From positions 75,471 to 139,470 of the forward strand of contig JAQTMH010000002.1 in assembly GCA_028714495.1 (NCBI GenBank): a DNA stretch of 64,000 nucleotides, written 5' to 3'. The stretch comes from Patescibacteria group bacterium. Its GTDB lineage: Bacteria > Patescibacteriota > Patescibacteriia > JAHIZJ01. Positions within the stretch are counted from its first letter, which is position 1. Each line of letters begins with the position of its first letter. This document shows positions 1 through 64,000 of the stretch, one piece after another. Both the position numbers and the translations under genes were made by a program. Under the pieces are notes generated by a model that worked only from the letters and a program-made list of their open reading frames with translations, made no database searches and had not been told where the DNA came from.

Positions 1-457
1 CCCGGGCATCGCGGCGCAAAAAACCAAGTCTTTTTAATTGCGGACGGTTTTCTAGATCAAGCGTTACTAGCAGACGAGCCAGTCCGTGCCGAACACTGTC
101 TGCCTGACCCCTTACGCCGCCCCCGGATACCTTCACAGAAATATCGCCTTCGAGTTTATTCGCTAATACCTTAAGCGGGGCGAGAGCGAGGTTTTGAAGC
201 TCAAGGGTTTTAAAATATTTTTCAACTGGTTGCCCATTAACCGTGTATTTACCTTCGCCTTTTTTATAATATCGAACCCGGGCAATGGCTGTCTTTCTCC
301 GTCCAACCGCAAAAATATAGCTTAATCTTTTTGACTTAATTTTTTCCTCAACCGGCGCGACTGAGGTTTTTGCCACCCCTGTCTTCCTGGGCCGGCCGCG
401 CTTTCTTTTTGCCTCAATCGGTTTCTTGGCAATTGTCTTCTTTATGGCTTTTGGCAT
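1..457 (-). CDS. rpsI: 30S ribosomal protein S9, 3' end truncated by window edge
   Basis: Minus-strand translation from ATG at 455-457 gives MPKAIKK...YKKGEGKYTVNGQPVEKYF...GGGVRGQADSVRHGLARLL. S9 signature motifs; follows rplM as in the rplM-rpsI operon. Runs off the window, so absent from the ORF track. Confidence 0.85.
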   Translation of the reverse strand, partial: MPKAIKKTIAKKPIEAKRKRGRPRKTGVAKTSVAPVEEKIKSKRLSYIFAVGRRKTAIARVRYYKKGEGKYTVNGQPVEKYFKTLELQNLALAPLKVLANKLEGDISVKVSGGGVRGQADSVRHGLARLLVTLDLENRPQLKRLGFLRRDAR

Positions 458-460
458 ATT

Positions 461-823
461 TTAGATAAATAGTAATCGGGTCATTCGATGAGCGCGCAAA
501 CGGTTTGGCGGCAACATATTGTAGACCGCCTTATATAGAATTACCTGGGGTCGGCTTTTCAAATACTGGTCAAGCCTGACTTCTTTCATCCCCCCGGGGT
601 AACCGCTGTAGTGACGATAAACCTTTTTTGTTTCTTTCTTTCCCGTAATTTTAATTTCCTTAATATTCAATATTTTTACAGTTACTGAAATATCCAAATT
701 CGGAGCATAATCAGTTCGGTGTTTGCCCTGCAGTAAAAAAGCGATCTTTGAAGCCAGTCGTCCAAATGACTGGTTTCGCGCGTCCAGTTCAAAGATTTCA
801 GTTTTTTTACTTGTCTTTTTCAT
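461..823 (-). CDS. rplM: 50S ribosomal protein L13
   Basis: 120 aa. FGRLASKIAFLLQGKH and YxHxSGYPGG motifs are typical of L13. Confidence 0.93.
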   Translation of the reverse strand: MKKTSKKTEIFELDARNQSFGRLASKIAFLLQGKHRTDYAPNLDISVTVKILNIKEIKITGKKETKKVYRHYSGYPGGMKEVRLDQYLKSRPQVILYKAVYNMLPPNRLRAHRMTRLLFI

Positions 824-1256
824 GTTTTGCTCCTTTCTCTTTCTTCAATCCCTGGTCAGACTTTGGTTTTTTGACCTTGGATTTGGCGGTATCTTTTACC
901 GACCGATCCAAAAGCTCGATTACCGCCATTCGAGCGCCATCGCCCTGCCTGACGCCCGCCTTGATAATTCTGACAAAACCGCCGGATCTATTCGCGAATC
1001 TGATCGCTATCTCTGACATCAGCTTGCGGGCCGCTTTTTTACTATTAAGCAAGCTGATAAGTTGGCGGTGGCTGGCAAGATTCTGCTTTTTAGCAATGGT
1101 GACAAGGTGCTCGAAAAACGGCCGGAGCCACTTGGCCTTGGCTAGAGTAGTCACCATGTGCTCGGCCTCAATCAAACTAACCGCCATGTTGCGACGGAGT
1201 AAAACCCGCTGTGAGCGTGGTCGGTCAAGTGTCTTTTTTTCGTTCCGATGGCGCAT
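807..1256 (-). CDS. rplQ: 50S ribosomal protein L17
   Basis: 149 aa. MRHRNEKKTLDR...RFANRSGGFVRIIK is an L17 signature; Lys-rich C-terminal extension. Its end overlaps the rplM start by 17 nt. Confidence 0.92.
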   Translation of the reverse strand: MRHRNEKKTLDRPRSQRVLLRRNMAVSLIEAEHMVTTLAKAKWLRPFFEHLVTIAKKQNLASHRQLISLLNSKKAARKLMSEIAIRFANRSGGFVRIIKAGVRQGDGARMAVIELLDRSVKDTAKSKVKKPKSDQGLKKEKGAKHEKDK

Positions 1257-1274
1257 GAAAAATCGTTGAAGTTA

Positions 1275-2054
1275 TTATTCTTCCTTGCTTTCGGTCTTTT
1301 TCGGTCGGCCGCGTTTTTTCTTCGGTTCGGGAGTTTCCGCTTTAGTTTGAGCCTCAACTTTCGGCTTTTCAATATTTTCAACTATGTAGCCGAATTGGTC
1401 ATCCAGCACTTTGGCCGCCTGATATAGAGCCTCTTCCGGCTTGATCGTCCCGTCGGTAGTGATATCCAGCATCAGTTTATCGTAATTCGTCATCTGGCCG
1501 ACCCGGACATTATCGATATCGAAATTAACATTGCGAACCGGCGTGTAAACCGCGTCAATCGCGATCAGGCCAATCTCGCCTTTTTCTTTTTCCCGGCTTT
1601 CTACTGGCACGTAGCCTCGGCCCTTCTCAACCCTCAGTTCCATCTCAAATTCAGCCTTTTTATCGGTCAGCGTGGCGATTACCTGGTCAGGATTGCCTAT
1701 CTCAATTTCGCTGGTAAGCTTGATGTCCTTGGCCGTAACCTTCTTTTCCCCTTTTTCTTTCAGGGTAACTGTCACCGGGCCGTCTGAAAAAATCTTAAAA
1801 CGAACAGTTTTTAAATTCAGAATAATTTCCACTACGTCTTCCTTGACAAAAGGCAAGGTGGAAAATTCATGACTGACATTTTTAATCTTAACCGCGGTAA
1901 TCGCCGCTCCTTCAAGCGAAGACAGCAACACCCGGCGCAAGGCGTTGCCAAGCGTATTGCCATATCCGGGGTAGCACGGTTCAATCGTAAAAACGGCCCG
2001 GTTATGATCAATCTTTTTCACTTCGATATTCTTTGGCAGTGGGAGTGGTTCCAT
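1275..2054 (-). CDS. rpoA: DNA-directed RNA polymerase subunit alpha (short, 259 aa)
   Basis: N-terminal dimerisation domain motifs (GYGNTLGNALRRVLLSSLEGAAITAVKI) and alpha-operon position; C-terminal domain shortened. Confidence 0.9.
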   Translation of the reverse strand: MEPLPLPKNIEVKKIDHNRAVFTIEPCYPGYGNTLGNALRRVLLSSLEGAAITAVKIKNVSHEFSTLPFVKEDVVEIILNLKTVRFKIFSDGPVTVTLKEKGEKKVTAKDIKLTSEIEIGNPDQVIATLTDKKAEFEMELRVEKGRGYVPVESREKEKGEIGLIAIDAVYTPVRNVNFDIDNVRVGQMTNYDKLMLDITTDGTIKPEEALYQAAKVLDDQFGYIVENIEKPKVEAQTKAETPEPKKKRGRPKKTESKEE

Positions 2055-2075
2055 ATGTTTTTAAAAATTATTATT

Positions 2076-2711
2076 TTATCTAGAATAAAACTCGATAATC
2101 AACTGGGATTGGAAACTTTGTTTTAATTCTTCGGCCGTCGGATCGCCAATCACCTTGCCCTTAAGCTCTTTTTTATCTAAAGACAGCCAGCTTGGCGTTT
2201 CATGCTTGGCGATTCTTTTTACCAGTTCCTGGAAATAGGCTTTTTTCATTCGCCCCTCTTTCACAATAATTTCATCGCCGACCTTCACTTGATACGATGG
2301 GATGTTCACCGACCGGCCGTTAACCAAGAAATGGCCGTGGCTGACTAATTGCCTGGCTTGATTTCGGGAAACGCCAAAGCCCAAACGGAAGGCTGCATTG
2401 TCCAAACGGAATTCTAATAGTCTGGCTAAATTTACGGCAGTGTCGCCCTTCTGCTGTAAAGCCTTTTTGAAATAATTAAAAAACTGAGTTTCACGCAAGC
2501 CATATTGGCGTTTGGCTTTTTGCTTCTCCCTCAGCTGTAGTCCGTAATTCGAAAGCCTTCCCCGGCCCTTAACGCCCTGAAGTCCCGGCGGGTAGTTGCG
2601 CTTAAGCACGGGACATTTAGTAGTAAAACACTTCTCGCCCTTAATAAAAAGCTTTTCTCCCTCGCGCCGGCATTTTGAACACTTTGAATTTTTCAGTACG
2701 CTCATTATCAA
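2076..2711 (-). CDS. rpsD: 30S ribosomal protein S4 with N-terminal Cys4 zinc ribbon
   Basis: 211 aa. CSKCRREGEKLFIKGEKCFTTKCP zinc ribbon; S4 domain with LSNYGLQLREKQK...RLDN. Confidence 0.92.
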   Translation of the reverse strand: MIMSVLKNSKCSKCRREGEKLFIKGEKCFTTKCPVLKRNYPPGLQGVKGRGRLSNYGLQLREKQKAKRQYGLRETQFFNYFKKALQQKGDTAVNLARLLEFRLDNAAFRLGFGVSRNQARQLVSHGHFLVNGRSVNIPSYQVKVGDEIIVKEGRMKKAYFQELVKRIAKHETPSWLSLDKKELKGKVIGDPTAEELKQSFQSQLIIEFYSR

Positions 2712-2725
2712 ATATTATTTATTGT

Positions 2726-3193
2726 TTAGACGCGGCGCACCTTGGGCGGTCGAGGCCCATTATGCGGTATCGGAGTGACGTCCTTGATCGAAAGAATGCT
2801 CAAACCCTGAGCATTAAGCGCCCGAATCGCTCCCTCTCGGCCTGAGCCAACGCCCTTGATCCGAACATCGACCTCTTTAACGCCAAAATCACGGACCTTG
2901 TCCATAATTGATTTCACGATTATGCCAGCCGCGTAGGGCGTTGATTTTTTGGGTCCGGCAAATCCGCACCGTCCCGCTGATGAATTGGCCAAAACATTGC
3001 CTTCGGGATCGGTAAAGGTTACCAAAGTATTGTTGTAGGTAGCCAAAATATTTACTATGGCCCGGGTAACAAACTTCTTCGCGGCTTTTTTCTTCCGATA
3101 GCTCGGCTTGATAATTTTCTTCGAAGATTTTTCAGCCGTCTCTTTTTTCTCTGATTCAGGTTTTGGCTCTACTGATTTATTTTCTTCTGGCAT
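2726..3193 (-). CDS. rpsK: 30S ribosomal protein S11
   Basis: 155 aa. C-terminal 120 aa are a canonical S11 (GRCGFAGPKKSTPYAAG...). Basic, Lys-rich N-terminal extension. Confidence 0.92.
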   Translation of the reverse strand: MPEENKSVEPKPESEKKETAEKSSKKIIKPSYRKKKAAKKFVTRAIVNILATYNNTLVTFTDPEGNVLANSSAGRCGFAGPKKSTPYAAGIIVKSIMDKVRDFGVKEVDVRIKGVGSGREGAIRALNAQGLSILSIKDVTPIPHNGPRPPKVRRV

Positions 3194-3228
3194 ATTATTA
3201 AATAATTCTATTTACAATTTTCTTGGAT

Positions 3229-3621
3229 TTAGGTCTTCTCGGCAGACGGCCGGCGCCCGGAACCCATGGTGTGTCTAATATTGCCCCGGACAGTCCGATT
3301 ATTCGTCTTGGTTCGCTGGCCGCGCACCGGCAAGCCCTTGGCGTGCCTGGTTCCCCGATAGCAACCGATTTCTTTTAATCTTTTGACATTTGAGAAGCGG
3401 TCGCGCTTAAGCTCGCCTTCGACGCGGTAATTTTTGTTAATAAAGTCATTTATTTTTTTTATCTGTTCTTCGGTGAGGTCCTGGGTTCGGGTGTCTGGAT
3501 TTATGCCAGTGACGTCTAGGATTTTTTTAGCTAAAGGCCGGCCGACACCATAAATATAGGTAAGACCGATTTCAACGCGTTTATTTTGTGGAAGGGTTAC
3601 TCCGGCTAAGCGGGCAGCCAT
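3229..3621 (-). CDS. rpsM: 30S ribosomal protein S13
   Basis: 130 aa. [28 protein letters not shown] is an S13 signature. Confidence 0.93.
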
Positions 3622-3802
3622 GTTTTTATAATTACTGGTTACGGATTACGAGTATAAATTACGTATGCGTAAAGTATTTTTTATTTTCTAGAACAATTAT
3701 TTGTTACTTGAAACCCATAGCTCATTACCCAAAACTTGTATCTCTGAACTTACAACCTGTAACCTGAAACTTGTAGCTTTAAACTTGTAACTCTTCTATC
3801 TT
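3622..3802 (-). promoter_or_regulatory. rpmJ-rpsM spacer; putative alpha-operon leader with four AAC(C/T)TGTA tandem repeats
   Basis: An unusually long 181-bp non-coding gap inside the normally compact infA-rpmJ-rpsM block. Repeats AAACTTGTA / CAACCTGTA / AAACTTGTA / AAACTTGTA sit at about 3731-3792 with 12-14 bp period. The position corresponds to the S4-regulated rpsM leader of E. coli and B. subtilis. Confidence 0.4.
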
Positions 3803-3916
3803 CTACCCTTGGCGTTGTTTGTGTTTTGGATTTGAACAAATCACCATCAGCCTTTTCTTGCGCCGAATGAGTTTGCATTCTTTGCACATTTTTTTTACGG
3901 AGGCTCTCACTTTCAT
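3803..3916 (-). CDS. rpmJ: 50S ribosomal protein L36 (37 aa); missing from the ORF track because it is under 60 aa
   Basis: Manual translation: [37 protein letters not shown]. Canonical L36 with C-x2-C...C-x4-H zinc ribbon; lies between infA and rpsM. Confidence 0.9.
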
Positions 3917-3924
3917 GGATTTTT

Positions 3925-4182
3925 TTAATCACGATAGACGATTCTGGCTTTGCTCAAATCATAGGGAGTCATTTCCAGGCTAACTCTGTCACCCGGCAAT
4001 ATTTTAATCCGATTCAGACGCATCCGGCCAGAGAGATGGGCCAAAACCAAGTGACCGTTTTCCAAAACTACTTTGAAAGTCGCGTTTGGCAATAATTCAT
4101 CAACTACCCCCTTGGCCTCAATAAATCCCGGCTTTGCTTTCGGACGTACTCTCGTTGGCTGATTTATTGGACGTTTTCGCAT
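3925..4182 (-). CDS. infA: translation initiation factor IF-1
   Basis: 85 aa. [31 protein letters not shown] is an IF-1 S1-like OB fold. Confidence 0.93.
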
Positions 4183-4343
4183 ACTTAAACAAAAATTCTT
4201 CGGTCAAGCTGCTCGACTAAAGAATTGCATTATCCCAACAATTCTAGACGAAAGCTTGACTTCTGGGTTAGTTTTTAATGTAAAATCATTCTACAATAGG
4301 CCTTAATGCTTGTCAAATCAGATTCCCACTTAACCGGCAGTTT

Positions 4344-4372
4344 TTGACCATTTTGCCTATCCCTGGTACAAT
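4344..4372 (+). promoter_or_regulatory. sigma-70 type promoter (TTGACC-N17-TACAAT) for the ABC transporter operon; transcript probably leaderless
   Basis: -35 TTGACC at 4344-4349, 17-nt spacer, -10 TACAAT at 4367-4372. The ATG at 4379 is 7 nt after the -10, which implies a leaderless mRNA. Confidence 0.5.
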
Positions 4373-4378
4373 TTCCCT

Positions 4379-5311
4379 ATGCCAATTATTGAAGTAAAAA
4401 ATCTGGTCAAGAAATTTCCCCAGCCTGGCGGTGGCGAGCTTATGGCAGTGGCGGATATATCTTTCACAATTGAGCCAGGCGAGATTTTTGGTCTAGTTGG
4501 GCCGAACGGCGCAGGTAAAACTACCACCCTGGAAATAATTGAGGGGCTGCAAAAGCCTTCCGGCGGCAATACCATCGTTCTTGGTTTCGATTCCCAACAC
4601 GAAGTGGCCAAGGTAAAAGAGCGGATCGGCATCCAGCTTCAATCCTCTTCCTTCTTTGATTATCTGAACTTAATGGAAATTCTGAAACTTTACGGCGGGT
4701 TCTACCCAAAACAGTCTGACCCGGAAGAGCTCCTGCGGATCGTTGAGCTTAGTGAAAAAAGAAAATCTTTGGTCAAACAGCTTTCGGGCGGTCAACAGCA
4801 GCGCTTTTCAATCGCGGTCAGCCTGGTCAATGAACCTGAGGTAGTTTTCTTGGATGAACCAACAACCGGTCTAGATCCACAGGCTCGCCGGCATATGTGG
4901 GATTTCATTCGAAAAATAAATGAACGGGGCAAGACGATTGTTTTAACTACTCACTACATGGAAGAAGCGGAAACACTGTGCGATCGAGTCGGCATAATCG
5001 ACCACGGTAAAATTGTCGCCCTCGATACCCCGGATAATTTAATCAATCACCTTGAGGCCACGGCGCATTTGAGTTTTCAAACAGAAAAAGAGATGGATCC
5101 ATATGAACTTGGTAAAATCACCGGCGTCCTAGCCAGCGAAAAAAACGGCGAAGGAATCTACCGTTTAAAAATTACCAACGCTTCTGAAGTCCTGCCACCG
5201 CTTTTCCGCTGGTCTCATGAGCAAAATAACCGACTTAATAATATAGAAATTTCCCGCGCCAATTTGGAAGACGTCTTTTTAGCCTTAACCGGGAGTCGAA
5301 TCCGTGAATAG
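4379..5311 (+). CDS. ABC transporter ATP-binding protein (ABC-2 exporter family)
   Basis: Walker A GPNGAGKTT, ABC signature LSGGQQQR, Walker B VVFLDEPTTGLD, H-loop. Confidence 0.9.
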   Translation: MPIIEVKNLVKKFPQPGGGELMAVADISFTIEPGEIFGLVGPNGAGKTTTLEIIEGLQKPSGGNTIVLGFDSQHEVAKVKERIGIQLQSSSFFDYLNLMEILKLYGGFYPKQSDPEELLRIVELSEKRKSLVKQLSGGQQQRFSIAVSLVNEPEVVFLDEPTTGLDPQARRHMWDFIRKINERGKTIVLTTHYMEEAETLCDRVGIIDHGKIVALDTPDNLINHLEATAHLSFQTEKEMDPYELGKITGVLASEKNGEGIYRLKITNASEVLPPLFRWSHEQNNRLNNIEISRANLEDVFLALTGSRIRE

Positions 5312-6401
5312 CCCGACTTTCAAGCTTTTTATAGCCAATATCAAGATGACCTTCCGGGATAAGCAGTCTCTTTTCTGGTCTTTGCTTTTTCCTTTACTTT
5401 TCTTGCTTATTTTTGGTTTATTTCGTTTCGATTCGCCGCAGAAATACAATGTTCAGTTTCTCGATGAATCCAAAACCCCGGTTTCACAGCAGTTGATTGA
5501 TAATCTCATGTCGCTCAACGTCTTTTTCCAGAAGGATTTCGGTACCTTAGACGCTGCCCGCGAACAATTAAAGAAAGGCGAACTTGCGGGTATCATTATT
5601 ATCCCATCCCAGTTCGGCACGATCAATCCAAAAGAGCAGAAAGAGCCAGTTCCCTTTAACGTTATTATTGATGGAAGCAATCAGCAGGCGCAAATTATCG
5701 GCACTATCCTAAACCAGTTTTTAAATGACTACACGCTTCAGACGACTGGCACGCCCAAACTCTTTACCGTCGCAACAGAGGGAGTCCAGGGCCACAATGT
5801 CAAATATCTGGATTTTATCATGCCAGGCATCCTCGGCATGGCGATTATGTTCTCATCGATTATCGGAATCGCCGTAGGCATTACCCGTTATCGTGAACGA
5901 AAAATCCTGAAGCGTCTGATGGCCACTCCGATAAAAATCCGAAGCTACCTGATTTCTGAGGTTGGCAATTATCTTTTCCTAGCTTTAATGCAAATTACTC
6001 TGATTATCGGCGTCGGCCGCTTCCTCTTTCATGTCCAGGTTTATGGAAGCTATCTCTGGCTTGTTTTAATTACCTTGGCTGGGACAATTATTTTCCTCAA
6101 TATCGGGTTTTTCGTGGCTGGGCAAGCAAAAACTGTAAACACGGCTGAAGCCATGTCTAACGCGTTTACAACGCCAATGATGTTTCTCTCTGGCGTCTTT
6201 TTCTCACCCGATATGCTGCCGAAACTCGTGGGTAAGATAGTTGATTATTTGCCGTTGACTTCGCTTCTCAAAATTTTACGCGGCATATCAATTGACGGTC
6301 GTGCGCCAACTGAGTATCCTCTGGCACTGGCTATCCTTGGCGGCTGGATCATAGTTTCGTTTATCCTGGCCTGGAAATCTTTCCGTTTGGATAGAGTTTA
6401 A
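5304..6401 (+). CDS. ABC-2 type transporter permease
   Basis: 365 aa. N-terminal TM helix, large extracytoplasmic loop, then 5 C-terminal TM helices; 8-nt overlap with the upstream ATPase gene. Confidence 0.8.
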   Translation: MNSPTFKLFIANIKMTFRDKQSLFWSLLFPLLFLLIFGLFRFDSPQKYNVQFLDESKTPVSQQLIDNLMSLNVFFQKDFGTLDAAREQLKKGELAGIIIIPSQFGTINPKEQKEPVPFNVIIDGSNQQAQIIGTILNQFLNDYTLQTTGTPKLFTVATEGVQGHNVKYLDFIMPGILGMAIMFSSIIGIAVGITRYRERKILKRLMATPIKIRSYLISEVGNYLFLALMQITLIIGVGRFLFHVQVYGSYLWLVLITLAGTIIFLNIGFFVAGQAKTVNTAEAMSNAFTTPMMFLSGVFFSPDMLPKLVGKIVDYLPLTSLLKILRGISIDGRAPTEYPLALAILGGWIIVSFILAWKSFRLDRV

Positions 6402-6472
6402 TTTACATATTTTTTATATTAAAAAACGGTCTATCTTTCCGATAAACCGGATTTTGTTTTTGATTAGAATTC

Positions 6473-7072
6473 TTATTGGATTTTCGGATATACCTTATAG
6501 TCGTTAGGCACGATCCGGAGCTTGCAATTACCCGTGAAATAAACAAAAAATTCATCAGTATCGGCGTTAGAGAATGATTCAATATTAAACAGACTGCTTA
6601 GCCCTTTTAAATACGGCTTTGTGAATGAATCCTCATCGGAATTGATAGACAGATCTGGGAATTTACTAAAAGTTTTATAATAATCCTGCAGGCTTTGTGA
6701 AACTTTGACTACCGCGGTATCTTTTTCATCGCATACGGCGCCCTGGAACTTTATAGGCGGAAGACCATATAACAATAAAACCGCGGCGACAATCGTGGTA
6801 ATCGGTATATATCTTGGTAAACTTCTGTTTCTAAGTACCCGATACAAACCAAATCCGTTAAACACCGTGGAGAATAATAGATAGCCAAGGGCAAAAGCGT
6901 CTGACCATGGATTTAAAGCTGGCTGGCTGATGTGTCCAGAGATCCTTTCCGCGTATTCTAGGACAACCGGAGAAAACAACAGCCAAGGCAAACTTAATGC
7001 CACCAAAAAAAGAAATAAATTCGTAATTTTTTTCTCAAGTGTTTTTTGCATAAATCTATTTGTAATAAACAT
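6473..7072 (-). CDS. hypothetical membrane protein (about 4 TM helices, soluble C-terminal domain)
   Basis: 199-aa ORF with hydrophobic N-terminal half; no recognisable motifs. Confidence 0.55.
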   Translation of the reverse strand: MFITNRFMQKTLEKKITNLFLFLVALSLPWLLFSPVVLEYAERISGHISQPALNPWSDAFALGYLLFSTVFNGFGLYRVLRNRSLPRYIPITTIVAAVLLLYGLPPIKFQGAVCDEKDTAVVKVSQSLQDYYKTFSKFPDLSINSDEDSFTKPYLKGLSSLFNIESFSNADTDEFFVYFTGNCKLRIVPNDYKVYPKIQ

Positions 7073-7304
7073 TATATCAAATTTTCAATTTAATTAAAAA
7101 TGTGAGGCGGAAGACTCCAGAATTATACTAAAGCCTCCCGCCTATTGTGAATGAACACGTGCTCTCCCCCTCTCCACCCACCCTCGTGGATAGAAACCCT
7201 CGAAGCAGGCCCGTTTTTTTGTCGAGACAACCTCGAAGGAAAAAGACGGCAGGGAGATTTGTCTTAATTCTAAATGCACGAATGGCGGGCGGAGAGGGAG
7301 ATTG

Positions 7305-7342
7305 AAACAAAAAGACGGGGAAATAACCCGTCTTTTTGTTTC
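7305..7342. terminator. bidirectional intrinsic terminator (AAAAAGACGGG-gaaataa-CCCGTCTTTTTGTTT)
   Basis: Perfect 6-bp GC-rich stem flanked by an A5 run upstream and T5GT3 downstream, so it is terminator-like on both strands. Confidence 0.55.
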
Positions 7343-7498
7343 TCTCGATTTTCAAACAGCCTATTATTTGCCCACCTCCTCTTCCGCCAGTGAAGACCAG
7401 AGGACGGGTTGACCTCCACCAGATGAAAGTACTAAAGGCGAGCAAACAATAAACTGCTTGGTTTGTGAATGAACAATTTGTATTTTTATTTTTATTAG

Positions 7499-7532
7499 AA
7501 GGGGCCTTGAGGGCAGACCCGAAGGCCCCCGT
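7499..7532 (-). terminator. GC-rich hairpin immediately 3' of ssb (GGGGCCTT...AAGGCCCC)
   Basis: 8-bp stem starting 8 nt after the ssb stop. The U-tract on the ssb strand is poor (UUCUAAUAAAAA), so this may be a stability element rather than an efficient terminator. Confidence 0.4.
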
Positions 7533-7538
7533 AATATT

Positions 7539-7970
7539 TTAGGCGGCTGGCTCTTCCACCGGCACTTCCTGGAGGCTTATCTCTTCCTTTGCCAGGGCTT
7601 CTTGTTTCTTGGCTTCATCCTGCTCCACTTTCTTCGAGCCCAAATGGCCGAGCATAATGACATTGTCAGCGATAATTTCCGTGCGCGACCGGCGGTTGCC
7701 CGATTTATCAGCCCAGAAGCGCGTTTGCAGGCGGCCTTCCAAATAAATCTTCGCGCCCTTTTTCAGATACTGGCCGCAAATCTCGCCCAGTTTTCCCCAA
7801 GCCACAACATTGTGGAATTCGGTCGATTCTTTCTTTTCGCGTGACTTGAGATCGCGCCAAACGTAATTGGTCGCCACGCTGAACGAAGCCATGTTTTGAC
7901 CAGATGGCAATGTTCGGATCATGGGGTCTTTGGTCAGATTCCCGATGATGCTTGCTTTATTAAGGTTCAT
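7539..7970 (-). CDS. ssb: single-stranded DNA-binding protein lacking the canonical acidic C-terminal tip
   Basis: OB-fold motifs (ASIIGNLTKDP...HNVVAWGKLGE...GRLQTRFW). Probable start is the ATG at 7970 (GAGAGG 7 nt upstream); the track start at 7985 is a TTG. C-terminus ends ...EVPVEEPAA, not D-D-D-I-P-F. Confidence 0.88.
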   Translation of the reverse strand: MNLNKASIIGNLTKDPMIRTLPSGQNMASFSVATNYVWRDLKSREKKESTEFHNVVAWGKLGEICGQYLKKGAKIYLEGRLQTRFWADKSGNRRSRTEIIADNVIMLGHLGSKKVEQDEAKKQEALAKEEISLQEVPVEEPAA

Positions 7971-8033
7971 AACCTTTCCTCTCAAACTCCCAAGCCGGCT
8001 TTTTGATATTTCAACCTGTTGTCCACAATCCCT

Positions 8034-8140
8034 AGCGACGGCTCTAAATCTTGACGGCTCTGTCGCTACTCTCTTTTTATCCGCTCAACCGGTGATTTTC
8101 CTTTTTATAGCGACGGCTCTAATCTCCGCGACGGCTCTAT
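8034..8140 (+). promoter_or_regulatory. four direct GCGACGGCTCTA (GACGGCTCT) repeats in the ssb upstream region, with a TTGTCCACA DnaA-box-like site at 8018-8026
   Basis: GACGGCTCT at 8037, 8053, 8112 and 8130, as two pairs 16-18 bp apart and separated by about 75 bp. All four are direct, suggesting an iteron-like array. Confidence 0.45.
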
Positions 8141-8298
8141 CACCTATCTTCATTTTAGCACCAGTGTCATTTCTGTCAATAAAAACGCTGACGCATTATA
8201 TGCCCCAGACATATTAAAATAGCGCTGCAACTTTCTACAGCGTATATTCTTTGGCGGTAACAAAGATAAATACTATTTCAACCTTCGCTGGCTTGTGA

Positions 8299-8901
8299 TT
8301 ATTGTATCCTTTTCTTCCGATACTTTCGGTATTCCTCGTCCTTCTTTATCAAATCCTCAATCAGACGCCGGAGATAATCAGCCTTTGAGAGATTGGTATT
8401 ATGGGTTTTCCAGTGGAGATATTGCTCTATTTGATGGGTGATCCGAAGCGTGAATTTAATCGTGGGCGCGCCGGCAAATTCGCTGTCTTCAAGTTGGCCA
8501 AGCATTTCATAAAGTGAGGGTTCAAGCGTCGGCGTGGAATAAATTTTCACCACGACATGGCTCGGAATCTTTTTCGAGGCGAGAAAGACCAGCGGATTGT
8601 TTGCCTGGCTCCCCTTCTCCATGAGATACAGAGTTGGCTTTTTTGCCGAAATAGCGTAAGCCAGGAGATAGCCAATCTCCGGATCGCTCCCCGAACCCTC
8701 AATAACCAAGACATCAATTTGATCAAGCACGCTCTGGCCAAGCTCTTCCGCCTTTTCCATCAGACTTTCGGCAATTTCGCCGGTTGGATTTAAATTTGAT
8801 ATGACAACCGAGCCAGACTGCTCCAAAAGCTTGCGCATCCGGTTTTGATTCTGCCGGGTTGATTCCCTGGCGGTATGGCTGGCAAAGAAGTATATCTTCA
8901 T
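8299..8901 (-). CDS. fusion protein: N-terminal nucleoside 2-deoxyribosyltransferase/Rcl-like Rossmann domain plus C-terminal ribbon-helix-helix DNA-binding domain
   Basis: N-terminus has MKIYFFAS...DVLVIEGSGSDPEIGYLLAYAISAKKP, matching the NDT family pattern with the conserved E-I-G-Y glutamate. C-terminus has IKFTLRITHQIEQYLHWKTHNTNLSKADYLRRLIEDL, which fits an RHH strand-helix-helix pattern. 4-bp overlap with the upstream asparaginase-like gene. Confidence 0.5.
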   Translation of the reverse strand: MKIYFFASHTARESTRQNQNRMRKLLEQSGSVVISNLNPTGEIAESLMEKAEELGQSVLDQIDVLVIEGSGSDPEIGYLLAYAISAKKPTLYLMEKGSQANNPLVFLASKKIPSHVVVKIYSTPTLEPSLYEMLGQLEDSEFAGAPTIKFTLRITHQIEQYLHWKTHNTNLSKADYLRRLIEDLIKKDEEYRKYRKKRIQ

Positions 8902-9914
8902 TTTCCCTCCTCCAGAGGCTTCAGAAATTCATTGGCTAGATTTTCGTTGACCAATTCGCGAAGTTGAGTTAATGACTTGGTTTGTCCCAGTGCCCACATT
9001 ACTTTGACCAAAGCCACTTCAGGCAACATGGAAGGAAGCTCAATAAGATGGGGCAACTTCGGGCCTTTTGCCTCTGTCATTTGAGAAAGAAAAACCGGTA
9101 AACGTCTCTGACTGGCGAATCTTTCCAGAAATTGATAGTCTGGTGTTTTTAGCGCCACATCGGTTGCGCGGATTAGCAAACCCTTCACGCCCGGACCAAG
9201 CAGATCCAGACCGCTTTTGAGGTTCATGCCCGGGTGAAGATGGAGACTGAAAACATTCGGTTCAAGCTCAGGATGAACAATTACCGCGGTTCGACGTCGG
9301 CGCTGATGTTCCTCGGATAGCTTTATTCCAAAATCGGCCTTACCCAAACCTTCGCCTGTTGCCTCTGCCAGGCTTTGGGTTTCCGACGGAGTCTTGCGCG
9401 TCTGGGTGGCTCGAAGCAAATGATTTCCGTACATGATCGACACCTCGGCCAAATCCATAGTTGCCACTTGAACCGCGTTGATCAGATTGGCTCGGATTCC
9501 CAGACGTAGGAAGCTGTCAAAAACTTTTTGGCTTCCTTTCACCGGCAGCCCTGGACTGTCTTGCGAGCCGGTCAAGACAATTGGTTTGCCCAAATTTTGA
9601 AGCATAAAGCTAAGAGCCGCTCCAGTATAAACAATTGAATCGAAATCATGGGTAATGACAAAACCGTCATACGCGCTGTAGTTCTTCTTTATCTCCTTAG
9701 CCAGGGTAGTCCAGATCTCCGGAGAAACCGACTCGGCCGCGCCCCCGAAAACAAAAATCGGCTCGATACTTGAAATGACAGCGAGTTCGGGTACGTCATC
9801 CAGCCAAGGCTTGATATCCGATTTGGCGTGAACCTCGGTTGTTTTATCGTTCCGGCTAATGAGAGTGGTACCCCCGCAGAACAAGAGGCAAATTTTCGGT
9901 CGTTTTATCGCCAT
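8898..9914 (-). CDS. L-asparaginase / GatD family protein (divergent second active-site motif)
   Basis: 338 aa. N-terminal ICLLFCGGTTLIS is the asparaginase TGGTIAG-type motif with a catalytic Thr. Second motif reads ITHDFDS rather than HGTDT. C-terminal asparaginase domain is present. Confidence 0.75.
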   Translation of the reverse strand: MAIKRPKICLLFCGGTTLISRNDKTTEVHAKSDIKPWLDDVPELAVISSIEPIFVFGGAAESVSPEIWTTLAKEIKKNYSAYDGFVITHDFDSIVYTGAALSFMLQNLGKPIVLTGSQDSPGLPVKGSQKVFDSFLRLGIRANLINAVQVATMDLAEVSIMYGNHLLRATQTRKTPSETQSLAEATGEGLGKADFGIKLSEEHQRRRRTAVIVHPELEPNVFSLHLHPGMNLKSGLDLLGPGVKGLLIRATDVALKTPDYQFLERFASQRRLPVFLSQMTEAKGPKLPHLIELPSMLPEVALVKVMWALGQTKSLTQLRELVNENLANEFLKPLEEGK

Positions 9915-9922
9915 TTCTTAGC

Positions 9923-9979
9923 GCCGTCTCTATTCTATTAGACGGCTTTAAGTATAAATACTAGCAATTCTTTTGTAAA
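9923..9979 (-). promoter_or_regulatory. promoter (TTTACA-N17-TATACT) and palindromic operator GCCGTCT-N10-AGACGGC in the leader of the asparaginase/NDT-RHH operon
   Basis: On the minus strand: -35 at 9974-9979, -10 at 9951-9956. Inverted repeat at 9923-9946 between the -10 and the start codon. Its half-site GACGGC(T) equals the core of the ssb-upstream direct repeats. Confidence 0.45.
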
Positions 9980-9980
9980 G

Positions 9981-10036
9981 CATCGCATCCGCCTTGGGCG
10001 GATTCTTTCATTTTTAATTTTTGAATTTTTCATAAG
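9981..10036. repeat. R-element copy 1: hairpin ATCCGCC-N4-GGCGGAT followed by TCTTTCATTTTTAATTTTTGAATTTTT
   Basis: Near-identical to 45441-45497 (stem identical, loop differs TTGG vs CAGG) and partially to 10244-10275. Each copy lies directly upstream of a TTTACA -35 of a minus-strand gene. Confidence 0.7.
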
Positions 10037-10243
10037 ACCGAACTTAAGTTCGGATTGAGAAGGCTTTAGCCTGGATGGGAATTCCCTGCCTTTAGTTTCG
10101 ACATTAAATCAAACTCCGGAAGCTTCCGCGCTTCCATCAGATAATGTTTCTCCCTTGGTGAAGAAACCTTTACCCGCCTCTTTATTGAGAATTCAAAATG
10201 TAAAATGAAGGAAGCCCGGCATTCGCTGGGCAACAACCATTTT

Positions 10244-10275
10244 TAATTCTTAATTTTGAATTTTCAATTTCCTAA
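10244..10275. repeat. R-element copy 3 (A/T-rich half only: CATTTTTAATTCTTAATTTTGAATTTT)
   Basis: 28/28 identity to the A/T-rich arm of the copy at 45465-45492; lacks the hairpin arm. Confidence 0.6.
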
Positions 10276-10284
10276 TTGGCCCAA

Positions 10285-10588
10285 ATAAAAAAGGCCAAGA
10301 GCTTGTCGTGTCTGGGAAGCACCCGCAGTAACCTTGGCGTGATTACTGGGGCAAAGCAACAACACTCTTGGCCTTCGAAAGAAATGGGCAGTACACTGGT
10401 GCGTCTTAGGCGTATACCAGTGCGTTTGCTGTCGGGGCATAGCACAGCTGGCAACGCCCTTGGTCGTTCTTAGGGATTGCCCCGACCACTCCCCCAGTGG
10501 TCCAAGGAGGTCCCCCCCAATTTGAAAGGAATTCTCCTTTCTCCAAGGGATGTCCCGTACTGCCCGAATCTATACTTGCTTAAGGAAC
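10285..10588 (-). ncRNA. candidate structured ncRNA A (about 300 nt) with its own promoter and intrinsic terminator; family unassigned
   Basis: Minus-strand TTGACA (10617-10622), 16-nt spacer, TG-extended TATTAT (10595-10600). Terminator stem GGCCAAGAG/CTCTTGGCC (10293-10301 / 10365-10373) then U6AUU. GC-rich interior with a closing helix GGGCAGUAC/GUACUGCCC (10386-10394 / 10557-10565) and several internal hairpins. No ORF with an RBS. Confidence 0.45.
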
Positions 10589-10625
10589 AAAAATATAATA
10601 ACAGTTCTATTCTTTCTGTCAACCA

Positions 10626-10878
10626 ATAAAAAAGGGCCAAAGCTATCGTGGGGCAACAGGAGGCATGCGAACGCGCCGCGAGAAAAAACGATAGCCTTGG
10701 CCTTTATCACACAGGCAAAGGGCTTTTAGTTGTCAAACCAGTTGTTAGACTCTGAAGGCTTCCCTTGCCTTACTAGGCCGGCAGGACGGGTAAGCTGAGG
10801 ATTCCAGAAAGGTAGCTTGATGGCAGTCATGGCTGCTACCGACGGATCTCACGCGCCCTGCCGCAGTCACGAAAGTAT
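10626..10878 (-). ncRNA. candidate structured ncRNA B (about 250 nt), a paralogous arrangement to A; family unassigned
   Basis: Minus-strand TTGACT (10907-10912), 16-nt spacer, TG-extended TAATAT (10885-10890). Terminator stem GGGCCAAAGCTATCG/CGATAGCCTTGGCC (10634-10648 / 10689-10702) then U6AUU. The base of the terminator stem (AAAAAAGGCCAAG...CTTGGCCTTT) is shared with A. Long-range CGGCAGG/CCUGCCG pairing inside. Confidence 0.45.
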
Positions 10879-11023
10879 GTCCTTATATTAACACCACTGA
10901 TTTTGAAGTCAAGACTCAATAAAAACCCCTGGTTCCCAAAGCGCTTCGTGGTGCTTTGGGTGGTAAAGCTGCTTGCGAAAGGACTTTGCCTGATCAAAAG
11001 CAGGAAGCGCGTAAGTCCTAAAA

Positions 11024-12307
11024 TCAATTATTTTGCCACTCTGGTCCTTGTCTAACTAAAAGCTCTGAAGCCCGCATGGGTTCAGCCATCAGCTCTTTGA
11101 CGACCTTCTCGAGTCTGGCCACTTGGGAACCTTTAACTAGGATCAGGTCGCCTGGTTTAATTCGGTCTTCAAGGAACTTACCGGCTGGCTCAGCGTAATC
11201 AAATGAATATATTTCTTCTTTTGGAAAACCCTGGGCTTGGGCAGCCTCGGCGATTATTTTCGCCTTTTCGCCGACTGTCACCAGATAATTCACACACGAT
11301 ACCGCCATCTCCCCTACTTCACGATGGCCCTGTTCAGTATAGGAACCGAGTTCAGCCATATCACCAAGTACCGCGTATTTCGCGCCTCTAGCCGGGAGTT
11401 CCTCAAGTGTTTTTAAGGCAGCCACGGCGGCGGTCGGCGAAGAATTATAAGAATCGTCTATGATAAGAGTTTTTTTAATTCCAGCGATCAGGTTCATTCG
11501 GCCGGCTGGTGGACGAAACCCTTTTATCCTCTCGCTCATTTCCACGGCGTTCAAATTAAAACCTGAACCCACGGCCAGGGCCGCGATCGCCGCGTAAATC
11601 TGATGTCGGCCGATGGCGTGCGGCAGAAAAACTGGGAAGGTGCTGCCGTGGAATTTAACCTTAAAACTCAAACCCGGTGTCGCCTCCTTGGTCTGATCTT
11701 CGCTTAGTCGAATATCAAAGGCTCGAATACCCGCTTCCTCGCTAAAACCATAGGTTACAACTTGAGCGCTGGTTTTTTCGCGCATGGGTATAACCAAATC
11801 ATCATCATTGTTTAAAACCGCCCAGCCGGCTGTGGGCAGGCTTTTTATCAGGTGGCTTTTTTCCTGGGCAATCCTTTCTATCTTCGAAAAGTACTCGAGA
11901 TGGACTGGCCCGACCGCCGTAACCACGCCCACAAATGGCCTAGTAAATTTAACTAGATATTGGATGTCTCCGGGATGGTCAGCGCCCATTTCTAAAATCA
12001 AGATCTGGGGATAATCAACCCTCGGGCCATAAATCAGGCGCCAGCCATACAGAAATACTCCCAGCCAAGCCAGGGGATTTTTTCTCCCAGATTCACGACC
12101 AATAATTGTCAGGGGTACGCCGATTTCATTATTGTAATTTTTCTGATTGCGACGGCATTTGTAATGGCTGCTCATAACCGTAAAGATCGCCTCTTTAGTC
12201 GAGGTTTTCCCAACGCTACCGGTAATGCCGATAACTTTTGGTTGATAGCGATGGAGGATTTTCCTGGCTAGGTAACGGAGGATCGATTGGAGAACTTTTT
12301 TAGACAT
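11024..12307 (-). CDS. murF: UDP-N-acetylmuramoyl-tripeptide--D-alanyl-D-alanine ligase (short form, no N-terminal domain)
   Basis: GITGSVGKTSTKE P-loop, NYNNEIGVPLT motif and Mur ligase C-terminal domain. 427 aa. Confidence 0.85.
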   Translation of the reverse strand: MSKKVLQSILRYLARKILHRYQPKVIGITGSVGKTSTKEAIFTVMSSHYKCRRNQKNYNNEIGVPLTIIGRESGRKNPLAWLGVFLYGWRLIYGPRVDYPQILILEMGADHPGDIQYLVKFTRPFVGVVTAVGPVHLEYFSKIERIAQEKSHLIKSLPTAGWAVLNNDDDLVIPMREKTSAQVVTYGFSEEAGIRAFDIRLSEDQTKEATPGLSFKVKFHGSTFPVFLPHAIGRHQIYAAIAALAVGSGFNLNAVEMSERIKGFRPPAGRMNLIAGIKKTLIIDDSYNSSPTAAVAALKTLEELPARGAKYAVLGDMAELGSYTEQGHREVGEMAVSCVNYLVTVGEKAKIIAEAAQAQGFPKEEIYSFDYAEPAGKFLEDRIKPGDLILVKGSQVARLEKVVKELMAEPMRASELLVRQGPEWQNN

Positions 12308-12352
12308 TTTAGGTGAAAATACAAATTTCTATAAACATTCGAATCTCGAATT

Positions 12353-14113
12353 TTACTCTTGATCTGTTCTCGTTGGCGGCACTTCATAGTAGTTTAGCAA
12401 AAATTCGGCAATATCGCCAAAAAGCGGGGCCGCTGAACTTTCCGCCCAAATCACATCTTTGGGTACGTCCAACTTCACCACCATCACGAATGAAGGATTA
12501 TCAACCGGGCCGTATCCGGCAAAAGTACCGATGGTTCGATTTGGATCGTAGCCAGCTCGATCAGTATTGGGTATCTGAGCCGTGCCCGTCTTACCGGCTA
12601 TGTAATACCCTTTAACGCCAGCTTGCTTGCCGTGACCGTTCTCTACCACCCGCACCAACATGGCGCCTAAGGTAGCTGCTGTTTTTGAAGAAATTACCTG
12701 TCTTATTTCCTTGGGTTGAGTTTTTACCTTGACGCCGTTGTCGCTTATTATTTCGTCAACAATATACGGCTGTAAAAGTTTTCCCCCATTGGCGATTGCC
12801 AAAAATGCTTTAGCTATCTGCAAGGGCGTCACCGTAATGCCCTGCCCGAATGAAGCTGTCGAGCGATATATATCCCTCATCTTGGAGAGTGAACTGATAT
12901 CACCGGTAGATTCTGAATCGAGCGTAATATCGGTCGCTTCACCAAAGCCGAAAGATTTCACATACTCATAAAATTTTTCGTTGCCAATTTGCTCTGAGGC
13001 ATAGATCGCGCCGGTGTTTATCGAATTTTCCAAAACTTCGGTCATGGTCTGCTCCCCGTAAACCTTGTTGTCAGCATTGCGAATAGTATATTTGCCGATC
13101 TGGACGCTTCCTTCATCGACATATTTACTGTTGGGTCCAACCGCGCCCTCATTAATCGCCGAGGCCATGGTGAAGGGTTTAAAAACTGAACCGGGCTCGT
13201 ATTGATTATAAATTGCTCGGTTGATAAAAATATTTTGATCTTCAACTTCATTATACTTGTTCGGGTCAAAATCCGGGACATTGCACATAGCGATAATCGC
13301 TCCAGTTTTTGGATCGAGAATAATCAGGCTGCCGGAGTCAGCGCCGTGCTTTTCAACCGCTTTGGCCAATTTATCGCAAGCGGTAAATTGAATAGTCCGG
13401 TCAAGTGTCAAGACAACGTCTGTCCCGTCGACCGCTTCCTGTAATTTCGTATCACCCATCGTAATCCAGCGGCCCCCCGCGTCAAGTTGCGCCTGAAAAA
13501 ATCCTGCCTGTCCAGCCAGCTCTTTATCAAAATAGCCCTCGATGCCATACTGGCCTTTGCGCTCATCACCCTGATAGCCGACAAAACCCGTTACGTGACT
13601 GAAATATTCGCCTTCGGGATAATAACGGTAGCTTTCATCAGAGAATTCAATGCCGTCCAACTTTAATTCTTTTATTTTTGTCACGGTTTCTTCAGGAACT
13701 TGATGTTTCAACGGTTCATAAAGATCGTCGGCCTTTTGTAAACGAGGCAATATTTCTTCGGCTTCTAATTCAAGAATCGGGGCCAGTTTATCGGCCGTCT
13801 CTTCAGCCTTGGTTATCTTTTTTGGAACCGCGTAAACCAGCTGGTATGTCTTATTTGTGGCTATAGAATAGAGGTCGTTTCCCGAATAACGATCATGGAC
13901 ATAAATTTCGCCGCGCTGAGGCACCAGCTTTTCATAAATATCGTGCTGGTCCGAGGCCAGGGCGGCGTAAAAGCCGTGTTGAAAAACTTGTAGCACAAAC
14001 AAGCGATAAGTAATCGCGGCCACAAAAACAAAAATGACCACGCTGAGAAAAGTCAATCGGTCAAAACGCCTTTCCGAACGACGTTTTGTCTCAAATCTTT
14101 TCCGCCAGACCAT
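12353..14113 (-). CDS. ftsI: peptidoglycan D,D-transpeptidase (penicillin-binding protein 2 / FtsI-like)
   Basis: N-terminal TM anchor and dimerisation domain. Transpeptidase motifs S-V-F-K, SxN and KTGT (AGKTGTAQ). Confidence 0.88.
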   Translation of the reverse strand: MVWRKRFETKRRSERRFDRLTFLSVVIFVFVAAITYRLFVLQVFQHGFYAALASDQHDIYEKLVPQRGEIYVHDRYSGNDLYSIATNKTYQLVYAVPKKITKAEETADKLAPILELEAEEILPRLQKADDLYEPLKHQVPEETVTKIKELKLDGIEFSDESYRYYPEGEYFSHVTGFVGYQGDERKGQYGIEGYFDKELAGQAGFFQAQLDAGGRWITMGDTKLQEAVDGTDVVLTLDRTIQFTACDKLAKAVEKHGADSGSLIILDPKTGAIIAMCNVPDFDPNKYNEVEDQNIFINRAIYNQYEPGSVFKPFTMASAINEGAVGPNSKYVDEGSVQIGKYTIRNADNKVYGEQTMTEVLENSINTGAIYASEQIGNEKFYEYVKSFGFGEATDITLDSESTGDISSLSKMRDIYRSTASFGQGITVTPLQIAKAFLAIANGGKLLQPYIVDEIISDNGVKVKTQPKEIRQVISSKTAATLGAMLVRVVENGHGKQAGVKGYYIAGKTGTAQIPNTDRAGYDPNRTIGTFAGYGPVDNPSFVMVVKLDVPKDVIWAESSAAPLFGDIAEFLLNYYEVPPTRTDQE

Positions 14114-14148
14114 GGCCTAAATAATCAATTCAAAGATTTTTCTATAAA

Positions 14149-14517
14149 CTAGCGCTCTAAAGCGACGGCGCCTTGAGTCGGTTCAAGATATTCAAGCTTC
14201 GTCCTAGCAACTAGCTGGAGGCGCTCAGTCGCTGCCTGAATTTTCTGCAGGGATTGGAGATCGGCCACCTGTAGCTCCATCTTTTGGCTGGATTCCTGGA
14301 GATTTTTAATATCTTTATTCAAACTATCGATCGCAAAACCACTGGTCGCGGTCCGATTCACCTGAACCAGATAAGCCAAACCAAGAACAACAATTAGAAC
14401 GAGTAAAGCGATATTTAAAGTCTTCGGCTTTTGACTCAGACGCTGAAACAAACTCGGCCGCTTAGTCGCCGCATATTTCTGCTGATTAGTTTTGCACAAG
14501 AAGAAGTATTTAGACAT
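14149..14517 (-). CDS. ftsL: cell division protein FtsL-like (single TM plus coiled coil)
   Basis: 122 aa; sits between rsmH and ftsI. TM helix LNIALLVLIVVLGLAYLV followed by a heptad-like region. Confidence 0.65.
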   Translation of the reverse strand: MSKYFFLCKTNQQKYAATKRPSLFQRLSQKPKTLNIALLVLIVVLGLAYLVQVNRTATSGFAIDSLNKDIKNLQESSQKMELQVADLQSLQKIQAATERLQLVARTKLEYLEPTQGAVALER

Positions 14518-14523
14518 AAAAAA

Positions 14524-15486
14524 TCAAATTTTTTCTGCCACCCTCAAGTGGGCGCTCCGCGAACGGGGGTTTTCCCTCCGTTCGACTGCCCCAGCCGTGA
14601 CGCCCTTTTTGGTCAGACGCTTTAGGCTGGCCCGGTGATGGCACTGGCAAACGGGGATTTCCGGCGGGCAAATACATTTACGACTTTCTCGCTGAAAAAA
14701 ATCTTTGACGATTTTATCCTCCAGAGAATGGAAGCTGATTACCGCCAGCCGTCCGCCTGTTTTTAGAATGCTCAGCGCCCCTTCAAGACCCTTGGGCAAA
14801 TTAGACAGTTCGCGATTAACAGCCAGGCGCAGGGCTTGAAAAGTTTTCGTGGCTGGATGAGTGCCCCCCACCCAGGGCTTTGGTTTATGTGAATGAAGCT
14901 TATTGATATATACCCGGAGTATAGCCGCGGTCAAATCGCCGACTTTAGAAAATTTTTGTTTTTGACGGAAGAGGAGAATTTCTTTGGCGATTTGGCGAGT
15001 ATGGTTTTCTTGGCCATACTCCGATAGTATTTTTGTTAGTTCATTTTCAGGGTACGTGTTTAGGATGTCAGCGGCTGTCAGACCTTCTCCCGACATCCGC
15101 ATATCCAGGGGTGCCTCGGGCTTCAGGAAAGAAAATCCCCGAGTTTCGTCCCCGAGCTCAAATGATGATACGCCAAGATCGAGTAGAAAAGCACTAATTG
15201 GAAGATTTCGAAATTGTTCATGATGAATCCGAGGTAAATTTACAAAGTTTGTCTGAAAGAGATGAACGCGTCTACCGAATCTGGCCAATCTTTTTTTGGC
15301 GGCCGCGATAGCTTTCGGATCAAGGTCGCAGCCGATCAACTGACCCTGAGGCGCCGTTTTCTCTAAAATCGCTTCGGCATGCCCGCCTCCGCCGATAGTT
15401 CCGTCAATAACATTGAAGTTTGGTTTCAGGTCAAGCCAGGAAATCGTCTCCTTGAGAAGAACGGGCGTATGGAACTCTGTTGTCAT
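14524..15486 (-). CDS. rsmH: 16S rRNA (cytosine1402-N4)-methyltransferase
   Basis: DGTIGGGGHAEAIL SAM-binding motif; MraW family; placed after mraZ. Confidence 0.92.
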   Translation of the reverse strand: MTTEFHTPVLLKETISWLDLKPNFNVIDGTIGGGGHAEAILEKTAPQGQLIGCDLDPKAIAAAKKRLARFGRRVHLFQTNFVNLPRIHHEQFRNLPISAFLLDLGVSSFELGDETRGFSFLKPEAPLDMRMSGEGLTAADILNTYPENELTKILSEYGQENHTRQIAKEILLFRQKQKFSKVGDLTAAILRVYINKLHSHKPKPWVGGTHPATKTFQALRLAVNRELSNLPKGLEGALSILKTGGRLAVISFHSLEDKIVKDFFQRESRKCICPPEIPVCQCHHRASLKRLTKKGVTAGAVERRENPRSRSAHLRVAEKI

Positions 15487-15491
15487 GGTAC

Positions 15492-15923
15492 TTATACCCC
15501 CAATTCACCCAGGGCTTCAGCAATGTCACCGGAATTTTTTTCAGTACCCAGTTTGTACTTTTCCCAAACCAGAGCGTCCCAGATTTCCAACCGGTTGTAT
15601 AAACCCGCGATAACCACCTTTTTCTTGATCGAAGCGTATTTCCTTAAATAATCCGGCAAAATGACCCTCCCCTGCTTATCAACATCCGCATCCATGGCCC
15701 CAGCCAGCATTAAACGCGCGAAAGCCCTGGTATTCGCCTGGCTGATCGGGAGCTTGGCCAAACGGTCAGCCAGCTTAGTCCATTCCTCTTTGGTGTATAA
15801 AAACAAGCAATTATCAAGACCGCGAGTTACGACCGCGCCTTTTGACAAGTCTGTCCGGAATTTCACCGGTACAGCCACTCGGCCTTTTTCATCTAGATTA
15901 TGATGATACTCTCCGATAAACAT
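15492..15923 (-). CDS. mraZ: transcriptional regulator MraZ
   Basis: 143 aa. Duplicated DxxGR motifs (DEKGRVAVP and DKQGRVILP) are typical of MraZ. Confidence 0.92.
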   Translation of the reverse strand: MFIGEYHHNLDEKGRVAVPVKFRTDLSKGAVVTRGLDNCLFLYTKEEWTKLADRLAKLPISQANTRAFARLMLAGAMDADVDKQGRVILPDYLRKYASIKKKVVIAGLYNRLEIWDALVWEKYKLGTEKNSGDIAEALGELGV

Positions 15924-15953
15924 TTATGTGTGCTTTAGACTAAGGTGTGTTAT

Positions 15954-16037
15954 CCACCATTGTTATGGGTTATCCCCACTTTTATCCACTTTCAACCACT
16001 CTATTACCATTTTACACCACAACAACACACGCGTCAA
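15954..16037 (-). promoter_or_regulatory. Pmra promoter (TTGACG-N17-TAAAAT) followed by an MraZ operator: GTGG repeats phased at 10 bp
   Basis: Minus-strand -35 at 16032-16037, -10 at 16009-16014. Downstream of it: GTGGttgaaaGTGGataaaaGTGGggataa. On the plus strand CCAC occurs at 15976, 15986, 15996 and again at 15954. This matches the known AAAGTG[GT] / GTGGG MraZ boxes with 10-bp periodicity. Confidence 0.6.
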
Positions 16038-16154
16038 CACTATGTTACAACAGTTTTTATACCTAAAGGTCAAGTTTTTTGGATAAAAAACAGTCCCCTT
16101 TCAATATCTTGTGTGGGGTTGAGAAAAATGACACTAAATAACCGGCATGTGCCC

Positions 16155-16183
16155 TTGACAGAATATTTTTTATTTGCTAATAT
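16155..16183 (+). promoter_or_regulatory. consensus sigma-70 promoter TTGACA-N17-TAATAT, divergent from Pmra
   Basis: -35 at 16155-16160, -10 at 16178-16183. Drives the small basic ORF/transcript below. Confidence 0.55.
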
Positions 16184-16253
16184 TATCTGTTTTGCTGTTC
16201 CTTCGCATCTATGCGCTGCATTAATTCCTAGGTCTTCGAATGAAGGAGGGGTT

Positions 16254-16433
16254 ATGTGCCGCCGAAGGTCAAGAGGCAGCATTCCTGATCGAATCCGAGC
16301 TGCTGAGAATCGGGTGAGCCGACGTTTGCCCAGGGACAAGGCCGACCACATCCAGGCGCTCAACCGAATCATTCAGGGACGGCCACCCAGACCCGTGCCC
16401 TTCTCCGATCTCCGCCAACCCATCACCACCTAG
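16254..16433 (+). CDS. small basic Arg-rich protein (59 aa); alternatively the coding part of an sRNA
   Basis: GAAGGAGGGG Shine-Dalgarno 4-6 nt before the ATG. Translation: MCRRRSRGSIPDRIRAAENRVSRRLPRDKADHIQALNRIIQGRPPRPVPFSDLRQPITT. The 162-aa track ORF 15945..16433 shares this frame but its N-terminus covers the MraZ boxes and promoters, so only the last 59 codons are plausible. Confidence 0.45.
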   Translation: MCRRRSRGSIPDRIRAAENRVSRRLPRDKADHIQALNRIIQGRPPRPVPFSDLRQPITT

Positions 16434-16458
16434 CCCACCAGCGAGCGCAGCACAAAAA

Positions 16459-16500
16459 GCCATCCAAGCTTTCTAGCAAGGGTGGCTTCTTTTTTTATTA
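16459..16500 (+). terminator. intrinsic terminator (AGCCATCC-N14-GGGTGGCT then TCTTTTTTTATT)
   Basis: 8-bp stem with one G-U pair, followed by a T7 run, 25 nt after the small-ORF stop. Confidence 0.6.
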
Positions 16501-16536
16501 ATTATTACAAAAAACCATGACCAGCCGCTGGGGGGT

Positions 16537-16652
16537 CTGGGGGAAATCCTGAGCGTCAAGGTAGGCTATACAAAGTGGCTATGCTAATGAGAGCGAATAT
16601 TTCCCCCAGCAGTTCTTTTCTGTCACTTTTCTTGCTGTCAAGAAAAGTGACA
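16537..16652. repeat. two inverted-repeat structures downstream of murB: an 11-bp long-range pair and a perfect 14-4-14 palindrome
   Basis: CTGGGGGAAAT (16537-16547) pairs with ATTTCCCCCAG (16599-16609), enclosing 51 nt. The palindrome TGTCACTTTTCTTG-ctgt-CAAGAAAAGTGACA lies at 16621-16652. Confidence 0.6.
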
Positions 16653-16712
16653 AAATATTAACGCAAGTAAAAATGATAATCCTTGCCTATGTATATGTGA
16701 TATCAATATGTA

Positions 16713-17597
16713 TCAAAACCCAACCAGGTGTATTTCTTCGTGCAGTTCAATACCGTATTTTTCTTTGACCTTCTCTTTGATTAAGGCAATCAATTTAATC
16801 ACCTCGCTCGCTTTAGCTTGGCCGGCGTTAATAATAAAATTTGCGTGGGTTGATGATATTTGAGCATCCCCAATCCGTGTGCCTTTCAAACCCAGCTCAT
16901 CAATCAGCTTGGCCGCCGGATTGCCCGATGGATTTACGAAAACGCAGCCGGCCGAGGGTATCGAATAGTCTTGTTTGGCTGTGCGTTGTTTCGTATATTT
17001 ATCAACCAACGCCAGGCTCTCCACTTTATTTCCTGGTCGCAATTTAAAAGTTGCCGTCAAGATAATGTCATCAGAATGCTTAAATACGCTTTCACGATAA
17101 CCGAAAGCGCATTCTGACTTCGATAATATTGTCCGTCGATTACCAGCTGTTAATACTTCAACCGACTCCACGAATTCTTTCATTTCCGATCCAAAAGCTC
17201 CGGCATTGCCTCGAATCGCGCCGCCGATTGTTCCAGGAATGCCCGAAGCAAATTCAAGGCCGGCCAAACCCTGATTGATAGTCCAAATCACAAACTCTCC
17301 CAAACCCGCTCCGGCAGCAACCGTAACCAGGTTATTATTTTTTGTCCTCTCAGTTGTTTCGACAGAAATTACTAGGCCTTTTATCCCCTTATCCGCTACC
17401 AGAATATTGCTCCCCCTCCCCAGGATAAAGAGAGGCAGTTGAAGCTGACGCGCGGCAATAATCGCTTTTACTAAATCATCTGTTGTCTTGGTCCGATAAA
17501 AAAATTCGGCCGGGCCGCCTATCCGGTAAGTGGTGTGCCGGGACATCGGCTCGTTCTCGATAACGCCAGTTAATTTTTGGGTGATATCAATCGGCAT
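16713..17597 (-). CDS. murB: UDP-N-acetylenolpyruvoylglucosamine reductase
   Basis: FAD-binding domain (YRIGGPAEFF...LGRGSNILV) and MurB C-terminal domain. Confidence 0.9.
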   Translation of the reverse strand: MPIDITQKLTGVIENEPMSRHTTYRIGGPAEFFYRTKTTDDLVKAIIAARQLQLPLFILGRGSNILVADKGIKGLVISVETTERTKNNNLVTVAAGAGLGEFVIWTINQGLAGLEFASGIPGTIGGAIRGNAGAFGSEMKEFVESVEVLTAGNRRTILSKSECAFGYRESVFKHSDDIILTATFKLRPGNKVESLALVDKYTKQRTAKQDYSIPSAGCVFVNPSGNPAAKLIDELGLKGTRIGDAQISSTHANFIINAGQAKASEVIKLIALIKEKVKEKYGIELHEEIHLVGF

Positions 17598-17601
17598 TAA
17601 A

Positions 17602-18963
17602 TTATTTTTTTATAACCAGTTCGCGCGCCAGATTGTCAATTGTGCCAGCGCCCATCACTAAAATTAAATCGCGCGGAGATACTATCTTCTTTATTAGGTG
17701 CTTGGCCGCATGGAAGTCCTTGGCGAATTGTGCGTCCCGGCCCGATTTCTTAATCGCCTCGGCTAATTGAAACGAGCTTATGCGCGTGCTTCCGGTTTCT
17801 CGTCCGGCTACGTCATAGATTTCAGTCAAAATAACCTTATCGGCCGAAGCGAAGGCGTGGGCGAATTCATGAAAAAGCTTTTTTGTGCGACTGCGCTGGT
17901 GGGGCTGGAATACCGCAATAATTCTACGGCCGGGATGGGCTTCTCGAGCTGATTCCAGCGTCGCCTTGAGCTCAGTTGGGTGGTGGGCATAATCAGAAAT
18001 AACCAAAGCCCCCTGGAATTTTCCCACCAGCTCAAACCTTCGCCAGACGCCGGTGAAATGAGTCAGACTTTTTTTGATTATCTCCGGCGGAATTCCCAAT
18101 TTATGGGCGCAGGCAATGACCGCCAAGGCGTTTAGGACATTGTGGCGTCCGGCCAAACCCAGCTCGACCTGACCCAGGTGTTTTTCGATAAACACCGCCC
18201 GGCGTCCATAGCGTATTTTCTCGGCTCGGTATTCGCCCTGATTTATACCGTAGGTCACAACCGGAACTTTTATTGTTTTAAGGGCTGATTGAACAATCTG
18301 GTCATCAGCGTTGGCCACAATAAAGCCCTTTCGATCAACATTTTTTAAAAATTGCGTAAAGGTCTCCTGGATATCCCTCAAATCCCGATAGACATCTAAA
18401 TGATCAGGTTCAATGTTGGTTACAATCGCCACCCGAGGCCGGTAATTCAAAAAGGCTCGGCCGTACTCGTCAGCTTCCAGCACGTACGTATCGCTTTTGC
18501 CCAATCTGGCGTTTCCGTCAAATTTAGGTACTAAGCTGCCGACAATGATTGTCGGATCCCAATCAGCCTTGACCAATACCTGGCCCAAAAGCGCCGTCGT
18601 GGTGGTTTTGCCGTGAGTGCCTGAAACTGTAATTAGCTTTTTCCTTCTGGTTAATTCGCCCAGCGCCGCCGGGTAGGACAATAAAGTCAGTTTCCTTTTT
18701 TTCGCTTCCAGCAGTTCGGGATGATCGTTCGGAATAGCCAAGCTGTGGATCACCACTTCAGTCTCTCGGGATATATGCGTCGGTTTGGGCTGGCCGATGT
18801 GAATTTGGATGCCGAGCTGTTTCAAACTTTCGGTCACGGCGCCGCGAACTAGATCTGAGCCGATAACCTTTTTTCCCCGCCAGTGAAGCAGCCGTGCTAA
18901 AGCCGAAAGTCCGATGCCGCCAATGCCGATGCAAAAAATATTTTTTGCCGAATTAAGATTCAT
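17602..18963 (-). CDS. murC: UDP-N-acetylmuramate--L-alanine ligase
   Basis: FCIGIGGIGLSALARLL Rossmann N-terminus, GTHGKTTTT P-loop and Mur ligase domains. Confidence 0.9.
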   Translation of the reverse strand: MNLNSAKNIFCIGIGGIGLSALARLLHWRGKKVIGSDLVRGAVTESLKQLGIQIHIGQPKPTHISRETEVVIHSLAIPNDHPELLEAKKRKLTLLSYPAALGELTRRKKLITVSGTHGKTTTTALLGQVLVKADWDPTIIVGSLVPKFDGNARLGKSDTYVLEADEYGRAFLNYRPRVAIVTNIEPDHLDVYRDLRDIQETFTQFLKNVDRKGFIVANADDQIVQSALKTIKVPVVTYGINQGEYRAEKIRYGRRAVFIEKHLGQVELGLAGRHNVLNALAVIACAHKLGIPPEIIKKSLTHFTGVWRRFELVGKFQGALVISDYAHHPTELKATLESAREAHPGRRIIAVFQPHQRSRTKKLFHEFAHAFASADKVILTEIYDVAGRETGSTRISSFQLAEAIKKSGRDAQFAKDFHAAKHLIKKIVSPRDLILVMGAGTIDNLARELVIKK

Positions 18964-20030
18964 TTTGGTTTCTTGATTAACGACAGAAGCTTGTCGGCCA
19001 GTATTTCTCTGGCTTCAGGTTTGACCAGCTGACGGATGTTCTTGCTCAAAACTCGCCGCCATTCCATGTTTGAAAGAAGACCGTGGATAACATTGACCAA
19101 AAAATCCGGATCAACGGTCGACTGGTCCAACACCACCGCGGCATTGGCTCGCTTAAAAACCGCCGCGTTGGCTTCCTGGTGGGTATCCGGCATCGGTATG
19201 ATTATTGCCGGTAAACCGACGGCCGCAACCTCGGTTAAGCTGCCCAAGCCGGCCCGGCAAAGTACGATATCAGCAACGGCGAAGGCCTCCTTCATCTCGC
19301 CAACTAGAAATTCATAACCGTGATAGCGTTCTTCTTTGATTTTGTACATCATTTTTTCCTTACCAAATAGATGGACGACTTGGCAGAACTTTGTCAGTTT
19401 AAAAATCATTTCCATCATCATTTCATTTATTTTCTGGGCACCGGTTCCGCCGCCAAACACCAGCACTGTGGGTAAACTCGGATCTAGGCCAAAATCTTTT
19501 TGCCCGGCGTCACGACTCCCGGTCAGGAGTTCCTCTCTGATTGGATTCCCCACCCAGATTGTCTTCTCTTTAGGGAAATTCTTCAGGGAAGATTCAAAAG
19601 TTACGGTAATGAGAGTCGCGATTCGCTGGAGCATTTTATTGGCCAAACTCGGAATTACATCCTGCTGGTGGATAAGCGCGGGTATATGCAGAAACCAGGC
19701 CGCCCAGACTACCGGTACGCTGACAAAACTGCCAGCCGCCAAAATCACCTCGGGTCGGTACTCTTTAAGTATTTTCAACGACTGAAAAAAACCGGCCAAA
19801 ACCCGAAATGGATCTATAAAGTTTCTCCAGGAAAAATAGCGCCTCAGCTTCCCCGCTGAAATTGCCTGAAAACCTATCCCTTTCTCCCTGACTAAATTAC
19901 CCTCTGGACCATACTGCGTTCCAATAAACAAAAAATCCGCTTCTGGATATTTCTCACTAATTTCATCGGCGACGGCCAGGAGTGGCGTGGCTGAGCCACC
20001 GGTTCCGCCGCCGGCAAAAATGATTTTCAT
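18960..20030 (-). CDS. murG: undecaprenyldiphospho-muramoylpentapeptide beta-N-acetylglucosaminyltransferase
   Basis: MKIIFAGGGTGGSATP (GT28 N-terminal glycine-rich motif); C-terminal GT28 domain with GLPAIIIP...HQEANA. Confidence 0.9.
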   Translation of the reverse strand: MKIIFAGGGTGGSATPLLAVADEISEKYPEADFLFIGTQYGPEGNLVREKGIGFQAISAGKLRRYFSWRNFIDPFRVLAGFFQSLKILKEYRPEVILAAGSFVSVPVVWAAWFLHIPALIHQQDVIPSLANKMLQRIATLITVTFESSLKNFPKEKTIWVGNPIREELLTGSRDAGQKDFGLDPSLPTVLVFGGGTGAQKINEMMMEMIFKLTKFCQVVHLFGKEKMMYKIKEERYHGYEFLVGEMKEAFAVADIVLCRAGLGSLTEVAAVGLPAIIIPMPDTHQEANAAVFKRANAAVVLDQSTVDPDFLVNVIHGLLSNMEWRRVLSKNIRQLVKPEAREILADKLLSLIKKPK

Positions 20031-20069
20031 AATTCAAATATACTAAAAAGGTGGATTTTTTAAAGTTAT

Positions 20070-21218
20070 TTATCGTTTTCGAGAGGTAGAAACGACCGCC
20101 TGGCCTTGTCTTGAGATATTAACCAAAACTCCCATCGCCGTCAATGAAGTCACTATCGCCGTGCTGCCGTGGCTAATGAACGGCAAGGGAATGCCGGAGA
20201 TAGGCACAATTCCAACCATGGCGGCGATATTAAAGAATGCTTGGAAAGAAATCCAGGTAACTATGCCAATCGCCACGTATTTACCAAAGGCATCCGGCGC
20301 CTGCCGGGCAATTTTAAATCCGCGAATCATCAGTACCACAAACAACACAATTAAGAAAAGGCAAAAGATGAATCCAAGTTCCTCGGCAATCACCGCGAAA
20401 ATCGAATCCCCCGCGGCCTCCGGCAAATAATTATACTTCTGGCGCGAATGCCCCAAGCCTAAGCCAAAGAGCCCGCCCGACCCAATAGCCAAAAGCGCCT
20501 GATTGATATGATAGCCGATGCCCTGGGGATCCACTTCGGGATGGAGAAAAACCGTAAAACGGGCGGCGCGATAGGGCGCGATTTTTATCAGCAACAGAAA
20601 CAATCCGACGCTGGCACCGCCAAGCCAGGTTACATGAACCAAATTGGCTCCGGCGATAAAAAAAACCGTTACCGCCATAAAGCATAAAACAAGCATCGTA
20701 CTGAAATCTGGCTCAAGGATGATCAGACCGGCCACCAATCCCAACAAAACCAAAAACGGCAAAAAGCCATATGAGAAACTCTTCAAGCCCTCTCCTCTTT
20801 TTTGCAGCCAAGTGGCTAAATAGAAAAGAAAAGTCAATTTTGCCAGCTCAGCCGGCTGTAAAGTAAAGCCTCCCAGATTTATCCAGCGATTGGCGCCCTT
20901 CAAGCCCAGTCCAAGGCCGGGAATGAAAACAACAATCAGCAACCCGATCGTAATAATGAGCAAAGGAAAGGCCAGTTTTTCCCAGAGATGATAATCCAGC
21001 CTTGCCGCCAGCCAAAAACCAAAGGCGCCGATCAATACGCCGTAAACCAACTGATGCTTGAGGTAGTAATTGCTGTCGCCAAACCGTTCATATCCGATAA
21101 CGGTGCTAGCCGAAGAAAGTAAAATAATCCCCAAAAAAACAATCAACGCCAAAACAGCTATGAGAATATAGTCTGGAGCGTGATAGCGACTATTAGTCCT
21201 GTTTTGGGTGGGACGCAT
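20070..21218 (-). CDS. ftsW: SEDS-family peptidoglycan glycosyltransferase FtsW/RodA
   Basis: 10-TM protein with the GxxGxxLG...LPEAxxDxIF SEDS signature; located within the dcw fragment. Confidence 0.88.
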   Translation of the reverse strand: MRPTQNRTNSRYHAPDYILIAVLALIVFLGIILLSSASTVIGYERFGDSNYYLKHQLVYGVLIGAFGFWLAARLDYHLWEKLAFPLLIITIGLLIVVFIPGLGLGLKGANRWINLGGFTLQPAELAKLTFLFYLATWLQKRGEGLKSFSYGFLPFLVLLGLVAGLIILEPDFSTMLVLCFMAVTVFFIAGANLVHVTWLGGASVGLFLLLIKIAPYRAARFTVFLHPEVDPQGIGYHINQALLAIGSGGLFGLGLGHSRQKYNYLPEAAGDSIFAVIAEELGFIFCLFLIVLFVVLMIRGFKIARQAPDAFGKYVAIGIVTWISFQAFFNIAAMVGIVPISGIPLPFISHGSTAIVTSLTAMGVLVNISRQGQAVVSTSRKR

Positions 21219-21219
21219 T

Positions 21220-22605
21220 CTACGTTAAGTCTTTTACCGCTTGAAGATATTTTTCTCCGCGGTCAAATTCATTGTTAAATAAATTGAAACTGGCCGCGGC
21301 CGGCGAAAGCAACACCGTATCGCCGGGTTCAGCCAATTGGAAGGCCTTTCGCACGGCCAGGTTCATGTTTTTGGCTAGATGGACAGGCGTTTTTTTAACG
21401 GCTTGGCGGATTTTTTTAGAGGCTGTGCCAGGTAAAAGCACCAGTGACTTGGCCAGGCGATCAATCAAACGCCCTAGCTCGCGATAATCCAACCCCTTGT
21501 CCTGCCCGCCGGCGATTAATATTATCTGTCGGCCGGGGCTAAGAGCTTTCAAAGCGGCCAGCGTGGCAATCGGCGCCGTGGCGGTTGTGTCATTTACAAA
21601 AGTCACGCCTTTAAATCTTCGCGCTGTCTCAAGCCTGCTGCCCACGCTTTTGAATCGCCGAATGCTCGCGCTGATGATCTGATCCGGAACCTTGAGCGAC
21701 CGGGTTAAAGCCACGGCCGCCAAAACATTTTCCAGATTATGCTCGCCCAGCAAATGAACTCCTGAAACTGGCAATATCGGCTGAAACTTCTTGGTTGTAC
21801 CAAAAACAATATTACCCTCATTAACAAACGCCCCTCGCGCGGCCGGACTGGTAAACGGCCTTTTGGAAAACCAAATAACCTGGCTCCTGGCTTGGTTGCT
21901 CAGCTTGCGCGTTATCCGATTGTCATAGTTTAAAACAATCAGATCTCCGGGTTTCTGAAAGCGAAAGATAATTCCCTTAGCCTGGGCATAAGCATTGAAC
22001 GAAGAATACCGATTGAGGTGGTCAGGCAATACGTTGGTAATTAAAGCGTATCTGGGGCTTACCTTGCGCCTAACCAATCCCTCAAGCTGCCAGGAAGAAA
22101 GTTCTAATACGACTTTTGTATTCTTGTCGATCTTGGGCAGAATATCGAGCATGGCCGCGGTCCGGATATTGCCGGCCACAATCGTTCTGGGAAAAAACTT
22201 TTTTAATATTTCACCGACTAAAGTGGTAACTGTACTTTTGCCCTTGGTTCCGGTAATGCCGATCACCGGCACTTTCACCAGCTCAAAAAATATTCCGGCC
22301 TCGTTTTCAATCGGTACTCCGGCCTTCCTGGCTAACTTTAAATAAGGCGAATCATTCGGCACGCCCGGGTTTTGGACGACTAAATCAGTCTCTCGAAAAT
22401 CCTCTACCCGGTGCCGGCCCAGGACGTATTTAATCGGCCACCCCTTAAGCTTTTCCAGAGACGGCATTAAAACAACTTCCGATCGCAAATCAGTAGCCGT
22501 AACCTTAGCTCCAGCCCTGGCAAAAAACCTGGTTACCGCCACTCCCCCGCCGTGCAAGCCCAGGCCCATGACTGTTACCTTTTTATCTTTCCAATTGAGT
22601 TTCAT
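21220..22605 (-). CDS. murD: UDP-N-acetylmuramoylalanine--D-glutamate ligase
   Basis: KVTVMGLGLHGGGVAVTRFF N-terminus and GITGTKGKSTVTT P-loop. Confidence 0.9.
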   Translation of the reverse strand: MKLNWKDKKVTVMGLGLHGGGVAVTRFFARAGAKVTATDLRSEVVLMPSLEKLKGWPIKYVLGRHRVEDFRETDLVVQNPGVPNDSPYLKLARKAGVPIENEAGIFFELVKVPVIGITGTKGKSTVTTLVGEILKKFFPRTIVAGNIRTAAMLDILPKIDKNTKVVLELSSWQLEGLVRRKVSPRYALITNVLPDHLNRYSSFNAYAQAKGIIFRFQKPGDLIVLNYDNRITRKLSNQARSQVIWFSKRPFTSPAARGAFVNEGNIVFGTTKKFQPILPVSGVHLLGEHNLENVLAAVALTRSLKVPDQIISASIRRFKSVGSRLETARRFKGVTFVNDTTATAPIATLAALKALSPGRQIILIAGGQDKGLDYRELGRLIDRLAKSLVLLPGTASKKIRQAVKKTPVHLAKNMNLAVRKAFQLAEPGDTVLLSPAAASFNLFNNEFDRGEKYLQAVKDLT

Positions 22606-22671
22606 CTCTATGATTATAGCCTAATTCGATAAAAAAATAAACTGTTTTGAGAATAAATACAAAATTCTGGT

Positions 22672-23170
22672 TTATATTATTTCATAGATTAATTTTTCGT
22701 TGATATAAAGGTATGGATATTTTTCACCCTCTTTCACTAGGCCATGCTTCACAGGGTTGATACGCAAATATTCAACGTGACGGTTAAAATCTTCTTCGTC
22801 GCGAATAATGTGGTCGTGGAAAGAAGATTGCCAAATTCCTCCCTGCAGGCGAGGATGGCCATCCTCGCCTACGAGTTTCCGTGATATCAGCGTGCGAATG
22901 TTTCGCGACGAGTGTCTTTTTAAATAATGCATGAAATCCGATATTGTATATTTCCCAAAAGGTTGTACTAACAAATGTACGTGATCGGGTATTACTACAT
23001 AACCAAAAAATATTGCATCTCTTATATATTCGCGCCATACGAATAACCTCAATTAAATACTCCACCAATATTAGATTCCTAAAATATGGGTAATTTTCTT
23101 TTGTCTTTGTGGTCACAAAATATATCGCGTTTTCTAGGTAATATCGTTTTTGGCTGTTTTTGTATAACAT
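22672..23170 (-). mobile_element. IS200/IS605-type HuH (Y1) transposase gene (PF01797-like), split by a frameshift, so likely a pseudogene
   Basis: The N-terminal 47 codons from 23170 (YYLENAIYFVTTKTKENYPYF...LIEVIR) are in one frame. The HuH/Tyr region (PDHVHLLV...GGIWQSSFHDHIIRDEEDFNRHVEYLRINPVKHGLV) is in another frame, beginning at a TTG at 23052 just after a TAA. The shift is at about 23030-23052. A small hairpin (CAGGG-N8-CCCTG) sits at 23177-23194 on the 5' side. Confidence 0.7.
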
Positions 23171-23260
23171 AAAACAGGGTGGAGTCTCCCTGCTGTATAT
23201 TCAGAGTACATACTTTTTTATGGAGTGGCAAGACGTGAATAGCCCGTCGAGTGTCTTCAG

Positions 23261-23752
23261 CTAGACATTAACTAACTGCTGCTGAATTTCCGAAAGCGGG
23301 CTCTCCATATCCAGAGTGATGTACTCCAGGCCCGCACTTTTCAATTGCTTTATATGCTCATCTGGAAAATCCCGCTGAAGCCGGCGCTCCATCGCCTCCA
23401 TGTCATCGCCCCGAGCCCGAATCTTTATCCGCGCGCGGCAGGTCTCAACTGAGGCAGTGCATAGATAAACTCGAACTTCAAATTGCTGGCTTAGTTTTTT
23501 CAGTTCCTTGATATTAAACTCGGCGTGGTTTGTTCCCAGCTCTAGAATAACTAAAGCGTCATTTAATGACTCTAAATGACGATACATATCTTGATAGGCG
23601 TTTAGAGTTTTTTCTTCCGGAACTCGGCCATTCACTTTATACGACCAGACATAGGGCTGGACATCGATGATTTTCTGGTCTGGAAAAACCTTGTTTATTA
23701 ATGTTGTTTTGCCTACCCCAGGCTTTCCAATAAAAACCAATAGCTTTTTCAT
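23261..23752 (-). CDS. P-loop NTPase / small kinase-like protein, hypothetical
   Basis: GKPGVGKTT Walker A at residues 9-17. 163 aa. 4-bp overlap with the upstream GT2 gene. Confidence 0.6.
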   Translation of the reverse strand: MKKLLVFIGKPGVGKTTLINKVFPDQKIIDVQPYVWSYKVNGRVPEEKTLNAYQDMYRHLESLNDALVILELGTNHAEFNIKELKKLSQQFEVRVYLCTASVETCRARIKIRARGDDMEAMERRLQRDFPDEHIKQLKSAGLEYITLDMESPLSEIQQQLVNV

Positions 23753-24471
23753 TTTATAAACTTTGGTTTGTAATAAATCTTATGCGTCTTCATCACATAG
23801 TCGGACCAGCGGCGACGGATTGTCTGCTCTATCTTGAATCGTTTATCCAGACGCTTTCTTTCCCCCGCCGCCTTATAACCGCTGATTGTCGCCTTAATGT
23901 CTTTTAGATAGAACCAGCGGAAGCCCGCCAGGTATGCGCGACGACAATAGTCTGCGTCTTCACTGCGACAGCTTTTATCAAAGAAATAGCCGACCTTATA
24001 AAAAACCTTTTTGGAAAAAGAGAAAAAACAGCCAGCCAGGTTCCAAAACGGCCGGGGGTCGAGGTAATGCCGGCCGTTTTTCACAAACGGGTAACCGGTC
24101 ATATAGGTGTAGGCTCCGAGAATAACTTGGTTGTTCCAGTCACGATGAGCCTGTCTTAAAATATTAGGCCAATTCTTGGTTTTAACCGTCACATCATTGT
24201 CGATAATCGTGTAATAATCCATCCTGGGAAATTTCTTCAGGACTAGATTAAGGCATCGTGGTTTGCCGAGATTTTTATTGTTCCGGATGAGAACAACTTC
24301 CGGGTGTTTGTCTTCGAATCTTTGAAGATATACCTTTGTTGATATTGAACTTGCGTCGTCAATAACACACAATATATTCTTTTTTAAATCAGTTGTGGCA
24401 ACTAAAGATTCCAGACAACGCTTGGTTAAACCTGGCTTATTGAATACTGTAACGATAATGCAGTGTTTCAT
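23749..24471 (-). CDS. glycosyltransferase family 2
   Basis: GT-A N-terminus IIVTVFNKPGLTKRCLESL..., CVIDDASS and DNDV (DxD) motifs. Confidence 0.8.
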   Translation of the reverse strand: MKHCIIVTVFNKPGLTKRCLESLVATTDLKKNILCVIDDASSISTKVYLQRFEDKHPEVVLIRNNKNLGKPRCLNLVLKKFPRMDYYTIIDNDVTVKTKNWPNILRQAHRDWNNQVILGAYTYMTGYPFVKNGRHYLDPRPFWNLAGCFFSFSKKVFYKVGYFFDKSCRSEDADYCRRAYLAGFRWFYLKDIKATISGYKAAGERKRLDKRFKIEQTIRRRWSDYVMKTHKIYYKPKFIK

Positions 24472-24482
24472 TTATACCAAAC

Positions 24483-25535
24483 CTACGTCTTATCAATCAA
24501 AACGATTATTAAACCCAATCCCGAAGTCACGGCCGCGATAATCCAGAAACGCATGACAATCTTTGTCTCAGGCCAGCCAGTCGCTTCCAGGTGATGGTGG
24601 ACCGGGGCTGACAGAAACACCTTCCGCTTAAAGAATTTCCTGGAAAAAAGCTGAATAATCACCGAGAGCGACTCAATCACGAAAAGCAAGCCGATAATCG
24701 GCAACAGTAAGGCGGTATTCGTCAGCATTGCCACAATGCCCAAAGTGGTGCCGAGGGCCATGGCTCCTGTGTCGCCCATGAAAAATCTGGCTGGCGGAAT
24801 ATTGAACCATAAAAAAGCCAGCAGCGCGCCCGCGATCACCCCGCAAAAAGCAGATAGATTGTAATCGCCCTGGGCAAAGGCGATCGCGCCGTAAACTCCA
24901 AATGCGGCCAACAGCGTTCCCCCGGCCAGGCCGTCAAGCCCGTCGATTTCGTTCACGGAAAACGAGGTCGCCACTATCACAAAAATAAAAATCGGGATAT
25001 ACCACCAGCCGATCTGAAAACTTCCCAGGAACGGAACGTGCAAGACATCCCAATCCAGCTTGAAATAAAACCAGTAAGCTCCGACTATGGCAATCAGGGT
25101 ATAGATTAAAAGCCGATGGCGGATCTTAAAGCCGCCTCCATACGGTCCGAGTCCTTTGACGTTCAAAAAATCATCAATCAAACCGACTATCGCCGTGGCG
25201 ACCAAGGCGCCCAGCGGTAAAAGAGTTTCGGAGCGCGTTAGAAAGTTGAACTTTCGCAATAATTCGATATCGAATATTTTCCCCAGGTAAAAAAACAATA
25301 GGGCCAGAACCAGCGTCGTTCCCCAGATCAAAACTCCGCCCATAGTCGGCGTGCCTGATTTCTTCCGGTGAAGCGCGGAAAAAACCGGCGCGCTTTTGTC
25401 GTCTCGAATCTGCTTGCCAAGTTTGTACTTGTATAAAAAATGGGTCAGGGCCGGCGTCCAGAAGATAGTCACGACAAAAGACAAAACTGTCAGTACAAAA
25501 ATTTTGATAATGTGAAAATCTACTGTGAAATGCAT
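24483..25535 (-). CDS. mraY: phospho-N-acetylmuramoyl-pentapeptide transferase (MraY / GT4-family polyprenyl-phosphate sugar-phosphate transferase), displaced from the dcw cluster
   Basis: KxGTPTMGG motif (KKSGTPTMGGVLIW), DDFLNV and NEIDGLDGLAGG motifs; 10 TM helices; 350 aa. Confidence 0.8.
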   Translation of the reverse strand: MHFTVDFHIIKIFVLTVLSFVVTIFWTPALTHFLYKYKLGKQIRDDKSAPVFSALHRKKSGTPTMGGVLIWGTTLVLALLFFYLGKIFDIELLRKFNFLTRSETLLPLGALVATAIVGLIDDFLNVKGLGPYGGGFKIRHRLLIYTLIAIVGAYWFYFKLDWDVLHVPFLGSFQIGWWYIPIFIFVIVATSFSVNEIDGLDGLAGGTLLAAFGVYGAIAFAQGDYNLSAFCGVIAGALLAFLWFNIPPARFFMGDTGAMALGTTLGIVAMLTNTALLLPIIGLLFVIESLSVIIQLFSRKFFKRKVFLSAPVHHHLEATGWPETKIVMRFWIIAAVTSGLGLIIVLIDKT

Positions 25536-25538
25536 ATC

Positions 25539-25907
25539 TTAAACGATTAATTCACGGACAATCAAATAGCCGGCGCCAAGCAATATCAGCTCGCTTAGAC
25601 ACAGTCCAATTATTAAAATATGACTGAACATTTTTACCCTCTTATACATTATAAGCGATAGGCCAAAATTGATAAAGAAAAACGCCAGCCCGGAGAGCGG
25701 AATCAGCAGAATTTTGTACCAGGGCCCGAATAGATCAATGCCAAAATAAATGTTATAATGAAGGGGTACGTAATCCGTTTGACCATGAAATTTTGTGTAA
25801 AGCAACCACCACAGCCCAGCGTCAATTAGCAATGAAACGGCTAGTGGTACTGAAATTATCGGGTCTTTGAAAAAAGATTTTAGGCGAATTATCTTATCAT
25901 TATCCAT
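25539..25907 (-). CDS. small integral membrane protein (4 TM), hypothetical
   Basis: 122-aa hydrophobic ORF, divergent from the GT-C gene. Confidence 0.5.
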   Translation of the reverse strand: MDNDKIIRLKSFFKDPIISVPLAVSLLIDAGLWWLLYTKFHGQTDYVPLHYNIYFGIDLFGPWYKILLIPLSGLAFFFINFGLSLIMYKRVKMFSHILIIGLCLSELILLGAGYLIVRELIV

Positions 25908-25918
25908 ATTCGAACTTT

Positions 25919-27823
25919 ATGCTTGACCTAATTAAAAAGCGCGCGTGGTTTATTGTCATTGGACTGCTGATATTGATGTTCACCCTCGAAATTTCTAGCG
26001 CTGTTAAACAGTCCCAAATAATTGATGAATCGCCTCACATTGTCGCTGGCTACTCCTATCTCAAGACTGGCGATTTTCGTTTAAACCCTGAGCATCCGCC
26101 GCTGATAAAGATGTTGAGTGGCCTGCCGCTTCAGTTTATGAAATTGCGCCCCTTGTCTGAAAACACTTCTTGGTTGACTGGCGAACAATGGTCAGCCGGG
26201 CGGATTTTCCTTTATGAGAATACGGTCGATCACTTCTGGCTGCTTTTCTGGGCCCGGTTGCCTATCATGCTTTTGAGTATACTCTTGGGCTTGATAATTT
26301 TCAAATGGACCAAGTCGCTCTTCGGGGTATTAGGTGGACTCATCGCCTTGCTTTTTTATGTTTTTGATCCGACCACGCTGGCTCACTCGCGCTGGATCAC
26401 CACTGACCTGGGAATCGCGCTTTTTATTTTTGCCACGCTTTATTTTCTGTATCGTTTTTTCCAAAAGCCGACCCTGGGCCGGACCTTCGCTTTTGCTTTC
26501 GTTTTTGCCCTGGCCCTGCTGGCAAAATTTTCTGCGGTAATTTTAATACCGCTTACTTTACTCTACCTCATCATCGCTAAATGGCAGGGCTGGCCGTGTA
26601 CCGTTCTGGTGCACGGCTGGCCCCGTACCGACATGGTACAGGGCTGGCCGAAAAATCAGATAACCCAGCAAATCCCAAAACCAGTTGGTGCCGGCAAGTT
26701 TATCCTGATTACCATAATCGTATCAATCATCACTGTTTGGGGCGTCTATGGCTTCGAATTAAAAAAGCCCTATAGCGATCCCGAAATCCCGGCAGCCTTC
26801 GCGCCGGGTAAATCACAGCAGCATTTTGATAAGGCCTGGCTGACTTTCGTGAATAAATTCACTGACACTGATACAGCCGAAGGAAGGCTGACTGAAAAAT
26901 TGGCCAAGACAATTCCGATACCGGCCTACACTTATATAAAAGGCTTCGCCACTCTGGCCAATCATAATTACTGGGGGCACACTGCTTTTCTGATGGGTAA
27001 GTATTCCGCGGTAGGCTGGTGGTATTACTTTATCGTGGCTTTTCTGGTGAAAACCCCCTTGGTGACGATTCTATTTTTACTGGTGACCATTGGTCTGATC
27101 GGGATTCGAGCCTGGTCCCGACTTAAAAAGGGCTGGATCCAGCCAAATCAACTTGTCGCTACTAAAGGTCTAAATATGATAGGCGGCTTTTTCAAGAAGT
27201 TGTTCAACTTTTTCCGGGGAATTCCTGTTTACTGGTACATGGTAATCCTTACGCCTACGCTTTATTTCATCTGGACGCTTTCCAGTAAATTAAATCTTGG
27301 GGTACGGCATCTCTTGCCAATCTATCCGTTTATCTTTCTGCTCTTTGGCGCATTCACGACCATCAGGCTCGGGCGTCGGGCTAAATTATGGCGGGGTCTA
27401 TTTATCGTTTTGATAATTTTATACATCGCTTCATCAATAATGATCTATCCGAATTACCTATCATATTTTAACGAAGCGGTGGGCGGACCAAGCCAGGGGC
27501 ATAAATATTTGCTTGATTCAAATATCGACTGGGGGCAGGATCTCATCGGCCTGAAAAAATACGTCGACGAGCACCAGCTGGGAAAAATATATTTTCACTA
27601 CTTTGGCACCGCTGACCCAACGGCCTATGGCATTATCCACGAATCCCCTCCCACCAATGAGCAGATCCGCCAGCTGCCGAATTTCAAAGGCACCGTGGCC
27701 ATCAGCGTTTCCGGTCTCTATTCCGAAACTCGGGAATTTTCTTGGCTTCTCAAATACGAACCAATAGACCGAATCGGTTATTCGATTTGGATATACGACA
27801 TCGAGTGTCCCTGTTCAAACTAG
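25919..27823 (+). CDS. GT-C fold membrane glycosyltransferase, PMT/ArnT-like (GT39/GT83 family)
   Basis: 634 aa, polytopic. DE motif in the first loop (IIDESPHIVAG) and HPPL motif. Contains an internal GC-rich tandem repeat (GWPCTVLVHGWPRTDMVQGWP). Confidence 0.75.
   Translation: MLDLIKKRAWFIVIGLLILMFTLEISSAVKQSQIIDESPHIVAGYSYLKTGDFRLNPEHPPLIKMLSGLPLQFMKLRPLSENTSWLTGEQWSAGRIFLYENTVDHFWLLFWARLPIMLLSILLGLIIFKWTKSLFGVLGGLIALLFYVFDPTTLAHSRWITTDLGIALFIFATLYFLYRFFQKPTLGRTFAFAFVFALALLAKFSAVILIPLTLLYLIIAKWQGWPCTVLVHGWPRTDMVQGWPKNQITQQIPKPVGAGKFILITIIVSIITVWGVYGFELKKPYSDPEIPAAFAPGKSQQHFDKAWLTFVNKFTDTDTAEGRLTEKLAKTIPIPAYTYIKGFATLANHNYWGHTAFLMGKYSAVGWWYYFIVAFLVKTPLVTILFLLVTIGLIGIRAWSRLKKGWIQPNQLVATKGLNMIGGFFKKLFNFFRGIPVYWYMVILTPTLYFIWTLSSKLNLGVRHLLPIYPFIFLLFGAFTTIRLGRRAKLWRGLFIVLIILYIASSIMIYPNYLSYFNEAVGGPSQGHKYLLDSNIDWGQDLIGLKKYVDEHQLGKIYFHYFGTADPTAYGIIHESPPTNEQIRQLPNFKGTVAISVSGLYSETREFSWLLKYEPIDRIGYSIWIYDIECPCSN
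26581..26660 (+). repeat. imperfect 27-bp tandem repeat (about 2.7 units) inside the GT-C glycosyltransferase CDS
   Basis: cagggctggccgtgtaccgttctggtg / cacggctggccccgtaccgacatggta / cagggctggccgaaaaatcag, encoding QGWPCTVLV-HGWPRTDMV-QGWPKNQ. Confidence 0.6.
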
Positions 27824-27903
27824 CTTAAGGAAGGATATTAGACACGCAAAAAATATCCGCGAAATTGTTTACTGTTTTTTGCTTCAGACAGAAAAAACAC
27901 GAG

Positions 27904-27932
27904 TTGACGAAACTTTTTTTTCGTGATATAAT
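27904..27932 (+). promoter_or_regulatory. near-consensus sigma-70 promoter TTGACG-N17-TATAAT for the pilus operon
   Basis: -35 at 27904-27909, -10 TATAAT at 27927-27932, 25 nt before the pilB ATG. Confidence 0.55.
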
Positions 27933-27956
27933 ATATAGGTAAAAATCAAGAAATCT

Positions 27957-29690
27957 ATGCTGAAACCCGATCAAATCAAGGAAATTGTCCTGAAATCAAA
28001 AATCCTGCCCGAAGCAGACCTGAAAAAGGCCATTACTGAGTCAGCAAACGAGAACATGCCTTTTACCGATTATTTAATTGGACAAAAGCTCCTGTCGGAA
28101 AACGGCCTCTATGAAAGCATCGCAAATTATTTCGGTGCTTCTTTTATTGACCTGCGCCGGACCACCATCAGAAAAGATCTGCTTCGAGTTGTCCCCGACA
28201 GTATCGTTCAGGCGCACCAGATCTTGGCTTTTGATCAGGACAACGAAAATATCAAACTGGCGACTACTGACCCGACTGATTTAGAAATTATTGAATTTAT
28301 AAAAAAGAAGACAAACCTTCAACCAGACATCTACGTTACCACACCCTCATCAATAAAAGAGGTTTTGAAGCAATATCATAAAGGGATAAAAGCCAGGTTT
28401 GAGGAGATGGCCACGCCGGGCGAAAAACCCGAAATTCCGGCCGACCAAAAGGATTTAAAAAAATTAGCTCAAGATCTTCCAATTATCAGGATTGTCGATA
28501 CTCTGCTTGAATACGCGATTTATGAAAGCGCTTCTGACATTCACATCGAGCCAAACGAAAAAGACGTTATTGTCCGATACCGAATTGATGGCGTTTTGCG
28601 CGAAGTCATGACCTTGCCAAAAAAAATCCAGTCTGGCGTGGTTGCCAGAATAAAAATTCTTTCAAACCTTAAACTTGATGAGCACCGCCTGCCTCAAGAC
28701 GGCCGCTTTAAAGTCAGTACCGAGGAATACAAGGTCGCTTTTCGTGTTTCAATAATCCCGGTCTACGACGGAGAAAAAATTGTTCTGCGTTTATTAAACG
28801 AGTCAGCTCAGATATTAAGCCTGGAACAAATCGGCCTCCTGCCCAAAGCCTTCAACATTGTCAAAGCCAATATTCAGAAGCCTCATGGCATGATTCTGGT
28901 AACTGGTCCGACTGGCTCAGGCAAAACGACTACCCTCTATACCATCTTAAACATTCTCAATAAACCCGGGGTCAATATTTCAACGGTTGAAGATCCGATC
29001 GAATACCGCATTCCGCGCGTCAATCAAAGCCAGGTGAATCCCAAAATCGGCTTTACCTTCTCGGTCGGCCTGCGCGCCCTTCTCCGCCAGGATCCAAACA
29101 TTATCATGGTGGGAGAAATTCGCGACCTGGAAACAGCCCAAATCGCAGCCAACGCGGCCATGACCGGCCACCTAGTGCTTTCAACCCTGCACACCAACGA
29201 CGCCGTGGGAACTCTGCCACGGTTGCTGGAAATCGGCATCCCCTCTTTTCTCGTTGCCTCGACGACAAACTTGGTGATGGGACAGCGGCTGGTAAGAAAA
29301 ATCTGCCCGAACTGCGTCACCAGCTATAACTTAAGCAAAAAAGCGATTATTGAGCTTGAACGGCAAATCAACTTCAAGGAGCTTCTCTCGACCCTGGAAA
29401 AAGAAGAGGCCATCTCTTCGGCCAAGATCGCGCCTGAATCGCTCCTTTTCTATCGCGGCAAGGGCTGTCGTGAGTGCGGCCAAACCGGCTATAAAGGGCG
29501 GATCGGTATTTATGAAACTTTGGCCGTGGATCATGAAATTGCCGACTTAATTACTAAAAACACGCAACGAGAGCAGCTAATGGAAGTGGCCAGGAGAAAA
29601 GGCATGATTACCATGCTTGAAGATGGTTTTATAAAAGCAAAGATGGGAATCACCAGCGTTGAAGAAGTGCTTCGCGTGACCAAAGATTAA
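27957..29690 (+). CDS. pilB: type IV pilus assembly ATPase PilB/GspE family
   Basis: N-terminal T2SSE_N domain, Walker A GPTGSGKTT, Asp/His boxes, tetracysteine CPNC...CREC. Confidence 0.9.
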   Translation: MLKPDQIKEIVLKSKILPEADLKKAITESANENMPFTDYLIGQKLLSENGLYESIANYFGASFIDLRRTTIRKDLLRVVPDSIVQAHQILAFDQDNENIKLATTDPTDLEIIEFIKKKTNLQPDIYVTTPSSIKEVLKQYHKGIKARFEEMATPGEKPEIPADQKDLKKLAQDLPIIRIVDTLLEYAIYESASDIHIEPNEKDVIVRYRIDGVLREVMTLPKKIQSGVVARIKILSNLKLDEHRLPQDGRFKVSTEEYKVAFRVSIIPVYDGEKIVLRLLNESAQILSLEQIGLLPKAFNIVKANIQKPHGMILVTGPTGSGKTTTLYTILNILNKPGVNISTVEDPIEYRIPRVNQSQVNPKIGFTFSVGLRALLRQDPNIIMVGEIRDLETAQIAANAAMTGHLVLSTLHTNDAVGTLPRLLEIGIPSFLVASTTNLVMGQRLVRKICPNCVTSYNLSKKAIIELERQINFKELLSTLEKEEAISSAKIAPESLLFYRGKGCRECGQTGYKGRIGIYETLAVDHEIADLITKNTQREQLMEVARRKGMITMLEDGFIKAKMGITSVEEVLRVTKD

Positions 29691-29691
29691 T

Positions 29692-30906
29692 ATGACCGAA
29701 TTTCTATACACAGCCAAACGATCAGACGGCTCAGTAATCAAAGAAAGACTGGACGCCGGCAACCAGACCGAGCTTGAAGATAAACTGAAAAGAGACGGGC
29801 TGTCTCTGATTTCCGCTACCGTCGCCCGTAAATCAGACAGTCAAAAAATATCCTGGCTGGATAAACTCAGCCGCGTTTCGTTGGTTGACCGGATGTTCTT
29901 TACCCAAAATCTCGAAGTAATGGTGCGGACTGGTTTTTCGATCGCCAAAGCCTTAAAAACTCTGTCCGCTCAAACCAGCAATAAATATTTCGCCAAGATT
30001 ATCAACCATTTGTCCAGTGAGGTCGAGAAAGGCAAGACTTTGGCTTCCGCTATGCGGCCCTATCCCAAGGTCTTTTCTTCCATTTTTGTGAATATGATCG
30101 AGGCGGGAGAAGTCTCGGGCCAGTTGGAGTCTGTTTTGAAACGGCTGACTCTTCAAATGAAAAAAGATCACGGCTTGATTTCTAAGGTTAAGAGTGCCCT
30201 CACTTATCCGGCAATCATTCTAGTCGCCATGCTCGGTATTGGAACCCTAATGTTCATTTTTGTCATTCCAAAAATTACCAGCATGTACGCCGAGACCTCG
30301 GTGCAACTTCCCTGGGCAACCAAGCTACTGATCACCACTAGCGGCTTTGCTGCAAAAAACGCCTACTATGTTATCGGATCTCTTTTCGCGATAGTCTTTG
30401 GCTTTTTTAGAATAATAAAAACCAGGCGCGGACGAAGAGCTTACCATGCCTTGTTGCTTAAAACCCCAATCTTCGGAAAAATCATAAAAAAAATAAACCT
30501 GGCCAGATTCGCTCGAACGCTAAGCTCGCTTTTGAAAACCGACATTCCCATTGTCCAGGCCTTTCAAATAATATCCAAAACACTGGGCAATGTATATTAT
30601 CAGGAGGTTATGAGCATAGTCGCGGAAAAAGTCAAACAAGGCGTTACCGTTACGTCGGTCCTGGAAAAAAACCTTAAGCTCTTCCCGCCAGTAGTCACGC
30701 AGATAATCGACGTGGGTGAGCAGTCTGGAACGCTTGATACTATTTCTGAAGAGATCGCTGTTTTTTACGAAGATGACGTGGAACAAACAATGTCCACTCT
30801 CTCGACTATCATCGAACCGCTGCTGATGCTTATCCTGGGCGCCGGGGTCGGTCTAATCGCCGTGGCCGTCTTGATGCCGATGTACAATATTGTCGAGGCT
30901 TTCTAA
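29692..30906 (+). CDS. pilC: type IV pilus inner-membrane platform protein PilC/GspF family
   Basis: Two T2SSF repeats; 3 TM helices; 404 aa. Confidence 0.88.
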   Translation: MTEFLYTAKRSDGSVIKERLDAGNQTELEDKLKRDGLSLISATVARKSDSQKISWLDKLSRVSLVDRMFFTQNLEVMVRTGFSIAKALKTLSAQTSNKYFAKIINHLSSEVEKGKTLASAMRPYPKVFSSIFVNMIEAGEVSGQLESVLKRLTLQMKKDHGLISKVKSALTYPAIILVAMLGIGTLMFIFVIPKITSMYAETSVQLPWATKLLITTSGFAAKNAYYVIGSLFAIVFGFFRIIKTRRGRRAYHALLLKTPIFGKIIKKINLARFARTLSSLLKTDIPIVQAFQIISKTLGNVYYQEVMSIVAEKVKQGVTVTSVLEKNLKLFPPVVTQIIDVGEQSGTLDTISEEIAVFYEDDVEQTMSTLSTIIEPLLMLILGAGVGLIAVAVLMPMYNIVEAF

Positions 30907-30909
30907 AAA

Positions 30910-32244
30910 ATGATTAGGAGGAATACAAAAGGAGTAACTCTCATCGAGGTCATTGTTGGACTGGCGATTTTCGCTATGGCCATGGCCGGCATCTATAATC
31001 TCTTTAATTTGGCCACTAAGATGCTGGGTGACAATCGAGCGCGCGTCGACGCGATTGCGATGGCAAATAAACGGATTGAGATGATCCGAAATCTTGCGTA
31101 CGACAATGTCGGCATCACGGGTGGTATCCCAAACGGAACAATTCCACAGACCGAACAGCTGGTCGTAAACAACATTACTTATACCCTCGAAACGGATATC
31201 CGATATGTCGACGACCCTTTTGACGGTACGGCCACTGGCGCCCCGCCTGATACAAATAGCGCTGACTATAAACGCATCCGAATCGAAGTAACCTGGCCGC
31301 GGATGCTGAACAATAAACCCGTTATCTTGGTCACCGACGTGACGCCGAAGGGTATGGAAAAAACAGTCGGCGGTGGAACGATTTTGCTGACCGTATTTGA
31401 CGCCCTAGGACAGCCTGTGCCGTCAGCCGCCGTGCATGTCGAAAATACCGACGTCAACCCGATTGTTAACTATGATACGACAACCCAAGCCAACGGTACA
31501 CTTGTCCTACCCGGCATGCCCCCTTCGATCGAAACCTATGACGTCCGCGTGACCAAGGGCGGCTACAGCACGGATCAAACATATGAAATCGATCCCATCG
31601 CCAATCCCAATCCCACTCGTCCACCCCTGTCGGTGTATTTGAATGTTGTGACGGAAGCCAGCTTCTCTATTGATCGTCTAAGCACGGTGAATATCCAAAC
31701 GTTTGATCAGGCTAGTCAACCACTCCCAAATATCGACTTTACGTTGCGCGGTTCAAAAACAATTGGAACCGATGGCGTCGGTGCCCCGATCTATAAATAC
31801 TCTCAAGCATTCACCACGAACGCGACTGGAGAAATCACGATTTCAGATCTTGAATGGGATTCGTACAACTTTATTATTGATAATGCTGGGATAAATTACG
31901 ACATCGCGGGAGCTAACCCACCGCTTCCGATTAATCTCGATCCAGACGCAACTCAAACAACACAAATTTCACTCGCCACGCCTCACACGAATCATACGCT
32001 TCTCGTCACAGTCCGCGATCAAAACATGGTCCTTATGCCAAACATCGCCGTTCAGCTAAACCGCTTAGTACCACCCTACGATGAAACGCAAACAACCTCC
32101 GCCTGGGGACAGACGTTTTTCCCGTCGCTTGTCCAGGGCGATTACACTATCTTTATCCAAGCAACCGGCTATCAGGATCATAACGAGGTTATAACAATCG
32201 ACGGCCAACGGACCATAGAAATAGTGATGATCCCCCCAATCTAA
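30910..32244 (+). CDS. large prepilin-type protein (class III signal peptide) with three CarboxypepD_reg / transthyretin-like beta-sandwich domains; putative minor pilin or adhesin
   Basis: N-terminus MIRRNTKG|VTLIEVIVGLAIFAMAMAG fits the prepilin G-(F/V)TLIE cleavage/methylation motif. C-terminus has repeated GTIxLxVxDxxGxPxxxAxV...GxYxV blocks. Confidence 0.75.
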   Translation: MIRRNTKGVTLIEVIVGLAIFAMAMAGIYNLFNLATKMLGDNRARVDAIAMANKRIEMIRNLAYDNVGITGGIPNGTIPQTEQLVVNNITYTLETDIRYVDDPFDGTATGAPPDTNSADYKRIRIEVTWPRMLNNKPVILVTDVTPKGMEKTVGGGTILLTVFDALGQPVPSAAVHVENTDVNPIVNYDTTTQANGTLVLPGMPPSIETYDVRVTKGGYSTDQTYEIDPIANPNPTRPPLSVYLNVVTEASFSIDRLSTVNIQTFDQASQPLPNIDFTLRGSKTIGTDGVGAPIYKYSQAFTTNATGEITISDLEWDSYNFIIDNAGINYDIAGANPPLPINLDPDATQTTQISLATPHTNHTLLVTVRDQNMVLMPNIAVQLNRLVPPYDETQTTSAWGQTFFPSLVQGDYTIFIQATGYQDHNEVITIDGQRTIEIVMIPPI

Positions 32245-32247
32245 ACC

Positions 32248-32865
32248 ATGCGCGCCTATTCCAATAAAACCGGATTTACGCTTGTTGAAGCGCTGGTCGC
32301 GCTGGCAATTTTTGGCATTATCTTAGCGATTTTATCAAACTTTTTATTACAGGGGATGCGTTTTCAAACATTTGCCAGCGAACAGCAACAGCAGGTCGAA
32401 TTCGCGCGAAGCAGCGCCCAAACAATGGTTAAAGAATTGCGCGAAGCCGAGCCCGGCGATGATGGTTCATACATACTCAATCGGGCCGAGGATCAGGAGA
32501 TTATCTTTTTTAGCAATATTGATGCCGATCAAGCGACCGAACGCGTCCGGTATTTTCTTGACGGCACGACCTTCAAAAAAGGAATTATCGAACCCAGTGG
32601 CGAACCGATCATTTATGACCAGGCAACCGAGACAGTAACCACGCTCGTAGAATACATACGCAATGGAACGACACCGATCTTCTTGTACTACAACGGGGAC
32701 TATCCGGGCGACATGACACACAATCCCCTGCCCACGCCGACCCGTTTAACCGAAACAAAGTTATTAAACGTATATTTACGGATTAATGTCAACGAAAGCC
32801 AGGCGCCAAATCAAACCGAGGTTATAACCGAGGTTCAAATACGTAATTTGAAAAATAATTTATGA
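32248..32865 (+). CDS. prepilin-type N-terminal cleavage/methylation domain protein (pilin/pseudopilin)
   Basis: MRAYSNKTG|FTLVEALVALAIFGIIL; 205 aa. Confidence 0.8.
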   Translation: MRAYSNKTGFTLVEALVALAIFGIILAILSNFLLQGMRFQTFASEQQQQVEFARSSAQTMVKELREAEPGDDGSYILNRAEDQEIIFFSNIDADQATERVRYFLDGTTFKKGIIEPSGEPIIYDQATETVTTLVEYIRNGTTPIFLYYNGDYPGDMTHNPLPTPTRLTETKLLNVYLRINVNESQAPNQTEVITEVQIRNLKNNL

Positions 32866-34256
32866 TACGTATTATACGAAATAATAAATCACAAGGCGCT
32901 ACCCTGGTTATGGCGATCGTTTTGTTGACGATTTATATGCTTATGCTTGGCGGTATTATCAACCTCGTCATGTCGCAAAACAAGCAAACTATTCGACAAA
33001 TCTCCTGGGAACGCTCACTCGCCATCGCGGAGGCTGGCGCAAACTTCAGCCGTTGGCGCTTAGTCCACGACTCTAATGATTTCAGTTTTTCGGGCACCTA
33101 TGATTACAGCGACCCCCAGGGTGGAGTTATCGGTCAGTATTCCTTGGAAATAACCGAACCCGTTACCTGCACCACCATGGTTACGGTCAAGTCAACGGGT
33201 TGGACGCTCGACTTCCCAAACGTCAAGCGAACTGTCAAAGTACGCTATAACCGAGCTTCATTGGCCCAATATGCTTTTTTGACTAATTCAGATATCTGGA
33301 TTGGCGAGAACGAAGACGTACAAGGGCCGCTTCACTCAAATGGCGGCGTTCGAATGGATGGCACCCAAAACGCCGAATCGACATCATCTAAAGAAACCTA
33401 TACCTGCCAGCCGATGCATGGTTGTAATCCCGCCACGCAAAAGCCCGGCATCTGGGGCAGCGGCAGTGGCGGCGCCAGCGGCTTATGGAGATTTCCCGTG
33501 TCAGTCGTAGATTTTAATGTCATTACGACCGACCTGGCTGATCTGAAGACTAAAGCGCAGAATGGCGGGTATTACTTTGAACCGTCTGGCGCCTTTGGCT
33601 ATCATATCATTTTTAAAAATACCGGCGCCTTTGATCTCTATAAAGTTACTGAGCTAGAACCGGATGTCTGGGGTTGCGACACCGAGTGGAATTGCGCTTG
33701 GGATTCGAACGACATTAAACACGAAGAACTTGTCGACCGGTATGATTTGGCGGAAGATCAATGCGATATCCAAAACCTGATCTTTGTTGAAGATAAAAAA
33801 GTCTGGGTTGACGGAGTGTTAAAAGAAAAAGCTACAGTCGCGGCGGCTCAATTTCCCGATACTGCCGCCACTAATTCGTCCATAATCATTAACGGCAACA
33901 TTACACGCGCCGATCCCGCTGACACTATGCTTGGTCTTATCGCTCAAAAAAACGTACTGGTGCCATATTACTCGCCGAATATTTTGGAAATCCAGGCGGT
34001 CATGGTCGCCCAGAAAGGCGCGGTCCAACGTTTATATTATGCCGGCAATGTAAAAAATAAAATACTGGTTCGAGGTTCAATCATCACCAACAACGTCTGG
34101 ACCTGGTCATGGGTGAATGGTGGTGGCACGGTAGTTTCTGGGTATGAGCTCACGGAATCGCATTTCGAACCGGCCTTAATCTACGCTCCGCCGCCGTTCT
34201 TTCCCGGCACTGGCGAATACAATTTTATCTCCTGGGAGGAACTTCCTCAGGAGTAA
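32862..34256 (+). CDS. PilX-like minor pilin / pilus assembly protein with Cys-rich globular domain
   Basis: N-terminus KSQG|ATLVMAIVLLTIYML (prepilin-like, no Glu5); 464 aa. Confidence 0.6.
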   Translation: MIRIIRNNKSQGATLVMAIVLLTIYMLMLGGIINLVMSQNKQTIRQISWERSLAIAEAGANFSRWRLVHDSNDFSFSGTYDYSDPQGGVIGQYSLEITEPVTCTTMVTVKSTGWTLDFPNVKRTVKVRYNRASLAQYAFLTNSDIWIGENEDVQGPLHSNGGVRMDGTQNAESTSSKETYTCQPMHGCNPATQKPGIWGSGSGGASGLWRFPVSVVDFNVITTDLADLKTKAQNGGYYFEPSGAFGYHIIFKNTGAFDLYKVTELEPDVWGCDTEWNCAWDSNDIKHEELVDRYDLAEDQCDIQNLIFVEDKKVWVDGVLKEKATVAAAQFPDTAATNSSIIINGNITRADPADTMLGLIAQKNVLVPYYSPNILEIQAVMVAQKGAVQRLYYAGNVKNKILVRGSIITNNVWTWSWVNGGGTVVSGYELTESHFEPALIYAPPPFFPGTGEYNFISWEELPQE

Positions 34257-34318
34257 AGCTTTTAATTATCCGAGCGGCCTGGTAAAATAGTAGCAGTAGG
34301 CGGAATCTAAAACTTATT

Positions 34319-35401
34319 ATGTCTTTTTTCCAAAACAACCAAAACGCCATCGGGCTTGATATTAGTGATTTAACCTTGCGCGCCGTCCAATTCAAGGGTC
34401 AGGGCCGAGGCCTGGCTTTTGAAGGATACGGTCAGATTGACGTTCCCCCGGGAATTATAAAAAATGGTGAAATTCTCGAGCCTAGAACCGTCTCTGATTT
34501 AATTAAAAGAATGATCTCCCGCCCGAGTTTTGGCCGTTTCTCTACTAAAAATGTCATAGCTTCTTTACCCGAACGTCGATCATTTATAAAAGCGCTGGAA
34601 ATACCCCAGATTGACAGCCAGCAGTTAGAGGTAACGATTCGTCAAGAAATGAGCCAGCATGTTCCTTTTTCGGCCGATGAAATATACCTCGACTGGCAAA
34701 TGTTTAAGTCTGGGGCCTCGGCCGATACGTCCAGGGTGCTAATTGGAGCAACTCCAAAGTCGATTGTTGACTCATACATCGCGGCCCTCGAGGACGCTGA
34801 CTTGAGGCCAGTCTCCTTGGTTATCGAATCAATGGCTATTGCCTACGCTCTCATCCCGCCAAACGCCGAAAAGAACACTTCGGCCATGATTTTGGACATC
34901 GGTCTCAACCGGACTAGTTTCCTGGTTTTTGACCAGGGGGCGGTTCGTTTCAGCGCCTCAAGCAAGGTAATCTCCGGGTCGGCAATGACTCGGCTGATTG
35001 CCCAAAAACTTAGTCTGAGTAACGATCAGGCTGAAGAGGCGAAAAGGCTGTGCGGACTTGATCCAACCCAGGGTAAAGCCGTCATTCCCAAAACTCTGAT
35101 GCCGGCGATTGACCAATTAGCCAAACAAATCGAGAAATTTTTACAATATTACAAGACCCATGTGCCTCAGGCCAACGAAATTTCTCAGATCATTCTGGCG
35201 GGTGGCGGAGCCAATTTGAAAAACCTGACCAAGGTATTAAGCGAGAAGCTTGGCCGAAAGGTTGTTCTCGGAAACCCTTGGTGCCAATTCGAGCATCTCC
35301 AAAAAACCAAAGTTATTCCCAGCCAGCAATATCTCTCACAACCAACCTCTTTCGGCCTCGGTCTGCTTGGACTGGCAAACCTTTCTCGAAAAAAGAAATG
35401 A
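34319..35401 (+). CDS. pilM: type IV pilus assembly protein PilM (actin-like ATPase)
   Basis: IGLDISDLTLRAVQFK N-terminus and ILAGGGANL are actin-fold motifs. Confidence 0.85.
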   Translation: MSFFQNNQNAIGLDISDLTLRAVQFKGQGRGLAFEGYGQIDVPPGIIKNGEILEPRTVSDLIKRMISRPSFGRFSTKNVIASLPERRSFIKALEIPQIDSQQLEVTIRQEMSQHVPFSADEIYLDWQMFKSGASADTSRVLIGATPKSIVDSYIAALEDADLRPVSLVIESMAIAYALIPPNAEKNTSAMILDIGLNRTSFLVFDQGAVRFSASSKVISGSAMTRLIAQKLSLSNDQAEEAKRLCGLDPTQGKAVIPKTLMPAIDQLAKQIEKFLQYYKTHVPQANEISQIILAGGGANLKNLTKVLSEKLGRKVVLGNPWCQFEHLQKTKVIPSQQYLSQPTSFGLGLLGLANLSRKKK

Positions 35402-35967
35402 TTGTATTAAACCTCTTACCACCAGATAAAAAAATCCTGCTTGCCTCGGAACACAATCTCCTCCAAATAAAAAGGGCGGCGATGATCTTTTTGGGCTGCG
35501 GACTATTGGTAGTTGGCCTGGCCTTAAGTTGTCGTATCCTCTTAAGCGGGGAGCTGAAAAAATTGGATGAGGAGATCAATCAAATAAAACAATTATCTGA
35601 AAATACAGGCAATACCGCTGGTGACCTGATTAAAAGAATTGCTTTGAAATCCAATGTCATAGCCGAAGCTCAAAAGAACTTCATTCCCTGGTCAAGCGTC
35701 CTGTCTCTCATCGGCCAGTCAGCCGGTCAAAATATTCAATTGAAAACCTGCTCTTTTGACGCTGAAAAGAAAACCTTTCAGATTCAAGGCCAGGCCAAAA
35801 CTCGAAATGACCTATTAAATTTCAAAACTTCGTTGGAAAAACTGACTTTTCTCGAAAACCTCAACGCTCCGATTACTAATTTGATTCAAAAGGAAGATAT
35901 CTCCTTTCAATTCTCGGGAACCCTTAATCCAGAAAATATTGCCAAACATGAAAATACAGGGTCATAA
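35398..35967 (+). CDS. pilN: PilN-like pilus assembly protein
   Basis: ATG at 35398 overlaps the pilM stop (ATGA). Single TM (IFLGCGLLVVGLAL) plus coiled coil. The track ORF 35278..35967 starts upstream, inside pilM. Confidence 0.65.
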   Translation: MIVLNLLPPDKKILLASEHNLLQIKRAAMIFLGCGLLVVGLALSCRILLSGELKKLDEEINQIKQLSENTGNTAGDLIKRIALKSNVIAEAQKNFIPWSSVLSLIGQSAGQNIQLKTCSFDAEKKTFQIQGQAKTRNDLLNFKTSLEKLTFLENLNAPITNLIQKEDISFQFSGTLNPENIAKHENTGS

Positions 35968-36505
35968 ATCAATCATAATCATCGGCGGCGCGCTTATTAT
36001 TATAGTGGGATTATTGGTTTTTGCCTTTTTGCCTCTTAATCGCACTATCGATGATCTCAAAACTCAGATCCTGGGCAAACGCATCGACTCAGCCCTACTT
36101 AAACAACAACAAAACACCGCCGCCCGTTCCCAAGACGAGGCCAGTTTAGTTGAAAAAGATGAAGAGCTTCGGGCCTATTTTATTCAAAAGAGTAAATTTT
36201 TGGAATTCATTTCACAAATTGAAGAGCTGGCAAAAAACAACAGCGTTAAGGAAGAAGTCACTCTGACCGAATTTCCAAATAACACCCAGGAGGTGTTTAC
36301 CCACCCGATCTCAGTTAGCTTTACCGGTGACTATAACAATATATTAAAACTGATGGCCGAGCTTGAATCGCTCAACTATTATCTGGATTTTGCCCAAATC
36401 ACTCTGAGCAATGCCGGAGATGGCGGCCTCAATGTCAATACCAACACTTCTAAACAAAGTCAGCTCCAGGTTTCCTTAACCGGCTTAACTTATTGGCAAA
36501 AATAA
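35939..36505 (+). CDS. pilO: PilO-like pilus assembly protein
   Basis: N-terminal TM (IIIIGGALIIIVGLLVFAF), coiled coil, 188 aa; follows pilN. Confidence 0.6.
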   Translation: MPNMKIQGHKSIIIIGGALIIIVGLLVFAFLPLNRTIDDLKTQILGKRIDSALLKQQQNTAARSQDEASLVEKDEELRAYFIQKSKFLEFISQIEELAKNNSVKEEVTLTEFPNNTQEVFTHPISVSFTGDYNNILKLMAELESLNYYLDFAQITLSNAGDGGLNVNTNTSKQSQLQVSLTGLTYWQK

Positions 36506-36514
36506 CCCACTAAG

Positions 36515-36805
36515 ATGAAACTTTTAAGCGAACCGTTAAAAAAATATATCATAAAAATCGTTTGGCTGACCAGTTTCCTTTTCGTGGCCTGGGTTATTTT
36601 TTCCTTTTACCAAACGATAAACGAGGCAATCCTGAATCCTCCGCCGATTGAGCAAAACCAAGTAAGCGAACGCCAGGGCAAGCTAAATACCAAGTTCCTG
36701 GAAGATATCAAGACTTTCCACGCCGCCAAAACGAAAAAAGTTCTTCCGGCTGAACTCGAGCGAGACCCTTTTGAACCCCTTGCCCTTGACATCCCAGCTG
36801 AATAA
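36515..36805 (+). CDS. small membrane-anchored protein, PilP-like (conserved DPFEP motif)
   Basis: 96 aa; TM helix then ...ELERDPFEPL. Confidence 0.45.
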   Translation: MKLLSEPLKKYIIKIVWLTSFLFVAWVIFSFYQTINEAILNPPPIEQNQVSERQGKLNTKFLEDIKTFHAAKTKKVLPAELERDPFEPLALDIPAE

Positions 36806-36851
36806 GTATAAACTTTTCTTTAGTAATTATTAAGCACAAGAAAATCCGTTT

Positions 36852-37133
36852 ATGGCCCATACAAAATCAGGTGGCTCAACTAATCTCGGCCGCGATTCCC
36901 AGAGTCAACGTCTAGGCGTAAAAATTTTTGGCGGCGAGCCCGCCCGCCGGGGTCAGGTTATTATCCGTCAACGCGGGACTAAATTTCACCCGGGCAAAAA
37001 CGTCAAAGTCGGCAAAGACGATACGCTGTTTGCGCTGGTTGATGGTGTGGTCGAGTTTATTCGAAAAAAACACCGCCGGTTTGATGGCAATCTCAAACCC
37101 GCGGTATTCGTCAACGTTGTGCCACAAAAATAA
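36852..37133 (+). CDS. rpmA: 50S ribosomal protein L27
   Basis: [29 protein letters not shown]...[24 protein letters not shown] is a canonical L27. Confidence 0.93.
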
Positions 37134-37147
37134 TTCAATCCATAAAA

Positions 37148-37183
37148 CCAAAACCCGCTAAACAGCGGGTTTTTTGTTTTTTG
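37148..37183. terminator. bidirectional intrinsic terminator AAACCCGC-taaaca-GCGGGTTTTTTGTTTTTT
   Basis: Sits between convergent rpmA (+) and pyrG (-). Confidence 0.65.
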
Positions 37184-37187
37184 AGAA

Positions 37188-38834
37188 TTACCTTTTTAAG
37201 TCGCGCCTCTGACTGCAGGCTTTCACAAAAGCCAGAAACAATGGATGAGGCCGTTCTGGCCGAGAAATATATTCAGGATGAAATTGGGTGCCGACAAAAA
37301 ACGGATGATCGGGTATTTCGATTGCTTCAACCAGCTTGCCGTCTGGAGAAGTTCCAGAGACAATTAAGCCCTTGTCTTCTAATCGCTTGCGGTAAGCCGC
37401 ATTAAATTCATAGCGGTGGCGATGGCGTTCCTGCACAGTCTTCGCTTTCTGGCCATAGGCTCTGGCCGTAACCGTGTTAGGAGTCAAGCGGCAGGGCCAA
37501 TTGCCCAGCCGAATCGTGCCGCCGTACTGCTTCTTAGCCAAGTATTTCTGCTGTTCAGGCATTATGTGAATTACCGGGTGGGGCGTCTTGGGATCAACTT
37601 CTATGGAATTAGCGCGATCCAGACCAACTACATGGCGGGCAAACTCAATAACCGCCATTTGCATGCCATAGCACAGACCAAAATAGGGAATTTTATTTTC
37701 ACGGCAGAAGCGTATAGCCTTAATTTTACCCTCTGAACCGCGGTTTCCCCAACCTTGAGGTACGATGATGCCGTTCAGGTCTTTCAAACCGCTGACCGCT
37801 GATGGATTTTTCTCGAATTCCTCTGAATTGATCCACTTGAGATCTGGTTTAAATCCTAAATGCCAAACCGCGTGTTTTATCGCTTCAATCACGGAAATAT
37901 ACGAGTCAGCCAGCGTGAAATTACCAGTAGCAAAGTATTTTCCCACAATACCGATCTTGATCGGCTGTCTGACCGTTTTGATTTCCTTAACCAGATTAAG
38001 CCAGAATTTTATTTGCTTCTGCCTGGGTCGGAGACCGAAGTGGCTTAGAATTTTATCCGTCAATTTTTCTTTTTCGAAATTAAGCGGCACTTCATAAATA
38101 CTGTCCACGTCAACAGCTGACAATACGCTGCCGGCTGACATATTGCAGAAAATCCCCAGCTTTTCCCGACGGGGCTTGTCCATCGGCTTTTCCGAACGGC
38201 ACAGAAGAAAATCTGGCTGGATCCCGGCTGAGTTTAAAGTTCGAACAGCGTATTGGGTGGGTTTGGTTTTCATTTCTCCAATTTTCGAGGGAATCGGCAG
38301 ATAGCTTACTAAAACAAAGGCTACGTCTTTGGGCTGGCTTAAGCGCATCATCCTGGCCGCCTCGAGAAAGAGTAAATTTTGATACTCCCCAACCGTGCCA
38401 CCAATTTCGACTAAGACAAAATCGGACTTGGTTTTAGCACCAGCTAACTTTATCCGCCTGATTACCTCCTCAGGAATATGCGGCACCACTTCAACGCACC
38501 GGCCGCTGTATTCTAAATTCCGTTCTTTCTGGATAACCGAGAGGTAAACCGCGCCGGTGGTCATATAATTGTCCCGGGTCATATCAGTATTCAAAAAACG
38601 CTCATAGTTGCCGATGTCTTGATCGGTTTCCAGGCCGTCTTTGGTGACAAAAACCTCTCCATGCTCGGTGGGATTCATTGTCCCGGCGTCAACGTTCACA
38701 TAGGGATCAATCTTCATGGCCGTGACCTTGAACCCACGGCTTTTTAACAGCATCGCGATTGAGGAAACGGCTATCCCCTTGCCTAAGCCGGAAAGGACGC
38801 CGCCCATGACAAAAATGTACTTTCTATTTTTCAT
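37188..38834 (-). CDS. pyrG: CTP synthase
   Basis: IFVMGGVLSGLGKGIAVSS N-terminus; C-terminal glutamine amidotransferase domain (GLCYGMQ, HRHRYEFN). Confidence 0.95.
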   Translation of the reverse strand: MKNRKYIFVMGGVLSGLGKGIAVSSIAMLLKSRGFKVTAMKIDPYVNVDAGTMNPTEHGEVFVTKDGLETDQDIGNYERFLNTDMTRDNYMTTGAVYLSVIQKERNLEYSGRCVEVVPHIPEEVIRRIKLAGAKTKSDFVLVEIGGTVGEYQNLLFLEAARMMRLSQPKDVAFVLVSYLPIPSKIGEMKTKPTQYAVRTLNSAGIQPDFLLCRSEKPMDKPRREKLGIFCNMSAGSVLSAVDVDSIYEVPLNFEKEKLTDKILSHFGLRPRQKQIKFWLNLVKEIKTVRQPIKIGIVGKYFATGNFTLADSYISVIEAIKHAVWHLGFKPDLKWINSEEFEKNPSAVSGLKDLNGIIVPQGWGNRGSEGKIKAIRFCRENKIPYFGLCYGMQMAVIEFARHVVGLDRANSIEVDPKTPHPVIHIMPEQQKYLAKKQYGGTIRLGNWPCRLTPNTVTARAYGQKAKTVQERHRHRYEFNAAYRKRLEDKGLIVSGTSPDGKLVEAIEIPDHPFFVGTQFHPEYISRPERPHPLFLAFVKACSQRRDLKR

Positions 38835-39276
38835 GGCTTGGTTCTATTTTGAGAGTTATTAAACGAGTCTGCTCGGCCAGCTTAATCGTAACTTTCTGCT
38901 CGCCGACTTCCTTGATCGGTTTTTCTAGCATAATCGCATCAGTGGGAACCAAAATACCCTTTTGTTCACGCAAAGCCCGGGCGATTGCCTTCCGGTCGAC
39001 TCCGGCGAAAAGCCTGCCCTCAGGCGTCGCCTTGGCGAGAATTGAAAGCTGAACCTCAGCCAACGCTGCTAAAACCTTCTGAAAATTATCTTCGAGCTTT
39101 TGCTTCTTCAATTTCCTCTTTTTCTTTAAGTCCTCGACCTTCTTCAAGTTTGTTTCAGTCACTGGCAATATTAACCCTTTGGGAATGAGAAAATTGCGGG
39201 CAAAACCGTCCGAGACATTTTTAACATCGCCGGCCTGACCGAGATTAGGCACTGTTTGACGCAAAATTACTTTCAC
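38824..39276 (-). CDS. rplI: 50S ribosomal protein L9
   Basis: MKVILRQTVPNLGQAGDVKNVSDGFARNFLIPKG. Confidence 0.92.
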   Translation of the reverse strand: MKVILRQTVPNLGQAGDVKNVSDGFARNFLIPKGLILPVTETNLKKVEDLKKKRKLKKQKLEDNFQKVLAALAEVQLSILAKATPEGRLFAGVDRKAIARALREQKGILVPTDAIMLEKPIKEVGEQKVTIKLAEQTRLITLKIEPSHEK

Positions 39277-39290
39277 GGTTTCTTTGATAA

Positions 39291-39566
39291 TTAATCCTTA
39301 ATCACAAAATCGCTGTACTCACCGGTCGCCTCCGACCAATTTTCTGTCATCCGGTCAATTTGGGCGTGGCCGGGACGAGAATTTAACCAAGTCATGAACT
39401 TCTCTAATACTTCTTTTTCTCCCTCAGCCTCAATTTCGACCGTTCCGTCGTTCTGATTTGTCACGCAACCGGTTAAACTAAGCACCATGGCTTGTACCTT
39501 GACCATCGAGCGAAGATTAATGCCTTGGACTTCACCAAAGACTTTTAGGGAAAGTCTTTGTTTCAT
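39291..39566 (-). CDS. acyP: acylphosphatase
   Basis: VFGEVQGINLRSMVKVQA (VxGxVQGVxFR motif); 91 aa. Confidence 0.85.
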   Translation of the reverse strand: MKQRLSLKVFGEVQGINLRSMVKVQAMVLSLTGCVTNQNDGTVEIEAEGEKEVLEKFMTWLNSRPGHAQIDRMTENWSEATGEYSDFVIKD

Positions 39567-40822
39567 GGAGTTTGGGTTAGCTGTTTAATCGCGGCTTCAA
39601 GCTGAGGATCGACTCCCGCTTGATACTGTTCCAGGGTATACTTAACCGCAACGTCAGGCGTGATACCCTTCTTATCGATTGATCGGCCGGAGGGCGTTAA
39701 CCATTCGGCTACGCTTACCTTCAAACTTGAACCGTCGTCAAACTCAGTATAATCCTGAACCGTTCCTTTGCCAAATGTGGTTTCACCGACTAGGGTCGCC
39801 AAATGGTAATCTTGCAATGCTCCAGCTAGAATCTCGGCGGCTGAAGCCGTTCCCGGATTAACCAGAATCACGGTTGGCACGCTCTTTAAACGACTGGTTC
39901 CATCGGAAAAATGCTCCTGGCGCCGGTCGCCGCTCATCTTCTCTGTTACCACTAGGTCATCTTCGATAAATTCGCCGGCCACTTTCACGGCCACATCTAA
40001 ATAACCGCCCGGGTTGTTGCGTAAATCAAGAATCAAGCCCTTGGGCTCTTCTAAGAGGATCTCAGTTATGGCCTTGTTAAATTGGGTAACCGTGTCATTA
40101 CTAAAGCTGGTGATAGCGACGTAGGCAAGCTTCGAATCAAGCATTTTCCAGCTGACACTTTCGGTAGTAATAGTGTCTCGGGCAATCGAGATGGCGACTG
40201 GTTCTGACTCGCCTTCATGAACTATTAAAAGCGTCACCCGGGTTCCTTTTTCTCCCCGGATCAACTGGATTGCTTGATCAACGGTTAAATTATAGGCATC
40301 CGTTTCATCAATCTTTATAATTTGGTCGCCAGCTTTCAAGCCCGCTTCCTCCGACGGTGAGCCAGGCATCGGAGAAATCACCACAAGTTTCTCGTCTTTA
40401 ATCCCGATCTCCGCGCCAATGCCCTCAAACTGCCCGCTTATTTCGACATCAAACTCTTTGGCTTCCTGCGGGTCAAAATATACGGAATATGGGTCGTCCA
40501 ACGAGGCCACTAAACCTTTTAAGGCGCCATAAAAAGCCGTCGTCTCATCAATTGGCTGGTGCACGTACTCATTTCCCAGGTATTGCCAAACCTCCCAAAA
40601 CTGGTTGAAGTCAATATTCTTGTCTTTGACGTACTGCGGCGCTCTTTCGACAATCTGTGATAGAATCTCCGAACTGGAAAAGGTGCCCGGCCGGGCCAGC
40701 CCAACAAAGTAACCTACAAAAAACACCAACACTAACAACGAAAAAATAATATAACCAAAAAGAAATTTAAAAAAGAACGGCGTTTTATTTGTTGAGGGTG
40801 TCAGTTTATTTCGTACGTCCAT
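39563..40822 (-). CDS. ctpA: C-terminal processing peptidase (S41 family) with PDZ domain
   Basis: N-terminal TM; PDZ domain (GDQIIKIDE); TFGKGTVQ catalytic Ser/Lys region. Confidence 0.88.
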   Translation of the reverse strand: MDVRNKLTPSTNKTPFFFKFLFGYIIFSLLVLVFFVGYFVGLARPGTFSSSEILSQIVERAPQYVKDKNIDFNQFWEVWQYLGNEYVHQPIDETTAFYGALKGLVASLDDPYSVYFDPQEAKEFDVEISGQFEGIGAEIGIKDEKLVVISPMPGSPSEEAGLKAGDQIIKIDETDAYNLTVDQAIQLIRGEKGTRVTLLIVHEGESEPVAISIARDTITTESVSWKMLDSKLAYVAITSFSNDTVTQFNKAITEILLEEPKGLILDLRNNPGGYLDVAVKVAGEFIEDDLVVTEKMSGDRRQEHFSDGTSRLKSVPTVILVNPGTASAAEILAGALQDYHLATLVGETTFGKGTVQDYTEFDDGSSLKVSVAEWLTPSGRSIDKKGITPDVAVKYTLEQYQAGVDPQLEAAIKQLTQTP

Positions 40823-42081
40823 TATTGTTTCAATCTAGTGATCTTGGCTCCGAGGGAACGTAACCTCTCGTCAATGGCTTCATAACCCCGGTCTATCTGG
40901 TAAATATTATCAATCTCACTTTTGCCGCTGGAGATCAGGGCGGCAATAACCAGGGCGATACCGGCTCGAATATCCGGGCTCTCAAATTTTCCACCAACTA
41001 ATTTAGTCGGCCCCAGCACTACCACGCGATGAGGATCACACATAATTATCTTGGCGCCCATCTTATTGAGCTTATCAATATAAAACAGGCGGCCTTCGTA
41101 AATCGTCTCATGGATCAAGCTTAACCCCTTAGCCTGGGTCATCATTACCGTAAAAGGCGCCTGCAGATCAGTGACAAAGCCTGGATATTCGTGGGTCACC
41201 AAATTCGTGGCAATTAAATCCGGCGAATGCCAAACCTTGACCTGGTCTCGGCTTAATTCGAATTTAACGCCGGCCTGACCCAGAATTTTCCAAGGAACCT
41301 CGAGATGGGCTGGATCGCAGTCGCGAATCACGATTTCTCGACCGGCCAGAGCGCCCAAGATCGCGAAGGTGCCGGTTTCGATTCGATCAGGCATAATTTT
41401 TATGTCACCTCCGGTCAGCGATTTGACTCCCTCGATAGTAATAGTGTGGGTGCCGGCGCCTTTTATTTTTGCCCCGCGGCTGTTTAAGTAATTAGCTAAT
41501 TCCTCAACCTCGGGCTCACAGACGGCGAATATTAATCTGGTCGTACCTTTGGCCAAAGTAGCGGCTGACATCAGAGTTTCAGTGGCCGTAACGCTCATTC
41601 TGGGAAAAACAAATGTATTGCCTGAAAGTCTTTTGGTCCGGAAAAGGTAGCCTTCGGAATCTTCGGTTATTTCTACACCCAGCGCCTTAAAGCCGTCAAG
41701 AAATATGTCGATCGGCCGCTGTCCGATCACGCAGCCGCCCGGATGGGGAAATTTGACTTCGCCAAAACGCGCCAGGATTGGTCCCAATAAAACCACCGAG
41801 GCGCGTAATTTTCTGACTAGCTCTGGTTTTAATACTGGCTTATCAATCCGGCTGGTATCTATCTGATAGGTATGGCTGTCTATTTGCTCCACGGCCGCGC
41901 CTAAGTCTCTCAGTATCTCAAGCATCACCCGAATATCGGCAATATCCGGCACATTCTCAATCCGGCAGGAACCCTCTGACAGCAGGGTGCTGGCTAAAAT
42001 TTTCAGGGCTGAATTTTTCGCCCCGTTGACCCGGATTTCTCCCTCGAGTAGATTACCGGGTTCAATGATGAATCTTTCCAT
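40822..42081 (-). CDS. murA: UDP-N-acetylglucosamine 1-carboxyvinyltransferase
   Basis: RVNGAKNSALKILAS N-terminus; active-site Cys region (HPGGCVIGQRPIDI). Confidence 0.92.
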   Translation of the reverse strand: MERFIIEPGNLLEGEIRVNGAKNSALKILASTLLSEGSCRIENVPDIADIRVMLEILRDLGAAVEQIDSHTYQIDTSRIDKPVLKPELVRKLRASVVLLGPILARFGEVKFPHPGGCVIGQRPIDIFLDGFKALGVEITEDSEGYLFRTKRLSGNTFVFPRMSVTATETLMSAATLAKGTTRLIFAVCEPEVEELANYLNSRGAKIKGAGTHTITIEGVKSLTGGDIKIMPDRIETGTFAILGALAGREIVIRDCDPAHLEVPWKILGQAGVKFELSRDQVKVWHSPDLIATNLVTHEYPGFVTDLQAPFTVMMTQAKGLSLIHETIYEGRLFYIDKLNKMGAKIIMCDPHRVVVLGPTKLVGGKFESPDIRAGIALVIAALISSGKSEIDNIYQIDRGYEAIDERLRSLGAKITRLKQ

Positions 42082-42103
42082 TGGCTTTTGGCTACCCTAA
42101 CTT

Positions 42104-43495
42104 GTGTGTTATTATAAAAACAAGTTTACTCCTCCTATTTTACCCAGTAATCCAAAAAACGTCAAAATGACCCGTCGAACGCGCCGGATTCTCTATCTTT
42201 CTTTCATTCTGATGTTCTTTATATTGGCTCCGATTCTGGTGCTCTACTCTTCTGGCTACCGTTTTGACTGGTCCAGAAAACAGCTTCTGAAGACAGCCTT
42301 ACTCCGTCTCAACACTGAGCCCGGGGGCGCCACAGTCTATGTCAATGGTCAGCCTCAAAAGAATAAAACCCCCACCGCCATAAACAATCTTTTGCCTGGT
42401 ACCTACGATATCCGGGTTGAAAAGGACGGCTATCTTCCCTGGCAAAATTCCATCAGTCTAAAATCTAAAACTGTCGAATTTCTGACCGATATCACTTTAT
42501 TCCGAGACACCTCGCCTGAACTTGTCCTGGATAAAACGATTGGCAAATTGACGGCCCTGCCGGATTCTAACGAAGCGCTCTTTGTGACGCCCATTGAAAA
42601 CGGTTTTGAACTTAACAAGCTCAACCTGGCAAACCAGAAAGAAACGAATATGCTAACACGGCCGACTGAAATAAATATTGAAACAGAGGCCGTAAACAAC
42701 CACTTAATTATTTCTTCCCTTGCCAACGGCCTTCCGGTTTATGAAGACATGGACATCACCGTGCCGGAGAAAGCCACGGCAATAAATTGGGCCCCGAAAG
42801 ACATTTCAAAGCTCCAGTGGCTGGACAATAAAAGCTTCTTCGGGATTGCCGAGGGAGTCCTGTGCCAGATTTTTCTGGAAAAACCTGAATTTAATTGCGC
42901 TGGCCCAGCCGTGACCGAGTTTTTACTGCAGGATAAATATGTTTACTATCTTTCCTCCGATATTGAATCTACCCTGCTCTACCGAGCGCCAATTAATAAT
43001 CTCGAGGGGGAGCTGATTGTCCGGCTGCCAAAATCCGAAGACTACCGCTTTATCCCAAAATCAGAACCATTGGTGGTTTTTATCGACGGCCAGACCGAAG
43101 ACCTTGTCCTGATTGATCCGGAGAACACCCCCGGGAAGATAACCACCATACCCAGGACAGCCAAAGATGCTTTTTGGCATGAGGCGGGGGAACAATTGGT
43201 ATATTATAACGATTTTGAGATTTGGCGCTGGAATATTGAAACCGATGAACGAACGCTTCTGACGCGCTTAAGCGAGCCGATCCAATGGGCCAATCGCTAT
43301 GGCTGGTTTGATTACGTGATTTTTTCCCAGGAAAAAAACATTCAAGCCCTTGAGCTTGAAAGTCACACTCCATCCCGAACCACCACCTCCCTGGTCAATA
43401 ATGCCACGGGTCACTTTATCCTTGACCGTGAAAGTAAAAACCTTTTTTATATCGGCAGTAACGGGGATAGACTCTGGAAACGCCCCTTGCGTTAA
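42104..43495 (+). CDS. membrane-anchored PEGA-domain protein, hypothetical
   Basis: TM near the N-terminus, then a PEGA domain (TEPGGATVYVNGQPQ...GTYDIRVEKDGYLPW). The true start is probably the internal Met at 42167, which leaves an 85-bp divergent promoter region with murA. Confidence 0.6.
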   Translation: MCYYKNKFTPPILPSNPKNVKMTRRTRRILYLSFILMFFILAPILVLYSSGYRFDWSRKQLLKTALLRLNTEPGGATVYVNGQPQKNKTPTAINNLLPGTYDIRVEKDGYLPWQNSISLKSKTVEFLTDITLFRDTSPELVLDKTIGKLTALPDSNEALFVTPIENGFELNKLNLANQKETNMLTRPTEINIETEAVNNHLIISSLANGLPVYEDMDITVPEKATAINWAPKDISKLQWLDNKSFFGIAEGVLCQIFLEKPEFNCAGPAVTEFLLQDKYVYYLSSDIESTLLYRAPINNLEGELIVRLPKSEDYRFIPKSEPLVVFIDGQTEDLVLIDPENTPGKITTIPRTAKDAFWHEAGEQLVYYNDFEIWRWNIETDERTLLTRLSEPIQWANRYGWFDYVIFSQEKNIQALELESHTPSRTTTSLVNNATGHFILDRESKNLFYIGSNGDRLWKRPLR

Positions 43496-44316
43496 ACCTT
43501 TTTACTCTTGAGATAATCAGCCAAAGCCTCGGTCCAAGGTCTGAGGGGTTTGAATTTGGTGTTAAGCAGCGATGAATTGGCTGGCCGCTTAGCGGCGGTT
43601 TTGTATTCTTTTGAACTGATGGCTTTCAGTTTGACCGGCATATCAGCAAGTTCAAATATCTTTTTGGCAAATTCATACCAGCTGACAGTTCCCTCGTTAA
43701 CCAAATGGTAGATACCATAATCAGGCTGCGTGTCAATCAGCACGGCGATGGCTCTGGCCAAATCAAAGGTGTAGGTCGGCCTGATAAATTGATCACTGAC
43801 TATCTTGATTTCACCGCCAGCTTTGCCTTTCTCAAGCATGGTATCCACGAAATTCTTGCCGTTCGGTCCGTAAAGTCCCTGGGTGCGGACGAGAAAATAT
43901 GCTTCGGTGATTTTACGGAGTTTTTTTTCGCCTTCAGCTTTCGTCTTGCCGTAGGTGTTTATCGGCTTGGGCGGATCATCTTCCCTATAACCATCAGTGG
44001 TCTGGCCATCGAAGACGTAATCAGTGCTGATATGAATCAACGGGGTATTCAACTGTTCACAGCCCTCGGCTAAAATCGCCACCCCATCGGCATTTACGGC
44101 CTTGGCTTCTTTCTTATGTTTTTCCGCGCCGTCAACATCAGTAAAGGCGGCGACATTAATTACCACTTCGGGATTCTCAGCCACCATTTTGTCGATAATT
44201 GTCTCGTCCGTGATATTATACTCAGGCAAATCCCAAAGAACAAGCTGGTGGCCCTTAAGAACCTCTTTCAGGGCCGTACCAAGCATTCCCTTGTGGCCGA
44301 TAATGAGTAATTTCAT
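43492..44316 (-). CDS. rfbD: dTDP-4-dehydrorhamnose reductase
   Basis: MKLLIIGHKGMLGTAL Rossmann N-terminus; RmlD family; 274 aa. Confidence 0.85.
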   Translation of the reverse strand: MKLLIIGHKGMLGTALKEVLKGHQLVLWDLPEYNITDETIIDKMVAENPEVVINVAAFTDVDGAEKHKKEAKAVNADGVAILAEGCEQLNTPLIHISTDYVFDGQTTDGYREDDPPKPINTYGKTKAEGEKKLRKITEAYFLVRTQGLYGPNGKNFVDTMLEKGKAGGEIKIVSDQFIRPTYTFDLARAIAVLIDTQPDYGIYHLVNEGTVSWYEFAKKIFELADMPVKLKAISSKEYKTAAKRPANSSLLNTKFKPLRPWTEALADYLKSKKV

Positions 44317-44404
44317 TTTTTTATAACTTAATTGGATAATTACACCTTTCTGGCTGCTTTATCTTACCTGGTATTTTTTCCTGTGTAAAGAATTATTTGC
44401 AGAC

Positions 44405-45403
44405 TTAGCGGTTATACTGTTGTTTGTAATATTTAAGATATTCGCCGCTTTTCAGCTTCTTCCACCAATCCTGATGTTCTCGATACCACTCGATTGTTTC
44501 TTTAAGCGCTTGTTCAAATGAATGCTCCGGCTCCCACCCAAGGCGGCGCAATTTTTCGGAATTCACGGCATAACGACGGTCGTGTCCTGGTCTGTCTTTA
44601 ACATATTCAATCATGGCTTCATCCAGACCCATGATTTCCAAAACCAAACGGGTAATCTCAATGTTTGTCTTACGCTCACCCGTGCCGATATTATAAACTT
44701 CACCATCCTCGCCTTTCTGGATAATTGTATCTAAGGCCTGGCAATAATCGGGCACGTAAATCCACTCCCGGATATTCAAACCATCGCCGTAGACCGGCAC
44801 CTTCCTACCTTCAACCAGATTGGTGATAAAAAGTGGTATCAGCTTCTCGGGATATTGATAGGGTCCGTAAAAATTGCAACTGTGCGTAACAATAGTCGGC
44901 AAGCCGAAAGTTTTCCAATAGGCCCTGACCATATGATCGCCCCCGGCCTTTGATGCCGAGTAGGGGCTGTTCGGTTCAAAAGCCGTCTCCTCAGTAAATT
45001 CTCCGTCTTCGGTCGAACCGAATACTTCATCAGTGGAGACTTGGATATACCGCTTGACCCCGTATTTCCTGGCCGCTTCGAGAAGTGTGTAAGTGCCGAA
45101 AACGTCAGTCATGATAAAGCTCTTGGCGCCGAGAATTGAACGGTCAACGTGGGTTTCAGCCGCGAAATTAATTATCTGGTCAATCCCCTTTTTCATCACT
45201 TTATCAACCATTTTCTCGTCAGCGATATCGCCTTTGACAAATTCATATCTTGGATTATTTTCAATGTCTTTTAAATTTTCCAAATTGCCGGCATAGGTCA
45301 GCTTATCTAAATTGACCACCTGGAATTCCGGATAGTTGTTGATGAGATAGCGGATAAAGTTGGAGCCCATAAATCCCGCACCGCCGGTAATTAAGAATTT
45401 CAT
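44405..45403 (-). CDS. rfbB: dTDP-glucose 4,6-dehydratase
   Basis: MKFLITGGAGFMGSNF, YSASKAGGD (YxxxK motif), RmlB family. Confidence 0.9.
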   Translation of the reverse strand: MKFLITGGAGFMGSNFIRYLINNYPEFQVVNLDKLTYAGNLENLKDIENNPRYEFVKGDIADEKMVDKVMKKGIDQIINFAAETHVDRSILGAKSFIMTDVFGTYTLLEAARKYGVKRYIQVSTDEVFGSTEDGEFTEETAFEPNSPYSASKAGGDHMVRAYWKTFGLPTIVTHSCNFYGPYQYPEKLIPLFITNLVEGRKVPVYGDGLNIREWIYVPDYCQALDTIIQKGEDGEVYNIGTGERKTNIEITRLVLEIMGLDEAMIEYVKDRPGHDRRYAVNSEKLRRLGWEPEHSFEQALKETIEWYREHQDWWKKLKSGEYLKYYKQQYNR

Positions 45404-45407
45404 AATT

Positions 45408-45497
45408 AATTTAAAATTAATAATTTAAAATGTAAAATTATTGTATCCGCCCAGGGCGGATTCTTTCATTTTTAATTCTTAATTTTGAATTTTTCCC
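45408..45497 (-). promoter_or_regulatory. rfbB promoter (TTTACA-N17-TAAATT) with R-element copy 2 directly upstream
   Basis: Minus-strand -35 at 45431-45436, -10 at 45408-45413. R-element (ATCCGCC-CAGG-GGCGGAT plus A/T arm) at 45441-45497. Same architecture as the asparaginase-operon promoter. Confidence 0.5.
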
Positions 45498-45504
45498 AGA
45501 ACCA

Positions 45505-45558
45505 CGTTGGGTTCTGGGAACCCCGTACCCAAGCCTGCGAGCGGTACGGGGTTAATTG
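45505..45558. repeat. two adjacent GC-rich palindromic hairpins (REP-like) 3' of ahcY
   Basis: CCCAGAACC-acgttg-GGTTCTGGG (9-bp stem) and AACCCCGTACC-N13-GGTACGGGGTT (11-bp stem). Confidence 0.55.
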
Positions 45559-45560
45559 CC

Positions 45561-46820
<1,260 letters not shown>

Positions 46821-46857
46821 TTAGTTTATTGGTTAATTTGTTAATTGGTTGATTTGT

Positions 46858-48516
46858 TTACTCTGTGAATTGGAAGGTGGAAAGAAGCTGTGTGCGGAGT
46901 GAAGCATCACTATAGAATGCGTTTGTAGTATTGTCGCACTCACCGAAATACAATTTCATTATCTTATCGGTAGAAAGTGCTGTTTGAATCATATCTCCCC
47001 CGCAACCCGCGTCGCCTTCGCGGTACTGATAGCCGCTTTGCGTCCCTACTGTCACGGTGGTCGTAGCCTGTTTACCATAGATGCCTATGATGTTATTTGG
47101 ATCGAGTGGTCCAGCTATAAAATTAATCTTGAATGCCTTGGAGTGGTCCGTAGCTGAGAATGACACTCCATCAGCACCGGTAATGTTGGCATAGGTCATA
47201 TCAGCTGGATACCTCAGAGAAAAATGATGCTCAGTGTTCGTATATGTTAACCAATCCGCAGTTTCGTCGGTGAATTGGAAAGTGGAGAGAAGTTGGTCGA
47301 TGTAATTCAGATTATTCTCTGTTTCGGCGGTCAAGTTTGTACGATCATACAAATTCCTGAGATCGTTTCTTCGGGCGCTCTCATTTTGATCCTCGCTCCC
47401 TAAACATTCTTGCGAAGATGGCAATGAGGCTGATAAAAGAAGACCGACATAATCCCCTGCCGTAAGATTAAGCCGGACTTCTCGGAGATTCCAAAACGAG
47501 CATTCATCACCCCAGGCAACAAAGGCATCATAAGTCTGTTGGCCATCAATCGTTGTGCGTCGGCAAATGTTTGTTGCCGTATCATTGAGGACACCTTCGT
47601 TTTCGCACCCTAACGCGAGGTTCTCGCCGCCATTGTATTTTAATTGCTTAAACTGGTTAAAATCACTCGAGCTTCCAATGAACGAAATACTCGCGGCTTG
47701 CGTAAAGTTGATTTGAATGGCCTTACCAGAAAATATTTTCGAACCTGTTTCTTGAACACTCATTGACGAGTCAATGGCTTTTGCGGTCACCTCACCCCAA
47801 GCTGGTGGATAGCTAAAAGAAATTCTAAGGTCTGCATTCGTATATGTTTTCCAGTCAGCGGTTTCGTCGGTGAATTGGAAAGAAGCCACCAATTGAGTAA
47901 AGTCGTCATGTGAGGGAACCGCTGTAACATTTGCCGAGTCATATTCCAAACCCCAGGTTTTACCGTTGTGGTTGAAATAATAATAATCAATAGTGGCTGA
48001 TGTCGCACCCTTGACCCTATGCTTACCAACACCGAGCATACCAGTTATGCGGTAGGCGGTTTCACCAGCGACAGTGGTTGTGGTTGGCTCTAGATTGCCA
48101 CCTGCTTGACTCGAAGCGAAAGCTGAAAGATCACCTTGGTATGTATCGTATAATACGACTCCAATCGGACCAGGCCCAACCGCATCAGTGTACCTCGGAC
48201 CATTCTTGTCCGGATCGGTATTGGCGATTATGCGAACGGCCGTACCATTTGTGTATTTTCGGACAACTGCTTGATTCGGATATTCAAAACTAATGCCAAG
48301 GTCGGCATTAATATATGTGTTGTTTGTCGCCGTATTCGTGTTCTTGTTTGATTTAATCGTTAAACCGGCAGTATTGTTGTCATCAAGTTCTGTGAAAGTA
48401 TTGTAAAAAAAGAAAGCGCCGCCGGCAAAAAGGGCAAAAGCGATAACAATCGCCAGAGCGATGACAGGAGAGAAGCCGGGAAAAGTAATTTTGGGTTGAA
48501 TTTTCTTTTTTGTCAT
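46858..48516 (-). CDS. surface-anchored protein (N-terminal TM, N/T-rich linker) with three tandem copies of an uncharacterised 'W-TYTN ... FQFT' domain
   Basis: Domains start at ...NNTYINADLGISFEYP, DETADWKTYTNADLRISFSYP and DETADWLTYTNTEHHFSLRYP. They end at QLVASFQFTD, QLLSTFQFTD and QLLSTFQFTE; the last is the C-terminus. Confidence 0.6.
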   Translation of the reverse strand: MTKKKIQPKITFPGFSPVIALAIVIAFALFAGGAFFFYNTFTELDDNNTAGLTIKSNKNTNTATNNTYINADLGISFEYPNQAVVRKYTNGTAVRIIANTDPDKNGPRYTDAVGPGPIGVVLYDTYQGDLSAFASSQAGGNLEPTTTTVAGETAYRITGMLGVGKHRVKGATSATIDYYYFNHNGKTWGLEYDSANVTAVPSHDDFTQLVASFQFTDETADWKTYTNADLRISFSYPPAWGEVTAKAIDSSMSVQETGSKIFSGKAIQINFTQAASISFIGSSSDFNQFKQLKYNGGENLALGCENEGVLNDTATNICRRTTIDGQQTYDAFVAWGDECSFWNLREVRLNLTAGDYVGLLLSASLPSSQECLGSEDQNESARRNDLRNLYDRTNLTAETENNLNYIDQLLSTFQFTDETADWLTYTNTEHHFSLRYPADMTYANITGADGVSFSATDHSKAFKINFIAGPLDPNNIIGIYGKQATTTVTVGTQSGYQYREGDAGCGGDMIQTALSTDKIMKLYFGECDNTTNAFYSDASLRTQLLSTFQFTE

Positions 48517-48531
48517 AATACGAAATTATAA

Positions 48532-50148
48532 TTAGTCCTTAACAGTGAATTTTATAACCTTTTGATTTTGTGACACTAGTAGGTTATAGTTAAGCCCAAT
48601 TGCAATATCTTGTACCCACTGCGCCCGATAAAAAATTTGTTTTGCATTTGTAAACTTTTCTCCATCAAAAACATACGTATCTCCAACAGTACCGATATAC
48701 CAGTATTTTTTATCACTCGCGATTGTCGTCACACTCATTTCTTCTCCTGTATCAGTCACTGTTTTATTACCGTCGAATTTATAAACATGTGCATTTTCCT
48801 GGCCGCGTGTTCCGAGAAGCCAATATGATCCATTCCATGCACCCTTGCTGATATGATAATCATTAAGAGCGGATACACGGGTAATGTTATCCCCATTATA
48901 CCAATATGCTTTTCCATCGTAAGTCAAAATGAGCCATCTTGCGCCGTCCCAAATGGCCTCCTCAATATTTTGAACATTATTATCTAATTGGTCTGGTATC
49001 TGGCTGGTAAGATCGGTGAATGTCGATCCATCATAACGGATCAGTTGCCCAAGCCTGTTCCCGAGGAGCCAATATTGGCCGTTCCAGCCGATGGCATCAA
49101 AACCCGTTAAACCAGACGAATTGGGCATTTGGCTGGATAAATTGATCATCGTGTTCCCATCAAACTCGAGAAGGGGCGCGTTCGGACTTTGAACGAGTGA
49201 AATAATCCAGTTCTGGCCATTACTTCTCAAGTTAGCCACTGATCGGTATTCTGGTCTATCAACCAAAGGTAATTTATTGGTAAGATCCACAACCCCGTTA
49301 GAATCATACTGAAATAGTTTACTGTTTGTTCCACCGATCAACGCGGTCGAACCATTAATATTAACTGTTTCTATTCCATTTCCACCAAAACCAGAAAATA
49401 ATCCACTGATATCCTCAACCTCAAGGTCTTGCAAATCCTCTATGCCAGTGAATTGGAATGTTGAAAGAACCAATTCAGCAATAGATCCTTGTTCAGGATG
49501 AACAGTTGTCTGAAGTTTGTAGTTTATTCCGTTCCGTTCAATACATAGGATATATTGAACATTGCCCTTATCGTCAATTTTTTGTCCGCGCGTTCCTTCA
49601 ACACTATCGATTGTTGTCTTGCTGGTATTGCTTAAATCCTGTAGGCACCATGACTGTGCTTGATTAGTCTGTATTTCAAAATCAATATAATACATACCCA
49701 ACTGTAAAGTGGGCAAATATCTATCGTTATATTCATCAATATTGTAGAAATTATTCATCTGAATGTGTGTGCTTGTCGATATTGATGTTTGTCTTAAATC
49801 TGGTGGATATTTAAATGAGACACTCTCGATAGTATCGGTATATGTATCCCAATATTTCAGTCGTTCATTGGTGACTAACGAGTTCGTATTCAAATTTACG
49901 CTAGAATTAGTGTTTCTGTTTAGGTTTGCATCGAGATCGTCATTTAGATTGGTGCTTGCCACCGTATTGGTATTATTGTTCGTTTGAATTGATGTAATCG
50001 TGTTGGTATTATCATTTTTAGTCTGAATCGATAGATAATAAAATACTCCGCCGACGATCAAAGCGATGGCAACTACTATGACTATCCCAATCGCCGATGA
50101 AAACCCTGCTTTTGAAGTTTTAGTTGTCTTTTTCTTCGTTCTTTTCAT
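48532..50148 (-). CDS. surface-anchored protein, paralogue of the previous one: TM, N/T-rich linker, one W-TYT...FQFT domain, C-terminal W-repeat (beta-propeller-like) domain
   Basis: KYWDTYTDTIESVSFKYP ... ELVLSTFQFTG. Then repeats NGQNWIISL / NGQYWLLGN / DGARWLILT / NGSYWLLGT / KKYWYIGT. Confidence 0.6.
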   Translation of the reverse strand: MKRTKKKTTKTSKAGFSSAIGIVIVVAIALIVGGVFYYLSIQTKNDNTNTITSIQTNNNTNTVASTNLNDDLDANLNRNTNSSVNLNTNSLVTNERLKYWDTYTDTIESVSFKYPPDLRQTSISTSTHIQMNNFYNIDEYNDRYLPTLQLGMYYIDFEIQTNQAQSWCLQDLSNTSKTTIDSVEGTRGQKIDDKGNVQYILCIERNGINYKLQTTVHPEQGSIAELVLSTFQFTGIEDLQDLEVEDISGLFSGFGGNGIETVNINGSTALIGGTNSKLFQYDSNGVVDLTNKLPLVDRPEYRSVANLRSNGQNWIISLVQSPNAPLLEFDGNTMINLSSQMPNSSGLTGFDAIGWNGQYWLLGNRLGQLIRYDGSTFTDLTSQIPDQLDNNVQNIEEAIWDGARWLILTYDGKAYWYNGDNITRVSALNDYHISKGAWNGSYWLLGTRGQENAHVYKFDGNKTVTDTGEEMSVTTIASDKKYWYIGTVGDTYVFDGEKFTNAKQIFYRAQWVQDIAIGLNYNLLVSQNQKVIKFTVKD

Positions 50149-50161
50149 GGTTTGTAAAGTA

Positions 50162-51106
50162 TCAAATCTTTATATCTTCATGAAAATTTTCCTTGTACCG
50201 ATTGATAAACTCCTGCGTTGTATACGACTGTTCCTGCGTGCCATAGTACTCGATCGGATAAACCGCGGTTAAGGCGGCCAGGCGGCCAATTACCTCCAGG
50301 GAATAACTGCCTAAAAAACCCTTGATCAATCCAGCTCGATAAGCGTCTCCGGCGCCGGTTGGATCCTTAATCTCCCGAGGCTTGGCAATCGGTATCTGAA
50401 AACCCTTGTCTTTGGTTTCGATTAATGAACCAGCCTCGCCCTTGGTGGTAATGACCAGCTCGGTTTTTTTTAAAATGTCTGACTTGGTTAAACCGGTTTT
50501 TTTTAAAATCAAACCAATCTCATAGTCGTTGCCGATCACGATGCGCGCTCCCTGGATGGCAAATTTCAAATGATCAGCTGAAATTACGGGAATCTGCTGG
50601 GCCGGATCGAAGATGTAGGGTATGCTCAAACGCTGGTATTCCTTAGCATAATATAGCATATCATCCACGTTGCCGGCGACCACTATTCCGAAAAGTCCTC
50701 CGGTTTGCTTTTTTATCGCTTCAATATCGACATGGCTGGCCTCTTTCATCGCGCCCGGGTGGAAAGCGGTAATCTGGTTGTCGTCCTGGTCAGTCATAAT
50801 ATAAGCGCCGGCCGTGTGATCGTCATTTATTTTTATATGGCTTATGTCTACTCCATGCTGATTCAGCCAGTCGCGATAGGGTGAAAAATCTTTCCCGGCC
50901 GTAGCCAAAATAATCGGTTTTTCTTTTAGCAGTGAGAGGTTATAGGCAATGTTACCGGCGGTTCCGCCAAAATTCTCCCTCAGATTATTTACGTGGAAGC
51001 TGACGCTAAGCACGTGGATTTTTTCCGGCAGAATATGGTCTTTGAACCGTCCGGGAAAATCCATGATTCGATCATAGGCTAGTGAACCGGAGACGAGGAT
51101 TTTCAT
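50162..51106 (-). CDS. PfkB-family carbohydrate/sugar kinase
   Basis: Ribokinase-like fold; DPTGAGDAYRAG anion-hole motif near the C-terminus. Confidence 0.8.
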   Translation of the reverse strand: MKILVSGSLAYDRIMDFPGRFKDHILPEKIHVLSVSFHVNNLRENFGGTAGNIAYNLSLLKEKPIILATAGKDFSPYRDWLNQHGVDISHIKINDDHTAGAYIMTDQDDNQITAFHPGAMKEASHVDIEAIKKQTGGLFGIVVAGNVDDMLYYAKEYQRLSIPYIFDPAQQIPVISADHLKFAIQGARIVIGNDYEIGLILKKTGLTKSDILKKTELVITTKGEAGSLIETKDKGFQIPIAKPREIKDPTGAGDAYRAGLIKGFLGSYSLEVIGRLAALTAVYPIEYYGTQEQSYTTQEFINRYKENFHEDIKI

Positions 51107-51192
51107 TTGAAATTAAGAATTCAGAATTTAGAAGTAAGAATGAATGTATTTGACAAAGTCAAACACTTAAATTATTCATTCTTAATTATCAA

Positions 51193-51675
51193 TTATAAAT
51201 TGTTTTTCTTCCAGTCAAACCCGATTGTCTGATCATCAGGCGCTAGGCGCTTTTCATCCGGGTTTTTAATGTCATACGGTTCGGTCGTGTGATAAAAAAG
51301 CAGCACCGGCTCTTCGCTCAAAACTTTGTAGCCGTGCGCCACGCCAATGGGAATGCGAACTACCTTGTAATCGTCCTGGCCGGCGAAAACAACCTGGGTT
51401 TCGCCCTTAGTCGCGGAATCTTCCCGCAGATCATAAAGCACGATCATCGCTTTTCCCGTGGCCACGAACCAAAGATCCTCCTGCCGCTCGTGGTAGTGGA
51501 AGGCCTTGATCGTACCTTGATAAGCCACCGTGAAAGTGGTTTGGCCGAACTTCTTGAGCAAGTCCTCGTCGTTTCGAATCACCTCCATCAGGAAACCTGG
51601 TTTGTCCGAATCCTCTTTCCGATCGGGTATGTCTTGGTGGACTTTTAAAGATTTAATCTGTACACCATGGATCAT
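51193..51675 (-). CDS. rfbC: dTDP-4-dehydrorhamnose 3,5-epimerase-like cupin (short RmlC)
   Basis: HYHERQEDLWFVATGKAMIVLYDLR...VRIPIGVAHGY; 160 aa. Confidence 0.75.
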   Translation of the reverse strand: MIHGVQIKSLKVHQDIPDRKEDSDKPGFLMEVIRNDEDLLKKFGQTTFTVAYQGTIKAFHYHERQEDLWFVATGKAMIVLYDLREDSATKGETQVVFAGQDDYKVVRIPIGVAHGYKVLSEEPVLLFYHTTEPYDIKNPDEKRLAPDDQTIGFDWKKNNL

Positions 51676-52402
51676 GGCCGGTATCTTTAATGGTCTTGGC
51701 TACGAGTTGTCCCGCCTCTAATAAACTTTCGAAAGATTCGCCGCCGTCTCCCCACCAACCCTTGAGCACGCTGTAAGTCATGGTACTTTCCTTGATGAAA
51801 TAATTATTTACGTCAGTGATTTCGAGTTCACCGCGTTTCGACGGTTTGAGGGTATTTACCACATCAAATACGCTACTGTCATACATGTACAAACCGATAA
51901 CCGCTAAATTGGACTTTGGTTTTTTCGGCTTTTCTTCAATGTTAATGATGCGGTCGCCGTCAATCTCCGCGATGCCTAGAGATTGCGGATATTTCGTCTC
52001 CTTCAAAAATATCTTTGCCCCGCTTGGCTGTTTTTCAAAATCTTGAACCGCCTCTTTTATGTCATCAACTAGGATATTATCGCCCAACATCACAATAATC
52101 TTGCCCCCGTCGATAAAATCCTTGGCCAAACCCAGGGCTTGGGCGATTCCCCCCGGTTCTTCTTGCACTTCATACGAGAATTTTACGCCAAATCTTTTTC
52201 CTGAACCCAGTAATTCCAGCAAATGGCCTACATGTCCTTTTCCGGAAACCACGAGAATATCCTCGATGCCCGCTTTTTTTAAAGTCGCGATCGGATAGTA
52301 AATCATCGGTCTATTAAACACCGGCAAAAGGTGTTTATTTGTCACCCGGGTGAGTGGGGCTAAACGCGAACCAGTCCCCCCGGCTAAAATTACGCCTTTC
52401 AT
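51653..52402 (-). CDS. rfbA: glucose-1-phosphate thymidylyl/uridylyltransferase-like sugar nucleotidyltransferase (short RmlA-like)
   Basis: MKGVILAGGTGSRLAPLTRVTNKHLLPV is a nucleotidyltransferase signature; 249 aa. Confidence 0.8.
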   Translation of the reverse strand: MKGVILAGGTGSRLAPLTRVTNKHLLPVFNRPMIYYPIATLKKAGIEDILVVSGKGHVGHLLELLGSGKRFGVKFSYEVQEEPGGIAQALGLAKDFIDGGKIIVMLGDNILVDDIKEAVQDFEKQPSGAKIFLKETKYPQSLGIAEIDGDRIINIEEKPKKPKSNLAVIGLYMYDSSVFDVVNTLKPSKRGELEITDVNNYFIKESTMTYSVLKGWWGDGGESFESLLEAGQLVAKTIKDTGHDPWCTD

Positions 52403-52418
52403 AGTTTTTTATTATGTG

Positions 52419-52658
52419 TTAATGGTTTTTTAGGTCGTCTCGTAGCAAGCTAGTTAATAAGCCACTGATCAATGTTACCACCAGCAAAATCGACAAGTCA
52501 AAGTAGTTTGAGACGAAGTTTTCAAATATTTTATCCAGCAATAATAAGCCTAAATAGGTTACCAGCGAACTAATAAATATTTGCTCAGTTAACTTTTTTA
52601 GAAACCAGAAAAGGCTTTGGCTGCTGGTGGCTACTGGTTTGGCTTCGGTCTGGCTCAT
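52419..52658 (-). CDS. small membrane protein (2 TM), hypothetical
   Basis: 79 aa, hydrophobic; 3-nt gap to the upstream gene. Confidence 0.45.
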   Translation of the reverse strand: MSQTEAKPVATSSQSLFWFLKKLTEQIFISSLVTYLGLLLLDKIFENFVSNYFDLSILLVVTLISGLLTSLLRDDLKNH

Positions 52659-52661
52659 TTC

Positions 52662-54347
52662 TTAAAAAATCTTTTTTAAAAATGACTTAAATCTGGGCAG
52701 TAGATTGCTGAAGGTAATCGGATCTTTTTCAAACTTTACCGAGACTTCATTAATCTTGAATATTCTGTTGTTCTCGACCAAACCCGGCAAATGAACCATA
52801 AATCTAACAGTATTATTTTCAGTGTACAAATAGGGCACCTCAACTGTCTGGCTCACCACTTCCCAGTTTCCTTCATGGAGAGCTTCCGGGTAATCGGCGA
52901 TAATGTAATCATATTTATCAATATCCGATTGTTTCATAATAACGCTTAATTCACTGATTCCAAAGTACGGATCAAAGTACTGTTCTGGCTCAAACGAGAA
53001 AAAACCGTTGCCTCTAATGAAAATATCGTTTTTCGGCGACACAATCTCCTGAATTTTTCCAGCTCCGCCGGTTTCCACCGAATATTCTTTGTGAAGTTGA
53101 TCTATTTTTACCTCAGCTCCACCGATTTTTACCGTTTGAAAACCGTTGGCATGAGCGGTGCGCACTTGAAAACTATTTCCGTTTGAATAAATCGTCGTTG
53201 GCCGCTCCACCAAATCAGGAAAAGCTCCACGATACTCGTTATTATCAGTCAGGTAAAGGAAATCGGCGAAAACTATCAGGTGTTGTTTGGTTTCGATTTT
53301 CCGTATAAATATCTCATCGTTTTTTATGCCCAAACGGATGCGATACAAACCGTTCGCTGGCTTGGGAATAGATAATTGGACTTCTTTCTGGACTGATGGC
53401 TTACCGTTGGCGGAAGAATTACCATCATCAGCTACTTCAATGCTTTCCACCTTTTCCTCACCCTTAAATACGTCAATTGCGAAATCATCCGCGCCTGAAT
53501 GCCGATTTATATCCTGAATGAAAAATTTAAAGTCGAGCGGTTCATTCTCAAGGTAGGCATATATCTCATGCTCACCCCTGATGCTTGAATCAATAGTGGT
53601 AATCTCCTGGGATGACTGATAGTCGGGTATTTTCAGATATGGACTTAGATCAATATTACTGCGCAGGACTTTTGCGTGGTTCGGAATTCTATTTAAAAAT
53701 TCTTTTATACTGGAAGAGGTCGCTCCGTTTTCTGGTTCGTCCAATCGATCGTTTAAAGTACTCAACTCGGCCTTCAACCTTGAGATCTCACCGCTGTTTA
53801 GGCCACCCTCTTTCTCCTCTTCAGTTTGAATCTGCTCTTCAAGCTTATTTATTTCCTGGTCCAAAACCATAGCCTCGTCATCTCGCTGGTACAAAACCAG
53901 ATTGTCTTCGCGGATTTTTTTCCAATAGCCAGGCAGGTTTTCCAGAGTCGAATTATAAACCCCAAGGTTTTTAAAATAATTATCTCCGCCCTTTTGGGTA
54001 ACGCCCAATATTATATTGTTTTGCCCTGATGGATTCTGATATTTCAAAGTAACTGTGGCTTTTGGAAATACCCGGGGAACTTTTACGTCAAAATAGACGG
54101 GTTCCTGGGTGATATAGCGAAAATAGTCCATTGTCCCCTTGGCCGATCCGATCAATTCGTCTTTCTCTTTTGAAGCGAAATTTTGAACCAGGGGCGATTC
54201 CTGGTCCCCCACCCGATAAACCACCATCATTGAACCGAATGGCACGAAATTTTTATTCAAAAGCCACACCACAATCGCAATCGGGGCAATTATAAAAATT
54301 ATTCCGGTTATCCGCAAAGCTCTTTTGGCTGATTTGCTTGGTTCCAT
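52662..54347 (-). CDS. hypothetical membrane-anchored extracytoplasmic protein (561 aa) with a coiled-coil segment
   Basis: Single N-terminal TM (ITGIIFIIAPIAIVVWLL); coiled coil at about residues 160-210; no recognisable catalytic motifs. Confidence 0.55.
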   Translation of the reverse strand: MEPSKSAKRALRITGIIFIIAPIAIVVWLLNKNFVPFGSMMVVYRVGDQESPLVQNFASKEKDELIGSAKGTMDYFRYITQEPVYFDVKVPRVFPKATVTLKYQNPSGQNNIILGVTQKGGDNYFKNLGVYNSTLENLPGYWKKIREDNLVLYQRDDEAMVLDQEINKLEEQIQTEEEKEGGLNSGEISRLKAELSTLNDRLDEPENGATSSSIKEFLNRIPNHAKVLRSNIDLSPYLKIPDYQSSQEITTIDSSIRGEHEIYAYLENEPLDFKFFIQDINRHSGADDFAIDVFKGEEKVESIEVADDGNSSANGKPSVQKEVQLSIPKPANGLYRIRLGIKNDEIFIRKIETKQHLIVFADFLYLTDNNEYRGAFPDLVERPTTIYSNGNSFQVRTAHANGFQTVKIGGAEVKIDQLHKEYSVETGGAGKIQEIVSPKNDIFIRGNGFFSFEPEQYFDPYFGISELSVIMKQSDIDKYDYIIADYPEALHEGNWEVVSQTVEVPYLYTENNTVRFMVHLPGLVENNRIFKINEVSVKFEKDPITFSNLLPRFKSFLKKIF

Positions 54348-54411
54348 GGCTTGAAAAACTATTTTCTGATATCGCTAGAATAGCACAATTCTATCAATAA
54401 ATCCAGGCTCT

Positions 54412-56094
54412 TTAGGGAAATTCCAGTTTATAAAAGCTTGCCTGGTCAGACAGAGTGGAGAGTTCGATTAGTTTAATCGTGGGTAAAAACGCTGCCGCTT
54501 GCTTCTCGAGTTCTTGGCAATTTATTTCAACCGGCTGGCAATAATAATAAATCGGCGCCTGCTTTGCCAAACCTTTTATTTCGACGCGCAACTTAATGTT
54601 TCCCAGGTCAAAAGCGGCGATAACTTTGCGCTCAGGAAAAATCACCTTGTCCCCTTTGCCGGTTATCACCACGGAATTCTTCGGGGTTAATTTGACAACC
54701 TCTTGGCTAACTTTTTCATATCCGGCAATATCTCGACGAATTTTTGCCAGACCATAAAGCGGATCAAAAAGCACCGTCGTGATCGAAAGAGCGACGATTA
54801 AACATGCCAGGAAAATTCCGAAAAATATTTTCAACTTTTTCGTCTTAAACCAATCGATCATCCATGATAAACCAGTTGCGCAAAACGGCAAGCTAAAAAT
54901 AAACACTGGCAGCCAATAACGCAGATATGAGTGTCCGAGGATGATCCGATCCGGGTCGGAGAATTCCTTGAGATCCCAGCTGCCATAATACAAAACCAAC
55001 CAAATTAAAATAAACAAGAATGCTAAGGCGTATGTCTTTTGCCCTCGGGTAATTCTTCCTGATTCGCTTGGCTTTAGCCAATCTCTCAGCCAATTTCTAA
55101 AGAATAAAACTAGGCCGAGACCAAAGGGAATCGCGTACCAGGGAAAGATGACGATAAAATAATCATAAAAATTGTGAAGCGCCAGTCCGAGGTTCAAGCC
55201 AAAGGGAAATAGCGCCTGGCTGATTTTTAAACCTAGGCCGGTTGTGGCTGAACCGATCGTGCCAAAATCAAGCGTTTCCTGGGAATAGCCAAAAGCCAGA
55301 GGGTTTCCGTATAACTTATTGTTTAAATAGCCAATCGGCAACAAGAACAGGCAGAGAGTGAGTAAAGAGACGGCGGCTTTAAGCCAGCTAATGCGCTTTT
55401 TAAAAACTAAAAATAATATTAACAGCATTGGCAAAAGCCAGATGGCCTCTGAAACTCGAAATATTATCGCTAAACCCAACGCAATTCCAAGAAAGATGTA
55501 ATTCATTAGTTTGGAAAAACGCACTGCCTTGATAAAAAAATAAACCGTGATAATAACGCAACTCGCGAAAGGAACATTGTGCATCATGCTTCGTCCTGAA
55601 AAATACCAAAAAGCCGGCTGGAGAAAAAGCAGCAACGAGCTAAAAAAAGCAATTCTATTATCAAATAACTGTTTTACCAACAAATAGAAAAATATCACGG
55701 CGATGATCGCGATCATCGGTGTGATAAATCTGACCATTGCTAGACTAAAAACTTTCGCTATTAAACCATAGATTAGCGGCAAACCAATAAAGCTATTCGG
55801 CACCAGCTTGCCCTGTACCATATCGGTATAGGGCTTGCCCTCAACTAAATCCACGCTGCGCGGTCGGATCAAGCCCGGAGCAAAGGAATCAAGCGGCTCT
55901 GAAACGCTTAAGCTGGAACTTTGCGCAAACGACTTGGTAAAAAAATAATTGGCTGTTTCGTCAGGAGATACAAATTTTGTAGGCGAACCAAAGGAACTGA
56001 AAGAGTACAAAACGAAAAAAGCCGCCCCAAGCAATACTAACATTATTAGCTCGGGTTTGCGCTTCAAAAAAGATGTTCTCGGTAATAACGTCAT
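54412..56094 (-). CDS. GT-C fold polytopic membrane glycosyltransferase (PMT/ArnT-like), second copy
   Basis: 560 aa, at least 11 TM helices; DE motif in the first periplasmic loop (FVSPDETANYFF); large C-terminal soluble domain. Confidence 0.65.
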   Translation of the reverse strand: MTLLPRTSFLKRKPELIMLVLLGAAFFVLYSFSSFGSPTKFVSPDETANYFFTKSFAQSSSLSVSEPLDSFAPGLIRPRSVDLVEGKPYTDMVQGKLVPNSFIGLPLIYGLIAKVFSLAMVRFITPMIAIIAVIFFYLLVKQLFDNRIAFFSSLLLFLQPAFWYFSGRSMMHNVPFASCVIITVYFFIKAVRFSKLMNYIFLGIALGLAIIFRVSEAIWLLPMLLILFLVFKKRISWLKAAVSLLTLCLFLLPIGYLNNKLYGNPLAFGYSQETLDFGTIGSATTGLGLKISQALFPFGLNLGLALHNFYDYFIVIFPWYAIPFGLGLVLFFRNWLRDWLKPSESGRITRGQKTYALAFLFILIWLVLYYGSWDLKEFSDPDRIILGHSYLRYWLPVFIFSLPFCATGLSWMIDWFKTKKLKIFFGIFLACLIVALSITTVLFDPLYGLAKIRRDIAGYEKVSQEVVKLTPKNSVVITGKGDKVIFPERKVIAAFDLGNIKLRVEIKGLAKQAPIYYYCQPVEINCQELEKQAAAFLPTIKLIELSTLSDQASFYKLEFP

Positions 56095-56266
56095 ACTATC
56101 TCATAGTTTACACGTTTTTCGACATAATTCAAACACCCTTAGGCATACTAAATTGTCCTACCCAGCAATCCCTCTCGTGTAATTGCTGACCTCTCTATCC
56201 CTTGCCAAAGAATGGCCTTTTGTGGTTAAATATAAACGTAAATCAAAATTAAATAGGCAAGGAACC

Positions 56267-56356
56267 ATGAAATTTTTAGTTACCGGCGGCGCTGGAGCCT
56301 GCCCCACACCCCGGCAAGTTAATAGAATCATTTATCAACATAATTACTACTTATGA
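56267..56356 (+). CDS. 29-codon upstream ORF / 5' gene stub duplicating the first 10 residues (MKFLVTGGAG) of the downstream epimerase; its stop overlaps the epimerase ATG (ATGA)
   Basis: Translation MKFLVTGGAGACPTPRQVNRIIYQHNYYL; AGGAA 3 nt upstream. All six nucleotide differences against the epimerase's first 10 codons are synonymous. Confidence 0.4.
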   Translation: MKFLVTGGAGACPTPRQVNRIIYQHNYYL

Positions 56357-57279
56357 AATTCTTAGTAACCGGTGGTGCGGGGTTTATTGGCTCTCATCTG
56401 GTCGAAACCCTGATCAAACAAGGCAATCAAGTCCGAATTTTAGACAATCTCTCAACCGGCAAACGAAAAAATCTGCACCCAAAGGCCGAATTCATCGAAG
56501 CAGACATACGGAACCTTGATCAAACACGCCCGGCTTTTGTAGGGATTGACGGTGTTTTCCACGTCGCCGCTCTTCCCCGTGTCCAGGCTTCAATCGCTAA
56601 TCCCCTAGAATGCAATGGTTCAAATATCGATGGCACTTTAAACGTAATCTGGGCGGCCAAGGAAGCAGGTGTGAAAAAAATTGTTTACTCAGCCTCCTCA
56701 TCAGCTTATGGAGATTCGAAAGAGCTGCCTCTGAAAGAAACGATGAAGTCTGATCCGATCAGCCCCTACGCTCTCCAGAAATACGTCGGCGAGGTATATA
56801 TGAAATTAGCCGCCATGTTCTGGGGATTGGAAACAGTCTCACTCCGTTATTTCAACGTCTTTGGTCCGAATATGGCCGCCGAAGGAGCCTATGTTACAGT
56901 CATCGCCATATTTAACAGGCAAAAGCTTAATAATCAGCCACTAACTGCCACTGGAGACGGCGAGCAAACCCGTGATTTTACCTATGTCGATGACGTTATC
57001 CGAGCCAATTTATTAGCCATGGCTAGCACAAAAGTCGGCCAAGGCGAAGTTATTAATATCGGTAATAGCGACAATCGCAGCGTGAATTACATCGCGAAGG
57101 TAATCGGCGGGCCAGTCGAACATATCGCGGCGCGTGTCGAACCGCGCAACACTCTGGCTGACACCAGTAAAGCGAAGGAGCTTATCGGCTGGCAGCCTCA
57201 AGTCAGCTTCGACGAGGGTTTAAAAAGAACTATTAAATGGTATCAAGATAACGCGAATGAATTCATTACCCGAAAATAA
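56353..57279 (+). CDS. NAD-dependent epimerase/dehydratase (GalE/WbpP-like UDP-sugar 4-epimerase family)
   Basis: MKFLVTGGAGFIGSHL Rossmann N-terminus, S-x24-YxxxK (SPYALQK); 308 aa. Confidence 0.85.
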   Translation: MKFLVTGGAGFIGSHLVETLIKQGNQVRILDNLSTGKRKNLHPKAEFIEADIRNLDQTRPAFVGIDGVFHVAALPRVQASIANPLECNGSNIDGTLNVIWAAKEAGVKKIVYSASSSAYGDSKELPLKETMKSDPISPYALQKYVGEVYMKLAAMFWGLETVSLRYFNVFGPNMAAEGAYVTVIAIFNRQKLNNQPLTATGDGEQTRDFTYVDDVIRANLLAMASTKVGQGEVINIGNSDNRSVNYIAKVIGGPVEHIAARVEPRNTLADTSKAKELIGWQPQVSFDEGLKRTIKWYQDNANEFITRK

Positions 57280-58213
57280 ATCGATTTTAAAATATTCAGT
57301 CATTGTCCCAGTTTATAACGAAGAAGGGGCAGTAACCACACTCCATGCCGAAATAAAGTCGGTCATGGAACGCTTGGCCGAACCCTACGAAATTATCTTT
57401 GTTGATGATGGAAGCAAGGATAAAACATACGATAATCTTTTTACTCTCTCCCCTATAAAAATAATCCGCTTCCGGAAAAACTACGGTCAGACTGCGGCGC
57501 TGGATGCCGGTTTCAAAAACGCTCAGGGAGAAATCTTTATTACCATGGATGGCGATGGACAAAACGATCCGGCTGACATTCCGCGCCTGCTCAAGAAAAT
57601 GGATGAGGGCTATGATCTGGTTTCAGGCTGGCGTAGAAATAGAAAGGATTCATATTCGAAGCGATTTATATCCCGCGGCGCAAACTTGCTTCGCAAGTTC
57701 TTCGTCGCCGACCATATTAGAGATTCGGGCTGTACTCTCAAGGTTTACCGGCGAGAGTGTTTTGTCGATCTCGATCTCTTCGGTGAAATCCACCGTCTCA
57801 TACCGGCGGTACTGGCCTGGAAAGGCTTTAAAATCGGCGAACTAGAAGTCAATCATCGGCCGCGTCTTCACGGCAAAACAAAGTACAATTGGAAACGCAT
57901 GCTAAAAGGCCTCATTGACATGATGAGTGTCTGGTTCTGGCGGAAATACGCCAGCCGACCCCTGCATCTCTTTGGCGGGCTCGGTATTTTGTTCGGCAGT
58001 ATCGGATTCATTCTTGGTCTTACGCTGACTGTCCTGCGAATTTTACGAATTATCTCATTACAGAACAGCATTTGGCCGTTGGTGGCCGTCTTTCTCATCC
58101 TCGCTAGCATCCAGCTTTTTGTTTCGGGACTCCTGGGCGATATTGCGGTTAAAACATACTATAATGGCAAACGGAGCGTTTACACCATCCGGGAAATAAT
58201 TGAGAAAAAGTAA
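57257..58213 (+). CDS. GT2 polyprenol-phosphate glycosyltransferase (GtrB/ArnC/Dpm1-like) with C-terminal TM helices
   Basis: YSVIVPVYNEEGAV..., IFVDDGSKDKT and DGDGQND motifs; 2 C-terminal TM helices. Confidence 0.85.
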   Translation: MNSLPENKSILKYSVIVPVYNEEGAVTTLHAEIKSVMERLAEPYEIIFVDDGSKDKTYDNLFTLSPIKIIRFRKNYGQTAALDAGFKNAQGEIFITMDGDGQNDPADIPRLLKKMDEGYDLVSGWRRNRKDSYSKRFISRGANLLRKFFVADHIRDSGCTLKVYRRECFVDLDLFGEIHRLIPAVLAWKGFKIGELEVNHRPRLHGKTKYNWKRMLKGLIDMMSVWFWRKYASRPLHLFGGLGILFGSIGFILGLTLTVLRILRIISLQNSIWPLVAVFLILASIQLFVSGLLGDIAVKTYYNGKRSVYTIREIIEKK

Positions 58214-59359
58214 TTGGAGAAGTCAGTGAAACGACGCATTTTAATGCTTAATTATGAGTTCCCGCCGCTTGGGGGTGGGGCCGGGAATGCCACTTATTAC
58301 CTATTAAAAGAATTCTCTAAAAATCCCGACGTTGAGATCGATCTTGTAACTTCTTCAACGGGCAAATATAAGGAATATAGGTTTTCCGATAACATCACAA
58401 TATATTTTTTGGATATTGGAAAAAGCCCTGATTGGCAAAATCAGTCTGCCCGTGAATTGCTTACTTACTCTTGGAAGTCATTTTGGAAATCACACTCCTT
58501 GCTGCGAAAAAAAAATTATCATCTTGTCCACGCGTTTTTCGGTATCCCCTGCGGATTCATCGCTCTTCTACTAAATAAACCATACCTTGTTTCCCTACGT
58601 GGGATGGATGTGCCATTTTACAGCCAGAAATTCCACTGGCTTGATATCTTGTTTTTCCGCTGGTTAAGTGCACTTATCTGGAAAAGGGCTCAAATCGTAA
58701 TTGCAAATTCCCAAGGATTATGCGATTTGGCCTATCAGTCATACGCAAAAAAGAAAATAGACATTATCCCAAACGGTGTTGATACCGAACAATTCAAACC
58801 GAGATCAAAACAAAACAACATTTTTACTGTCTTGACCGTTGCCCGTTTGATACCACGGAAAGGAATCCAATATCTCGTCGAGGGTTTTGCAAAATTTACT
58901 GCTAAATTTTCCGAGAGCAAGTTAATTATCGTTGGTGATGGACCGATGAAAAATCAACTTCAGCAAAAAGCCGTCGAGCTACGGATTGACGACCGAATCG
59001 AATTCCCCGGTAATATTACCCATGACAAACTGCCTGGAATTTACCAAAAAGCTGATGTCTTCGTCCTGCCCTCATTAAACGAGGGTATGAGCAACTCAAT
59101 ACTGGAAGCCCTGGCCAGCGGCTTAGCGATTATCGCGACACCGACTGGTGGAAGTTCGGAACTGATCGATAAGGACAATGGAATAATTATTGAACCTAAA
59201 AATGCTCAAGCCATTACTTCGGCCTTGGAAAATTGCCTAGGCAATCAGAATAAACTGGCAAAAATGAAAATAAACAGCCGTGAAAAATCTGAATTATACA
59301 GCTGGCGCCGGGTAGCCGAAAAATATTATTCAGTTTATAAAAAAGTATGTGCGGAATAA
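58214..59359 (+). CDS. glycosyltransferase family 4 (GT-B)
   Basis: EGMSNSILEALASGLAIIATPTGG is the GT4 E-x7-E region; 381 aa. Confidence 0.85.
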   Translation: MEKSVKRRILMLNYEFPPLGGGAGNATYYLLKEFSKNPDVEIDLVTSSTGKYKEYRFSDNITIYFLDIGKSPDWQNQSARELLTYSWKSFWKSHSLLRKKNYHLVHAFFGIPCGFIALLLNKPYLVSLRGMDVPFYSQKFHWLDILFFRWLSALIWKRAQIVIANSQGLCDLAYQSYAKKKIDIIPNGVDTEQFKPRSKQNNIFTVLTVARLIPRKGIQYLVEGFAKFTAKFSESKLIIVGDGPMKNQLQQKAVELRIDDRIEFPGNITHDKLPGIYQKADVFVLPSLNEGMSNSILEALASGLAIIATPTGGSSELIDKDNGIIIEPKNAQAITSALENCLGNQNKLAKMKINSREKSELYSWRRVAEKYYSVYKKVCAE

Positions 59360-61212
59360 ATGGAATCGTAAAATTTGGCGACCAACCGGTCAGGGAAAAA
59401 GAGATCAGGAAAATGAACATCAAAATAAAGCATCGCGGACCTGACGATACCGGCGTTTTTATTGATAATGGCGTTGGACTGGGGCACAACCGCTTATCAA
59501 TTATTGACCTCACACTGCGCGGCCATCAACCAATGAGCTACACCTATCAGGGACGGACAGTGGTTATCACCTACAATGGAGAAATTTATAATTTCCAGGA
59601 GCTTCGTTCTGATCTTATATCCAAAGGGTACCGCTTCACTTCACAAACTGACACTGAGGTGATCTTGGCCGCTTACCTAGAATACGATACAGCCTGCTTA
59701 CAAAAATTCAACGGTATGTTTGCTTTCGTCATCTATGACGTCACAAAGCGAATTCTTTTCGGAGCACGAGATCGATTCGGAAAAAAGCCTCTTAAATATT
59801 ATCTGGATTCCGACAGGTTTATTTTCAGCTCGGAATTGAAGGCGATACTATGTTGTGGGGTAAAAAGAGAAATCGACTATTTGGCGATCAATGATTATCT
59901 TACCCTTCAATACGTTCCGGCGCCAAAGACTGGATTTCAGGGAATTTTTAAGCTGCCCCACGCACATTATTTTGTTTTAAATTTAACCACAAATAAATTC
60001 ACGATAAATCGTTACTATGATATTAACTATACAGACAAACTAGATCTTGCCGAGGCGGAATGGATTGAGGTAATAGAAAATCAGATCAGCCAAGCGGTAA
60101 AACGAAGGCTAATTTCTGATGTACCACTTGGTGCTTTTTTGTCCGGCGGAGTTGATAGTAGCGCTATTGTCGCCTTTATGAGCAAGCAAGTGACTAAAAT
60201 AAAAACCTTTACGATCGCTTTTGACTATAAGGATTTCAATGAAAGTCATTTTGCTCGTCGGGTTGCAGACCAGTATCACACAGATCATACGGAATTTAAT
60301 GTCCGATCCACGGACTTACTCAAATATATAGATTCTTTAGTGGAGCATTTTGAAGAACCCTACGCTGATAGTTCCCAACTACCGACCTATTTACTTTCGA
60401 AATATACGCGCGAACACGTCACGGTCGCATTAAGCGGCGACGCTGGCGATGAAAATTTCGGTGGCTATGATAAATACCGCCGCCACGTATTATTACGACG
60501 CTACCGACCACTCATCCACCTCCTAGCTATTGCGCAACCGTTGATTGGTTGGAGCTCGAAGCGTCTGACAAACGATTTTCTTGATCGACTTTCAATTTTC
60601 CTCCAGACTGTTCGAGCGACAACCCCCATGCGTCATTATAACTTCACATCGTATTTCGACGAATTTACGAAGGTCAATCTATATACTTCTGAATTCGCCG
60701 AACGGGTAATTCATCGCGTGAATCCGTTTGAGATGATAGCTAATACTTCCTTAACTGAAATGGATACGGTTTTTCACCTAGATTTCAATACCTACATCCC
60801 CGACGATATTAACGTTAAAGTTGACCTTGCCAGCATGGCGAATGCTCTGGAGGTTCGCGCGCCACTACTGGATTATGAGCTAGTCAACTTGATGGCGCGC
60901 ATGCCGTGGCAGCTAAAAGTCGGTATGATAAACAGCAAGATCATTTTTAAAAAAATGCTAAGAAGGTATCTACCTCATGAAATTCTTTATCGCAAAAAAT
61001 ATGGATTTTCCGTCCCCTTAAAACATTGGTTTAGGAATGAATTAAGAGATTTCGCCAAAAAAGTTGTGACGCAGGACAATGGGTTGGTTTTAAAGATTTT
61101 TAAAAAAGAAAAAATTCAGAAGCTTTTGCACGATCATCAAAAAGGCAAAGATAATTCGAAAAAGATCTGGTCCCTCATGGCGTTAAATATTTGGCACCGA
61201 CAAAACTTTTAA
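59347..61212 (+). CDS. asnB: asparagine synthetase (glutamine-hydrolysing) family amidotransferase
   Basis: N-terminal MCGI (Cys2 Ntn amidotransferase), SGGVDSS PP-loop; 621 aa. Confidence 0.88.
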   Translation: MCGINGIVKFGDQPVREKEIRKMNIKIKHRGPDDTGVFIDNGVGLGHNRLSIIDLTLRGHQPMSYTYQGRTVVITYNGEIYNFQELRSDLISKGYRFTSQTDTEVILAAYLEYDTACLQKFNGMFAFVIYDVTKRILFGARDRFGKKPLKYYLDSDRFIFSSELKAILCCGVKREIDYLAINDYLTLQYVPAPKTGFQGIFKLPHAHYFVLNLTTNKFTINRYYDINYTDKLDLAEAEWIEVIENQISQAVKRRLISDVPLGAFLSGGVDSSAIVAFMSKQVTKIKTFTIAFDYKDFNESHFARRVADQYHTDHTEFNVRSTDLLKYIDSLVEHFEEPYADSSQLPTYLLSKYTREHVTVALSGDAGDENFGGYDKYRRHVLLRRYRPLIHLLAIAQPLIGWSSKRLTNDFLDRLSIFLQTVRATTPMRHYNFTSYFDEFTKVNLYTSEFAERVIHRVNPFEMIANTSLTEMDTVFHLDFNTYIPDDINVKVDLASMANALEVRAPLLDYELVNLMARMPWQLKVGMINSKIIFKKMLRRYLPHEILYRKKYGFSVPLKHWFRNELRDFAKKVVTQDNGLVLKIFKKEKIQKLLHDHQKGKDNSKKIWSLMALNIWHRQNF

Positions 61213-61221
61213 AATTACTAT

Positions 61222-61929
61222 ATGGACTTTATAAAAAAAGGATGGAAAAGCTTTTCCGATAAAATGGGCGGCAGGCTGATTTATTGGCTCAGCGTATCGC
61301 ATCAATACCAGCTGTATCGAGCATATCACCGGATATTTAAGAAACATATTAAACCGGGACAAGAGCTTATAGACGTCGGCGCTGGACGGTTATTTTATCG
61401 TCGTATAATCCAAAATTATACAAAGAACTACAAAAGTATCGACGTCCAAAAAACTCATCCGGAAATTGATTTTATTGGAAGCAGCTCACATACCGGGCTA
61501 CCCGATAATTCGTACGACATAGTTTTTTGTTCAATGGTACTCGAACATACACCCAATCCCCAGGAGAGCTTTAAAGAATTCTTTCGTCTATTGCGACCCG
61601 GCGGCATAGCAATCATTGCCGTCCCCTTTTTAATATATCTTCACAACGAACCTCATGACTATTATCGCTATACCAAATATGCTTTGCGTCTGTTTGTTTC
61701 ATCATCTGGTTTGCAGGAAATTACACTTGATGAAATAGGCGGGATATTCGGTGCTTTCGGCAGTGTTGTAGCCATGGCATTGATCGGCCTAACCTGGAGA
61801 ATTCCGGTAATAAACTGGATAGTCTTTGCGTTCAACATGGGGATTCAGCTGATTCTATTGACTCTTGATATGCTATTCCCAACTAAAAAAATATTCCCGG
61901 CTAATTATCTACTGGTTATAACAAAATGA
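61222..61929 (+). CDS. class I SAM-dependent methyltransferase
   Basis: ELIDVGAGRLFYRR (motif I) and LLRPGGIAII (motif II/post I). Confidence 0.7.
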   Translation: MDFIKKGWKSFSDKMGGRLIYWLSVSHQYQLYRAYHRIFKKHIKPGQELIDVGAGRLFYRRIIQNYTKNYKSIDVQKTHPEIDFIGSSSHTGLPDNSYDIVFCSMVLEHTPNPQESFKEFFRLLRPGGIAIIAVPFLIYLHNEPHDYYRYTKYALRLFVSSSGLQEITLDEIGGIFGAFGSVVAMALIGLTWRIPVINWIVFAFNMGIQLILLTLDMLFPTKKIFPANYLLVITK

Positions 61930-62144
61930 ATAAACGGATATGTTTTTTTGCTCCTGATATGGCAGAACTTTTCTTTCCCGAATTTCGCAAAGTAAAATTT
62001 GGCGGATCTGAAGTCCAACCGCACATGCTGGCAAAAGAACTGGCGCGGATTTGCGGATTTTTCTGTTTCTGCGGTTACAATGCTTCAACTATCTTTCTTG
62101 GTCTTTTTATTAGATACCGATATTATGGCAAATTATTTTCATAA
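61926..62144 (+). pseudogene. N-terminal fragment of a GT4 glycosyltransferase gene (truncated remnant)
   Basis: MNKRICFFAPDMAELFFPEFRKVKFGGSEVQPHMLAKELARICGFF resembles a GT4 N-terminus (GGxExx...LAxxLA). It then degenerates and stops after 72 codons. ATGA overlap with the methyltransferase stop. Confidence 0.5.
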
Positions 62145-62243
62145 ATAACATGCTTTTTTCATATTTTTATATCGCTCTGGATAAAATCTTTTTTACCGCC
62201 AAAATCCTGCCGTTAAATTATTTAGTAATCGCGAGAAAATAAT

Positions 62244-63344
62244 ATGAGAATCGGCATTGCTGCTAGAGGGCTTTCGGAATTATGCGGCGGCGTGAAGCAA
62301 TATATCGAAAGTCTGACCAAATCTTTATTGCAAATTGATCATGAAAATCAATACTTTATTTTTTATGATAGCAAAACTCCTCAAGCAAAGTTTGACCAAG
62401 ACAAAGAAATCCTCTTAAAAACCAAGAATAAGCTCTGGTATGATTACGTAAAGTTGCCGCGAGCATTAATAAAACATAAAATCGATATATGCATTTTTCC
62501 GAAAAATGTTGTACCTTTCAACATAAAATGCAAGTCAATCGTGATTATTCACGATCTTCTTCATATCATGGATCCAAAAGTTTATAATCGGTTTGATTCT
62601 TTTTACATGCAATTAGCAATACCTTTTTCAGTAAAAAAAGCCGATATTGTTGTAACCGTCTCTGAAAATACTAAAAAAGATCTTCTAAAAATAACCGGTA
62701 TAAATGAGAAGAAAATTCACGTTATACATGAAGCGGCAGACGAAAAGTATCGAGTCATTCAAAATCACAATGAAGCCAAGAGACAATTATTGCATAAATA
62801 CCACATCACCTCCCCTTTTCTTTTATATGTCGGCTCGCTATCACCAAGAAAGAATATCCCGTGTTTGATTAAGGCCTTCGAAATATTAAATAAAACAAAC
62901 AACGTTCCTAGACAACTTGTACTGGCCGGTGGTAAAAGTTGGAAAGAGAAAGAAATTCTTAGGCTAATTAGAATATCTCCGCAATCTAAAAATATTAATT
63001 TAACCGGATTCATTACCGATGACGATTTGCCACTAATTTATAATCAAGCCGAGCTATTTATATATCCCTCACTCTACGAAGGATTTGGATTACCGATCTT
63101 GGAAGCCATGGCTTGCGGCTGTCCTGTTGTCTCCTCAAATTCAAGTTCATTACCGGAAGTGGCCGGAGACGCCGCGTTGTATTTCGATCCCACCAATGAA
63201 CATGAACTAGTAAACAAACTCTGTGCGGTAGCCGCAAACGATGAACTAAAGAAAAATCTTATTACAAGAGGATTAGTAAGAGCGAAACAATTCAAGTGGG
63301 AATATGTCGCTCAATCGATAATTAAAATCTATCATGAACTCTGA
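62244..63344 (+). CDS. glycosyltransferase family 4 (GT-B)
   Basis: C-terminal EGFGLPILEAMACGCPVVSSNSSSLPEV is a GT4 signature; 366 aa. Confidence 0.85.
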   Translation: MRIGIAARGLSELCGGVKQYIESLTKSLLQIDHENQYFIFYDSKTPQAKFDQDKEILLKTKNKLWYDYVKLPRALIKHKIDICIFPKNVVPFNIKCKSIVIIHDLLHIMDPKVYNRFDSFYMQLAIPFSVKKADIVVTVSENTKKDLLKITGINEKKIHVIHEAADEKYRVIQNHNEAKRQLLHKYHITSPFLLYVGSLSPRKNIPCLIKAFEILNKTNNVPRQLVLAGGKSWKEKEILRLIRISPQSKNINLTGFITDDDLPLIYNQAELFIYPSLYEGFGLPILEAMACGCPVVSSNSSSLPEVAGDAALYFDPTNEHELVNKLCAVAANDELKKNLITRGLVRAKQFKWEYVAQSIIKIYHEL

Positions 63345-63459
63345 TTGCTTGATGGTAAAGTCGAGAAAAAATATTTTTTTCTAATACTAGCAATAATTAA
63401 GACAAGAGATTCCTATTTGGATCAAAATTCAAAGTAGAATTAAACAATAAAAAAATACT

Positions 63460-64000
63460 ATGAATGAAGAACAATATGAAAATCTAACAGTATGTCCTAA
63501 TTGTGGTGGAAATAAAATATCGATGATTTTAAAAACTAGATATTTTTTAACAGACCAAAAAGACTTATTCTATTTAACCAAATGTAGCGATTGTTCTTTG
63601 TTTTTTCAAAACCCACGAGTAAAAGAAAATTATATTCATAATTATTACCCTGATTCTCTTCATTATTATGATTATAATGCCAATAACCATAAATTCTTTT
63701 CTAAAAGTGAATTAGAATTTTTAAGGAGAAATTGGGGTTATAGTTCTGACGGAATGATAAGGAAAGGTCCATTGTTAAATTACATAACTAAAAGAAATTT
63801 GATGATAAAACTAGTTCCAAAAAACGTGGAAAATGGCTCTCTGTTAGAAATTGGCTGTTCTTATGGACGTTATTTAAAAGCAATGAAGGAACTGGGGTGG
63901 GTAGTAAAAGGGATTGAACAAAACAAAAAGTCCGCAGATTATGCACATAATGTATTCAATTTAAACGTTCAGAATACAAATTTCGAGAAAGTTGACTTCG
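63460..64000 (+). CDS. SAM-dependent methyltransferase with N-terminal Cys4 zinc-ribbon (Methyltransf_13-like), 3' end truncated by window edge
   Basis: ATG at 63460; CPNCGG...CSDC zinc ribbon; LLEIGCSYGRYL motif I. This region is markedly more A/T-rich than the rest of the window. Confidence 0.7.
   Translation, partial: MNEEQYENLTVCPNCGGNKISMILKTRYFLTDQKDLFYLTKCSDCSLFFQNPRVKENYIHNYYPDSLHYYDYNANNHKFFSKSELEFLRRNWGYSSDGMIRKGPLLNYITKRNLMIKLVPKNVENGSLLEIGCSYGRYLKAMKELGWVVKGIEQNKKSADYAHNVFNLNVQNTNFEKVDF

Follow-up and report, generated by a model that had tools for sequence, protein, structure and literature searches.

The tandem sRNAs OmrA and OmrB of E. coli are encoded by adjacent genes; they are ~85 nt long, depend on Hfq and act through a seed at the 5' end, and they share their ends but differ in their middles. 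RNAs of the RsaE/RoxS type are Hfq-independent, measure ~100 nt and are built from two or three simple hairpins. 6S RNA is a rod of ~180 nt, with a closing stem, a large central bubble and a terminal hairpin. The genomes of Patescibacteria (CPR bacteria), most of which are uncultivated, are ~1 Mb in size and, to our knowledge, are almost devoid of annotated regulatory RNAs. [quoted passage not shown]

Here we analyzed a 64-kb stretch of DNA from a metagenome-assembled genome of a Patescibacteria group bacterium (the stretch is referred to below as the window), in which a pair of candidate ncRNA genes had been proposed to lie downstream of murF. We consider it likely that both are real genes, each transcribed on its own into a structured ncRNA, that they are encoded on the minus strand, and that they are restricted to a few lineages. 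They would represent two new RNA families of a small Patescibacteria clade; in kind they belong with the familiar free-standing, tandem structured RNAs of bacteria. We refer to the unit closer to murF as unit A and to the downstream unit as unit B; the coordinates of their features are listed in Table 1.

On the minus strand, the order of genes is a penicillin-binding protein (PBP) transpeptidase (12353-14113), murF (11024-12307), the spacer containing the units (9915-11023), a gene with an asparaginase domain (8898-9914), a gene encoding 200 amino acids, and ssb. At 1109 bp, the spacer is the longest ORF-free gap of the window, and its GC content of 0.46 exceeds both the 0.30-0.45 seen in the remaining gaps and the 0.449 of the window as a whole; across the RNA bodies (10300-10900) the value is 0.50-0.56. 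It had been claimed to be both the longest and the most GC-rich intergenic region present, and this proved correct within the window. A terminator-like hairpin follows murF and precedes the promoter of unit A, which suggests that unit A is not simply the 3' untranslated region of murF.

A promoter scan confirmed that a TG-extended sigma-70 promoter precedes each unit on the minus strand, as claimed in the original prediction. Between 9500 and 11500 there were seven promoter-like sites, against 1.6 expected from shuffled sequences, and the scan found no promoter on the plus strand. Promoter-like sequences also occur in the two other lineages carrying homologues (loci L001 and L083; see below). 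For the unit A homologue of L001, TTGACG-N17-TGaTAAGTT was read from the sequence, and the position homologous to the unit B promoter contains TTGACA-17-TAGAAT in L001 and TCGACA-17-TATATT in L083.

The 3' ends of both units are formed by long hairpins. The terminator arms of unit A (10632-10649/10688-10705) are 18 nt long and 89% complementary, those of unit B (10291-10301/10365-10375) are 11 nt long and 100% complementary, and a T-run follows each stem. Because their loops exceed 8 nt, both were missed by a simple terminator scan. The claim that the two long stems have near-identical bases was borne out, in that both are real inverted repeats with T-runs and a common base, AAGGCCAAG/CTTGGCCTT. 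In L083 and L001, the 3' hairpin of unit B comes without a U-tract, and it is a further hairpin that ends the unit, which argues that the conserved 3' hairpin is more than a terminator. With a predicted promoter and intrinsic terminator of its own, each unit has the arrangement expected of a free-standing ncRNA gene, and the proposal of two minus-strand units, each promoted and terminated separately, is supported.

Table 1. Features of the two units and of the surrounding spacer, in positions of the window
Feature	Position	Strand	Description
Terminator-like hairpin and T-run	10927-10958	minus	3' of murF and 5' of the unit A promoter; terminator scan match at 10941-10927, and sequence
Unit A promoter (upstream unit)	10885-10912	minus	TTGACT-N16-TGtTAATAT; 9/12 consensus matches plus TG extension (promoter scan)
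Unit A RNA body and terminator	10626-10878	minus	~253 nt; predicted ends
Unit A helix H1	10854-10863/10779-10788	minus	
Unit A hairpin H2	10835-10840/10811-10816	minus	
Unit A conserved unpaired segment	10794-10807	minus	CUGGAAUCCUCAGC
Unit A helix H3	10762-10769/10714-10722	minus	
Unit A long hairpin at the 3' end, intrinsic terminator	10625-10705	minus	AAAGGCCAAGGCUAUCGU ... ACGAUAGCUUUGGCCC then UUUUUUAUU; inverted repeat
Unit B promoter (downstream unit)	10595-10622	minus	TTGACA-N16-TGtTATTAT; 11/12 consensus matches plus TG extension (promoter scan)
Unit B gene	about 10588-10285	minus	~300 nt; predicted ends
Unit B core	10386-10565	minus	about 180 nt; closed by P1
Unit B closing helix P1	10557-10565/10386-10394	minus	9 bp; GGGCAGUAC/GUACUGCCC
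Unit B hairpin P3	10524-10541	minus	with SD-like purine tract
Unit B hairpin P4	10484-10502	minus	
Unit B G-run	10478-10485	minus	UCGGGGCA
Unit B segment	10467-10475	minus	CCCUAAGAA
Unit B long hairpin P7	10409-10458	minus	apical part carries the most conserved block
Unit B most conserved block	10432-10446	minus	UGUGCUAUGCCCCGA; could pair with 10478-10485 (pseudoknot P6)
Unit B long hairpin at the 3' end, intrinsic terminator	10283-10376	minus	GAAGGCCAAGAGUGUUGU ... ACGACAAGCUCUUGGCC then UUUUUUAUUU; inverted repeat
Promoter of the asparaginase-domain gene	9951-9979		

About 110 related loci were fetched via relatives of MurF and of the asparaginase-domain protein, and ~1 Mb of sequence, representing 90+ related Patescibacteria loci, was searched with nhmmer profiles and with two covariance models (R1 and R2). 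Contigs of the same species were 99.9-100% identical, and hence uninformative for comparison; SRR22315509 and SRR22315508 are among the runs from which identical contigs derive. Homologues of unit B were present in the same place and orientation in L083/L084 (nhmmer E = 1.5e-15), where MurF is 64% identical, and in L001 (E = 7e-8), where MurF is 60% identical. A homologue of unit A was present only in L001 (7701-7875, E = 7e-5). In the ~1 Mb of related loci, neither nhmmer nor the covariance models detected further homologues beyond these lineages. Searches of other collections gave a similar picture: the exact pattern TGTGCTANNCCCCGA-N35-41-TNCTGCCC yielded three chance matches among metagenome contigs (one in a coding region, one antisense to a tRNA-Pro and one in a high-GC gene), exact short patterns for units A and B yielded nothing real among viral contigs, and among phage and plasmid records blastn revealed no further copies.

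Between lineages, the unit B core was 53-68% identical (three lineages) and unit A 62% identical (two lineages), compared with 42% in a shuffled control. Identity at codon position 3 in murF and the asparaginase-domain gene was 31-41%, i.e., these sites are saturated. Since the units are conserved above this level, their nucleotide sequence is under purifying selection, and this conservation occurs without a conserved ORF. In six-frame tblastn comparisons between the spacers, the similarity was scattered over all three frames, and the long open frame of the window is broken in L083. No coding signal was obtained when all ORFs of the related loci were compared with the spacer by tblastn, and the spacer ORFs gave no Pfam matches. 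Taken together, the similarity in all frames, the interruption in L083 and the lack of Pfam matches make it unlikely that the units code for protein.

To assess conservation of structure, RNAalifold consensus folds were compared with those of 300 column-shuffled alignments. For unit B, the z-score was -5.0 on the minus strand (0/300 shuffles as good) and -3.6 on the plus strand (1/300), and several G-U pairs of the minus strand correspond to C-A on the opposite strand. The consensus contained 41 pairs, nine of them compensatory, in three lineages, a number too small for covariation statistics. Folds of the single sequences gave z-scores of -3.6 (window), -5.0 (L083) and -5.6 (L001). For unit A, the corresponding alignment values were -4.5 on the minus strand (0/300) and -1.8 on the plus strand (12/300), with 25 pairs, three of them compensatory, in two lineages, again too few for covariation statistics; the single-sequence z-scores were -2.1 (window) and -1.9 (L001). 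The helices had been described as compensatory-looking, and when folded with their homologues they did contain compensatory changes; thus, both units have a conserved, strand-specific structure in two to three lineages.

Helices P1, P2, P3, P4, P6 and P7a-c of unit B, traced by hand, are collinear and fully complementary in the three lineages despite differences in sequence. A 9-bp closing helix had been claimed in the original prediction; the helix (P1) exists, and its position places it in the promoter-distal unit, i.e., the one named unit B here. P2 encloses P3, the 5' side of which (GGAGAAAGGAG) resembles a Shine-Dalgarno (SD) sequence and the 3' side of which (UCCUUUC) resembles an anti-SD sequence. 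P6 is formed by the G-run UCGGGGCA and the invariant block UGUGCUAYRCCCCGA at the apex of P7, with a compensated change from C-G to U-A in L083. The G-run that would pair with the CCCCGA block lies after P4 in the window and in L083, and before P4 in L001, so that P6 would form a pseudoknot in the window and L083, and the fold of unit B is not unique. As a separate observation, which we regard as a curiosity, the complement of the conserved block resembles the 5' end and the start of the D-arm of tRNA-Pro; the G-run of the window has UGCCCCGACCA as its complement.

The units had been described as a paralogous pair in tandem, a description that holds only in part. Their ends are shared: both have a CCUUnAG block and, in all lineages, the 5' motif UUUCG..GGCAG and a GGCAG/CUGCC closing helix; most conspicuously, the 3' hairpin keeps its 5' arm (NGAAGGCCARGnnUGUUG) in five of the five units, representing all three lineages. 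However, the cores could not be aligned, and neither nhmmer nor either covariance model detected unit A with unit B or vice versa. Judged from these sequences, a common origin of A and B, with the ends kept and the cores diverged, is no more than plausible.

How might these RNAs work? In the model that we propose, transcription of each unit would start from a strong sigma-70 promoter with an extended -10 element, and would produce a short leader beginning with UUUCG, followed by a multi-helix core closed by GGCAG/CUGCC. The conserved 3' hairpin (GAAGGCCARG...) would double as, or precede, the intrinsic terminator. Both units would probably derive from one ancestral unit that kept its ends while the cores diverged. 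The products would be stably folded RNAs that act in trans by binding a protein or ribonucleoprotein (RNP) partner. Candidate contact sites are elements that are invariant and exposed: the SD-like, purine-rich GGAGAAAGGAG loop and the apical CUAYRCCCCGA block of unit B; the loop GGAAAUCCUCAGC of unit A; and, in both, the base of the shared 3' hairpin. Among the ways in which genuine ncRNA genes could function, binding of a protein or RNP in trans is the one we favor, as a tentative inference held with rather less than even confidence. It is preferred over simple base-pairing sRNAs because the cores are large (160-215 nt), multi-branched and compensated, and because no mRNA target stood out among the translation starts of the window.

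The alternative that survives best is that the units are classical trans-acting sRNAs that, like RsaE/RoxS, use C/U-rich single strands to block the SD regions of their targets. The strands that might do so are GGAAAUCCUCAGC in unit A, and CUAYRCCCCGA and a UUCUU linker in unit B. The conserved loops are indeed C/U-rich and resemble anti-SD sequences, each unit has the promoter and terminator of such a gene, and tandem pairs with shared ends are known for sRNAs such as OmrA/OmrB. However, when duplex energies were calculated between the conserved segments and the 62 translation-initiation regions in the window, no duplex was better than those formed by shuffled segments. In addition, the CCCCGA block is predicted to be paired internally, with the C-G pair compensated by U-A in L083, and the cores are far larger and more structured than those of sRNAs that consist of a seed and a terminator. 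We therefore regard a classical base-pairing role as unlikely.

A more speculative version of RNP binding, which we think rather improbable, is that the two units are the first representatives of a class of compact RNAs, specific to CPR bacteria, that contain pseudoknots and share a 3' hairpin recognized by a protein; they would form RNPs acting in a process peculiar to these episymbionts with their reduced genomes. One possibility under this heading would be control of the ribosome or of translation via P3, whose two strands (GAAAGGA/UCCUUUC) mimic SD and anti-SD sequences. A more exotic possibility would be pairing of the invariant UGUGCUAYRCCCCGA block with the 5' half of tRNA-Pro.

The junction between murF and the asparaginase-domain gene, which belongs to the dcw cluster, is variable, and this bears on the possibility that the units are non-functional or selfish DNA, i.e., a decaying gene or a mobile remnant in a recombination hot spot, whose promoter- and terminator-like strings would have no effect, or, in a variant of this idea, the relic of a tRNA-Pro on the opposite strand. 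The two genes abut in L093; in the L082/L098 lineage only a 78-amino-acid ORF lies between them; in L094 the junction contains an amidohydrolase gene and two HisKA_7TM genes; and in L097, L105 and L106 the asparaginase-domain gene has a different upstream neighbor. The units were not found at this locus in any of these close relatives (L082/L098, L093, L094, L097, L105 and L106). In ~25 more distant Patescibacteria, a tRNA-Glu(CUC) gene, of a type that is a typical target for integration, lies immediately 3' of murF, and a repeat of ~35 nt flanks the block of units on both sides in L001. As to the tRNA variant, the complement of 10432-10446 is tRNA-Pro-like. Against a remnant, conservation of the units is well above that of saturated neutral sites and their helices are compensated; there is no protein similarity in any frame, and no transposase or integrase was found near the units. 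The plus-strand tRNA-Pro reading was also rejected on other grounds. The matching tRNAs had been fetched by the same pattern, and the tRNA-Pro of L009 and L018 differ; only a string resembling the acceptor and D-arm is present, with no anticodon or T arms, cloverleaf, plus-strand promoter or tRNA call; and where the unit B block varies, the change is compensated intramolecularly. Decaying or selfish DNA is therefore, in our view, a very unlikely source of the two units.

That several close relatives lack the units at this variable junction does indicate that they are accessory rather than housekeeping elements, although in the relatives without them they may instead lie elsewhere in the genome. 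This argues against a divergent housekeeping RNA (RNase P RNA, 6S RNA, signal recognition particle (SRP) RNA or tmRNA) that Rfam fails to recognize in CPR bacteria, in which case the units would represent a gap in annotation. CPR RNAs are often divergent, and the window is without any recognized ncRNA: Rfam 15 gave no matches in the 64 kb at the gathering score. However, even at E<=10 the spacer matched only noise (Sphinx_2, a plant miRNA, SL1, IS009 and DUF805b), the homologous spacers of L001 and L083 gave unrelated noise with no recurring family, and none of the four housekeeping families appeared in any of the three lineages. ARAGORN with default settings found no tRNA or tmRNA in the window or the three spacers, and gave inconsistent calls at thresholds of 60-80%. 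The original prediction, in which neither unit could be matched by eye to RNase P RNA, tmRNA, SRP RNA or 6S RNA, thus stands against the Rfam covariance models, and both RNAs are absent from the catalogue.

The diagnostic motifs and folds of these families are also missing or not conserved. RNase P RNA (RF00010/RF00011) gave no match in the window or in L001 and L083, either at the gathering score or at E<=10, the strands of its P4 helix (GGAAAGUCC ... ACAGAA..GGCUUA) are absent, and the core of unit B is only about 180 nt long, against about 330-400 nt expected. The hallmarks of tmRNA are a tRNA-like acceptor, the sequence GGUUCGAnUCC in the T-arm, and a reading frame for the tag that ends with a stop codon; neither a one-piece nor a two-piece form was called by ARAGORN at default settings or matched in Rfam, and there is no T-loop. 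SRP RNA is characterized by helix 8, with its GNRA tetraloop and the conserved symmetric loop GGAAGCAGCC / AGG..CA. In the window, unit A contains GGUAGCAGCC, which resembles the GGAAGCAGCC motif, but no GNRA loop precedes it and Rfam gave no SRP match at E<=10; because the string is not conserved in L001, the SRP-like reading was rejected. 6S RNA gave no Rfam match, and the predicted folds are multi-branched rather than a rod with a central bubble. A tRNA was rejected on either strand, with no default ARAGORN call and no match to RF00005 at E<=10. Moreover, syntenic close relatives that lack the units would be unexpected if these RNAs were essential, unless they are encoded elsewhere. All told, an unrecognized housekeeping RNA is highly improbable.

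Could the units instead be cis-regulatory leaders, i.e., riboswitches or attenuators controlling read-through into the asparaginase-like operon? A leader of this kind would lie in the 5' untranslated region of the gene it regulates, use its terminator as expression platform, and have no promoter between it and that gene. The orientation of the units matches that of the operon, each has a structured body with a terminator behind it, and alternative pairings near P7 (CACUGGU/ACCAGUG) are possible. However, there are two complete promoter-terminator units in series in the window, and three in L001. The asparaginase-domain gene also has its own promoter and 5' hairpin, which are retained in every lineage, including those without the units, and in the window it is separated from the unit B terminator by 370 nt. 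A riboswitch or attenuating leader was therefore rejected as a candidate; with complete cassettes and a downstream gene whose promoter and leader are its own and conserved, we consider a role in cis extremely doubtful.

Finally, it is scarcely credible that small proteins are encoded by the units, or that these are RNAs with a dual function, e.g., via frames in unit B running from (A/U)UGGA to a conserved UAG/UAA: although the SD-like GGAGAAAGGAG lies upstream and in three of three lineages the stop follows (A/U)UGGA at a distance divisible by three (36, 45 and 27 nt), the SD-to-start spacing is poor, the stop comes early in L001, and the peptides (MDHWGSGRGNP, MEIICHECRGSQTP and METY) are unrelated, in keeping with the tblastn and Pfam results above.

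If structured RNAs are indeed encoded here, two strongly promoted, conserved RNAs with several helices, 250-300 nt long and outside every known family, would lengthen the very short list of RNA biology specific to CPR bacteria, and they would be concrete, small targets for metatranscriptomics, structure probing and cryo-EM. Their value is limited by their occurrence in three lineages in the data searched and by their apparent dispensability in close relatives.

How do the units compare with known systems? Like OmrA/OmrB, and also PrrF1/PrrF2, they are neighboring genes on the same strand, each with its own promoter and terminator, with shared 5' and 3' ends; the parts common to A and B, which may be compared with those of OmrA/OmrB, are UUUCG..GGCAG and the GAAGGCCARG hairpin. 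Unlike OmrA/OmrB, they are 250-300 nt long and have compensated, multi-helix cores, with no sequence homology to that pair and no Rfam match. With RsaE/RoxS they have in common a conserved C-rich block (CCCC) at an apex and a loop, rich in pyrimidines, with the potential to mask SD sequences, but here the C-run is apparently paired internally, and no SD target stood out among the 62 start sites of the window. Because they contain too few GGA motifs, they do not resemble sponges of the CsrB type. A looser analogy may be drawn with 6S-1/6S-2 of Bacillus and with protein-sequestering RNAs, in that two related, strongly promoted genes would encode stable, structured and seemingly abundant RNAs for which protein or RNP binding is proposed; unlike 6S RNA, however, the units have no rod with a central bubble, unit A has no conserved closing stem between its 5' and 3' ends, and there is no match to 6S in Rfam. 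The units differ in matching neither raiA nor another family of Rfam 15, even at E<=10, and in having a far narrower distribution (three lineages in the data searched), but they resemble the raiA-type GC-IGR RNAs in lying in a long, GC-rich IGR of a genome that is richer in AT, in being free-standing, and in having a complex, conserved structure.

The junction between murF and the asparaginase-domain gene is a variable hot spot among the related Patescibacteria loci (L-numbers). Three relatives carry an ORF of 70–82 codons with a common W.MVPG motif, another has a different, membrane-like ORF, L094 holds several inserted genes, and in L093 the junction is empty. In about 25 Patescibacteria loci, murF is followed directly by a tRNA-Glu(CUC) gene in the same orientation. 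This gene is missing from that place in the lineage of the window, and there are no tRNA genes in the entire 64-kb window.

In L001, the only relative with homologues of both structured RNA candidates of the spacer (units A and B), there is a third promoter-driven unit (promoter TTGACA-16-TG-TAAGAT), which contains a Shine-Dalgarno (SD) sequence and a 14-codon small ORF (MQHQSTQHHPAFPF). The three units together are flanked on both sides by a roughly 35-nt repeat (GCGCACCCUCAG.GG.GUGC.CUAGGAGGA), a hint of insertion or duplication. The contig of the closest relative, L081 (MurF 70% identical), stops 212 nt past murF, within a GC-rich segment (CCCUCAGCCUUAGGCGGGAGACCCUAAUCCCGCC...); nhmmer did not align this segment, despite CCUCAGC and CCUUAG strings resembling those of units A and B. 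Its asparaginase gene is on a separate contig (L097), adjoining a dCTP deaminase gene.

Features of the spacer and of related loci
Feature	Locus	Position	Strand	Remark
Promoter-plus-hairpin module	window	9921-9979	minus	
	L001	8933-8990		
	L083	8037-8095		
	L094	7766-7850		
	L082, L093, L097, L105, L106			further loci
Third structured stretch	window	9987-10265	minus	
Direct repeat GAAAAUUCAAAAUUAAGAAUUAAAAAUG	window	10238-10265	minus	one flank of stretch
Direct repeat GAAAAAUUCAAAAAUUAAAAAUGAAAGAAUCCGCCCAAGGCGGAU	window	9987-10031	minus	other flank
Extra copy, repeat and hairpin	window	45440-45490	minus	downstream of a different gene
Third unit and bracketing repeats	L001	7620-7655, 8417-8860, 8858-8893		
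GC-rich segment	L081	5980-6090		
W.MVPG ORF	L001	7335-7556		
	L083	7329-7541		
	L092	3135-3383		
Membrane-like ORF, 78 aa	L082	3334-3570		junction
Inserted amidohydrolase and two HisKA_7TM genes	L094	6607-10689		junction
tRNA-Glu(CUC) (examples)	L029	7278-7352		after murF
	L064	7276-7350		
	L080	7284-7358		

Besides units A and B, the spacer holds a third structured stretch flanked by direct repeats (fold z = -4.1 for 9915-10290), of which no homologue was found among the other loci. On the plus strand, no tRNA caller accepted a tRNA-Pro-like stretch in unit B: the complement of its most conserved block (10432-10446), CGGGGCAUAGCACAGCUGG, resembles a tRNA-Pro acceptor/D-arm, a resemblance that came to light via a biased route, and that of the paired G-run (10478-10485) reads UGCCCCGACCA.

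The asparaginase-domain gene has a promoter of its own (TTTACA-17-TATACT), followed directly by an invariant-stem hairpin, AGCCGUC..GACGGCGC. The hairpin stops 5–9 nt short of the start codon (ATG), and no clear SD sequence is apparent. This promoter-plus-hairpin module is kept in at least eight lineages and, in L094, is also found upstream of a HisKA_7TM gene. It is a candidate operator, or a candidate 5' stabilizer or translational element.

Follow-up and report, generated by a model that had tools for sequence, protein, structure and literature searches.

The window, a stretch of 64,000 nucleotides, carries mraZ at 15492-15923 and murB at 16713-17597, both on the minus strand and separated by a gap that we measured at 789 bp, against the 790 bp given in an initial annotation of the sequence. 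A promoter scan placed the mraZ promoter (Pmra) on the minus strand at 16037-16009, with TTGACG at 16037-16032 and TAAAAT at 16014-16009. Minus-strand GTGG repeats with 10-bp phasing were read at 15970-15999 and 15950-15957, and the GTGG repeats upstream of mraZ were conserved in all relatives. MraZ is known to bind phased GTGG/TGGG repeats and on this basis the repeats were assigned as putative MraZ operators. The gap also carries a small transcription unit on the plus strand, and the coordinates and strands confirmed that it is divergent from Pmra and convergent with murB. The two -35 elements lie on opposite strands 117 bp apart, close to the 120 bp or so first estimated. A distal GTGGGG box (16113-16118) was located about 73 nt from Pmra both in the window and in the related locus L004. 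This distance is constant to Pmra and not to the promoter of the small gene, so that co-regulation of the two transcription units would be speculative.

The sigma-70-type promoter of the small gene, initially described as TTGACA-N17-TAATAT, was found by promoter scan at 16155-16183 on the plus strand. The -35 TTGACA (16155-16160) and the -10 TAATAT (16178-16183) are separated by a 17-nt spacer ending in TGC, making this an extended -10 promoter that matches the consensus at 10/12 positions plus the TG extension. Promoter-like matches in the AT-rich stretch were more frequent than expected (10 observed vs 3.6 expected), so the match alone is weak evidence. What raises it above chance is that nine other loci repeat the whole arrangement, with promoter, Shine-Dalgarno, ORF and terminator following one another in this order and at this position. 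A TTGACA-N17-TGCTAATAT-like element was present upstream of the small ORF in 10/10 loci, all with the identical layout, and the promoter of locus L001 was 100% identical to that of the window. The exact promoter 35-mer had no match in species-representative genomes.

Transcription is predicted to start at about 16190, giving a 5' leader of about 64 nt (16190-16253, plus strand) in which reading the sequence found no in-frame start codon before the ATG at 16254. The leader carries the motif GCGCTGCA at 16213-16220. This GCGCTG(CA) motif was present in the window, L001, L004, L006, L007 and L163, occurred as the variants GTGCTGCA in L005 and GCACTGCA in L169, and was not found in L003 or L085. 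The strong Shine-Dalgarno claimed ahead of the ORF was read as GAAGGAGGGG at 16242-16251 on the plus strand; the corresponding position is occupied by GGGGGTT or GGAGGGGG in relatives. A predicted leader hairpin would sequester the Shine-Dalgarno, with P(unpaired) of 0.04 in the window and L001. However, P(unpaired) was 0.26-0.57 in the remaining loci, so that sequestration, being strong in the window and L001 only, was rejected as a family-wide trait.

The ORF occupies 16254-16433 on the plus strand, 59 codons plus a TAG stop (16431-16433), and encodes MCRRRSRGSIPDRIRAAENRVSRRLPRDKADHIQALNRIIQGRPPRPVPFSDLRQPITT, annotated by NCBI as hypothetical protein PHI73_02095. The product is very basic as initially proposed (net charge +10, pI 12.0), with 14 arginines and not the 13 first counted. 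The unit is indeed GC-rich, with a GC content of 0.61 over 16250-16474 as compared to 0.449 for the window. The GC3 of the ORF was 0.67 (0.55-0.76 in the relatives), higher than in any of the host genes of the window (0.34-0.61), and amino-acid composition alone was insufficient to explain this high GC3.

The unit is closed by an intrinsic terminator at 16457-16497, a two-tier hairpin (16457-16488) that is preceded by an A-run and followed by a T-run. On the plus strand the hairpin folded at -17.8 kcal/mol and is followed by CTTTTTTTATT, and on the minus strand it folded at -18.1 kcal/mol. A pattern scan missed this terminator because the hairpin has an internal loop. Both strands fold equally well and each has its T-run, suggesting that the terminator is bidirectional; the clean terminator proposed for the small gene was thus recovered as hairpin and T-tract, with the addition that it probably also closes the murD-ftsW-murG-murC-murB operon, which is convergent with the small gene. 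The shape of the hairpin and its inner GCU/AGC stem were kept in L001, L004, L006 and L169 and the outer stem carried compensatory changes in these loci. Separately, a covariance model of an element at 16524-16612 found this element in the window and L004 only.

Drawing on species-representative genomes, metagenomes and public assemblies, we collected relatives of MraZ with 71-87% identity, for a total of 172 loci, with L167 duplicating L003 and L083 duplicating L007. One contig, L001 (GCA_028717285.1), encodes a MraZ identical to that of the window. A small unit divergent from mraZ was found in nine further loci (L001, L003, L004, L005, L006, L007, L085, L163 and L169), each with the ORF present and in frame. 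All nine showed the same layout of TTGACA, 17 nt, a -10 element, a leader of 61-107 nt, Shine-Dalgarno, ATG, ORF and hairpin terminator. The ORFs of these relatives are GC-rich and 54-73 codons long, and L003 carries two tandem copies of the small gene. The constant neighbor across these loci is mraZ; on its other side the small gene faces murB in the window, L001, L004 and L169, and a gene for a membrane-anchored protein of 626-789 aa in L005, L007, L163 and L085. The 11 products of the 10 loci were all basic (net charge +3 to +13, pI 9.4-12.0) and hydrophilic (gravy -0.25 to -1.2), and all were free of a signal peptide or hydrophobic segment. The comparison of orthologous regions thus mostly favors the ORF as initially proposed, but not all regions carried the unit, which was absent from L168, L170, L084 and L087, relatives of similar MraZ identity. 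Absence from equally close relatives suggests that the small gene is dispensable. Overall, the small gene is real but very narrowly distributed, within one group of ultra-small Patescibacteria.

Single proteins and family alignments were searched against Pfam, NCBIfam, PHROGs, PADLOC and PDB sequences and returned scattered sub-threshold matches only, nothing meaningful, in agreement with the first impression of a protein with no recognizable domain. The sole Pfam match of the window protein was to DUF7430 (residues 16-56, 13.7 bits against a cut-off of 27, E = 0.066); it was made by 1/10 family members and we treated it as a chance match. When 5.8 billion proteins were searched through a word index, the window protein itself and that of L007 were the only matches. 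One further member, P0005, which is the L163 protein, came from an exhaustive HMMER search covering 1.84 billion representatives; two repeat proteins from the same search were judged spurious.

Comparison of the products with each other resolved five subgroups. Similarity was high between the window and L001 (z = 12.9), between L004 and L006 (z = 15.3) and within the subgroup of L005, L007 and L163 (z = 14-36), and L085 was paired with L169 (z = 7.7). The two copies in L003 showed no significant mutual similarity (z = 0.6). Between subgroups, the window protein was linked to that of L007 at z = 4.8, and profile-profile comparisons gave P values of 0.0012 (A-C), 0.021 (A-B) and 0.0061 (C-E), all of them collinear and marginal. 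HMMs built by leaving out one group at a time did not recover the omitted groups, so the ancestry of the five groups rests on marginal similarity together with locus architecture. Common ancestry of the five subgroups is likely, mainly on account of the shared promoter, leader motif, Shine-Dalgarno, length, charge, terminator and position. Alternatively, the coding part could have been replaced within a conserved expression slot. The initial description of the unit as an orphan needs correction: the small gene belongs to a tiny, fast-evolving family and is not strictly an orphan. Taken as a group, these products are a previously undescribed, very small protein family of the orphan small-protein kind.

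As the GC-rich body could instead indicate a structured or dual-function small RNA, coding potential and RNA structure were both assessed. The sense frame alone was free of stops in all loci and in every compared pair. Sense-frame pN/pS was 0.49 for L005-L007 (Fisher p 0.007), 0.55 for L007-L163 (p 0.0003), 0.60 for L005-L163 (p 0.0015), 0.56 for window-L001 (p 0.0008), 0.55 for L004-L006 (p 4e-5) and 0.68 for L085-L169 (p 0.017), where the distant pairs were aligned with protein guidance, a bias toward the sense frame. The alignment of L005 and L007 is unambiguous, with 75% nucleotide identity and one 3-nt indel. Among the other five frames, four had a pN/pS near 1 and the antisense '-1' frame had 0.62-0.82 (p 0.005-0.36), a low value that is expected because this frame and the sense frame share their third codon positions. 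Two of the antisense frames had a pN/pS near or above 1, and every antisense frame was interrupted by a stop in at least one pair. Antisense ORFs of 64 aa (16269-16463) and 100 aa (16070-16372) were considered and rejected, as neither showed family matches or coding constraint. The gene caller applied to the Logan contig picked the antisense 64-aa ORF, but the substitution data do not support this choice. Constraint on the sense frame was itself weak, with pN/pS of 0.5-0.7.

A regulatory or dual-function small RNA, acting mainly by base-pairing through a structured GC-rich body, would be consistent with a short monocistronic transcript between a strong predicted promoter and terminator, with GC and GC3 above those of host genes and with a leader motif, GCGCTGCA, that is conserved in most loci. 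However, the 64-kb window gave no Rfam match at gathering level, and at a permissive E-value the region 15900-16750 gave only a match to the terminator hairpin, at 23 bits against a cut-off of 114. No tRNA or tmRNA gene was found. The minimum free energy of the transcript was no better than that of shuffled sequences, with z = -0.16 for the plus strand and z = -0.37 for the minus strand. RNAalifold applied to the transcripts of L005, L007 and L163 gave a positive covariation term of +5.9 and many broken pairs, with the terminator alone kept, and the body of the transcript was its least conserved part at the nucleotide level. We consider a function exerted mainly by the RNA very unlikely, and the initial suggestion of a structured or dual-function RNA found no support in Rfam, folding z-score or covariation. 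Substitutions in the sense frame were biased toward synonymous changes, and apart from the terminator RNA structure was not conserved. The open sense frame and its pN/pS, taken with the lack of Rfam, folding and covariation support, make it most likely that the small unit is a protein-coding gene, and we hold this conclusion with high confidence.

The most unusual feature of the small gene is its evolutionary behavior. Alignment of the window with L001 demonstrated that the segment 16219-16691 has been replaced between conspecific strains. The flank toward mraZ was 96.7% identical over 3.7 kb and the flank toward murB 95.0% identical over 2.4 kb. Between these flanks there was no alignment, with 473 bp in the window as compared to 313 bp in L001. 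The replaced segment spans the distal leader, Shine-Dalgarno, ORF, terminator and murB-proximal spacer. Identity was 100% through roughly the initial 29 nt of the leader and the breakpoint is sharp, at 16218/16219, inside the leader motif. The L001 ORF retained 41% protein identity to that of the window. The L005 and L007 ORFs were 75% identical with an ORF dS of 0.63, inside flanks of 89-99% identity. Across species, ORF nucleotide identity to the window had fallen to the shuffled baseline in L004, L006 and L169, as compared to 0.68-0.75 for the promoter (baseline 0.57-0.60) and 0.71-0.76 for the terminator region (baseline 0.53). Sequence change is thus faster in the coding part than in the promoter and terminator that belong to it. 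Together the replacement, the weak constraint and the patchy presence indicate that recombination through the conserved flanks drives the turnover of alleles and that the gene is dispensable.

Promoter and terminator being better conserved across species than the nucleotides of the ORF is also consistent with a transcription unit that matters for its own sake, with a protein that is irrelevant. The ORF would then be young and barely constrained, and the unit, being strongly transcribed and convergent, would serve mainly to insulate the MraZ-regulated promoter from read-through out of murD-ftsW-murG-murC-murB. A terminator predicted to act on both strands, weak constraint on the protein and a unit that some relatives dispense with would all fit such an insulator. 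Against this, an open frame, an ATG and a strong Shine-Dalgarno were found in 10/10 loci; by our calculation a 60-codon frame at 60% GC is open by chance about 14% of the time. pN was significantly lower than pS in the sense frame only, and basic charge was kept in 11/11 products. Moreover, the units of L005, L007, L163 and L085 are not convergent with murB, so that in these loci there is no murB read-through to insulate against. We consider the insulator unlikely.

The replacement of a whole allele between flanks of 95-97% identity, leaving 41% protein identity, could also reflect a strain-specific conflict gene of the immunity, anti-phage or addiction type, with divergent alleles kept under frequency-dependent selection and shuffled by recombination. 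The L005/L007 ORF divergence inside conserved flanks, a GC3 atypical for the host, patchy presence in close relatives, the tandem duplication in L003 and Logan unitigs that break within the variable segment point the same way. However, the small gene is monocistronic with no adjoining partner gene, as a toxin-antitoxin or addiction-type system would have, and its protein carries no signal peptide or hydrophobic segment. PADLOC and PHROGs gave no match, and neither tblastn against phage genomes nor a scan of viral contigs found anything to suggest a phage origin. The locus is also fixed beside mraZ and is not part of a mobile or defense island. We judge a conflict gene unlikely. The same degree of doubt applies to a broader proposal in which a conserved 'expression slot' back-to-back with the mraZ promoter, made up of an invariant promoter, leader and bidirectional terminator, holds a small basic cassette that is swapped again and again or diverges until it can no longer be recognized. 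The cassette would encode a strain-specific modulator of the division and cell-wall genes controlled by MraZ, or a conflict or immunity factor. If true, ultra-small episymbiotic bacteria would have in this slot a type of polymorphic regulatory locus undescribed for the dcw region.

We next consider the predicted structure of the product. AlphaFold2 modeled the window protein as two helices, spanning residues 10-24 and 27-41, plus a Pro-rich tail without order (pLDDT 66, low), and the L007-type protein with helices at 3-13, 25-37 and 42-61 (pLDDT 62, low). The last two helices of the L007-type protein correspond to the two helices of the window protein, which has a short Arg-rich N-terminus. 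Foldseek comparison of the predicted model with the PDB returned nothing (E = 9.4). Ribbon-helix-helix repressors have an N-terminal strand of alternating hydrophobic residues ahead of two helices. Two helices are predicted here as well, but the N-terminal residues of the window protein are all polar (RRRSRGS), and no ribbon-helix-helix family came up in the Pfam or NCBIfam scans.

The predicted two-helix core and basic charge would also fit a helix-loop-helix DNA-binding domain of the Lsr2/H-NS type standing alone, which would make the product a minimal nucleoid-associated protein. Copy b of L003 matched PHROG 21142 'Lsr2-like' in its C-terminal region (E = 0.0079), and in a pairwise BLASTP it matched the DNA-binding domain of M. 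tuberculosis Lsr2 (E = 0.002), with an Lsr2 sequence that was entered by hand. The similarity did not extend to the family. The hhalign probability of the family profile against Lsr2 was 0.08, the Pfam Lsr2 model matched no member and the PDB gave no matches. The RGR minor-groove motif (AT-hook-like) is not conserved: the loop between the two helices has the sequence PRDKAD in the window protein, SRCY in both L007 and L163, and ERSR in copy b of L003. Because one paralogue is weakly similar and the family profile is not, Lsr2 membership was rejected, and we regard a minimal Lsr2-like protein as extremely unlikely.

The reading we prefer is a genuine, independently transcribed, lineage-restricted small-protein gene whose product may bind nucleic acid and be coupled to mraZ. 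We put this explanation as a whole at slightly better than even, which is a compromise between our high confidence that the gene is coding and the much lower confidence, no better than tentative, that we place in the nucleic-acid-binding, mraZ-linked mechanism. In this mechanism the near-consensus extended -10 promoter would drive a predicted monocistronic mRNA of about 305 nt that ends at the bidirectional terminator common to the murB operon. The strong Shine-Dalgarno would direct translation of the 59-residue protein of pI 12, presumably to an abundant product, with a predicted fold of Arg-rich N-terminus, two-helix hairpin core and disordered Pro-rich tail. The product may then bind through its charge to DNA at or near the mraZ control region, or to RNA or the ribosome, and may be functionally coupled to the division and cell-wall genes controlled by MraZ. 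What the family keeps is its expression apparatus, size, positive charge and position back-to-back with the mraZ promoter, and not its amino-acid sequence. That charge and size are kept while the amino-acid sequence is not suggests electrostatic binding to nucleic acid. When a gene stays paired divergently with that of a transcription factor, this classically points to functional or regulatory coupling, and the conserved pairing with mraZ would place the action of the protein around the MraZ-controlled genes.

Small proteins are systematically missed in the genomes of uncultured bacteria, and among 5.8 billion catalogued proteins this family is represented by just two gene calls. In addition, the small gene is tied to the control region of mraZ, whose product regulates the division and cell-wall cluster and is poorly understood, and the host organisms have very few regulators. 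If expression and binding were shown, the locus would offer a handle on how division control is tuned in Patescibacteria and a clean example of expression signals outlasting a coding sequence. If the ORF is instead young and weakly constrained, it would be an ordinary orphan gene.

The unit would operate as an ordinary monocistronic gene for a small protein. Several known systems resemble the small gene in part, the nearest being small lineage-specific division regulators divergent from a repressor gene and loci for polymorphic small peptides. SgrS/SgrT, RNAIII/hld and SR1/SR1P are dual-function small RNAs with a small ORF, and they share with the small gene the monocistronic layout of about 300 nt with promoter, small ORF and intrinsic terminator. 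However, no conserved structure or seed was found in the small-gene transcript, where the terminator is the sole conserved RNA feature and the selection signal sits in the ORF. The C-terminal domain of Lsr2/H-NS is likewise a small basic protein with a two-helix core, as predicted here, and one paralogue is weakly similar to it, but the family has neither family-level similarity nor the oligomerization domain or conserved RGR. The pherotype loci comC and agrD encode polymorphic small peptides between conserved flanks and show the same sharply bounded replacement within a species as was seen here between neighbor genes of 95-97% identity. Unlike these loci, the small gene has no export signal, processing gene or receptor gene, and its basic product is of a cytoplasmic type. 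Finally, B. subtilis yneA and mycobacterial chiZ are small lineage-specific division regulators, each divergent from lexA. These have a membrane segment, often LysM, and LexA boxes, whereas the protein described here is fully hydrophilic, its neighbor is mraZ and the distal GTGG box (16113-16118) tracks Pmra and not the small-gene promoter. Common to yneA, chiZ and the small gene is a short, fast-evolving gene of restricted distribution that has its own promoter and stands back-to-back with a regulator of division or the envelope.

The division and cell-wall gene cluster was found to be permuted in the window (11024-22605, minus strand). The murD-ftsW-murG-murC-murB genes lie upstream of mraZ-rsmH-ftsL-PBP-mur ligase with both halves on the same minus strand, and the two halves are parted by the small gene (59-codon ORF, 16254-16433) on the opposite strand. 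Next to the small gene, the mraZ promoter Pmra is accompanied by three GTGG repeats with 10-bp phasing (15950-16020, minus strand), located directly downstream of the Pmra -10 element and reading AGTGGTTGAA, AGTGGATAAA and AGTGGGGATAA. The phased repeats were kept in all relatives read, including those that do not carry the small gene. An additional, distal GTGGGG box (16113-16118) was located upstream of the Pmra -35 element at a distance of about 73 nt. An extra GTGG box upstream of Pmra was seen in most relatives read and was not evident in the related locus L003; the distance from box to Pmra was measured in two loci, the window and L004. The GTGG repeats near Pmra are presumably MraZ operators.

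On the murB side of the small gene, comparison of the window with L004, a relative carrying the small gene, identified a conserved structured element between the murB stop codon and the bidirectional terminator (window 16524-16612 and 16627-16665; L004 2294-2379). The long stem of this element pairs GGGGGAAAU with AUUUCCCCC and carries three compensatory changes between the window and L004, and a second hairpin carries two to three more. A covariance model built on the element matched the window and L004 only. The element had no match in Rfam and was not present in the conspecific strain L001. If the element belongs to the minus strand, it would represent a murB 3'UTR.

Four Logan contigs (L002, L164, L165 and L166; runs SRR22315508 and SRR22315509) all stop within the segment that is replaced between the window and L001, at window positions 16576-16605, and overlap one another by about 30 nt at their ends. 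This shared end point and overlap suggest a branch in the assembly graph, i.e. variants that co-exist at 16576-16605. The Logan gene caller annotated an antisense 64-aa ORF (window 16269-16463, minus strand; 143-337 in L002 and L166) and not the sense 59-aa ORF, and substitution patterns did not support the antisense ORF as the coding frame.

In several relatives the small gene is followed by the gene for a protein of 626-789 aa that has a membrane segment at its N-terminus and lacks any Pfam domain (L163 537-2906; L005 and L007 1-2290; L085 223-1440). In L168, which lacks the small gene, this protein (444-2324) occupies the small gene's position, and no homologue of it was found in the window. 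The title 'uncultured Gammaproteobacteria bacterium' is carried by many of the related MAG records, among them L004, L005, L008 and L019, although their MraZ and gene order agree with Patescibacteria MAGs. These titles look like a labelling artefact. In L003 two small ORFs of the family are arranged in tandem behind one promoter (2699-2484 and 2475-2284, minus strand), and of all family members only the second copy weakly resembles the Lsr2 DNA-binding domain.

Follow-up and report, generated by a model that had tools for sequence, protein, structure and literature searches.

A Secretin-Less Type IV Pilus Cassette From a Patescibacteria Genome Encodes a Predicted ComZ-Like Tip Pilin

Organization of the Locus

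The locus lies in a 64-kb stretch (the window) of a Patescibacteria (CPR) genome, and this stretch was analyzed as a whole. Ten tightly packed genes occupy positions 27957-37133 of the + strand, bounded by a promoter-like site (11/12) upstream and the first strong terminator downstream, in the order pilB, pilC, three pilin-like genes, pilM, pilN, pilO, a gene for a 96-aa membrane protein, and rpmA, with successive intergenic gaps of 1, 3, 3, -4, 62, -4, -20, 9, and 46 nt. The predicted sigma-70-type promoter-like site (27904-27932, + strand) consists of TTGACG, a 17-nt spacer, and a TG-extended TATAAT; it is the top-scoring site of a region in which such sites are frequent (24 found vs 15.3 expected from shuffles), and its -10 hexamer ends 25 nt from the pilB ATG. 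The first intergenic terminator-like site past it is an intrinsic, bidirectional hairpin (37150-37173) with a 10-bp stem, five GC pairs, and T-runs on both strands, which separates the convergent rpmA and pyrG genes. The initial annotation is upheld in its open reading frames and coordinates, in the tight packing behind a near-consensus promoter, and in the lack of a terminator between the pil genes and rpmA.

The Assembly Machinery

The machinery genes, all on the + strand, were identified through Pfam and NCBIfam profile searches. The first, pilB (27957-29690), encodes a 577-aa pilus extension ATPase with an N-terminal MshEN domain (T2SSE, 2.8e-129; MshEN, 1.9e-14) that matches the NCBIfam pilB model TIGR02538 at 9.1e-173, under the equivalog cutoff. 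The adjoining pilC (29692-30906) encodes a 404-aa inner-membrane platform protein matched by T2SSF in two stretches (2.9e-54) and by the NCBIfam GspF/PilC models (1e-96 to 1e-81). Beyond the pilin-like genes, pilM (34319-35401) encodes an actin-like cytoplasmic alignment protein of 360 aa (PilM_2, 1e-48; TIGR01175, 8.1e-54, over cutoff), and its stop codon is overlapped by the ATG of a pilN-like gene (35398-35967), the bitopic 189-aa product of which matches Pfam PilN at E 0.013 only, while its size and position are kept across related loci. The pilO-like gene (35948-36505) encodes a bitopic protein of 185 aa when read from the ATG, with a TTG at 35939 as an alternative start, and matches PilO at 4.9e-5 (23.9 bits, with the cutoff at 22) and GspM at 2.6e-6. 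The profile matches and gene packing bear out the earlier identification of a type IV pilus assembly operon, and the region is a standard core type IV pilus cassette, T4aP-like and secretin-less, of the ultra-small Patescibacteria.

The gene downstream of pilO (36515-36805, + strand) encodes a small single-pass membrane protein of 96 aa that had been labeled PilP-like. This label is unsupported, as PilP likeness was undetectable and searches of Pfam and NCBIfam returned no family match. A comparable ORF is found 3' of pilO in 31 of 33 related loci; these ORFs have a transmembrane helix in common, many contain an LYxNFYQTI-like motif, and most end in a C-terminal (D/N)PF. The protein probably belongs with the PilM/PilN/PilO alignment complex.

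The Three Pilin-Like Proteins

The first pilin-like gene (30910-32244, + strand) encodes a modular minor pilin of 444 aa, in which N_methyl (1.3e-7) is combined with CarboxypepD_reg in two stretches (8.2e-19) and with further Pfam matches to a SpaA prealbumin-like domain (3.3e-8) and CarbopepD_reg_2 (6.5e-7). Its class III signal, KG↓VTLIE, has both G-1 and E+5, and 35 of 50 scored family members have E or D at position +5. In the AF2 model (pLDDT 91.5), a pilin domain made up of α1 (11-60) and a β-sheet (81-144) is followed by β domains at ~156-242, 247-343, and 348-439 that form three tandem prealbumin/CnaB-like β-sandwiches, so that model and Pfam matches agree with the three CarboxypepD_reg-like modules first recognized from the sequence. 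The top Foldseek matches are the B. anthracis TIE protein and the sortase pilins PitA, BcpA, SpaA, and RrgB. At least 519 homologues were found, and the number of β-sandwiches differs among lineages. Modular pilins combining N_methyl and PF13620 were already catalogued in 2021, in a survey that ranks this architecture among the 15 most frequent and draws many of its depicted representatives from CPR phyla (Raynaud et al., 2021; PMC8179133). As in other modular type IV pilins, such as PilB and PilC of S. sanguinis, an N-terminal IPR012902/N_methyl module is joined to domains that are not T4P-specific; the 444-aa protein differs in carrying three tandem modules rather than one functional module, and module number varies widely among its relatives (360-1526 aa in those covering at least half of the query) (PMC8179133).

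The second gene (32248-32865, + strand) encodes a 205-aa minor pilin (N_methyl, 1.3e-8) with the canonical signal TG↓FTLVE. Its globular domain corresponds to no known family in Pfam or NCBIfam, and the family alignment yields only N-terminal, sub-threshold matches to ComGE, ComGF, GspJ, and GspI, with ComGC matched by one member only.

The third gene (32862-34256, + strand) encodes a 464-aa protein, hitherto annotated as hypothetical, that is predicted to fold like the Thermus tip pilin ComZ. No Pfam or NCBIfam family reaches threshold, no sequence-level PDB match or HMM match to ComZ was found, and faint GspK and ComGG matches occur in a few family members; the assignment as a ComZ-like/GspK-like tip pilin comes from AF2 modeling and Foldseek. 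The model (pLDDT 91.7, pTM 0.83) places a long α1 helix (11-69) and a four-stranded sheet (78-133) ahead of a large β-rich, solenoid-like domain (139-434) and a final strand (449-461), and the succession of long N-terminal helix and four-stranded sheet, present in the 444-aa model as well, is that of the pilin fold. The best PDB match is ComZ (6QVI; Foldseek E 2.2e-10, prob 1.0, ~560 aligned columns), a likeness that is structural only, with 12% identity and TM-scores of ~0.28. The next matches are ice-binding β-solenoids, and these and tapirin 6n2b are weak (E 0.01-0.1).

Class III signals had been claimed for both large proteins, a claim that holds in full for the 444-aa protein alone. The N-terminus of the 464-aa protein, QG↓ATLVM, retains G-1 and has a hydrophobic residue in place of E+5, which is found in none of 61 scored family members. 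Pilin identity is not thereby refuted, since canonical motifs are also absent from ComZ (PMC6561018) and, as generally described, from the tip pilin GspK, and the model matches ComZ. ComZ, from Thermus thermophilus HB27, has a GspK-like pilin domain with an inserted β-solenoid, is sterically restricted to the tip, binds DNA, and is required for transformation; the reported relatives of its own solenoid are likewise ice-binding β-solenoids (PMC6561018). Both proteins combine a pilin-like N-terminal domain with a very large β-solenoid-type domain, and both are encoded beside other minor pilins. The 464-aa protein is, however, ~90 residues shorter, shares no detectable sequence similarity with ComZ, belongs to a secretin-less CPR bacterium rather than a diderm, and is preceded by two minor pilins rather than three, and its ectodomain, in which DNA binding would be putative, is acidic (pI 4.78, net charge ~-18; family median pI 5.15). 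The predicted ComZ-like tip pilin is the one useful new annotation in a cassette otherwise of known kind.

Conservation and Missing Components

Relatives of the 464-aa protein comprise at least 795 homologues from 542 GTDB species (366 clusters at E≤1e-30). The gene order pilB-pilC-[~440-1526 aa]-[~200 aa]-[~465 aa]-pilM-N-O is found again in the majority of 80 species-level loci across Patescibacteria, and the large pilins, which had been called atypical, are thus typical of the lineage. Compared within the same genomes, the median identity of the 464-aa protein (44.6%) exceeds that of PilC (41.4%), PilM (32.2%), PilN (27.0%), and PilO (25.7%), a comparison in which the choice of the 80 loci as best matches to the 464-aa protein may inflate its conservation. 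In eight related loci, the pilin trio is present as a unit without adjacent machinery.

The 444-, 205-, and 464-aa proteins have the only prepilin-like N-termini in the 64-kb window, which contains no second PilB/PilT-like gene and, as initially reported, no PilQ secretin, PilT, or PilD. The search for pilD, pilT, and a major pilin gene that the initial annotation had proposed was run on the window and a further ~16 kb of flanks, where none was found, nor any other pilin gene in the flanks. The flanks of 87 related loci hold one further canonical pilin ORF only and no PilT-like gene; this near-absence of further pilins suggests that, as a rule, the major pilin gene lies at another site in the genome. 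Because the search yielded no major pilin, PilD, or PilT, a functioning pilus in the source genome is assumed.

A Putative Minor-Pilin Tip Complex

The trio probably represents a minor-pilin tip/priming complex, and not major pilins, of a secretin-less T4aP-like cassette. In the proposed mechanism, PilB would act as the ATPase and PilC as the platform, with PilM, PilN, PilO, and probably the 96-aa protein forming the membrane alignment complex. The trio would assemble first on the platform, prime polymerization of a major pilin encoded elsewhere, and end as the pilus tip, a role that GspI-J-K play in type II secretion and that, in Thermus, falls to ComZ and its accompanying minor pilins. What the analysis shows directly is the identity of the genes, their signal motifs, predicted folds, conservation, and synteny; tip location, priming, complex formation, and any ligand are what we infer. 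The 464-aa protein, as a GspK/ComZ-type pilin without E+5 and with a large β-solenoid-like domain, would form the cap, the β-sandwiches of the 444-aa protein may extend outward from the tip and serve as a stalk or for binding, and the 205-aa protein would be the third, canonical member.

This arrangement resembles GspI-GspJ-GspK of the T2SS and FimU/PilV-PilW-PilX of T4aP in its adjacent minor-pilin genes, in a last and largest member that lacks E+5 and carries an extra domain on the pilin fold, and in the proposed priming of assembly and capping of the fiber. GspI-like and GspJ-like roles for the 444- and 205-aa proteins are suggested by gene order and weak matches in the N-terminal helix, to which the faint GspK and GspJ matches are also confined. 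Unlike those systems, the first trio member bears three extra β-sandwiches, the inserted domain of the 464-aa protein is predicted to be β-solenoid-like rather than a GspK α-domain, and no GspH/FimU-like fourth member is present in the cassette, the heterotrimer itself being putative. A further parallel, likewise patescibacterial, is provided by T4P-1 and T4P-2 of Saccharibacteria, which combine T4aP-like PilB, C, M, N, and O with several minor pilins and no secretin; the largest of these pilins (PilX1, PilX2) have accessory domains, lack a predicted canonical PilD signal, and are proposed tip proteins, although locus one of TM7x also encodes the PilT, PilD, and major pilin that are absent here (PMC11623550).

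Alternative Roles of the Pilins

That the 205-aa or 444-aa protein is instead the major subunit of a thick or decorated fiber with no separate major pilin is very unlikely. Both carry a canonical G↓(F/V)-T-L-(I/V)-E signal, and a small major pilin is missing from the window and its flanks as well as from 86 of the 87 related loci, but the 205-aa family matches point to minor pilins rather than ComGC, and elsewhere the trio stands apart from the machinery like an accessory module. In Saccharibacteria, moreover, major pilins are small and large ones minor (PMC11623550), and a protein of 444-1526 aa bearing a rigid stalk of tandem modules would be expected to pack poorly into a fiber (compare the steric argument for ComZ; PMC6561018). 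Another reading, proposed in this form for ComZ, makes the 464-aa protein the DNA receptor of a competence pilus feeding ComEC-dependent uptake for transformation or nucleotide scavenging. Its best structural match binds DNA and is required for transformation (PMC6561018), competence genes occur widely across CPR, as do T4P, with natural competence in Saccharibacteria (PMC10633639), and the unusual conservation of its family for an exposed pilin would suit a ligand as universal as DNA. This conservation is equally well explained, however, by a structural role in capping or priming, and the DNA-binding lysines of ComZ are unmappable owing to the lack of sequence similarity. Together with the acidic ectodomain and the finding that T4P are essential in Saccharibacteria whereas comEC is not, so that T4P do more than DNA uptake (PMC10633639), this makes a receptor function unlikely.

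Tapirins are β-helix, polysaccharide-binding proteins encoded with T4P loci; they are not known to have an N-terminal pilin domain and hence are not counted as pilins. Those of Caldicellulosiruptor (6N2B) show weak structural and HMM matches to the 464-aa family, far below the ComZ match, which raises the reading that its solenoid is a tip module binding or cleaving glycans of a host or prey wall (compare tapirin, tailspike, or lyase), with the 444-aa protein as a host-specific adhesin. The tapirin matches (Foldseek, and NCBIfam in one family member) are accompanied by an invariant polar cluster at the start of the solenoid (E151, H158, N160, R164, and D166), although these residues could be structural and no catalytic family is matched in Pfam or NCBIfam. 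In favor of this reading, PF13620 is grouped with the carbohydrate-binding-like folds (PMC8179133). In Saccharibacteria, the tip pilins PilX1 and PilX2 are similar to lectins and to glycoside hydrolases, and sugars inhibit host binding (PMC11623550). Sequences would, however, be expected to vary more than they do if the function were host-specific, and we regard this reading as unlikely. The tip-adhesin or surface-binding role initially suggested for the 444-aa protein and its β-sandwiches is plausible but putative; the nearest structural neighbors of these sandwiches, which are stalk domains from the sortase pilins of Gram-positive bacteria, would suit a spacer as well as a binder.

Relationship of rpmA to the pil Genes

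The last gene, rpmA (36852-37133, + strand), encodes the 93-aa ribosomal protein L27 (Ribosomal_L27, 2.8e-33; TIGR00062, over cutoff). Its co-transcription with the pil genes had been proposed, and read-through from the pil promoter is possible, because no terminator intervenes before 37150 and the gene follows on the same strand after 46 nt. That rpmA belongs obligatorily to the pil transcription unit, coupling L27 supply to pilus gene expression, is nevertheless quite improbable, and rpmA is best regarded as just the neighboring gene. Its usual partner rplU (L21) is lost here, with no copy in the 64-kb window. L27 is the gene immediately after the cassette in two separate clades (six and five loci), and seven further related loci carry it downstream on the same strand, at 2-3.7 kb, but it is missing there from most related loci with enough downstream sequence, so that the adjacency is not a conserved design. 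An essential ribosomal gene would also be unlikely to rely solely on a pilus promoter. A second predicted promoter-like site (36786-36814, + strand; TTGACA-17-TAAACT, 10/12) overlaps the 3' end of the 96-aa gene just upstream of rpmA, which probably has its own promoter as well.

Organization of the Pilus Cassette

On the best-supported reading, this region is a cassette encoding the core assembly machinery of a T4aP-like pilus without a secretin, and three pilin-like proteins of 444, 205, and 464 aa (the trio), encoded between pilC and pilM, would serve as its priming/tip complex. The window proteins are 100% identical to NCBI entries labelled "Patescibacteria group bacterium", which identifies the source as a Patescibacteria MAG. 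Ten almost gapless ORFs occupy positions 27904–37183 of the + strand and are separated by successive intergenic gaps of 1, 3, 3, -4, 62, -4, -20, 9, and 46 nt. The pilB product (27957–29690) carries a T2SSE domain (Pfam, 2.8e-129) with an N-terminal MshEN domain, and its best-scoring family is the NCBIfam pilB model (9.1e-173), yet the score lies under the equivalog cutoff of that model. PilC (29692–30906) matches T2SSF in two stretches (Pfam, 2.9e-54), and PilM (34319–35401) matches PilM_2 at 1e-48, exceeding the curated cutoffs. The pilO-like gene (35948–36505) is barely over the Pfam cutoff for PilO (4.9e-5), and the pilN-like gene (35398–35967), for which Pfam returns an E-value of only 0.013, is accepted as PilN-like on the strength of a conserved position, size, and topology. 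The locus comprises, of a type IVa-like pilus assembly system, the PilB ATPase, the PilC/GspF platform, and the PilM-PilN-PilO alignment subcomplex.

Upstream of pilB lies a promoter-like site, TTGACG-17-TG-TATAAT (27904–27932, + strand), which agrees with the consensus at 11/12 positions and is the top-scoring such site of the region. The first intergenic terminator-like site is a hairpin at 37150–37173, readable on both strands, with T-runs on either side and situated between the convergent rpmA and pyrG genes. The ORFs, their Pfam and NCBIfam families, and these flanking sites bear out the operon anatomy proposed in the initial annotation.

The last gene of the run, rpmA (36852–37133, +), encodes ribosomal protein L27 (2.8e-33). 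Among related loci (given L numbers, and picked as best matches to the 464-aa protein), L27 directly follows the preceding small gene in two clades, that of the window itself and that of L020, L034, and L040–L042; in seven further loci it is found 2–3.7 kb farther downstream on the same strand, and the remaining loci lack it. A promoter-like TTGACA-17-TAAACT stands just before rpmA, and read-through from the pil promoter is possible. No homologue of rplU (L21) is encoded anywhere in the 64-kb window, which leaves rpmA on its own, apart from its customary rplU partner in this genome. No tRNA genes, and no Rfam families at the gathering threshold, were detected in the whole 64-kb window.

Between pilO and rpmA, a 96-aa single-pass membrane protein is encoded (36515–36805, +) that has no Pfam or NCBIfam match. 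Comparable ORFs follow pilO in 31 of the 33 related loci with enough sequence, and share a basic N-terminus and one TM helix, followed in many by an 'LYxNFYQTI'-like motif and ending in most with a C-terminal (D/N)PF. The 96-aa protein is a real, conserved, unnamed component, and may be a fourth, unnamed subunit of the alignment complex of CPR pili. It had been labelled PilP-like, a designation that we do not retain: in addition to the missing family match, its N-terminal TM helix is followed by only about 60 residues, which is not the lipoprotein/beta-sandwich architecture of PilP, no lipobox was seen when the N-terminus was read by eye, and no partner secretin for PilP was seen in the window.

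Components Absent from the Cassette

As the initial annotation had stated, scans of the window ORFs revealed no PilQ secretin, PilT, or PilD. A major pilin and the prepilin peptidase PilD are encoded neither in the 64-kb window nor in approximately 16 kb of extra flanks, obtained by walking outward from the end genes of the window, and no pil genes of any kind were found in these flanks. A second T2SSE gene, as expected for PilT, is absent from the window and from the flanks of 87 related loci, and across the flanks of the same 87 loci only one further canonical prepilin ORF was found. The lack of a major pilin, PilD, and PilT in the cassette is therefore a trait of this cassette type and not a quirk of the window. 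No secretin was seen among the window ORFs scanned. CPR bacteria are generally attributed a single-membrane envelope, which the absence of a secretin would fit.

Distribution and Conservation of the Trio

The 464-aa family is large, with at least 795 homologues in a word-indexed search, and an exhaustive profile search recovered 366 clusters (50% identity) at E<=1e-30 and 2265 at E<=1e-3. Relatives occur in 542 GTDB species genomes; among the best 80 of these, those with a named lineage are almost all Patescibacteria, including Portnoy-, Nealson-, Kuenen-, Falkow-, Gribaldo-, Kerfeld-, and Doudnabacteria, Paceibacter, and Parcubacteria. The same cassette is also carried by third-party "binchicken" MAGs labelled "uncultured Gammaproteobacteria" or "uncultured Candidatus Saccharibacteria" (L009, L034, L035, L038, L040, L041, and others, on contigs of 0.5–0.77 Mb); these labels look unreliable and of a placeholder type.

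To assess synteny, each of the ten proteins encoded in the cassette was used as a query against the ORFs of every fetched locus. The order pilB-pilC-[444-like]-[205-like]-[464-like]-pilM-pilN-pilO is nearly universal among the fetched loci, and the three trio genes co-occur strictly. In eight loci the trio stands alone, with no adjoining machinery genes, and in two the machinery is divergently oriented. The 205-like and 464-like proteins are constant in size (about 200 and 465 aa) in contrast to the length-variable 444-like protein, although 464-like ORFs of 621 aa occur in L071 and L074, where these approximately 620-aa variants carry extra sequence near the N-terminal part.

Median identities to the window proteins, computed from the same genomes, are 51.5% for PilB, 44.6% for the 464-aa protein (a figure possibly inflated by the choice of loci on 464-aa similarity), 42.5% for the 205-aa protein, 41.4% for PilC, 40.0% for the 444-aa protein, 32.2% for PilM, 27.0% for PilN, and 25.7% for PilO. 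By this measure, the 464-aa family exceeds most components of the pilus machinery in conservation. As far as the searchable literature shows, the trio has not previously been described as a fixed module in hundreds of CPR species.

The 444-aa and 205-aa Prepilins

Two members of the trio possess a class III signal, with glycine at -1, a hydrophobic helix, and glutamate at +5. The first of these, the 444-aa protein (30910–32244, +), begins with MIRRNTKG|VTLIE and matches N_methyl (1.3e-7), two stretches of CarboxypepD_reg, a SpaA prealbumin-like domain, and CarbopepD_reg_2 in Pfam. Its AlphaFold2 model, built with 58 homologues (pLDDT 91.5), shows an N-terminal helix of 50 residues, a pilin beta-sheet, and three discrete beta-sandwiches, and this model together with the Pfam domains confirms the three beta-sandwich modules described initially. 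Foldseek searches of the PDB with the model retrieved the tandem stalk domains of Gram-positive surface proteins, including the TIE protein of B. anthracis and the sortase pilins PitA, BcpA, SpaA, and RrgB, and profiles of the three trio families, searched against PDB sequences, returned only matches to the N-terminal pilin helix and to generic beta-sandwiches.

In combining N_methyl/IPR012902 with at least one non-T4P domain, the 444-aa protein corresponds to a modular type IV pilin (Raynaud, 2021). The suggestion that such pilins are atypically large does not hold, as the 2021 survey counts PF13620 modular pilins among its 15 commonest architectures and draws many of its examples from CPR (PMC8179133). 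The family numbers at least 519 homologues, and relatives covering at least half of the query range from 360 to 1526 aa, with added fn3 and MG4 domains in the longest versions. Expansion to 1426–1526 aa was observed in L006 (4102–8382) and L018 (an ORF of 1526 aa).

The 205-aa protein (32248–32865, +) carries a canonical TG|FTLVE signal and a globular part with no family match. Across 62 members of its family, sub-threshold matches were obtained to ComGE (36), ComGF (25), GspJ (22), and GspI (18), all confined to the N-terminal helix. Pfam and NCBIfam scans of every member of the 205- and 464-aa families yielded minor-pilin matches below threshold only, so sequence does not establish membership in GspI, GspJ, or GspK.

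Predicted Structural Likeness of the 464-aa Protein to ComZ

The third member of the trio (32862–34256, +) has no Pfam domain and is annotated as "hypothetical protein" in every source. A class III signal had been ascribed to both large proteins, and of this the 464-aa protein (...KSQG|ATLVM) keeps the glycine at -1 and lacks the glutamate, having Met at +5; in its family this position is occupied by L, M, I, F, and similar non-acidic residues, with Glu in 0 of 61 scored sequences. The AlphaFold2 model (pLDDT 91.7, pTM 0.83) comprises a helix at residues 11–69, four strands at 78–133, an all-beta region at 139–434, and a last strand at 449–461.

The top PDB match of this model in Foldseek is ComZ, a minor pilin of Thermus thermophilus HB27, all three chains of which (6QVI) were retrieved with E-values of 2e-10 to 2e-9 and probability 1.0, over an alignment of about 560 columns with 12% identity and TM-scores of ~0.28; a second tier of matches consists of ice-binding beta-solenoid proteins. 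In ComZ, a beta-solenoid interrupts a GspK-like pilin domain just ahead of its final strand, and this solenoid is most closely related to an ice-binding protein (PMC6561018). [quoted passage not shown] Sequence homology to ComZ, conversely, was not found: a profile of 66 family members did not recover any ComZ chain among PDB sequences at E<=10. The similarity between the predicted and the solved fold is structural only.

A pilin helix (residues 11–69) without glutamate at +5 also likens the 464-aa protein to tip pilins of the GspK/PilX type, but sequence membership fails, with GspK matches at E 0.086 for the window protein and 0.0054 at best, in 5 of 66 members, all far under the cutoff. The searchable literature contains no paper naming ComZ together with Patescibacteria or CPR, which favours, without proving, the view that this link is new; a ComZ-like beta-solenoid identity for this conserved hypothetical partner appears to be unreported there.

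Proposed Role at the Pilus Tip

Building on the gene identities, motifs, folds, and conservation established here, we infer a tip location, complex formation, and a priming role for the trio by analogy with GspI-J-K, Thermus ComZ/PilA2, and PilX of Saccharibacteria. ComZ, which motif searches do not recognise as a pilin, binds both DNA and PilA2, a neighbouring pilin, and can for steric reasons be placed only at the tip of the pilus (PMC6561018). PilX proteins, also proposed to be located at the tip, are of large size and have no PilD signal (PMC11623550). In the priming or tip complex that the trio would form, the ComZ/GspK-like 464-aa protein would be the cap and the 205-aa protein its canonical partner, while the 444-aa canonical prepilin would display a beta-sandwich stalk whose domain number varies between lineages.

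What the cap might bind is suggested in different directions by the available data. By analogy with ComZ the ligand could be DNA, against which stands the acidic ectodomain of the 464-aa protein (pI 4.78); ComZ itself is without a positive patch (PMC6561018). A glycan is suggested instead by weak tapirin matches and by a polar cluster (E151/H158/N160/R164/D166) that is invariant in the 464-aa family, and the beta domain may alternatively have a purely structural capping role. [quoted passage not shown]

T4P loci of Patescibacteria have been amply described (PMC9763046, PMC10633639, PMC11623550), and an operon like this one is unremarkable in the group; the ComZ-like annotation is a useful, testable lead and does not amount to a novel type of system. 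The sole genetically tractable Patescibacteria cannot do without type IV pili, and what the minor pilins at the tips of these pili do is expressly named among the open questions (PMC11665869, PMC11623550). Comparisons in the literature describe patescibacterial pilins as poorly conserved, to which the highly conserved ComZ-like member of this cassette is an exception, and the conserved trio that contains it constitutes one defined experimental target across many CPR lineages.

Genes Flanking the Cassette

A histidine kinase, accompanied by one or two response regulators, is encoded directly upstream of pilB in several lineages, Nealsonbacteria-like ones among them (for example, L004 1642–3034 and L007 1828–3586), which suggests two-component control of the cassette in those lineages. 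No such genes lie upstream of pilB in the window; in their place is a PMT_2 (GT-C fold) glycosyltransferase, encoded on the same strand directly upstream of pilB (25919–27823, +), that could be a pilin glycosyltransferase. Its adjacency to pilB is restricted to the closest clade (L001, L002, L008, L009, L071, and L074).

Downstream, two adjacent proteins of approximately 540 aa (46858–48516 and 48532–50148, both on the - strand) look prepilin-like, having a basic N-terminus, a glycine, and a long hydrophobic helix without glutamate at +5 (PG|FSPVIALAIV... and AG|FSSAIGIVIV...); a PsbP_2 domain was detected in one of them and no Pfam family in the other. Nearer to the cassette, the gene at 42104–43495 (+) encodes a protein of 463 aa that contains a PEGA domain, a surface-protein module of the beta-sandwich type, and its position is conserved in the close relatives L001–L003.
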